The translations under genes and the position numbers were made by a program. From Candidatus Heimdallarchaeota archaeon (GTDB lineage: Archaea > Asgardarchaeota > Heimdallarchaeia > Hodarchaeales > Hodarchaeaceae), in the NCBI GenBank assembly GCA_048881705.1, contig JBHLSH010000067.1:1-22455 (forward strand): a stretch of DNA of 22,455 nucleotides. Reading direction: 5' to 3'. Positions 1 through 22,455 of the stretch are shown here, one piece after another. The notes under the pieces are model-generated. The model worked only from the letters and a program-made list of their open reading frames with translations, ran no database searches and was not told where the DNA came from. Positions within the stretch are counted from its first letter, which is position 1, and every line of letters begins with the position of its first letter.

Positions 1-2
1 TA

Positions 3-1937
3 TTACACAAGACGGAGTGTTTCCAGGTTATATGGTACATCCACTCTTACTTTATAGCGCTTAGTGAGCGCTTGGGCCAGAGATTGCGATTTGTTTCTCT
101 GTCCATGGAAAAGTATGACTCGTTCCGGCTTAGGGGTTAGTTCTCGGACGTAATTCATGATTTCACCTCGATCAGAGTGTCCACTGAAACCATCGATTTG
201 ATGGACGTCCATATTGACTCGCAGCATCTTCATTCTGCCATCTTCGATGCTTCGAATTTCTTTGACTCCTGAAAGGATTCTTCGCCCTAAAGAGCCTTCC
301 GATTGGGATGATACAAAAATAATTGCATTACGGGGATTATCTGCCATATTCTTGAAGTAATCGACCGAATTTCCGCCCGTCAACATTCCAGAAGTGGCAA
401 GAATCACCGCGGGTTCCCCATTCACGAGGGCCTGACGCTCATTGGTTCGATCTATCCTGTGGAAAATATCACTTAGAAAGGGATTGTTCCCCTCATTGAA
501 GATTTGATCTTGGAGGCGAGATGAGAGATATTCAGGATGGCAAGAATGGATCGCGGTGGCTTCAGCAATTAAGCTATCAAGATAAACTGGAACGTCTACC
601 ATTTGACGAGTTCGATGAGCTTTTGCCAACACTGTCATAAACTCCTGTACTCGCCCAACAGCAAGGCAAGGGATTAAAACCTTTCCTCCACGCCTTACGG
701 TTTGGTTAATGATTTTTAACAGCAGAAGTTCAGCATCATCACGCCTTGCCATCATATCCCGAGGCCCGCCATAGGTCGATTCCAGAATTATTGTTTCAAG
801 ACGGGGGAACCTTCGGTTGGCACGATCAAGAAGGCGAGACCATTTAGCCTTGAAATCATTCGCAACAGCCAAATTATAACGTCCGTCACCTATATGTAAG
901 TGCATAATCGACGAGCCGAGAATATGACCTGCGGGGGTCATTGTAAGGCGAATATCATTACTGAGATCGGTAACTTCGCCATATCTCCTTGTTATTGTAT
1001 GGATAATCATTTTTTTGATGTCTCGTTGACTATACGGAACCAGTCTATTTTCACGAGACGCTACTTCGATATAATCCTTCTGAAGAAGAGTCATTAGTGA
1101 TAAGGTAGCATCGTTGGTATAAACAGGTCCACGATACCCCCATTTGTAAAGAAAAGGTACGAGCCCACTATGATCAAGATGTCCATGAGTAATGAGAACA
1201 GCATCTATGGTATTAATATCGAATTCAGGAACATTAAAGTATGGAAACATTAATGAAGGTTCACGTGACCCCACATTTAGGCCACAATCGATTAACACTC
1301 TTGTTTCTGCCGTTTCTAAAAGAATGCACGAACGTCCAACTTCAGAAAATCCTCCCAGTCCAGTAACCCGGATGAAATCGTCAGCGGCAATTTGAGGTCG
1401 ATGGATTCGTTTTCCAATATTTACCAATGCCTGTTTACGCTTCTCTGACTCGGCAGTAAGGGTTTTACGAATGGATTGAATAAGTTGAGACTGGATAGGA
1501 GGAGAACGAACAACTCTTGGACGCCAACAGATCGAACGTCCAATATCCCGTAATGTGGCACCACTACGCCCAATGACTGCCCCTGGCTTCTTTGCCTCAA
1601 TCATTACCTCTCCAAGTTCATCGTCAAAGATAATATTTGTGATCTCGGCACTCTCAGGCACGATTTCCATTATCCTAGCCTGTGCTTCCTCCTTCTCTCT
1701 CCTTACACTAACATCAGAGCGTATTACTATCCTTTTTCTCAATATTTTTGCTAGATTTTTTACAACATCGCCGTTTTCCATAAGGACCGTGGGATTCAGG
1801 GAGTAAAGCACCACAAATGGGCCTTCGAATACCACCTGACTAATGCTAGCATCAGGGGGAAGTTCTTTGATCAAATTGGCCTTTAATTGTTCGATAGATG
1901 CTTCGTGTGAATATTTCTTGTCGTTTTGTGCCACCAT
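3..1937 (-). CDS. fttA: Archaeal CPSF1 (FttA): KH-domain beta-CASP metallo-beta-lactamase ribonuclease / transcription termination factor
   Basis: 644 aa. N-terminal KH region (FEGPFVVLY, IEAKKPGAVIGRSG), MBL motif THGHLDH, AGHILGSS, ESTYG, C-terminal GFSGHSD and HG. GAGGT SD at 1946-1950. TAA stop at 3-5. Confidence 0.96.
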   Translation of the reverse strand: MVAQNDKKYSHEASIEQLKANLIKELPPDASISQVVFEGPFVVLYSLNPTVLMENGDVVKNLAKILRKRIVIRSDVSVRREKEEAQARIMEIVPESAEITNIIFDDELGEVMIEAKKPGAVIGRSGATLRDIGRSICWRPRVVRSPPIQSQLIQSIRKTLTAESEKRKQALVNIGKRIHRPQIAADDFIRVTGLGGFSEVGRSCILLETAETRVLIDCGLNVGSREPSLMFPYFNVPEFDINTIDAVLITHGHLDHSGLVPFLYKWGYRGPVYTNDATLSLMTLLQKDYIEVASRENRLVPYSQRDIKKMIIHTITRRYGEVTDLSNDIRLTMTPAGHILGSSIMHLHIGDGRYNLAVANDFKAKWSRLLDRANRRFPRLETIILESTYGGPRDMMARRDDAELLLLKIINQTVRRGGKVLIPCLAVGRVQEFMTVLAKAHRTRQMVDVPVYLDSLIAEATAIHSCHPEYLSSRLQDQIFNEGNNPFLSDIFHRIDRTNERQALVNGEPAVILATSGMLTGGNSVDYFKNMADNPRNAIIFVSSQSEGSLGRRILSGVKEIRSIEDGRMKMLRVNMDVHQIDGFSGHSDRGEIMNYVRELTPKPERVILFHGQRNKSQSLAQALTKRYKVRVDVPYNLETLRLV

Positions 1938-1945
1938 AACATGGA

Positions 1946-1950
1946 ACCTC
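1946..1950 (-). promoter_or_regulatory. Shine-Dalgarno site of aCPSF1
   Basis: GAGGT on the minus strand, 8 nt before the ATG at 1937. Confidence 0.6.
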
Positions 1951-2457
1951 GAATCTTACAAGGTATAATATAGTCTCGTCCAAACCTGGATAGTCGTATT
2001 CTTGTCCAAAGAAAATCCATCAGATTTTGGTAAAACAGGCAAGAGGCAAATCTATCTTTACCTCGAAGAGATATTGCTTCATAAATATCCCTAATTAGTT
2101 AGTAGACCATAACACCATTGCCTTGGAATTTCAAACACCATTATGACCTGTCAAACCAACTAGAGTAAATTAAATCGAGGCTCATACGGCCTTTACTAGA
2201 TACTCTCTTTCTGATGACTATTATCCTTAAGAGTCTTATAAGACCCGTTATACTTATGGTGATAGAGTAGGTTGGTAGAATCCTGCATACGAATGATCGT
2301 TAGTAAAAAGTATTTGGCTAGACTAGAGGATGTGCCAAGCTGAACTCAGTAGAAAAGCCTTTTCTCTTAGGAAAAACCACAAAAACAATTTGTTTAAGAA
2401 CTTTTTTCTGAGCCGGAATACCGCCAGCGTACATTAAAGTAAGGACTAGAAAATCAG

Positions 2458-3567
2458 ATGTCGAGGTCGGAAATCCTTCATTCAGTCGTCCCCAGAACGA
2501 TAGTCATCGGTTCGCAGTGTTTTGACAGGATTATCAATGTGATTTCCGCATTCGGCTTCATTCCCAAAGTACTAGTCTTAACGGGTCCAAAGACCCGTGA
2601 AATAGCTGGAATTGAAATTTTTGATATCATGGCGAATCAAGATTTCGAGTATGAGACATTAGTTGTTGAAGATGCCATTGTGACTCCCGAAGTCGCTGAT
2701 ACATATGTAGATATTGTCAATAAATACAAACCGAATGTGTTGGTGGCCGCAGGGGGAGGACGTATCATTGAAACGGGTAAGTATTGTTTATCTAAATCAT
2801 CTGATCAAATGGAAATGATTTCTGTCCCCACAAGTACTCCACATGATGGAATCGCTTCACCTTTTATCTTCCTGGATGATCCGACCGAGACTTTCATCGG
2901 GGAGTGCCGTCCTCCAATTGCGGTCATTGCAGATGTTGACAAAATTGCCAAACACCCTAATTTGGTACGGTATCTAGCAGCGGGAGTTGGAGACACGCTT
3001 GGAAAGATTACAGCAATCTGGGACTGGCGTCACGCCTACAGAATCAAATCAGAGCGCTATTCCCGTTTTGTAGGGGGTGTCCTAGAAAACGCTGATACTC
3101 TCTTCCAGAATCAGGTTTCTGAAGCCTTAATTGACCCTGATCACGCCATTCAAGTGGTATTAAAAGCCTTGTTAATAGCTGGTGTATTAATGGGTACTTC
3201 TAATGACATACGGGTTGGTTATGGGTCTGAACATATGTTTGCAGCATCCTTAGCAGCAGAACTGCATGAAACGTCAGGAAACTCCCTCCTGCATGGAGAA
3301 CGGGTTGCCCTCGGTACGATCCTTATGTCCAAGCTTCAAAACCAGAACTACCAAAACGTTAAGGATTTGTTAGAAACTGCGGGCTGCCCTGTAACCATTG
3401 ATGATTTCGAAGAACATATACCCTCTGAAGTAATTATCAACGCTCTTTTACGAGCTCATAAAATGAGCCCAATTTATACAATTTTAGGACGATCAGGTCT
3501 AACAAAAGTAGCTGCTCTTCGATTAGCTCAATCCACTGGCATTATTGAATCGATTATTCCATTCTAA
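2458..3567 (+). CDS. egsA: sn-glycerol-1-phosphate dehydrogenase (NAD(P)+), somewhat divergent
   Basis: GGGRIIE (GGGxxxD-like NAD motif), ISVPTSTPHDGIASP, GVGD...TAIWDW, GSEH and LHGERVALGT. The Asp/His/His metal ligands of the family appear retained. Confidence 0.85.
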   Translation: MSRSEILHSVVPRTIVIGSQCFDRIINVISAFGFIPKVLVLTGPKTREIAGIEIFDIMANQDFEYETLVVEDAIVTPEVADTYVDIVNKYKPNVLVAAGGGRIIETGKYCLSKSSDQMEMISVPTSTPHDGIASPFIFLDDPTETFIGECRPPIAVIADVDKIAKHPNLVRYLAAGVGDTLGKITAIWDWRHAYRIKSERYSRFVGGVLENADTLFQNQVSEALIDPDHAIQVVLKALLIAGVLMGTSNDIRVGYGSEHMFAASLAAELHETSGNSLLHGERVALGTILMSKLQNQNYQNVKDLLETAGCPVTIDDFEEHIPSEVIINALLRAHKMSPIYTILGRSGLTKVAALRLAQSTGIIESIIPF

Positions 3568-3839
3568 TATGTTTCATAGGTAGGGTAGGCGTTAAAAGTC
3601 AGCTTCTGGATTCATGAAAGATCAACGCATATCAAGCGGTATAATGTGTATATATTGCGGAGAAAGAAATCTATCTGCAGATCTCTAGAGGAGCGTTTTC
3701 ATCTTAGATAGACACGAAGGAAGTCGGCCAATTACTTATATCAAAGCATGAAAAGATTAAAAAGGCCGAGAGAATTGTCTAGTTTGACTTTCATAAATGC
3801 TAATCGCTTTTTCGCATAAACTTGGACTTGGGATTGGCA

Positions 3840-4592
3840 ATGGATTCCAGAAATGAAACTGAATCGCCAGTGGTGGGTATTGTGACCAGTATATTTACAG
3901 ATGCCGGACCCCAAGTCGTATTCAATTCAGCCAATGTTATTACGGACGATCAGGCCCTAAATCTCTCTGTGCGGGTCATGACTCTGCTTGGTGAGCAAAT
4001 AAGCGGTTCAAGTTCTGAGCTATTTGGACCTTTACCAGTTCCCTCGGATGAAAAGTACCTATGTCTTATATTCAGCTTCATTGTCGAAGCTGTTTTTACC
4101 ACGGACCCACGATTAAAAGAAAGACCGACGATCATTTGTATAATCTTCAAACGTTCGATGAGACGTGAAATATCACGGGCTCAAGGTCTTATCCAATCCT
4201 ATATTTCTCAACAAGTTACCGAGGATTTCAAAACCGAATCGGATTTAAAAGATGGCAAAAAGATGAGAGAAATCGATTATCATCTCTCGGCGCTAATCTC
4301 AAGTAATCCAGTGCAAATCTTCATTGTGCAAGGAAATACAGTTCAAGAACATATAGGAAGTCTGCATATCCCCCATGACGCCTTTGTGATTGCGGATCCC
4401 CAAAAGTCATTATTATACATCGTTTTTGAGAAATTTTTATCATCTGTTCGGAAACGAGAAATTGTTATTCTCGCTGATGGGATAAATGAGAAAAAATATC
4501 GGCGAAGGCTGAAAAAGGAAATCGTTGATTCGGAAGAATCAACCACACGCCTCTTGAACTATTACGGGCTCTCACTTCGGAACCAATATTAA
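3840..4592 (+). CDS. Hypothetical protein: N-terminal uDENN/longin-like domain plus C-terminal degenerate gelsolin-like domain
   Basis: ATG at 3840 preferred over TTG at 3822. VVGIVTSIFTDAGPQVVF resembles the NPRL2/folliculin/uDENN first strands (IFFSEFHPTLGPKI type), followed by LFGPLPVP..LIFSF..DPR. The C-terminal DAFVIADPQKSLLYIV..SSVRKR..A..IN segment fits gelsolin-domain spacing but lacks the WxG motif. Confidence 0.55.
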   Translation: MDSRNETESPVVGIVTSIFTDAGPQVVFNSANVITDDQALNLSVRVMTLLGEQISGSSSELFGPLPVPSDEKYLCLIFSFIVEAVFTTDPRLKERPTIICIIFKRSMRREISRAQGLIQSYISQQVTEDFKTESDLKDGKKMREIDYHLSALISSNPVQIFIVQGNTVQEHIGSLHIPHDAFVIADPQKSLLYIVFEKFLSSVRKREIVILADGINEKKYRRRLKKEIVDSEESTTRLLNYYGLSLRNQY

Positions 4593-4639
4593 GAACAATC
4601 ATGGAATTTTTCAAATATTGAACAATAGAGCGGATTAGA

Positions 4640-5026
4640 ATGGTTTTAGAACCTGCTTATACCATCGAATTAGAAAGCTTTCTAGACCTGGTCAGATTAG
4701 TCACAAATTCTGGTCCAGAAAGACCATCGACAATCTTCAAGTGGTCTACTGAAGAAAATCGAGTTAATTATGGGTCGTTTGCGATTTTTCCTGGTTATTA
4801 TGACTATCATGGCTTGCCAGTCCTTTTTTATGTTACTCATGAAACCTCGATAGAGAAAATCGGAGAGAGTATTATCAGGTACGATCTTCAAGTGGCTGAA
4901 AAACAAATATCCTTTCTCTCGCATTTGCAAGAGCGTGACTTGGACAATACTCACACTGGGCTGGTTCGTTTCATTCCCATTGTAACTTTGAAACGACCGC
5001 CAAAGATATTCCCAAGTGGAAACTGA
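4640..5026 (+). CDS. Conserved archaeal hypothetical protein (resembles the TACK family often annotated 'cren protein')
   Basis: 128 aa. IELESFLDLVRL...YG..AIFPGYYDYHGLPVLFYV...FIPIVTL..PP matches my recollection of that family. Sits in operon position. Confidence 0.6.
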   Translation: MVLEPAYTIELESFLDLVRLVTNSGPERPSTIFKWSTEENRVNYGSFAIFPGYYDYHGLPVLFYVTHETSIEKIGESIIRYDLQVAEKQISFLSHLQERDLDNTHTGLVRFIPIVTLKRPPKIFPSGN

Positions 5027-5050
5027 GTCAGTCGTAGTGGAGAGTTCCTA

Positions 5051-5860
5051 ATGGAGAATATTTCACTTCTTGAAGGAGATATTGTCCAAATAGAAACCTT
5101 AACTTCTCGCAAACGACGATCTTGGATCTTCACTTTAAGCAAAGGAGGTAGCTTTTTTACCCATCTGGGTACGATTAACCATGATGACTGTATTGGACGG
5201 TCATTTGGCGATATTCTTAAGTTAACAGGAGGTCAAGTTCTCCTCCTGAAGCCTACCCCACGGGACCTAATACGGAACTTTCATTTGAAAACTCAAATCC
5301 TATACGAGGACGATTGTGCCGTTGCCTGTAGTTTGGCGGGAGTTACTCCCGGGATGCGGGTAGGAGAGGCAGGTAGTGGTTCAGGGGCACTAACCACATT
5401 TCTTGCTTCAACAGTACGACCTCGGGGACATGTCTATTCCTTTGATAATAACAAAGTCCACCTAGATAATGCACGAAGTAATGTGGTGAAAGCTGGGCTA
5501 GAGGAGTTTGTGACATTCACGAACCACGACGTTCTCGAACCACTGGAAGTTCGCGGACTCGATGCGTTTTTTCTTGATTTTTCTACCCCCTATAGGGCAA
5601 TCAAGACTGTTGCTCAATCATTAAGGGGTGGAGGTAGATTAATATGCTTTGTTCCATCCTGGGGACAAGTAGAACAGACTGTTGCCCAAATTCAAGAAAG
5701 TTCATACTTCGTTTTACGTGAAACTCTCGAGATCACCCGAAGAAACTTTGTTGTTGACCCTAAGAAGCATATTATGAGGCCTGTATTTCGAGACCTGGTA
5801 TATTCGGGAATTCTAATTCATGCCATCAGGATCATTCCAAGGAAAGAGATTTCAAGATGA
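5051..5860 (+). CDS. trmI: tRNA (adenine-57/58-N1)-methyltransferase, TrmI/Gcd14 family
   Basis: N-terminal THLGTINHDDCIG, TQILY..D, SAM motif GEAGSGSGALT, DAFFLD and P..GQV. Confidence 0.92.
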   Translation: MENISLLEGDIVQIETLTSRKRRSWIFTLSKGGSFFTHLGTINHDDCIGRSFGDILKLTGGQVLLLKPTPRDLIRNFHLKTQILYEDDCAVACSLAGVTPGMRVGEAGSGSGALTTFLASTVRPRGHVYSFDNNKVHLDNARSNVVKAGLEEFVTFTNHDVLEPLEVRGLDAFFLDFSTPYRAIKTVAQSLRGGGRLICFVPSWGQVEQTVAQIQESSYFVLRETLEITRRNFVVDPKKHIMRPVFRDLVYSGILIHAIRIIPRKEISR

Positions 5861-6765
5861 TTATCTTACCCGAACCGGTCTATGCCAAGTTTTTGCGGTT
5901 TGCATTGGAAAACGCGAATCCCTATGATCGTCCAAGGCAATGGAAAGAATGTATTGGGCTGATTCTAGGACGAATAGAAAACTCTATGATCTTTGTAACT
6001 GATATTATTCCCATGAATGCGGGAAATGCAGTTTACGTTGATATTAATGACTATGAAAAGGTTTTTTCTCTTGTGCCATTCAGTAAAATTGAGGCTGGTG
6101 AGGTAGTCGTTGGTTGGGCACATACACATCCTGGTCTCGGCTTGTTTTTCTCTGGAACCGACATCCGCACCCAATATGCTTACCAACAAATGCATCCGCT
6201 TGCATTTGGATTAGTACTGGATCCCATGAAGGTGACCTCTAACTTCGCCGGTTTTCGTATCTATCGTGTTGATTCTTCGGGATCTCGAGCCATTGAAGTC
6301 GAATACAATTTTGAAGTCGATTTTGATTTTACAACGACCAGAACGCAGTTAATTACAGAGCTATACCAAGTTCCACCGATTCCCACAACCCCAATTGTCC
6401 ACTCGAATACTGAGATCGAATGGAGAGATATGAGAATACGTATTGATGGGCCCGTTCTGGGATACGTTAACAAGGATTTTACGGTTAATATGGAGATTGG
6501 TCTACGGAAAAGCCAGTATTTGCGTTTGGAATATCAAATTAGCATGACCAACTTGATCTCCAGCCTGAAATTACCCAGCGAGCAAACAATGAAGATTATG
6601 TATCACGAAGCGATTAAATCTGGTAACCTTGCAGTTTTTTCAATGTATTCCAAAAACCCTGGCCGTGCATATCTTAAAATAGAAAAATTAAAAGTTATGG
6701 ATGGGAGGCGACACTCCCAAGAAATGCCCAACCTCACACTGGTCCTTGATATCCAAGATGAGTAG
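5857..6765 (+). CDS. Rpn11/CSN5-like MPN+ (JAMM) metalloprotease with a C-terminal beta-rich domain
   Basis: E31 (KECIGLILG) plus VVGWAHTHPGLGLFFSGTD at 6121-6162 form an intact E..HxHx7SxxD JAMM motif, followed by TQ..YQ..HP.AFGLVLDP. ATGA overlap with the trmI stop. Confidence 0.9.
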   Translation: MIILPEPVYAKFLRFALENANPYDRPRQWKECIGLILGRIENSMIFVTDIIPMNAGNAVYVDINDYEKVFSLVPFSKIEAGEVVVGWAHTHPGLGLFFSGTDIRTQYAYQQMHPLAFGLVLDPMKVTSNFAGFRIYRVDSSGSRAIEVEYNFEVDFDFTTTRTQLITELYQVPPIPTTPIVHSNTEIEWRDMRIRIDGPVLGYVNKDFTVNMEIGLRKSQYLRLEYQISMTNLISSLKLPSEQTMKIMYHEAIKSGNLAVFSMYSKNPGRAYLKIEKLKVMDGRRHSQEMPNLTLVLDIQDE

Positions 6766-6806
6766 GAGGGTCTACCAAATGTCCGAAAAGATAGTGGAAG
6801 TAAAAT

Positions 6807-7556
6807 CTATTTGTATCTCCGATCCCCATAGACCCCTAAAGCGATGAAAGCTATGAAAATGAAGCTCACAAAGAAAAAGAGGTAAAACAGAATCTCTGGA
6901 GGTGGAGGAAGCCCTGCAATGAATTCAAAAGTCATGTTTCTGGGGAAGATACTGTCTCGGGGAAGCAATACGGTTCCTTGGTAAGTGTGATACTTGACTC
7001 GAAAAACAAATTTATATGTGCCAAATGCAGGAAGAAGGAAGGAAGGAATGTCTAAAACTTCAGTTTTAGAAGCACCTGGTGTAAGAATCAATTCTTCGGG
7101 TTCCCCATCACGATATACTACGGCCCAAGATCTATTCAAGGTATCTGGCTCACCTGAACGCACTTGATATACATCAACTGCGAACTCATGCATAACCAAA
7201 CTCCTATTATCACCGATAATAGTTGTATAGCTCGCATTCACCCGAATTGTGGATCCATTAATTACCTGGGGGATTATGGTTGCTTCTTCTGGATTTAAAA
7301 CTTCACTCGTGAGCTTCTCCAATAAAACATATCGATTTCCAACCTTAACCGCGAGATTAATAAGCTGGATTTGTATACGGGGATCAACACGTTGAGTTAT
7401 TGCCTCAGGCGATGCCCCAACCTTCGCTGGCTGGAGTGTAGCATTTATACTATATGAAAATACAATAAATGCCAATAACAATATCTTTTGTACCTTTCGT
7501 TGGTTCATCAGCCGTTTCGACCCAGCAAACTGCGATAAAATTGTCTCAGTTACCAT
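6807..7556 (-). CDS. Type I membrane protein, putative translocon-associated protein alpha (TRAP-alpha/SSR1)-like
   Basis: Signal peptide (QRKVQKILLLAFIVFSYS..KVGA), beta-rich ectodomain with several NxS/T sequons, C-terminal TM (EILFYLFFFVSFIFIAFIALGVY) and a short basic tail. Aligns by eye with the TRAP-alpha luminal domain. The start may instead be the ATG at 7508. Confidence 0.6.
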   Translation of the reverse strand: MVTETILSQFAGSKRLMNQRKVQKILLLAFIVFSYSINATLQPAKVGASPEAITQRVDPRIQIQLINLAVKVGNRYVLLEKLTSEVLNPEEATIIPQVINGSTIRVNASYTTIIGDNRSLVMHEFAVDVYQVRSGEPDTLNRSWAVVYRDGEPEELILTPGASKTEVLDIPSFLLPAFGTYKFVFRVKYHTYQGTVLLPRDSIFPRNMTFEFIAGLPPPPEILFYLFFFVSFIFIAFIALGVYGDRRYK

Positions 7557-7636
7557 TGATTTAGTAAGGATCAGTTCAAACCCGTATTGTTGCTTTATTA
7601 TCAGTTTTGCTATAGCAAGGTGTACTGTTATGAAAA

Positions 7637-8668
7637 CTACTCTAGGATCATAAGTGGGTAGGATTCCCCGATCAAACTTTCAACCGTGTTTCGTATCGTG
7701 TTTTGAGCCTCGCGAATTTCCTTAAGGTCAAAAAATTTGCCCAATTCTTTCTCAATATAGTCTTCTGGAGCCGATTTCTCGTCCCTTGATATTATGAGGA
7801 AAATTTCTCTCTCGAGAGGCCCACGAGAGAATTTGGATCGCATCCGTGCTCCAATGATTTCGTAAGCGATCAAAATTTCTAATTGACGATTGTTTACCCG
7901 TTTGACTACCTCCTCGGTTAGAACCAGGACAGAAAAAATTTCATTAGCCCGATTAGTGGAATTCAAGGTAAATATGGGAATGTACACGGGCTCGAACAGG
8001 TTTTCTAAACTGGTCTGGAATAAAAAAGGGGCGACATTGATACGATATCGTGTTGCAATTTCTTTGGAATATTCTCTAAGGTTACTCTTGATATTGCCAA
8101 GCGCACGTTTGGCCTTTCTCAATTCATCCAAAAAAGTCAGACGTTCCGTTCTTACTTTCTCTTCAATCTGTAAAATTGGAATAATAGGAAGGCCTAGGCG
8201 TACTTTCATACGCATTTGGACCTCAATTTTCTCAACAAAGTCCTGATAAGGGGTGATTTCTTCGTTGTTTTTACGGATTGGATGAAGGCGCCTAATATCA
8301 TCAAATGCTGCATTTTCTGCTTCTTGGGTCGTATAGTTTTCGCACAATATGTATTTCAAGATATTACTAAAATATTCCATTCCAGTCTGAACAGCCATTG
8401 CATCTAGTGATTGAAAGATCGGAATCGAAAATGCAATAACCAACAATCGGATCTGATTTTCTATAATTTCTTGAAAACAGAATGGACTAATCTTTCGATT
8501 AGCTCGTTGAATCAGACCATTCACACCACAGAATCTAACCTGATCTATAACATCTAATAATTTTGGATGTTGGATTGCAACTCTTTCAAACTCTGTACCC
8601 ATCCATTCCTCAATCGTTAGTAGGAACTGAAATTGCCGATTAGGAGGGATACTTTCAAAGGAACTCAT
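7637..8668 (-). CDS. Hypothetical protein with a C-terminal catalytically degenerate M48/HtpX-like zincin domain
   Basis: ATG at 8668 has an AGGTGA SD (8674-8679); the track start GTG at 8677 lies inside that SD. LVLTEEVVKRVNNRQLEILIAYEIIG parallels the HtpX V.VT.GLL..L...ELEAVLAHELGH motif with both His residues lost. Confidence 0.6.
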   Translation of the reverse strand: MSSFESIPPNRQFQFLLTIEEWMGTEFERVAIQHPKLLDVIDQVRFCGVNGLIQRANRKISPFCFQEIIENQIRLLVIAFSIPIFQSLDAMAVQTGMEYFSNILKYILCENYTTQEAENAAFDDIRRLHPIRKNNEEITPYQDFVEKIEVQMRMKVRLGLPIIPILQIEEKVRTERLTFLDELRKAKRALGNIKSNLREYSKEIATRYRINVAPFLFQTSLENLFEPVYIPIFTLNSTNRANEIFSVLVLTEEVVKRVNNRQLEILIAYEIIGARMRSKFSRGPLEREIFLIISRDEKSAPEDYIEKELGKFFDLKEIREAQNTIRNTVESLIGESYPLMILE

Positions 8669-8745
8669 TTCGGTCACCTAATGGAATCTCCCCGCTGACC
8701 TAAAAGATTTCGGTGTTGTTTCTGGCAATAAAATTGCGATCCAAG

Positions 8746-9768
8746 TTAATACCGTTTACTTGCGTGTCGATAAGCGCTGCCAAAAAGGAAAAGGAAAATG
8801 CTGAAGGCCAGTAAAATAGCTGTTGATTGACTAATTGCAGCGAGATTTCCTGAAGCAAAGTTAACAATTTGAAATATAACAAGAGTTAACCAACCCCTTA
8901 TGCTTGTATCTCTCGTTGTTGTTAATCCTTTCCAATACCTTAGGATTAACATCAGAATTCCAATAACTACCGCTCCAATATGAATCCAATCCAAAATGAC
9001 GTCAAAGGATTCACGAAATATTAAGAACAAACTTTCAAGAGAGATAAATATCAGAATCGATAGTAATGTGATCAAACGATCAGGAACATTAACTGTGTAA
9101 TCGACCTGCTTTGCTCCTTCATAGATGAAATATATAACCCCACCTATCGTAGCGGCATCAGCTAGGATGAGCGCCGAGGTGTACAGAAGGTCTATATTCT
9201 CATTCCAGGTTATAAACAGTTGAGTCAAGAAATTAAAAATACCAGTATCGGGAGTCGATGCATCAAACCCGAAATAGAAGCCTAAAATGACGAATAAAGG
9301 CAGTGGAAGGTATAACAATGTAAGAAGAAGCGTTTTACGTTGCGTTGTGATACGAGAATCCGGATCTCTCCATCCAAGCAAATAGGCCGCAATAAAATAG
9401 CCCCCAAAAAGAGAAAGTACAGGAGTGATGATAGGAAAGAAAAAGATAATCCCGATTAAGAAGTTGAATCCGTAAAACGTTCTAATAGAGGTGGGTAAAC
9501 GCCAAACTTCAAAACCAAAGGTCTCGTACGCATCTGAAATCTGATAACGACGGCCTAACGTCCAAAGAAGAAAGGGAAACGACATAACCAGCGGTCCAAT
9601 CCCATATACAATAACATCGGACCAAATACGGAGGGCCGGAGTGTCAAAGAACCATATAACTCCATTACTGAAAATAAAAGAGAGAATGTAAAAGTAAATC
9701 GGAATTAGAACAAACTGCAGGATAACAATGAGTCTACCGTAATGAAGAGAGACCTCATAGTCACTCAT
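8746..9768 (-). CDS. Uncharacterised multi-pass membrane protein (~9-10 TM segments)
   Basis: 340-aa ORF of alternating long hydrophobic stretches and short charged loops. No family motif recognised. Confidence 0.75.
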   Translation of the reverse strand: MSDYEVSLHYGRLIVILQFVLIPIYFYILSFIFSNGVIWFFDTPALRIWSDVIVYGIGPLVMSFPFLLWTLGRRYQISDAYETFGFEVWRLPTSIRTFYGFNFLIGIIFFFPIITPVLSLFGGYFIAAYLLGWRDPDSRITTQRKTLLLTLLYLPLPLFVILGFYFGFDASTPDTGIFNFLTQLFITWNENIDLLYTSALILADAATIGGVIYFIYEGAKQVDYTVNVPDRLITLLSILIFISLESLFLIFRESFDVILDWIHIGAVVIGILMLILRYWKGLTTTRDTSIRGWLTLVIFQIVNFASGNLAAISQSTAILLAFSIFLFLFGSAYRHASKRY

Positions 9769-9794
9769 AACATCATTTCCAAATCTTTTTCTCT

Positions 9795-9818
9795 AACGGG
9801 ATTTAAACGGGGTTTAAA
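9795..9818. promoter_or_regulatory. 11-bp tandem direct repeat containing two TTTAAA TATA-like boxes in a divergent promoter
   Basis: AACGGGATTTA (9795-9805) and AACGGGGTTTA (9806-9816). TTTAAA at 9802-9807 and 9813-9818, between divergent genes starting at 9768 (-) and 9897 (+). Confidence 0.4.
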
Positions 9819-9896
9819 AATATATTTTCCACGGAGCTCATTCTTGATAACGATAAACCTAGCTGGTTTCATAATGTCATTTTGGAGGTTTTATTG

Positions 9897-10208
9897 ATGG
9901 TTGAAGCTAATGAAAGCGAGAATTTTCCATATAGGAGTGATTATTACCATTTAATAAAAGGAAAGACGATTTCGCGGCGTGGGCGATGGTGGACGGCTGC
10001 CCTTCTAGTTCAGCATGTCAATAATGCGGATAAGCGGATAGTTGTCATCCAACGGTGGCAAAAACGCAATCGGGCAGATCCCGATGCGGATGGAAAGATG
10101 TCAAGCTACTGGGCTCCTATGAAAGCTTTTACATTAAACTCCAGCCGAACTTGGGAAAGTTTGAAAGAAGTGGTGGAGAATTGGCTTTCAACTAATGCCT
10201 GGGAATAA
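9897..10208 (+). CDS. Small basic protein, possible PC4/Whirly-like nucleic-acid-binding fold
   Basis: GGAGGT SD at 9884-9889 points to the ATG at 9897. Trp/Arg-rich beta-strands followed by a C-terminal helix (F.L.S..TWESLKEVVE), similar to the PC4 pattern. Confidence 0.5.
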   Translation: MVEANESENFPYRSDYYHLIKGKTISRRGRWWTAALLVQHVNNADKRIVVIQRWQKRNRADPDADGKMSSYWAPMKAFTLNSSRTWESLKEVVENWLSTNAWE

Positions 10209-10227
10209 ACTCGCGCTTATGCATCTT

Positions 10228-11559
10228 TCAAGTAATCTCAATGTATTCGTAGGCCTGACGGGTTGATTCAAAACCATAGTGGATTTTTTGATAATCCTGG
10301 CGGAATTCTGCAACTCGTTTTGCCATTTCGCGAGGATCTTTCTGATCTATTAAAACCGCCTTAAATAGTTCTGCAATCTCTTCCATTTCGCTCTCCTTCA
10401 TGCCCAGTCGTGTGATCTCTTGGGTACCTATACGGATTCCGCCAGGGTTCCGATAATTACGCTTCTCAATGACATCCCATGGGAGGAGATTTCGATTTGC
10501 CACAATGTGAGATCGTTCCAGCAGTTGTTCCACATCAGCCCCAAGCCCAATAGATCCCTGGAAATTGCTAATATCGACGAGTAACGTATGGGATTCAGTA
10601 AATCCCTTATCCGGACATACGACTTGGAATCCTCTTTCGTACAGTGCTTGTCCCAGAGCTTTCGCATTTCTGATCACTTGTTCTGCATAGGCTTTGCCGA
10701 ATTTTTTAAACTCGGCGGCGGCAACCGCAAGGCCAGCGACATGCATCAAGTGGTGGTTAGAAGTCATGCCAGGGAATGCAGCCGCTTTGATCTGATCCAC
10801 CAACTCTTCTCTTGCACTTATTACAAGGCCTTTCTGGGGTCCAGGGAATGTTTTATGGGTTGACATTGTCATGGTATCTGTTCCCTCCCGCAAGGGATCC
10901 TGAAACTTTTTAGCCGCTATTAGTCCCGCCACATGGGCCGCATCGTAGTTCACATGGGCACCAACATCGTGGGCTGTTTTAGCCAACTCCTTTACAGGAT
11001 GAGGAAACAAAAAAACACTAGCTCCGAATTGAACCAGCTTGGGTTTTTTCTCCTGAATAGCTTTGATTGAAGCGTCAACGTCAATATTTAGACCATATCT
11101 GTCAAATGGAAGATAGTCTACGTCCAATCTTGACACAGCGCCAGCTGTTCCTCCAATAAAGGCCCCTGTTTTTGCTTTGAGAGGTCCAGAGCTGATATGT
11201 CCCCCCACAGGAATCGAAATTGCCAACATCTTGTCGTTAGCTTGTGCAAAAGCTGTGTAAACAGTTAGGTTAGCTACGACCCCCGAGATAGGACGCGCAT
11301 CCACAAATGGCGCATCAAAAAGATCTCGTAGAAGCTTCAAACAAAGCTCTTCCAATTCATCGAAGTATTGGTTTCCTGGGTAGACTCGCTCGCCTATCCA
11401 CCCCTCTGCGTATCTATGGGCCAGGTCACTTATTGCAGCCTCACGAACTGCTGGTGTTGTTAAATTCTCACTGGCAATAAGGGGAATAGCACTTTTCCAG
11501 TACTCGTGATGCCTTAGTAGGATATTCTTTACGCGTAAAAACCCTGGGTCGTCATGCAT
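10228..11559 (-). CDS. glyA: Serine hydroxymethyltransferase (archaeal type)
   Basis: LIASEN, RYAEG, ELE..C, GGHISS, YDAAHVAGL, PLP-lysine motif TMSTHKTFPGPQKG, SNHH and GIRIGTQE. ATG at 11559 follows a GGTGGT SD (11567-11572); the track start is TTG at 11574. Confidence 0.97.
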   Translation of the reverse strand: MHDDPGFLRVKNILLRHHEYWKSAIPLIASENLTTPAVREAAISDLAHRYAEGWIGERVYPGNQYFDELEELCLKLLRDLFDAPFVDARPISGVVANLTVYTAFAQANDKMLAISIPVGGHISSGPLKAKTGAFIGGTAGAVSRLDVDYLPFDRYGLNIDVDASIKAIQEKKPKLVQFGASVFLFPHPVKELAKTAHDVGAHVNYDAAHVAGLIAAKKFQDPLREGTDTMTMSTHKTFPGPQKGLVISAREELVDQIKAAAFPGMTSNHHLMHVAGLAVAAAEFKKFGKAYAEQVIRNAKALGQALYERGFQVVCPDKGFTESHTLLVDISNFQGSIGLGADVEQLLERSHIVANRNLLPWDVIEKRNYRNPGGIRIGTQEITRLGMKESEMEEIAELFKAVLIDQKDPREMAKRVAEFRQDYQKIHYGFESTRQAYEYIEIT

Positions 11560-11727
11560 TTGTGTTACCACCAATAGTTACCGTTGACAAACTAAAATTC
11601 GCTAAAATATTAAAGAATTCTTAACTTGAGTTTAACTGTACTGAAATTAGGCCACGTATCATTTCATGGTCGGTACCTCTGTAAATCAGTTAAAATTTTC
11701 CCCCACATCCTTCTCTACTAAGTATGC

Positions 11728-11733
11728 AGGTGA
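11728..11733 (+). promoter_or_regulatory. Shine-Dalgarno site of gcvT
   Basis: AGGTGA 9 nt upstream of the ATG at 11743. Confidence 0.65.
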
Positions 11734-11742
11734 TTTCTCACT

Positions 11743-12897
11743 ATGCCGATGAAAACTCAATTATATGACTATCACAAGGAAAACGGTGATATGATCAACT
11801 TTGCGGGATTTCAAATGCCCGTGATGTATTCATCCATTCAAACTGAACATATGGCTGTACGAAACAGCGTGGGACTCTTTGATGTCTCCCATATGGGACG
11901 TATGTGGATAGAAGGCTCCGATGCAGACGTTTTTATAAATTATTTGACCCCAAGAGACCTTAACAAAACATTAGTAGGACGAGCTTCATATACATTCATG
12001 TTAAACGAACAAGGCGGGTTTAAAGATGATTTGGTTTTTGAACGGATTGAGGAGAATAAGTGGTTACTGGTTTGGAACGCTGGTAATCTTCGTAAAATTG
12101 AACTATGGATTCGAACCGTCTTGGAAGCTATTAATAAATTCTCTCAGGTGGATGTGAGTATCAATAATATTTCCAACTCCTCCGCAATGTTTGCATTACA
12201 AGGGCCATTATCTCCTAGATTACTTTCTACTAAATTCACAGAGTTAAATCCGCCATCACCATGGAATGTGGTAGAGACGACCCTTGACAATATAAAAATA
12301 ATACTTTCTGGTACAGGATACACTGGCGAGAGAGGTTATGAAATTATTGTCTTTGATACCACGCCTGATAATCCCAGCAACGCGAGAAAAGTATGGGATT
12401 TCTTATTGGAGCCAAAGAATGCTGACATATCTTCCATCCCGTGTGGACTTGGCGCTCGCGACTCTCTTCGTCTGGAAGCTGGATATTGTCTTTATGGTAA
12501 CGATATTAATGAGAATCTCACCCCTGTTGAAGCTGATTTATTTTTTCCACCTTTTATCCATATGAACGGGCCGGATTTCGTTGGAAAGCAGGAACTAAAA
12601 CGTCTACAAGATAAAGATCCTGATCTTATCCGAATTGGTTTGAAGGCCGCTAAAAAAGGACCAAGCCCGAGGTCTGGAGTGAATCTTTATCATAATACAA
12701 AAAAAATTGGCCATATAACTTCAGGCGGGTTTTCGCCTCTGCTTCAGATAGGTGTTGGAATGGGGTACGTGTATCCAGAGGTAAGCGATCCAGGAACCCT
12801 AATTCAATACGAAATACGGGGAAAATTCCATGATGCTCAGGTGGCTACATTTCCACTCTTTGATCCTCAGAAGTTCGGAAGCAAGCGTCAGACCTAA
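11743..12897 (+). CDS. gcvT: Glycine cleavage system aminomethyltransferase (T protein)
   Basis: FAGFQMP..Y.SI..EH.AVR..VGLFDVSHMG, GYTGERGYE, GLGARDSLRLEAG..LYGND and GHITSG.FSP. Confidence 0.96.
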   Translation: MPMKTQLYDYHKENGDMINFAGFQMPVMYSSIQTEHMAVRNSVGLFDVSHMGRMWIEGSDADVFINYLTPRDLNKTLVGRASYTFMLNEQGGFKDDLVFERIEENKWLLVWNAGNLRKIELWIRTVLEAINKFSQVDVSINNISNSSAMFALQGPLSPRLLSTKFTELNPPSPWNVVETTLDNIKIILSGTGYTGERGYEIIVFDTTPDNPSNARKVWDFLLEPKNADISSIPCGLGARDSLRLEAGYCLYGNDINENLTPVEADLFFPPFIHMNGPDFVGKQELKRLQDKDPDLIRIGLKAAKKGPSPRSGVNLYHNTKKIGHITSGGFSPLLQIGVGMGYVYPEVSDPGTLIQYEIRGKFHDAQVATFPLFDPQKFGSKRQT

Positions 12898-15800
12898 TCT
12901 TCATCCTTTTTCTTTGCCTTCTCTCCAGTTTTACCTGAAATCCCTCCTAATTCGGATAAAGCATCTGAAAACATATCAGTAAGGCTTGGAGGTTGGACTG
13001 CAGGGGCCTCTGATAGCTTTTCCTCTGGCACCTTATCGGGAATCTCTTCATATGAAACCTCGGGGATACTAAAAATATCTTTGTCACCGGACATTTCATC
13101 TTCAGATAACGCATCCATAATTGAGGTTACCGGCAATGAAGTTGTTTGTGATGAAAATGGACTCTCACCGGGCTCAGCCTGCGTTTCTACGATCTCCTCG
13201 GGCGGAATACTAACTTCCTCGGCATGTTTTCGTGCCGATTCTTCTTCGTGAATGAGGATTTCCAGTGGAGTAAGGTCGGGAATAGCTTCTGCAGGAGGTG
13301 CCTCAATTGACGGGCTTGTTGTTTCTTTTTCTTCCTCAGGAATCGGTTCTGCTTCTTTTCGAATCAGACGACCAAATACGTCTACCTTCCATTCCTCGCT
13401 GGAAACCTGTGGCTCTTCCAGTGTGCCGAGATCTGGAATTGGTTCGGAATCCATTGAAGGTGAATCCGAAGCTACCGGAGCAAACAAGCTTTCAACATCT
13501 TCATCTGTAAGACGAACAGGTCTATCCTCAGCGGGGGTTTGATCTTCAATTCTATGCTCTTGGGGAAATAGAGACATAGCTTCTTCTTGAGACAGAGAAG
13601 TCTGCGTGGATGTTTCAATTTTATCTTCCGGAGGAGGCAATATACTACTATCAACCTCTGGAATCTCTGGTTCAGGGCTGTCAGAGACCTCAGGTACACT
13701 TTTCATGACGATTGATTCTTCTACGATCCCTGCTACCTCTTCCGCTACTTCTTCCTTTAGGAACTCTTCCGAAAGTTCCGAGGATTCAGGTGGGACTTGA
13801 AGAGATGGCGACAGGAATTCGGATGTTTCCACAAGCTCGGGAGGCGCGACAAATTCTTCGCGAATTTCAGCGGCCTCTGGTGCCGTTATCTCTTCCTCTT
13901 CGACTGATTCGTAAGCTAAACGCTTTTTCTCTAGCTCAGTGTATTCTTTTTTATATTTCCTAGCCTTAATTTCAAATTCAGAAAGATAATTTTCAACTGA
14001 TGCTTCGAGATCGGCATCGTTGCTCCTTTTTGCATATCTTGATAAAAAGACCAAGATTCCGCCCAATTTCTCCCCAGTGTTAATCATACCCCCCAATCGA
14101 CATGCATAATCAACGTAGGATTTGACCAGCGTTACGTTATCAGCGGCTATACCTTCTTTCAGTAGGCGTACAACCGTATTAAAGAGTAATTCAAAGTCCT
14201 CGACGCCTTCGAGCTTTTCTAGTGCCTTCTGGAAGGAGGATCCCGCCTTTTGATCCTTTATCCTCATCAAAAACTCCGTCATTTTTGCTTGCAAAAGGGC
14301 CGCATGCTTGTTGGCATTATATTTCTCACATAAGGTAATACCTCGTTGGAGTGTTCGAATGGCCTGACGCGGTGAAGCAACCTCATCAGCAAGGCTAGTG
14401 TAAACGTTTAAAACTCCTTCAAAGTCATTTATACTTCGATAAAAGTCTGAGGCCTGATATGCATATTCTGAAGCGAGATCAGGATTTTCTGCCGCCACAT
14501 ACAGTGTAAATTTCTCTGCAATTTTCGCAGCAAGTAGTCTCCCCTCATGACCGAACCTTTCCTGATTGGTTATCGTCCGAATAATACGATCTGTGAATTC
14601 ACGAGCGCCCTCAAGAAGTGTTCGAGAAATGAGGCCTTTAATAAAACCAAAAGCGCTCGGCAGCATATCAACCAATGACTTCTCGGTGTTTTCCAACATA
14701 CCAGACATTAAACGCGAGGCCGATGAAATCAAATCCGCTTCCAACAGGATAGATGTATATTTTTCCGAAAGTCTGTCCCCCTCAACCCCAGATCCCTCCA
14801 TATAAACCGACATGACAAAATCAACCAGGTTTTCACCCATTTCTTCTGATAAACTCCCAGATTTTATCAGTTTATCATAAAAATTCTCTGAGAAGGCTGT
14901 AAATTCATCAAAGGAGGGAGATAGGGTCTGTTTAATAGTATCTATCACCTCTGGATCGGGATGTTCTTCTACGAGGGGGATCAGATATCTGGAAGCAATT
15001 TTCTTAAAATCGTCACTATCCTCCCTTAATTTCAATATCCTCCTGAGGATATTCAGTGCGTTCGCCTTATCAGATTCGTAGATCTGGTTAAAGACCATTT
15101 GCAGGGTTTTTAGCGATTCTGATCCCTTGCCAGCCTCCTCCAAGAGCTTGGCCATTTCCAGAGTGAATCGAGTTATTGCTACGCTGTCTCCCCGCTCCCT
15201 TACTTTGTCCAGGTATTTCTTTACAGAAGCGATCACCAAAGGATATCGCTTATGTCCCCTTCCAAAACGCAGAATTAGATCGGTCATACGATCTGAATTT
15301 TCATACTGAGCTTTTTCAATGAATTTGTTTCGAACGCTTTCTAAATATCCCACCACTTCATCGATCGACCCTAGACTTTCTAAATACCGAGCATTCTGGA
15401 CACTAAAGATATAGGCGTCCTGATACCGTTCCTGTTCGATTTGTTTATTTATGATTCTTGAAACAAGGTCAATGGCTTTCTGATAGTCTTCCTTACTCTC
15501 TAACTCCTTCAGAATTTCATCAGTAATCTTCTGGGCCAAATCAATCGATTTTTCTAGGATTTCCTCCTGGAAGACGAGTAGACGTTCGATCGCGCCTTCG
15601 GGGTCCCCCATGGCACGATATGTTTCGGATATTTTATGTGTATACTTTTCTACAAGGTCAAAACGATCAGTTTCGTTTAATAGGTGTTCAACAAATCGTG
15701 AGAGATTATCAATTGCCCGCGTGTAATCTTTATTCTTTAGCTGCAAGGCCTCGAGCTGATCAAGCATATAGGCGGCGTGATCAACCGCGTTAAGTTTTAA

Positions 15801-18314
15801 TAGGTCCTTGACAAAATCTAAGAGCAGCTCATAATTCACAACTTCGGTTTGGAACATCAGGGACGCCAAATACTTCATGTAGTCCCAAGCCATGTTGTGT
15901 TCGCCAACCGCCTTGAGCTTAGTGATGAATTTTATACAGAACTCGGAAACCTCTGTAATTTTTTGTTCATCCAACAAACGGGCGAGTTCTAGGTTTGCCA
16001 TCTCTTGAGCAGTCAAGATCGCCTTACTGCTCAATAATTCGTCAACATAATTGAATATAATTTCTTGCCGTTCCTTGGGATCGCGTATTGTTTGTAGAGC
16101 TTTCTGAATATACGATTTAGAATGTGCACGGTCACCTAATTTTCCAAAGAGATCACCTAAGGTCAACTGTTTCTCGATCCGCTTGGTTTCCTCGTTTGCA
16201 TATGCTTGATCAATGAGACTTTCAGCGAATTTCAAGTAATTCCTTGCAGCTTCGGCCTCTCTCAATGTGATAAGCCCTCTAACAATGTCTAAACTAAAGT
16301 CAACCGCATCATCGACTCTTTTCAGCTCATAAAAGAGTTTAATCGCCTGATTGCCGAGATTACAGGCTTTCCTGTAATTGGTCGCATCTAGAAGGTATCG
16401 AGAGGCCTCCAATGCAACTTCTAGGGCCTTTTCTCTTTTATTTTGGTTTTCAGCCGTTAGAATGAACCGATCCACATATTTCGTGTATGTGTCCTTGTTC
16501 TTTGACTCCTTCAGGAACTGTAGTGTCTTCTCAATAGACTCCATTAGTTCAAAGTATTGCTTCTGCTCTTCCTGAACTTCGAACGCGACGTCAAGTAAGT
16601 ATACAATGTCTTTGTTATAAGTCTCTCTCTGCTCACGAGGAATTGTTTCTGGTTCGGCCTTGCCAAGCTGTTCTATTGCAAAGTGGGCGTATCGGACAGC
16701 ATTTTCCCATTGAACTGTTTGCAGTCTAGCCTTTTTGTAAAGATCGATCTGCTTTTTTCCTAGGTTAAGTACGGGAGCAATAACGTCAAGGGAGCCCTCT
16801 TCAATTAAATAGCGATCCAAGAGCAATCCACAAAGATTTGCTGCAATGAGGAATTTTTCTTGCTCTGCTAAGGGATCTAATGATGACTCGACAAACTCGT
16901 ATGCAATATTTTTATCTACCTCCAGGAGGTCTTCAGTCAGTTGATTTCGAAATTTACCTGCCTTAGAAGTCTTTTTTTGGCGGTCATAATAGTGAATGAG
17001 CTTTTTTCCAAACTGAAGAAGCCCAGTTGCATTTTGTTCCTTCCTTGCTCTTTCAAACAGAACCTCTGTACCTTTAACAGCTTCTTTCAAGTTTCCCTCT
17101 TTCTCATATCCTTCGATAACCTTTAGGAAATGGCCCATGGCTACATTGAGAACAATATCGCTGATAGGCCGTTGTGCTAGTTGTTCCATGACCTTTTGGA
17201 TCTTCTCGCTTTCATCATACAGTATACTAAAGGAGATCTGTGGCACATTCTGGTTGATTAATTTCGCAATTGCATCGTGGTCTATCTCAACTTCCTGCAA
17301 ATCGGAAGAAGTTCCGTCCCTGTACTTGAAAAGAGCGAACCAACGATCTAATTGTCTATAAACCACAAATATAGTCCTCCCAGATTTTTCAATTGGTATT
17401 TCTTTTATGGGTATTGGTTGACCTTTGCTTACAAAGTCGGTTAACTCCGCAACGAACCGGTCTAGATCATTTGCATTTTTGAATTTCGAAGTATCGAATG
17501 CGGAAAGATCAACCATGGCAAGTTCGGCCTCTGCAACTTCAAACTCCTTTGCCCGATCCGCTGTTACGCCTTCGGTCATATCACTGCTAGTTGTTTCAAT
17601 TTCCCCTATTTCTTCCAAGAATTCTCCAGGGTTTTGAATCGTTTTCTCGATCTTTTCAGCTGACTCATATATGGCAGAAAAGGAAAGAAACTCTATTCCA
17701 GCCTTGGTGATCATGTTAACAAGATCGTCTTGATTCACAGAATCCCTGGTGTATTTTTTCCTAACCACCTGTTTTTCTCCGTCAAACAACACCACAGCGT
17801 ATTTCCCATCTTTAGTATGATAGATCCCTGCTTCCCCGTTACGCGAATAGGGCATTTCAAACTTGTGTAATAGCTTATCACCATATTCAACAAGTTGCTT
17901 TTTGACAGGTACCGAAGCTACTTGTGGTGATGGAGTTCCGACCATCTCTGCAGGATGCTTTTCCTTTGTAATCTTTTTAGCCTCTTGAATTGGGGGCTGC
18001 GGTTTTTCGGATGTGACTGAACGACTATCATCACCTAGATCTAGCTCTCTAAACGCTTTAATATGTTCTAATAATAGGTCAGCTACATCGAAAATAGCGG
18101 AAAAACTGAAAAATTCAATTTCTGCCTCCGAAAGTAATTCTACAAGCGTATCCTGGACGAAAGGTCCTGTGAGCGTGCTCGTTTTGATGAGACGTTCATT
18201 CTGATAAAATTTCAGTACATATTCATCACGCTTAAGACTTTCGTGAATCTCACATTCCACGCCAGACGTGGACGGAAGTTCCAGTCTAACTTGTTTTTCT
18301 TCCCGGGTTGCCAT
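12894..18314 (-). CDS. Giant (~1806 aa) scaffold-like protein: three N-terminal repeats of an ~80-aa beta/alpha domain, a long TPR/SNAP-like alpha-solenoid and an acidic Pro-rich disordered tail
   Basis: Uninterrupted 5.4-kb ORF; ATG at 18314 preferred over TTG at 18368. Helical-repeat periodicity from about 17170 to 13914. E/D/P/S-rich tail at 12894-13913. Stop codon overlaps the gcvT stop. Confidence 0.85.
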   Translation of the reverse strand: MATREEKQVRLELPSTSGVECEIHESLKRDEYVLKFYQNERLIKTSTLTGPFVQDTLVELLSEAEIEFFSFSAIFDVADLLLEHIKAFRELDLGDDSRSVTSEKPQPPIQEAKKITKEKHPAEMVGTPSPQVASVPVKKQLVEYGDKLLHKFEMPYSRNGEAGIYHTKDGKYAVVLFDGEKQVVRKKYTRDSVNQDDLVNMITKAGIEFLSFSAIYESAEKIEKTIQNPGEFLEEIGEIETTSSDMTEGVTADRAKEFEVAEAELAMVDLSAFDTSKFKNANDLDRFVAELTDFVSKGQPIPIKEIPIEKSGRTIFVVYRQLDRWFALFKYRDGTSSDLQEVEIDHDAIAKLINQNVPQISFSILYDESEKIQKVMEQLAQRPISDIVLNVAMGHFLKVIEGYEKEGNLKEAVKGTEVLFERARKEQNATGLLQFGKKLIHYYDRQKKTSKAGKFRNQLTEDLLEVDKNIAYEFVESSLDPLAEQEKFLIAANLCGLLLDRYLIEEGSLDVIAPVLNLGKKQIDLYKKARLQTVQWENAVRYAHFAIEQLGKAEPETIPREQRETYNKDIVYLLDVAFEVQEEQKQYFELMESIEKTLQFLKESKNKDTYTKYVDRFILTAENQNKREKALEVALEASRYLLDATNYRKACNLGNQAIKLFYELKRVDDAVDFSLDIVRGLITLREAEAARNYLKFAESLIDQAYANEETKRIEKQLTLGDLFGKLGDRAHSKSYIQKALQTIRDPKERQEIIFNYVDELLSSKAILTAQEMANLELARLLDEQKITEVSEFCIKFITKLKAVGEHNMAWDYMKYLASLMFQTEVVNYELLLDFVKDLLKLNAVDHAAYMLDQLEALQLKNKDYTRAIDNLSRFVEHLLNETDRFDLVEKYTHKISETYRAMGDPEGAIERLLVFQEEILEKSIDLAQKITDEILKELESKEDYQKAIDLVSRIINKQIEQERYQDAYIFSVQNARYLESLGSIDEVVGYLESVRNKFIEKAQYENSDRMTDLILRFGRGHKRYPLVIASVKKYLDKVRERGDSVAITRFTLEMAKLLEEAGKGSESLKTLQMVFNQIYESDKANALNILRRILKLREDSDDFKKIASRYLIPLVEEHPDPEVIDTIKQTLSPSFDEFTAFSENFYDKLIKSGSLSEEMGENLVDFVMSVYMEGSGVEGDRLSEKYTSILLEADLISSASRLMSGMLENTEKSLVDMLPSAFGFIKGLISRTLLEGAREFTDRIIRTITNQERFGHEGRLLAAKIAEKFTLYVAAENPDLASEYAYQASDFYRSINDFEGVLNVYTSLADEVASPRQAIRTLQRGITLCEKYNANKHAALLQAKMTEFLMRIKDQKAGSSFQKALEKLEGVEDFELLFNTVVRLLKEGIAADNVTLVKSYVDYACRLGGMINTGEKLGGILVFLSRYAKRSNDADLEASVENYLSEFEIKARKYKKEYTELEKKRLAYESVEEEEITAPEAAEIREEFVAPPELVETSEFLSPSLQVPPESSELSEEFLKEEVAEEVAGIVEESIVMKSVPEVSDSPEPEIPEVDSSILPPPEDKIETSTQTSLSQEEAMSLFPQEHRIEDQTPAEDRPVRLTDEDVESLFAPVASDSPSMDSEPIPDLGTLEEPQVSSEEWKVDVFGRLIRKEAEPIPEEEKETTSPSIEAPPAEAIPDLTPLEILIHEEESARKHAEEVSIPPEEIVETQAEPGESPFSSQTTSLPVTSIMDALSEDEMSGDKDIFSIPEVSYEEIPDKVPEEKLSEAPAVQPPSLTDMFSDALSELGGISGKTGEKAKKKDED
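17178..18296 (-). repeat. Three protein-level repeats at the N-terminus of the giant ORF
   Basis: R1 18051-18296 (..QDTLVELLSEAEIEFFSFSAIFDVAD..), R2 17628-17876 (..QDDLVNMITKAGIEFLSFSAIYESAE..), R3 17178-17420 (..HDAIAKLINQNVPQISFSILYDESE..). Each begins with a [LMI]P-x-x-x-G-type strand region. Confidence 0.8.
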
Positions 18315-18538
18315 CTCTAAAAACTCTATGACAAATTTAACTGTACAGGTGGTTCGAATAGATTTCAAACTTCAATGAATAAAAAGAAGTCTCTTTATTT
18401 TTCCTTGCCAGATTCTTATCCTCAAAACATGTAATGTTATGGGGGAAAGATGAAAAAGGTTTCTATATCATATTAATGGGCATCATTTCACCCAGTTACG
18501 ATCATGTGGTGAGTAAAAAGCTAGAATTTAAACCATTA

Positions 18539-19150
18539 TTAGAAACGAATCAAGACACAACGTGCAGGGGCCCCATCAAGACCTTTGAATTTTAATGGAA
18601 GACAAACACAGAAATAATGCCCAATAGGAACATGATGTAATGCCAATCCTTCAATGATTGGGATACCAGCTCTTAACAATAACCTATGGTTCACAAGATC
18701 AGAATGTGCCGCTCTATCTATAGATAAGGTGTCAATCCCGATGGCCTTAATTCCTTGTTGGATAAAAAACTGGATGAGCTCCGGATTAAGGTGTCCTGCC
18801 CCTGCTACCTGAGGATTATTTACATGAGTTTTGAAAAGCAAGATTGTGTCTCGTAGGGGTATCGTCTCCTTGAAGTTATCCGCGTGCATGCCTTCAGGGT
18901 CGTTCAACATAACTACCTCCGCGTCTCCAATCAAAGATGACAAGGAAACCAGGTCGATGGTTTTTGCATCTGGGATAATGTGAGCTGGCGCGTCGACATG
19001 AGTACCTGTATGAGAATTAAATTCTATCCAGGTTATTGCAGCAGAGGAGGTTTCAGTTTGGGAAACTTGAACTGTAAAGCGAGGGGGAGGATCCCCAGGA
19101 TAGACCGACATCTGAGGGTGAATGGATGCGGAAATGTCAAAGATTTCCAT
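18539..19150 (-). CDS. Cyclase family metal-dependent hydrolase (kynurenine formamidase KynB/arylformamidase-like)
   Basis: HTGTHVDAPAH (HxGTHxDxPxH), VYPGDP, GIDTLSID, IIEGL and LPLK..GLDGAPAR. Confidence 0.9.
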   Translation of the reverse strand: MEIFDISASIHPQMSVYPGDPPPRFTVQVSQTETSSAAITWIEFNSHTGTHVDAPAHIIPDAKTIDLVSLSSLIGDAEVVMLNDPEGMHADNFKETIPLRDTILLFKTHVNNPQVAGAGHLNPELIQFFIQQGIKAIGIDTLSIDRAAHSDLVNHRLLLRAGIPIIEGLALHHVPIGHYFCVCLPLKFKGLDGAPARCVLIRF

Positions 19151-19189
19151 AAAACAGACTGAATTCCAGTAACAGGAAAAATCTTACTG

Positions 19190-20446
19190 TTATTGCGACT
19201 TATCAACATAAATTTTAATTAGATTGACCACAGTTTCTACCGATTTTTCCATAGCTATGACAGGTACGAATTCTTTCTTACTGTGAAAATTCATGGCGCC
19301 AGAAAAGATATTGGGTGTGGGAAGTCCCATGTAACTCAGTCGAGCGCCGTCAGTACCACCGCGAACAGCCTTACGAATCACTGGGATCCCGGTCATCTTG
19401 ATAGCCTCTTCTGCATACTCAATAGCAAATGGGACATCTTCCAACTTGAGTTTCATGTTCCTATATTGTTCTTTGAGATCGAGAATGATTTTTGCTTTAG
19501 GAAAACGCTCCTTAACCGATTCTATTACCCTTTCTACATATTCCATCTTGCTCTTCAATTCGTTATAGTCGAAATCTCGGATTATAAAACTAAATGCTGT
19601 CTCATTTACATTTCCTTGGACGTTATAGGCATGGAAATACCCCTCCATTCCCTCGGTTGTCTCTGGGGCCTGATCCAAAGGAAATCTGTTAACAATCTCT
19701 GCCATGATGCGAACCGCGTTGACAAGCTTATCCTTCGCATAACCAGGATGAAAATTGAATCCCTTGACAGTAACCGTACCTCCTGCAGCATTAAATGTCT
19801 CGGATTCCAAGACCCCCATCTCATCGCCATCAATTGTATAGCCAATATCAGCCCCTAGAGCTTCGACATCAAGCGCATCCACTCCATGGCCAACTTCCTC
19901 ATCGGGTGTAAATACAATTTTTAGTGTTCCATGTTTAATGGAAGGATTCGACAGAAGAGTAGCAACCACTGTCATTATTACTGCTATTCCAGCTTTATTA
20001 TCGCCACCGAGTAATGTGGTTCCATCAGAAGTTACAATGTCACTCCCGACGAACCGTTTTAGTTTTGGGGTATCTTCAGTGGATAAAATGAGATCTGGAT
20101 TATTTGGAAAGGTGATTACCCCACCGTCGTAATTTCTAACAACACGGGGCCTAACGTTTTCACCTGGTTCTTCAGGGGATGTGTCCATATGCGCGAGCAA
20201 ACACAGGACAGGTACCTTTTCTGTTTCCTCAGAGGACATATTTGAGGGTATTGTGGTGATCACATAGCAATTTTTAGTCACCGTAACCTCAGAAAGCCCA
20301 AATGCTTTTAATTCATCTCGAAGTAAGTTTGCAAGGTTAAACTGGCGTTCAGTGCTTGGAATTTCCTCTATTCCAGGCTGACTGGTGGTATGAACTTTTA
20401 CATACCGTAGAAATCTATCCAATACATTTGAGGGCATGGTTGACAT
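19190..20446 (-). CDS. pepT: Peptidase T (tripeptide aminopeptidase, M20B)
   Basis: LLAHMDTS, TDGTTLLGxDxKAG-type motif (TSDGTTLLGGDNKAG), FTPDEEVG, YTIDG, HPGYAK, RGGTDG and NFHS..E. Confidence 0.95.
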   Translation of the reverse strand: MSTMPSNVLDRFLRYVKVHTTSQPGIEEIPSTERQFNLANLLRDELKAFGLSEVTVTKNCYVITTIPSNMSSEETEKVPVLCLLAHMDTSPEEPGENVRPRVVRNYDGGVITFPNNPDLILSTEDTPKLKRFVGSDIVTSDGTTLLGGDNKAGIAVIMTVVATLLSNPSIKHGTLKIVFTPDEEVGHGVDALDVEALGADIGYTIDGDEMGVLESETFNAAGGTVTVKGFNFHPGYAKDKLVNAVRIMAEIVNRFPLDQAPETTEGMEGYFHAYNVQGNVNETAFSFIIRDFDYNELKSKMEYVERVIESVKERFPKAKIILDLKEQYRNMKLKLEDVPFAIEYAEEAIKMTGIPVIRKAVRGGTDGARLSYMGLPTPNIFSGAMNFHSKKEFVPVIAMEKSVETVVNLIKIYVDKSQ

Positions 20447-20479
20447 TTTCCTTCTTAAATAAACAAATCTATAAACGTA

Positions 20480-20956
20480 TTAAAAGGATGCAAAAACTGG
20501 TGTCAAGTCTCGAACCATAGGTATAGAAGATTCAGGACACAATTTTGTGAATTCCTCGGTTTTTTTGATCCTATCGTCCACCTCATCCCTCCTAAGCGAT
20601 CTAAAACCAAATTTTTGGAAATATACTTTCCCGGTTTCAGTCAGGAGATAAACGCGCTCGACTCCCTCGTTATGGGCACGGTTCATCATGTGATCGACCA
20701 ATTGCTTCCCTAGACTTCTTCCTTGCCAATCCGGATGTACCGCCACTGATCGTAGAAGAGCAATACTGCCATAAACCTCAAGCCCAGCACAACCAACTAT
20801 CTGATCTTGATTCCTTAGAACAACAAAATTAGCCAGCTGGCTTTCGACATCTTCTACTGGAAGTTTAAAACGTTTCAGGAGAGAAAGGACTGATGAAAGA
20901 TGATTAGGGGCAGCAGTTTCAAATTCCAGCTCCTTGATTTCCATTTTGTCACTCAA
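20480..20956 (-). CDS. GNAT N-acetyltransferase, ArsN2/short ArgA-like
   Basis: LP.ED, IVGCAGLE.YG..ALLRSVAV.P..QG..LG, VYLLTET, YF...GF and EF..LCP.S...M. The start may be the ATG at 20944. Confidence 0.85.
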   Translation of the reverse strand: MSDKMEIKELEFETAAPNHLSSVLSLLKRFKLPVEDVESQLANFVVLRNQDQIVGCAGLEVYGSIALLRSVAVHPDWQGRSLGKQLVDHMMNRAHNEGVERVYLLTETGKVYFQKFGFRSLRRDEVDDRIKKTEEFTKLCPESSIPMVRDLTPVFASF

Positions 20957-21109
20957 TCCACGAACGAACGAAGGATCTTAAAATGATACCTTCTGGGTAA
21001 TGCAAGTCTCTCGTGCAATAAAGAAATCCGATATTCTCCTATTAATAGCTGGCTTTACTTTACAATTTCCCATATTTTTTTAGTCTAAATGTGATACTTG
21101 TGATTTTCT

Positions 21110-21694
21110 CTAGATTTCTTCTTCCTCCTCAAGTTGTTTTTGTCTTAAATAGATCCTTTGTCCCTTCCTAGTCAGCTGATGTCGTTTAGCTGGTCTTCCT
21201 CGTCTTCTTTTTTTCGATTTTACCTTCACAGGAAGCGGTATGTCTGAACCTGCTTCTGTAGATGGGGTAGGAGGGGGCGAGCTTCTTTGAACCTCTATCA
21301 ATCCCATTTCGGAGAGCTCCTTAAGTTCTTTATTTAACGTTCGGGTGGAGACCTGAGCCCTTTCGCTCAATTCAGCTACATTAACGGTCGGATCCTTGTT
21401 AAGGTGATGGAGAATTGCTCTTCGGGTACGTCTTAACTCTCCTAGTTCAGGTTGTGTTCGAATATACCTTTCAAGTACTATTTGACCCCGCTCTGTTAAA
21501 ATCAATGAGTTAGAATGTGGAGGTTCCCGAGTGATGAACCCCACCAGCTCTAACTCCTTTAAACGGCGATAAATAGTCGCAGTAGTGAGCTCAGACCTTA
21601 ATTGGTGGTGTATGTCGCTGCTCGTCTGGTTAGGATTCCTACTTATATACTCCAAGATTTGCCTCGTACCTTTCGCCGCCAAAACATCAAACAA
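21110..21694 (-). CDS. Tandem winged helix-turn-helix DNA-binding protein with a Pro-rich/basic wing insertion
   Basis: Two wHTH units (TTATIYRRLKELELVGFI..LTERG; VSTRTLNKELKELSEMGLI..LTRKG). TTG start with a GAGGTG SD at 21702-21707. KKRRRGRPAK in the second wing. Confidence 0.8.
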   Translation of the reverse strand: MFDVLAAKGTRQILEYISRNPNQTSSDIHHQLRSELTTATIYRRLKELELVGFITREPPHSNSLILTERGQIVLERYIRTQPELGELRRTRRAILHHLNKDPTVNVAELSERAQVSTRTLNKELKELSEMGLIEVQRSSPPPTPSTEAGSDIPLPVKVKSKKRRRGRPAKRHQLTRKGQRIYLRQKQLEEEEEI

Positions 21695-21714
21695 GAGATC
21701 GCACCTCGTGGTGC

Positions 21715-22455
21715 CTATTCATCATGATCTCCAGGAGCCATCTGATTAGATATCGTTTGTTGCATGGCAGGAGTCTCTGTAACATTTGATTCACGTCGAA
21801 CCATTCCTGAACCTGAACGTCGCTGACCTTTAAGTATATCAATGTGCTCTTTGGCAGCATAAAGGTGAAGCGGAACTCCTTCATATTGAATACAAATCCC
21901 TTGCCATTTTTGGTCAGAAAACCGATATAATTGGCCAGCTCCAGTGGCATCATCCTTGGTTATTTTTATCTTAGAAAATTCCTTCCGAAGATATTGATCC
22001 AAATCAGAGGGTATTTTTCCTTTGGTCTCTTTTTCCTTTAGAAACATCCAATCTGCTAAAAATCCTTTCAGCACTAATTCACTGAATTGAGGCCATAAGT
22101 TGGGTGATCCATAAATCTCCACCCCCAATATTTTTCCCCCATAAAATACAACCAATCCGACCTGGCCCTTGATCTGAACTGCTGGCGTAAGCTTTTCTAA
22201 AAGCTCAGACAAATTCTTTTCTTCTGTGTATGCGTGCTCCTGAATTTCTCTGAATGATCTTGTGGGTGCCTCAGCTTGCCCATACCCTAAAACAGAGGAT
22301 GCAGCAGCTATAGAATCCCACATGATCCCTTGAGTAGTTTGATTGGTCGAAATGTTTGCCATATGGCTAGCCAACCGCGTTTTGGCTGATCTAAATTTGT
22401 GGGATGTCGCCGCGCCTCGCGAGTTGCGATAAGACCAACGAGATTGTTCAATACA
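21715..22455 (-). CDS. ARPP-1/DUF6569 family protein, 5' end outside the window
   Basis: The frame is open to the window edge and reads CIEQSRW..F.SA..(R)LASHM..Q..QG.MWD.I..., then GQVGLVVFYGGKILGVEIYGSP.LW......L..F..D, matching ARPP-1 family motifs (C[VI]EQ.RW, Q..VW, GQ.G.....G....E.F). Confidence 0.7.
   Translation of the reverse strand, partial: CIEQSRWSYRNSRGAATSHKFRSAKTRLASHMANISTNQTTQGIMWDSIAAASSVLGYGQAEAPTRSFREIQEHAYTEEKNLSELLEKLTPAVQIKGQVGLVVFYGGKILGVEIYGSPNLWPQFSELVLKGFLADWMFLKEKETKGKIPSDLDQYLRKEFSKIKITKDDATGAGQLYRFSDQKWQGICIQYEGVPLHLYAAKEHIDILKGQRRSGSGMVRRESNVTETPAMQQTISNQMAPGDHDE

Follow-up and report, generated by a model that had tools for sequence, protein, structure and literature searches.

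A single-copy Asgard membrane protein family with TRAP-alpha (SSR1) as its best-supported, unproven identity

TRAP, a helper of the eukaryotic protein-export channel, is among the accessory complexes that distinguish the eukaryotic ER translocon from prokaryotic Sec channels, and its occurrence in Asgard archaea bears on the pre-eukaryotic origin of the secretory machinery. The known system closest to the protein described here is eukaryotic TRAP-alpha (SSR1; PF03896; 8B5L chain q, 8B6L chain E, 8BTK chain TA), whose cytoplasmic tail anchors to the ribosome by placing a Trp into uL29 and by contacts with the 5.8S rRNA (PMC10279528). In eukaryotes TRAP-alpha assembles with TRAP-beta, gamma and delta next to Sec61, and its conserved β5-β6 loop touches the hinge loop of Sec61-alpha. 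Very divergent homologues of TRAP-alpha in Thorarchaeia, detectable only by profile-profile methods, are described in Supplementary Discussion 4.2 of Eme et al. (2023; PMC10307638), and Asgard TRAP-alpha is reported from Thor-, Loki-, Hermod- and Heimdallarchaeia. An Asgard TRAP-alpha from MK-D1 was the subject of a later study (JBC, 2024; PMC11417166). These two papers bear out, for TRAP-alpha, what a sequence-only reading of our locus had stated, namely that distant Asgard TRAP homologues have been reported. As such homologues are already published, the present gene does not add a new kind of system; what we contribute is a concrete, delimited single-copy family with defined invariants (a sequon ahead of the membrane helix, a PP motif and a G-x-x-G motif).

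The window, that is the whole stretch of DNA analysed, comprises 22,455 nucleotides of a Candidatus Heimdallarchaeota archaeon (Hodarchaeaceae). On its minus strand lies the open reading frame of 249 amino acids that the sequence-only reading had flagged (6807–7556; ATG at 7556, stop codon at 6807–6809). Database gene calls and all orthologues begin at M17, and the internal ATG at 7508 is probably the true start of a protein of 233 amino acids (the P0002 form), to which all residue numbers refer. This form opens with a putative signal peptide (7440–7508, minus strand), in which a basic n-region (MNQRKVQK) precedes a hydrophobic core (ILLLAFIVFSY) and SINA followed by T offers a possible cleavage site. 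AF2 predicts a helix at residues 2–21, a disordered linker at residues 22–40 and an extracytoplasmic β-sandwich at residues 45–197 (6918–7376, minus strand), mostly with pLDDT 80–95 in a model of overall pLDDT 80 made from an input alignment of 15 sequences. A single C-terminal transmembrane helix follows (6825–6896, minus strand; Kyte-Doolittle maximum 2.9, AF2 helix 205–232). A PPPP motif stands before it, and at its end is a conserved G-x-x-G, of which G225 is found in 27 and G228 in 35 of the 38 members of the wide family alignment. The cytoplasmic tail consists of the five residues DRRYK (6810–6824, minus strand); elsewhere in the family it reaches at most about 15 basic residues. The layout of signal peptide, one sandwich and one C-terminal helix, already proposed from the letters of the sequence, agrees with AF2 and the hydropathy scan as a type I topology and is seen in all family members.

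The likeness to TRAP-alpha lies in this type I arrangement, where an Ig-like β-sandwich leads directly into a single long membrane helix with basic residues after it, in a sequon, aligned to Asn191, with which the last strand begins, in sequence blocks that follow in the same order in profile alignments, and in the coexistence of a TRAP-beta homologue. The protein also differs from it in several respects. It lacks the acidic N-terminal region of about 80 residues and, with its tail of five residues, the tail of about 58 residues that hooks uL29 and 5.8S rRNA in eukaryotes, both absences having been read correctly from the sequence beforehand. Its sandwich is approximately 38 residues longer than that of TRAP-alpha, and Asn136 of the latter is left without an aligned counterpart. 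The protein itself has no significant sequence match to TRAP-alpha, and it sits in the cell membrane rather than in the ER. To the published Asgard TRAP-alpha proteins, with which it was compared by description, it is alike in its great divergence and in its signal peptide and single-helix layout; the TRAP passages of the published reports give two TRAP-alpha copies in Thorarchaeia, whereas we find one family gene per genome.

The family to which the gene belongs was found only in Asgard archaea, as a single copy across Thorarchaeia and in at least five other Asgard families. The gene was joined to it through synteny and iterated profiles at HH probabilities of 95–98%: the close family (A4) matches the syntenic proteins of the Thor family f6 (94.8%, E 5e-8) and the wider Asgard groups A11 (98.3%, E 2.4e-14) and A14 (98.0%, E 3e-13). 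When searched with a profile containing no sequence from this genus, the genome returned this gene as its sole match (E 5.5e-4), and an exhaustive HMMER search of 1.8 billion representatives with a three-sequence profile yielded 16 proteins only. Within Thorarchaeia the family gene is present in 26/29 (f2), 10/11 (f3), 8/11 (f6) and 3/3 (f5) cases; f10 and f13, the largest Asgard families in the sample, are missed by the family profile save for weak matches inside long proteins. The ectodomain diverges fast (13–25% identity between subfamilies), and the invariant features, the N191 sequon, the PP motif and the G-x-x-G, gather at the membrane-proximal strand and helix.

Searches with the single protein assigned it to no family in Pfam or NCBIfam and gave no PDB sequence match, and the PF03896 profile missed the gene when run against this genome, with chance-level matches elsewhere only. 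Neither this protein nor its close relatives match PF03896 (gathering score 24.7 bits); the best score in the wider family, below that threshold, is 20.0 bits (E 4.3e-4) for one A14 member (G084), in which residues 26–158 align to positions 15–137 of the 180 in the Pfam TRAP_alpha profile. Across 151 Asgard genomes PF03896 gave nothing above its cut-off. The sub-threshold matches that were inspected were rejected: one ran across ribosomal protein genes on the wrong strand, another belonged to a zinc-ribbon protein, and another to the 'NxT-helix-KK' terminus of a 780-aa protein; the model also catches unrelated 'strand-NxT-helix-KK' ends of long proteins. None of the profiles A2, A4, A7, A11 and A12, run on the full set of PDB sequences with E values of up to 10, had TRAP-alpha among the matches listed, which were only single-pass helices (glycophorin, ACE2, Notch) and BsuPI.

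Profile-profile comparison with hhalign aligned the family to vertebrate TRAP-alpha in one register throughout (A9 66–83%, A11 36%, A12 74–80%, A14 60%), with P values of 1.5–2.9e-5 for A12 and of about 1e-5 to 4e-4 for the wide family, against 0.15–0.19 for a reversed-template control. The template alignment held vertebrate sequences only (Neff 1.3–1.6). The real TRAP-alpha sequences aligned in it (A8) were retrieved with a 77-residue probe; the database matches were 100% identical and carry PF03896, and only these returned proteins, not the probe, were used downstream. Set against this alignment the single G084 protein gave P 0.18, which shows how little power a template of vertebrate sequences alone has. 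The HH score is owed mostly to the strand next to the membrane, to the membrane helix and to the basic tail. Restricted to the ectodomain, the comparison yields P 0.04 for A12 and 0.19 for A4, so that for the close family by itself, stripped of its membrane helix, the sequence match to TRAP-alpha is not above chance, while for the enlarged family it may be called suggestive. For the Hodarchaeota/Heimdall subfamily A7 the alignment scored 8.5% over 43 columns, covering the juxtamembrane sequon, helix and basic tail only. Four of the five blocks that the sequence-only reading had aligned by eye to human TRAP-alpha recur in the same register in the profile-profile alignments (LILTPGASKT with VVPPQRQAT, FGTYKFVFRVKYHTYQGTV with GRPFGLVINLNYKDLSGNV, NMT with NQT and EILFYLFF with ETIFMYMF), and the fifth, LNRSW with IQNFT, was not reproduced.

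The protein contains six sequons in total. N191-M-T (6930–6938, minus strand; Asn codon 6936–6938) stands at the start of the last β-strand, approximately 14 residues before the membrane helix. In 32 of 38 family members it keeps its column of the alignment, and hhalign of the family profile with vertebrate TRAP-alpha places it on Asn191, a glycosylation site of TRAP-alpha (PMC10702806). The second sequon, N125-R-S (7128–7136, minus strand; Asn codon 7134–7136), had been equated with Asn136; the profile alignments place Asn136 some 8 residues further on than N125, and no sequon of the family aligns to it. The N125 sequon keeps its own column in 15/38 members and lies within 8 columns in 31/38. 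Of the claim that both eukaryotic sequons are retained, the half concerning N191 therefore stands and the half concerning N125 falls, the codon coordinates being exact for both. A further sequon absent from that claim, N84-G-S (7251–7259, minus strand), is invariant in the 15-sequence close family and keeps its own column in 15/38 members of the wide family.

In a fold search of the ESM-Atlas the first row is a eukaryotic cluster, 99% PF03896, with TM 0.50 over 145 residues, and in all five TRAP-containing PDB entries alpha is the best-matching chain; the modelled lumenal domain and helix superpose on solved TRAP-alpha. The predicted fold ties in this match with Wzt_C and RhoGDI-type sandwiches. 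Wzt_C (PF14524; PDB 5HNO, 6O14, 2R5O) occurs in the cytoplasm as a domain joined to an ABC-transporter ATPase, has no signal peptide, membrane helix or glycosylation, and its fold match stops before the helix; the studied protein has no ATPase domain, and the best family member scores 16.3 bits with PF14524 against a cut-off of 30.4 bits. The language-model neighbours in the atlas are generic archaeal CARDB, DUF11 and DUF7490 clusters, all below 0.9, the threshold at which a score becomes more than a lead. The sequence-only reading had said that it would fail if profile and structure searches favoured generic Ig/CARDB domains with no TRAP-alpha hit; generic Ig/CARDB-like neighbours do appear, by language model, and that part of this outcome was seen. 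The AF2 model of a 188-aa Hodarchaeota form reached a pLDDT of only 65 and was therefore left out of the fold searches.

The same genome encodes a bona fide TRAP-beta homologue (PF05753, 44.6 bits; contig C28:20739-21185), and such homologues occur in 52 of the 61 Thorarchaeia searched; PF05753 also passes its cut-off in two non-Asgard control genomes. The TRAP-beta homologue of this genome resembles the studied family in layout, with a single E-set sandwich between a signal peptide and a C-terminal helix, which a short basic tail follows. It differs in having a gene of its own elsewhere, next to EndA and an ArsA/Get3-type ATPase, and in passing the PF05753 cut-off, whereas a scan of about 55 members of the studied family gave no match to TRAP_beta (PF05753, 22.4 bits) or TRAP-delta among the matches listed. 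The family profile matches the Thor TRAP-beta homologues at 96.2% (P 2.4e-9, 127 columns; 66.7% for the ectodomain only), higher than vertebrate TRAP-alpha, in a comparison that favours the more diverse template. A complex prediction of the ectodomain with that of the TRAP-beta homologue of this genome scored 0.00, to which we give no weight in either direction as regards binding; in solved structures alpha and beta share a lumenal interface of only ~244 square angstroms (PMC10702806). With the TRAP-gamma (PF07074) and TRAP-delta profiles, chance-level matches elsewhere were all that this genome returned.

The analysis establishes the gene with its topology, fold class, family and distribution. 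From weak but concordant evidence we infer homology to TRAP-alpha, which is the best-supported identity, short of proof. We put at roughly 0.5 the probability that the gene product is a divergent Asgard counterpart of TRAP-alpha as reported by Eme et al. (2023), a match made by description from the TRAP passages of that paper. The TRAP-beta homologue in the same genome counts for this assignment. The absence of the ribosome hook and of the acidic N-terminus, functional anchors of eukaryotic TRAP-alpha, counts against it, as does a conserved pairing with an ATPase gene, described below, that a translocon role does not predict. The product is probably a type I cell-envelope membrane glycoprotein with a cleavable signal peptide, one external sandwich predicted to be N-glycosylated, one helix and a five-residue tail. 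By analogy with solved Sec61-TRAP complexes it might stand next to the SecYE-beta channel, anchored in the membrane by its helix, with the sandwich under the extracytoplasmic channel mouth, where it could hold or guide emerging chains and aid their N-glycosylation by AglB/OST; all of this translocon action is drawn purely by analogy. Since there is no ribosome-anchoring tail, docking would go via the channel, the membrane helix or other subunits. Should this tail-less protein indeed act at the Sec channel, eukaryotes would have gained the ribosome anchor later. The protein may, as the sequence-only reading proposed, represent a minimal ancestral state.

The sequence evidence for the name TRAP-alpha is thin, the ectodomain signal being barely above chance and the fold common to Wzt_C, and the product could instead be a generic membrane-anchored, N-glycosylated E-set surface protein (CARDB/TRAP-beta-like) that has only fold and topology in common with TRAP-alpha and no translocon role; it might then serve, for instance, in envelope structure or adhesion. 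The CARDB, DUF11 and DUF7490 neighbours, the ties with many unrelated sandwiches, the ectodomain P of 0.04 and the fast divergence of the ectodomain all speak for such a protein, and so does the strongest profile match of the family, to the PF05753-type Thor proteins; PF05753 itself also passes its cut-off in the non-Asgard controls. We nevertheless hold it to be unlikely, if with a real claim. The gene is strictly single-copy and retained across Thorarchaeia, unlike expandable surface-protein families; the invariants lie at the membrane-proximal strand and helix, as expected for packing against a membrane complex; and the sole TRAP-type Pfam match is to TRAP_alpha, which also heads the Atlas fold list.

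The pairing with the gene for A-ATPase subunit E (vATP-synt_E, AtpE) is, as far as the family is concerned, a new observation of the present analysis. In most lineages the family gene lies directly downstream of AtpE on the same strand, 6–260 bp apart. Counted among loci with enough flanking DNA, the pairing is found in f21 (1/1), f8 (2/2), f3 (8/10), f5 (2/2), f6 (8/8), this genus (12/17) and f2 (at least 2/6), as well as on Hodarchaeota contigs. In three complete genomes the paired subunit E gene is the sole one and lies 0.5–3.5 Mb from atpA/atpB. Our window has a short intergenic gap (7557–7636) where most relatives carry the subunit E gene, as synteny with the same-genus genome G259 indicates (342-aa gene, AtpE, family gene); no subunit E gene was found in the window, and PF01991 has no match in this genome. 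Upstream of the gap are two minus-strand genes without a Pfam or NCBIfam match. The first (7637–8677, 346 aa) is the orthologue of the 342-aa gene of G259 (61% identity), adjoins the family gene in this genus only, and has no significant similarity to the gene preceding AtpE in the f2 genome G074 (BLASTP E 0.039). The second (8746–9768, 340 aa) encodes a polytopic membrane protein homologous over its full length to the product of the gene upstream of AtpE in G074 (27% identity, E 1e-21), and the order 340-aa membrane protein gene, AtpE, family gene forms a conserved cluster in Thorarchaeia.

Any functional model has to account for this unexpected, conserved pairing. Type I topology with one helix and a lumenal beta domain is also the layout of two accessory proteins of the eukaryotic V-ATPase, Ac45/Voa1 and the prorenin receptor. 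The family might comprise a comparable accessory or assembly membrane protein tied to the A/V-type ATPase and co-expressed with its peripheral-stalk subunit E, as the same-strand pairing across lineages, the sole and remote subunit E gene of the three complete genomes and the conserved polytopic membrane protein ahead of AtpE would suggest. We think this improbable: no V-ATPase accessory chain is among the structural matches listed, and we know of no archaeal A-ATPase subunit of this kind. The adjacency could reflect inherited gene order, and the family gene persists without AtpE in f23, where it is kept unpaired, and in this window and its nearest relatives, from whose locus AtpE is gone and in whose genomes it is undetected. 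A long shot, too, is the combined possibility of a functional coupling between the A/V-type ATPase and a TRAP-alpha-like family whose gene forms an ancient, widely retained two-gene unit with the sole subunit E gene, behind the polytopic membrane protein gene in Thorarchaeia. Such coupling would give the family, and perhaps the ancestor of eukaryotic TRAP-alpha, a role in rotary ATPase assembly or membrane biogenesis, or as an accessory subunit. On this view the protein would foreshadow the type I accessory proteins of the V-ATPase, Ac45/Voa1 among them, instead of being a general helper of the translocon.

TRAP-delta has the same layout and a very short tail, and the product could be this or a second TRAP-beta paralogue. 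One fold is common to the three lumenal TRAP domains (PMC10279528), the HH similarity to TRAP-beta homologues is significant, and the TRAP text of Eme et al. (2023) places TRAP-delta in Thorarchaeia only, on which the family is centred; yet another lumenal subunit is very improbable, as PF05404 (TRAP-delta) gives nothing in this genome at E up to 10 and nothing credible in 81 Thorarchaeia, the same genomes carry a separate TRAP-beta orthologue, alpha is the best chain in every TRAP structure searched, the family extends beyond Thorarchaeia, and the scanned members have no PF05753 or PF05404 match listed while one matches PF03896.

On the other side of the family gene lies a convergent neighbour (5857–6765, plus strand) encoding a JAB/MPN (JAMM) protein with a C-terminal extension (Pfam JAB, 4.3e-13). 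It is absent beside the family gene in other lineages, and we rejected this adjacency as a general feature; f1 and f6 of Thor keep the pairing, as does one Heimdall-type (f21) genome.

The minus-strand ORF at positions 6807–7556, which the sequence-only reading had proposed as a TRAP-alpha homologue, is a real gene encoding 249 aa; the database gene calls and all orthologues start at an internal ATG at position 7508, which yields a protein of 233 aa (the numbering used here). The DNA is that of an Asgard archaeon; the protein's nearest database relative, at 87% identity, carries the name Candidatus Thorarchaeota archaeon, and the genes around it are archaeal (FttA, an Fe-ADH_2 protein, TrmI/GCD14, a JAB/MPN protein, SHMT and GcvT). 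The N-terminus is basic and then hydrophobic, the mature part contains five sequons (N84, N91, N101, N125, and N191), and a single, strongly hydrophobic C-terminal segment is followed by the tail DRRYK. An AlphaFold2 model built from a 15-sequence alignment (mean pLDDT 80) comprises a signal-type helix (residues 2–21), a disordered linker, a beta-sandwich (45–197) and a long helix (205–232). The codon coordinates proposed for two of the sequons are exact (N-R-S at 7134–7136, N-M-T at 6936–6938). As the ORF, the sequons and the modeled layout agree, the description of the protein in that reading was correct.

The TRAP-alpha identity itself fails at the sequence level in direct tests of this protein alone. 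The protein has no match in Pfam, the gene was not recovered in a whole-genome search with the TRAP-alpha model PF03896, and profiles of the close family searched against all PDB chain sequences did not list TRAP-alpha, even at E = 10. Only 16 relatives emerged when 1.8 billion representative proteins were searched exhaustively with HMMER. The PF03896 cut-off was passed in none of the 151 sampled Asgard genomes, in agreement with a previous study that reported TRAP-alpha homologues in Loki-, Hermod-, Thor- and Heimdallarchaeia and described them as “very divergent” and visible only by profile-profile methods (Eme et al., 2023, PMC10307638).

The family could be enlarged by way of synteny. The gene is convergent with the JAB/MPN gene (5857–6765, plus strand; JAMM motif HTHPGLGLFFSGTD), whose product carries a C-terminal extension of ~150 aa and whose start shares 4 bp with the TrmI/GCD14 gene. 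Among Thorarchaeia this pairing is kept in families f1 and f6; one Heimdall-type genome (G025) also has it, and it is not kept elsewhere. The f6 partner is a ~201-aa protein, missed by HMMER, with a layout identical to that of our protein, and the close-family alignment (A4) matched the f6 proteins in hhalign at 94.8% (E 5e-8). In the f6 genomes the gene immediately before the one for JAB/MPN encodes a small GTPase of the Ras/Roc type (locus L103, 740–1399; equivalents in L104–L108), resulting in the order GTPase, JAB, convergent family gene.

A merged profile identified members in f2, f3, f5, f8, f21, f23, and f25, which A4 matched at 98.3% (E 2.4e-14). A profile lacking any sequence from the genus of our protein found this protein as the sole match in its genome (E 5.5e-4), and one copy in most Thorarchaeia (26 of 29 genomes in f2, 10 of 11 in f3, 3 of 3 in f5 and 8 of 11 in f6), as well as members in f8, f20, f21, f23, and f25; A4 matched the further set from this search at 98.0% (E 3e-13). 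These profile and hhalign results therefore define a single-copy family of 170–250 aa, found in Asgard archaea only, and our protein belongs to this conserved family of type I glycoproteins. Its best-conserved features are membrane-proximal, namely a sequon that opens the last strand (in 32 of 38 members), a Pro-rich motif, and a G-x-x-G at the helix end facing the cytoplasm. One f6 genome (G123) holds a second, f2-type copy of 212 aa on a 3-kb contig (L150, contig C60, 76–711) beside its f6-type copy; this extra gene could correspond to the “second copy” that Eme et al. describe or stem from contamination of the bin.

TRAP-alpha is the best-supported relative of this family, with a probability of about 0.5, based on fold, topology, one sub-threshold Pfam match and weak, concordant profile alignments. 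The Pfam match is that of the f25 member from G084 to PF03896 (E 4.3e-4, 20 bits), and spans nearly the whole domain (residues 26–158 against profile positions 15–137 of 180). For the alignments, a 77-residue probe retrieved more than 1,200 proteins of PF03896, with identity to the probe as high as 100%, and a vertebrate TRAP-alpha alignment (A8) was built from these. Against A8, the enlarged Asgard-family alignments scored 66–83% (A9), 36% (A11), 74–80% (A12; P 1.5–2.9e-5) and 60% (A14) in hhalign, with a register that was constant across all Asgard alignments and with reversed-template controls at P 0.15–0.19. This register reproduced four of the five blocks of the TRAP-alpha alignment previously made by eye, and not the remaining one. 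Mammalian TRAP-alpha is glycosylated at Asn136 and Asn191 (PMC10702806), and the suggestion that both sequons are retained held for one of them: N191 coincides with Asn191, and N125, with a sequon at its column in 15 of 38 members, lies off Asn136. By analogy, the family might act at the Sec channel.

In a Foldseek search with the modeled structure, the ribosome-Sec61-TRAP chain 8b5l_q appeared amid many sandwiches at an E-value near 4e-4, its TM-scores being the highest in that group, and rank 1 in an ESM-Atlas fold search was a cluster that is 99% PF03896 (TM 0.50). These ranks therefore place TRAP-alpha in the top tier, as the best-scoring match of the same topology; as judged from the predicted structure, the fold match is not specific to it. 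The family could alternatively be read as a generic E-set surface protein, which we consider less likely. Leads from a language-model search were generic archaeal CARDB/DUF11-like clusters only, with every score under the level of more than a lead. Weak Wzt_C matches occur in 5 of about 55 members scanned, the G084 member having one that is weaker than its PF03896 match. The link to TRAP-alpha has weaknesses: upon removal of helix and tail the hhalign signal nearly disappears (A12, P 0.04; A9, P 0.005; A4, P 0.19), and the helix-proximal part of PF03896 also catches unrelated proteins.

In most lineages a gene for A-ATPase subunit E (AtpE; vATP-synt_E, PF01991) lies directly upstream of the family gene, on the same strand and with a gap of 6–260 bp. 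The pair was seen in Hodarchaeota contigs, G025, f8, f3, and f2 (in the f2 genome G074 at L192, 4915–7338), and also in G259, a complete genome of the same genus as ours (L191, 6056–8919). Counted per locus, it is present in 8/10 (f3), 8/8 (f6), 2/2 (f5), 2/2 (f8) and 12/17 (our genus) cases. The paired gene is the sole subunit E gene in three complete genomes and is located far from atpA/atpB. On contig C1 of G259 the ATP-synt_ab (A, B) genes (1369272–1369928 and 2698284–2698949) are 1.3 Mb apart, and the A-ATPase genes therefore seem dispersed rather than organized in one operon.

The AtpE gene is missing from its slot in the window (7557–7636), where the 340-aa gene is followed by the 346-aa gene and then by the family gene; in G259 the order is 342-aa orthologue of the 346-aa gene, AtpE, family gene. 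PF01991 had no match in the genome of our protein (91% complete). Of three further genomes of the genus that were checked and likewise lack the pairing, G102 and G292 had no match either, and G241 yielded just two sub-threshold matches. The 340-aa polytopic membrane protein (8746–9768, minus strand) has no Pfam, NCBIfam or atlas family, its nearest atlas cluster being an unnamed one from Promethearchaeota. A conserved protein of this length and type, of no known family, precedes AtpE in Thorarchaeia, and homology of the 340-aa protein to the product of the gene before AtpE in G074 (E 1e-21) places its gene in one conserved cluster with AtpE and the family gene. The 346-aa protein (7637–8677, minus strand), without detectable family, shares 61% identity with its orthologue in G259, and its gene was seen beside the family gene in this genus only. 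Further along the window, a giant ORF of 1,824 aa (12894–18368, minus strand; no Pfam match at E 0.001) has a counterpart of ~1,806 aa at the same place in a contig of the sister genome (L077).

A role at the translocon would not predict the conserved AtpE pairing, which supports a minority reading of the family as accessory or assembly proteins linked to the ATPase; the family gene persists without AtpE, which argues against strict dependence, and we consider this explanation improbable. As TRAP-alpha homologues of Asgard archaea have already been published (PMC10307638, PMC11417166), our finding adds a member and not a kind, and the AtpE pairing may be the sole new observation here.

That the family is another TRAP subunit is very improbable. 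Its match to Thorarchaeia TRAP-beta homologues (96.2%, P 2.4e-9; 66.7% for the ectodomain only) exceeds the vertebrate TRAP-alpha score in a comparison that is unequal (Neff of A8 1.3–1.6); even the ectodomains of two undoubted subfamilies of the Asgard family reach only P 0.02 against each other. Among the matches listed for the about 55 members scanned there was none to TRAP_beta or TRAP-delta. Eukaryotic TRAP alpha, beta and delta have been suggested to form a paralogous domain group (Jaskolowski et al., PMC10279528), and on these scores the Asgard family may represent a further paralogue in this group or a generic CARDB-like protein. TRAP-gamma and TRAP-delta were not detected in the genome of our protein, nor TRAP-delta in the 81 Thorarchaeia searched. 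A clear TRAP-beta homologue is encoded on another contig of the same genome (PF05753, 44.6 bits), and in 52 of the 61 Thorarchaeia searched. By eye, its neighbors are a tRNA-splicing-endonuclease-like (EndA) gene and a divergent ArsA/Get3-type ATPase gene (L002, contig C28 of G000, 875–3168), Get3 being the eukaryotic targeting factor for tail-anchored proteins.

Follow-up and report, generated by a model that had tools for sequence, protein, structure and literature searches.

A large solenoid protein with repeated N-terminal domains and an acidic, motif-bearing tail in a few lineages of Asgard archaea

The minus strand of the window (the whole 22,455-nucleotide stretch of archaeal DNA analyzed here) encodes a real, intact, cytoplasmic protein of 1,806 residues that is limited to a few Asgard archaeal lineages and combines repeated small domains, a very long helical solenoid and an acidic tail. 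We rate it somewhat better than an even bet that this protein acts as a lineage-restricted, non-enzymatic interaction scaffold or hub in the cytoplasm, "scaffold" being partly the default reading for a large protein without a catalytic domain. The longest open frame in the ORF list extends from 12894 to 18368 on the minus strand, and the ATG at 18314 corresponds to the start residue shared by 28/28 aligned homologues. Since M1 is invariant across the 29 aligned proteins, the gene was assigned to 12894-18314 (-), with the following features:

12894..18314, minus strand: whole gene, 1,806 codons plus the stop codon at 12894-12896 (ORF list, translation)
18045..18299, minus strand: SFS copy 1 (residues 6-90), from AlphaFold2 (AF2) and the repeat HMM (E 4.7e-28); signature QD-x(11-13)-EFFSFSAIFD
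17886..18044, minus strand: linker 1 (residues 91-143), Pro-/Lys-rich and poorly conserved; pLDDT ~30, column identity 0.29-0.50
17619..17885, minus strand: SFS copy 2 (residues 144-232), from AF2 and the repeat HMM (E 1.1e-32); signature GIEFLSFSAIYE
17424..17618, minus strand: linker 2 (residues 233-297), acidic, net charge -11; pLDDT 27-40 for residues 234-263
17166..17423, minus strand: SFS copy 3 (residues 298-383), the most divergent, from AF2 and the repeat HMM; signature VPQISFSILYDE
13923..17165, minus strand: TPR-like alpha-solenoid (residues 384-1464), 54 helices in 27 hairpins, ~40 residues per hairpin
12897..13922, minus strand: acidic tail (residues 1465-1806), 342 aa, net charge -69, from composition; conserved in short blocks only
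13560..13598, minus strand: tail motif 1 (residues 1573-1585), consensus ALSDxEIxSLFS, from the 29-protein alignment and a regex count
13476..13514, minus strand: tail motif 2 (residues 1601-1613), a second copy of motif 1, consensus ALSExExDSLFxP, from the alignment and a regex count
13356..13397, minus strand: tail motif 3 (residues 1640-1653), tryptophan-acidic, consensus EEWEVDxFGRLWKK, with seven invariant residues
13257..13283, minus strand: tail motif 4 (residues 1678-1686), consensus TPDLxPLE, from the alignment
13041..13079, minus strand: tail motif 5 (residues 1746-1758), consensus DIFxVPEVxYxEI, with invariant P1751, V1753 and Y1755
12897..12992, minus strand: tail motif 6 and lysine-rich end (residues 1775-1806), consensus PDLADLFSDALSELGxISG followed by a K-rich stretch, with 11 invariant residues

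No membrane segment was detected by 19-residue Kyte-Doolittle means, the highest of which was 1.35, and the N-terminus is polar. Relatives formed 47 clusters at 45-55% identity across the entire protein. An exhaustive search of 1.84 billion representatives with a 1,180-position solenoid profile returned only 41 proteins, every one of them a member of the same family or a fragment of one, with source labels that were all Asgard and mostly Hodarchaeales. The family was present in 30 of the 400 Asgard genomes scanned and missing from 370, among them genomes from further families within its class. The gene gave a single match in its own genome and occurred once in each of the 21/21 genus genomes, all of which, together with a few other Asgard lineages, keep the full three-part architecture. 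No enzyme or defence family was found in the protein with Pfam, NCBIfam or PADLOC. This leaves hardly any credit for a sensor or scaffold of a STAND/TPR-type defence or signalling system: neither an NTPase nor an effector domain was recognized, and a single-copy gene that is universal in the genus and sits in stable synteny is unlike patchy defence islands.

A sequence-only reading of this DNA had described a cytosolic protein of ~1800 aa at this exact position, with no transmembrane segment, three N-terminal globular repeats, ~1100 aa of continuous helical hairpins and an acidic tail of ~340 aa, and each of these elements was borne out. Its expectation that the architecture would be conserved among Asgard relatives held for the genus and a few further lineages and failed for the 370 genomes without the family.

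The N-terminal repeats belong to an undescribed domain family of ~85 aa, which we name the SFS domain after its signature SFS-x-[IL]-[FY]-[DE]. AlphaFold2 modeled three such domains at residues 8-94, 147-232 and 301-380, each with a bbbb-aa order (four strands, two helices) and a pLDDT of ~80-94, joined by linkers with pLDDT <50, the second of which terminates in a conserved helix (281-296) just before copy 3. The copies were found to be homologous by hhalign (copy 1 versus 2, E 5e-16; copy 1 versus 3, E 6e-6; copy 2 versus 3, E 2.5e-6), and their window identity across the alignment is 0.7-0.85. The domain has no clear match to a known fold, the closest known systems being small four-strand-plus-helix modules, namely, the PUR repeat (PURA, 8cht_B), a WNK1 CCT-like domain (5g3q_B), and the IQGAP RGC domain (3iez_B). 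The repeat HMM counted 3 to 6 copies per protein across the family, and the domain also occurs outside the full architecture: a solo paralogue of ~100 aa is encoded elsewhere in the source genome and found in most genus genomes, P0072 joins two SFS copies straight to a motif-bearing acidic tail without the solenoid, and P0084/P0122 carry one SFS copy fused to a Ras-family domain (PF00071, E 1.3e-10). This last fusion is rare, comprising two near-identical clusters only, from soil metagenomes, with GTPase motifs that look degenerate. The source genome itself holds 49 Ras-family matches.

The solenoid has a generic long-period TPR fold, yet it is not a generic TPR by sequence. AF2 placed 53 helices without interruption over residues 415-1465 (mean pLDDT 86.7) and two further helices at 384-424, arranged as tandem antiparallel helix pairs in one continuous superhelix, as in TPR-like alpha-solenoids. 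By contrast at the sequence level, no Pfam TPR family exceeded its gathering score (the only hit, TPR_8, had E 0.05 and 14.2 bits versus a cut-off of 25.7), and the solenoid segment alone matched 0 Pfam families at E <= 0.01. Homologues at 22-27% identity align collinearly with the solenoid from end to end with hairpin order fixed, so we regard it as a fixed unit rather than a shuffling repeat array. These observations bear on the view that the protein is an ordinary large TPR protein with a generic co-chaperone-like or assembly-factor job, its head and tail being minor lineage-specific decoration. Such a view would fit the fold, the many other TPR proteins in the genome, the name "tetratricopeptide repeat protein" given by NCBI to several homologues, and the weak TPR_14 matches in 15/28 members (best E 2.8e-5). 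We nevertheless consider it fairly unlikely, as the head and tail are conserved like the solenoid (the C-terminal motif window has an identity of 0.78), the hairpin order and single-copy status are stable, and the profile, contrary to the matches to generic TPR proteins that would have counted against the sequence-only reading, found this family and produced no cross-matches to generic TPR proteins.

Structural matches to the solenoid were to long-period TPR proteins in general, including LGN/Pins, spliceosomal HAT proteins, SNAP, KLC, Ski3, IFT-A, and Ctr9, with Foldseek TM-scores of 0.10-0.15. Since many unrelated TPR/HAT proteins score alike, this signal reflects the repeat fold; long TPR scaffolds match only in the way that any long TPR/HAT array does. 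LGN/Pins and kinesin light chain also contain long-period (40-42-residue) TPR peptide-binding domains, and the likeness lies in the fold and perhaps in how the proteins act rather than in family membership: they have 6-8 hairpins versus 27 here, show no detectable sequence similarity, and possess GoLoco, coiled-coil and motor-binding parts that the Hodarchaeales protein lacks. The rmsd is large (~16 Å) because the superhelical paths differ. The top Foldseek rows were Ski3/TTC37 (9g8r_B, 4buj_B), the IFT-A TPR subunit (8fgw_D, 8bbg_D) and Ctr9 (7dkh_A), at E 1e-10 to 1e-8 over ~1,000-1,290 alignment columns. Like the Hodarchaeales protein, these are single-chain TPR superhelices of at least ~1,000 residues that serve as non-enzymatic platforms, a role that is presumptive in the archaeal case. 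They differ in head and tail, have no sequence-level link to it and reach TM-scores of only 0.11-0.15. These matches cannot be told apart from convergence among repeat proteins. Ski3 works with Ski2/Ski8, the IFT-A subunit within IFT-A, and Ctr9 within Paf1C.

Several eukaryotic candidates were compared individually. Ski3/TTC37 homology found no backing, as the solenoid profile misses the Ski3 chains in the PDB and the 41 matched proteins include no eukaryotic one. The alpha/gamma-SNAP (Sec17) model PF14938 matched 25 other places in the genome and none on the contig of this gene (C67; six-frame, E <= 1), nor any of 28 family members at E <= 0.01; it also matched 10/14 control genomes, over cut-off in two, and is thus unspecific at these thresholds. 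Protocoatomer proteins, which build vesicle coats and nuclear pore scaffolds, share a beta-containing N-terminus followed by a long alpha-solenoid, and clathrin heavy chain appeared in the Foldseek list with E 7e-7 and a TM-score of 0.10. The N-terminal 383 residues here, however, are no beta-propeller but three individual domains of four strands and two helices, joined by disordered linkers. PCI-domain scaffolds (proteasome lid, COP9, eIF3) would have a C-terminal winged helix after the helical repeats, which is missing, and the AF2 models contain no appendage domain.

That the protein descends from one particular eukaryotic scaffold of trafficking or proteostasis (coat, tether, SNAP, Ski3-like or PCI/Rpn-type), or represents its early form, is therefore very unlikely: beyond these structural differences, the solenoid profile run against all PDB sequences hit only designed repeat proteins (E > 0.1), no eukaryotic protein occurs among the 41 matches in a library that may cover eukaryotes incompletely, and most scanned Asgard genomes lack the family. 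The proposal of a trafficking or proteostasis scaffold thus keeps its three-part architecture and its lack of a recognizable enzyme domain and loses its link to eukaryotic scaffolds. The supposed design kinship with coats, tethers, karyopherins and the proteasome/COP9 was not found, and SNAP does not align to the stretch thought to be alpha-SNAP-like (1280-1305).

The tail is probably disordered, as judged from its composition (pI 4.05; 91 Asp+Glu versus 22 Lys+Arg; 39 Pro; 59 Ser+Thr) and from an indel-rich alignment in which conservation is confined to short blocks. At least six conserved short motifs were recognized, followed by the lysine-rich end. On the alignment, the tail motifs are conserved to the degree of the folded parts, with seven invariant residues in motif 3 and 11 in motif 6. 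Motif 3, which is unique within the genome, has W1642, V1644, D1645, F1647, G1648, R1649 and L1650 invariant, and motif 6 is the most widely kept, persisting with the lysine-rich end in the distant homologues P0052, P0054, P0057 and P0058. The distant subfamilies with 4-6 SFS copies lack both the LSDxExxSLF and the tryptophan-acidic motif, so the number of motifs does not follow the number of domains. Furthermore, LC_3-type members have a different C-terminus and f28-type members (~1,380 aa) have no tail, which is thus not essential to the family core. Co-folding of the solenoid (540-1465) with tail residues 1735-1806 gave an ipSAE of 0.35 (runs 0.35, 0.32, 0.35) versus 0.00 for the best control, with runs agreeing in at least 72% of contacts, a partner pLDDT of at least 50, and a pLDDT of ~52 over the last 72 residues. 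The mark was reached by 58/80 solved complexes and 2/110 mismatched pairs, counts that hold roughly here because our own alignments were used, and at 0.60 or under by seven of these complexes and both passing mismatches. By the tool's calibration, a pass at this level is likelier to be false than true unless docking was already a probable guess. The model lends weak support to a possible docking of the motif 6 region on the protein's own solenoid.

The gene neighborhood was also compared between loci. In nearly all lineages the gene lies next to GcvT (and SHMT). GcvT is the immediate 3' neighbor at six loci (the window, L002, L003, L010, L011 and L012), including homologues at 22-27% identity; it lies one gene off in L015, and in the distant L014 SHMT sits upstream, two genes away. 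This linkage could suggest that the protein organizes or regulates GcvT/SHMT enzymes of one-carbon/glycine metabolism, which we regard as highly improbable. In 5/6 loci the two genes converge, their 3' ends separated by 0-160 nt, and they are thus not co-transcribed there; rarity of breakpoints alone could preserve so tight a 3'-3' junction. Moreover, GcvT is missing from the f28-type locus L013, the protein gives no hint of folate or lipoyl binding, and unrelated genes for membrane proteins, JAB and TrmI are likewise retained in the longer conserved block, a sign of general synteny. The support once drawn from a JAMM neighbor is weak but does not vanish: a JAB/MPN gene recurs 4.5-7 kb off in two distant relatives, L010 and L012, but orientations are mixed, unrelated genes intervene, and L002 and L011 do not keep the block intact. 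Neither of the neighboring ORFs read as uDENN-like and TRAP-alpha-like had a Pfam match.

For the interaction scaffold that we favor, every binding step is one that we infer. The SFS copies would be beads on flexible linkers of 55-65 residues, probably forming a multivalent capture module. Small GTPase-type proteins, with the Ras-family matches as possible ligands, are the only ligand candidate with any evidence, owing to the rare SFS-Ras-like fusion. The rigid superhelix of 27 hairpins with a 40-residue period could offer a long surface for peptide or protein binding, and the tail motifs and lysine-rich end may recruit partners, dock onto the solenoid, or both; docking back could produce auto-inhibition or head-to-tail assembly. 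A more specific version, in which Asgard small GTPases are bound by the SFS array as a multivalent receptor, solenoid and tail recruit partners, and tail docking onto the TPR groove regulates an independently evolved Hodarchaeales-type effector or tether, seems to us quite unlikely. If true, the protein would be functionally analogous to eukaryotic tethers and coat adaptors while being made from a new, unrelated domain.

Among archaea, Hodarchaeales are at present placed nearest to eukaryotes, and a plan of folded modules strung on linkers, a very long solenoid and a motif-bearing disordered tail is often met in eukaryotes but is unusual for prokaryotes. Repeat scaffolds readily converge, as bioRxiv 10.64898/2026.10.28.762692 also notes, and the protein alone therefore does not show a coat or tether precursor. 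Nothing tested here gave a descent link to eukaryotic coats, tethers or proteasome-lid scaffolds. The family is among the largest conserved proteins of Hodarchaeales and, if its partners are found, would provide a handle on how protein-interaction networks are organized in Hodarchaeales cells.

The minus-strand open frame runs single and continuous from 18368 to 12894, and all aligned homologues begin with the methionine whose codon lies at 18314 (MATREEKQ..., with M1 invariant). We therefore place the giant gene at 12894-18314, encoding 1,806 residues, which confirms both the coordinates and the ~1800-aa product of the sequence-only reading. Its description of a cytosolic protein lacking transmembrane segments or a signal peptide likewise held, with a maximum 19-residue Kyte-Doolittle mean of 1.35 and an N-terminus that is not signal-peptide-like. 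A cyclase-family gene on the same strand ends upstream at 18539, leaving a spacer of ~225 nt, and the 3′ end of the convergent GcvT gene overlaps that of the giant gene by 4 nt. Given this spacer and this convergent neighbor, the giant gene looks like a separate transcription unit. Searches of the whole protein with Pfam, NCBIfam, and PADLOC returned no family above cut-off and found no catalytic or defense domain, and an Rfam search of the window returned no RNA families.

The predicted model of residues 415-1465 shows 53 helices of ~17 residues in an unbroken series (mean pLDDT 86.7), and two more helices at 384-424 in the head model bring the total to 27 hairpins of ~40 residues each. The ~1100-aa alpha-solenoid of helical hairpins proposed earlier is thus borne out by the predicted models, starting from residue 384. 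When this rod was compared with the PDB using Foldseek, 445 chains matched at E ≤ 0.001, the top ones being Ski3/TTC37, an IFT-A subunit, Ctr9, TFIIIC, clathrin heavy chain, and separase, with TM-scores of just 0.10-0.15. Such a profile is what any long TPR/HAT array yields, and the modeled fold class is long-period TPR with no particular relative. Judged by its sequence, the solenoid stands well apart from ordinary TPRs. No Pfam TPR model scored above cut-off on the giant protein, about half of its relatives gave weak TPR_14 matches, and the solenoid and head profiles retrieved chance-level rows only from PDB sequences. The likeness to alpha-SNAP suggested for the hairpins also failed by sequence, the Pfam SNAP model matching 25 other places in the same genome and skipping the giant gene.

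Relatives of the giant protein were confined to Asgard archaea. A word-indexed search recovered 47 full-length clusters at 45-55% identity, the complete ones measuring 1,806-1,941 aa, and one additional cluster at 91% identity; all came from Asgard metagenome-assembled genomes, mostly labeled Hodarchaeales or Hodarchaeota. An exhaustive HMMER search of 1.84 billion representatives with a 1,180-position profile covering the head and most of the solenoid (E ≤ 0.001) matched 41 proteins only, none of them a generic TPR or eukaryotic protein. More distant members share 22-27% identity and measure 1,376-2,317 aa; HeimC3_02910 of Heimdallarchaeota LC_3 is one of them. In these members the solenoid profile aligns collinearly from position 1 to ~1,030, so the 27-hairpin rod is a fixed unit. 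Across the family, a protein carries 3 to 6 SFS copies. Scanning 400 Asgard genomes, we found the family in 30, namely, all 21 of the window's genus with one copy each, both genomes of a second family of the order, all five of one distant family (one homologue of which carries the label Sifarchaeia), and one more genome. No genome from the remaining families of that class carried it (e.g., 0/31), and since many of the 400 genomes are 70-95% complete, single absences are soft while the family-level pattern is clear.

A profile of the SFS domain built from 35 copies (A5) and run on the Asgard genomes returned the same 30 genomes as the whole-family scan. In most genomes of the window's genus it also matched a fourth time, to an ORF of ~100 aa that stands alone, and other forms were found in further contigs:

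SFS-containing forms other than the giant protein
G000:C83:2465-2770 (= L024:2465-2770), minus strand: stand-alone SFS-type protein in the window's own genome, with orthologues in L025-L028 (contigs of relatives)
P0084 and P0122 (loci L029 and L030): Ras-SFS fusion of 287 aa, SFS at residues 125-209, two near-identical clusters from soil metagenomes
P0072 (L031:2747-4024): rod-less form; the complete ORF encodes 425 aa, with two SFS domains running straight into an acidic tail

In the stand-alone protein, whose orthologues are 55-61% identical, GIEFYALTGPYD replaces the SFS signature, and the C-terminus is extended by a basic stretch, which in relatives reads HKHFKKKGLLRRFLGK; no conserved neighbors were found around it. 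A motif search located the signature nowhere else in the window's own genome than in the giant gene. The Ras part of the fusion matched PF00071 above cut-off (E 1.3e-10), with P-loop and switch motifs that look degenerate by eye, and its contigs gave no clue to function. This is the sole other SFS architecture found with a named partner domain, a search for further fusions among longer proteins having returned just family members and fragments. In the rod-less form, both LSDEEIDDLFSP and SFSDVLSALS occur as tail motifs, the end of the tail is lysine-rich, and the solenoid is absent; this form is known from one contig and could be an assembly artifact. Together, the stand-alone, Ras-fused, and rod-less forms, each represented by few sequences, show the SFS domain as a mobile module and indicate that head and tail can function together without the rod. 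Large complements of small GTPases are typical of Asgard archaea, and in the window's own genome the Ras family model matched 49 places at E ≤ 1e-5, mostly ORFs of 180-230 aa.

The ~340-aa acidic tail described earlier was recovered at residues 1465-1806, where 91 acidic residues stand against 22 basic ones, with 39 prolines, 59 Ser/Thr, and a pI of 4.05; composition and alignment both point to disorder. An alignment of 29 homologues shows many indels and low conservation outside the following short blocks:

Conserved blocks of the acidic tail
PELVxT
DEEFVSxIKxF
ALS[DE]xE[IV]xSLF, two copies
EEWEVDxFGRLWKK, seven invariant residues
TPDLxPLE
DIFxVPEVxYxEI
PDLADLFSDALSELGxISG at the C-terminus, eleven invariant residues, leading into a lysine-rich end

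This pattern suggests short linear motifs within a disordered region. The C-terminal LFSxALSxL motif and lysine-rich end are kept in the more distant members P0052, P0054, P0057, and P0058. Across the family the tail is more variable than the rod, LC_3-type members having another C-terminus and the ~1,380-aa type none of the tail. We rejected the idea that the motifs form a docking signal common to other proteins of the genome, as EEWEVDxFGRLWKK and the C-terminal motif occur only in the giant gene; the sole other PEVxYxEI-type match, in a 737-aa AAA ATPase-like ORF, was taken as chance. A count of LSDxExxSLF that tracks SFS copy number was likewise rejected, the motif being absent from distant members with 4-6 copies.

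In six loci (the window, L002, L003, L010 of LC_3, L011, and L012) the gene directly 3′ of the giant gene is GcvT, in convergent orientation in five of them; in a seventh, L015, it is one gene off. SHMT adjoins GcvT in the genus (GcvT at 11743-12897, plus strand, and SHMT at 10228-11574, minus strand, in the window) and lies two genes upstream of the giant gene in the distant locus L014; both are absent from the locus of the ~1,380-aa type (L013). A functional link to this pair is a minor alternative to inertia, favored by an adjacency that persists where the giant proteins share only 22-27% identity and by the recurrence of SHMT in a distant lineage; however, the convergent 3′ ends of GcvT and the giant gene nearly abut and leave little room for breakpoints. 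We read the neighborhood as retained synteny, not as an operon. Beyond GcvT, a block at 5051-10208 comprising orf9882 (108 aa), orf8746 (340 aa), orf7637 (346 aa), one variable gene, and a JAB/MPN gene (302 aa) recurs at 25-38% identity and in mixed orientations, both in LC_3 (L010:14847-20003) and, minus orf7637 (no tblastn match) and with TrmI also present, in L012:14487-20186; it is broken in L002 and L011. The JAMM gene invoked earlier as a companion is thus present and partly conserved (L010 and L012), but provides no functional link. It lies at 5857-6765 (plus strand) and overlaps by 4 nt a TrmI/GCD14-type tRNA methyltransferase gene at 5051-5860 (plus strand), which suggests translational coupling; the two are also close in L012. 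Six window ORFs, including those earlier termed uDENN-like and TRAP-alpha-like, had no Pfam match at E ≤ 0.01:

Window ORFs with no Pfam match at E ≤ 0.01
3822-4592, plus strand
4640-5026, plus strand
6807-7556, minus strand
7637-8677, minus strand
8746-9768, minus strand
9882-10208, plus strand

The window's left end (3-1937, minus strand) encodes the transcription-termination nuclease FttA/aCPSF1 with KH_TffA, metallo-beta-lactamase, Beta-Casp, and RMMBL domains, marking the contig as archaeal; the database labels of the giant protein's homologues indicate an Asgard source of the Hodarchaeales type. At the other end, an ARPP-1 domain gene (21715-22455, minus strand) exits the window, with a tandem winged-helix regulator (21110-21694, minus strand) downstream of it; an ARPP-1 gene is likewise found near the giant gene in L003.

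Because no catalytic or defense domain was found and all three regions are of macromolecule-binding kinds, the giant protein is best read as a non-enzymatic hub, in which rod, head array, and tail would each bind other macromolecules and the tail may dock onto its own rod. The characterized long-period TPR proteins LGN and kinesin light chain (KLC) grip extended peptides in their inner groove, and motifs within the same chain auto-inhibit them; KLC recognizes cargo through tryptophan-acidic motifs, and its internal inhibitor is of the LFP-acidic kind. The tail of the giant protein has acidic SLF-x-P and EEWEVD motifs, which recall these and may offer a lead. When residues 540-1465 of the solenoid were co-folded with residues 1735-1806 of the tail, the ipSAE was 0.35 (runs 0.35, 0.32, and 0.35; best control 0.00), with at least 72% of contacts shared between runs and a tail pLDDT of at least 50. 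Of 80 solved complexes, 58 reached the mark, as did 2 of 110 mismatched pairs; at values of 0.60 or below, only 7 of the 80 complexes and both passing mismatches did so. These counts hold only roughly here, since the co-fold was run on custom alignments. This prediction lends weak support to tail-to-rod docking and raises its odds only slightly. For the SFS array, small GTPases are the sole candidate ligand with any evidence, a thin case made by the Ras-SFS fusion and the Ras-family matches in the genome.

The sequence-only reading had likened this architecture to eukaryotic coats, tethers, and proteasome/COP9 scaffolds. Membership of the protocoatomer class fails, as the propeller is absent, and that of the PCI-type scaffolds fails with the absence of the winged helix. 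Ski3 fails at the sequence level, and STAND sensors fail with the absence of an NTPase. Structural similarities of this kind may be convergent (10.64898/2026.10.28.762692). The locus tag HeimC3_02910 was not found in the searchable literature, nor is the family described there in work on Asgard alpha-solenoids or Hodarchaeales tetratricopeptide proteins. What remains is a TPR-class scaffold that joins a new SFS head domain to a motif-bearing tail, a combination not described in the searchable literature and confined to a few Asgard lineages.
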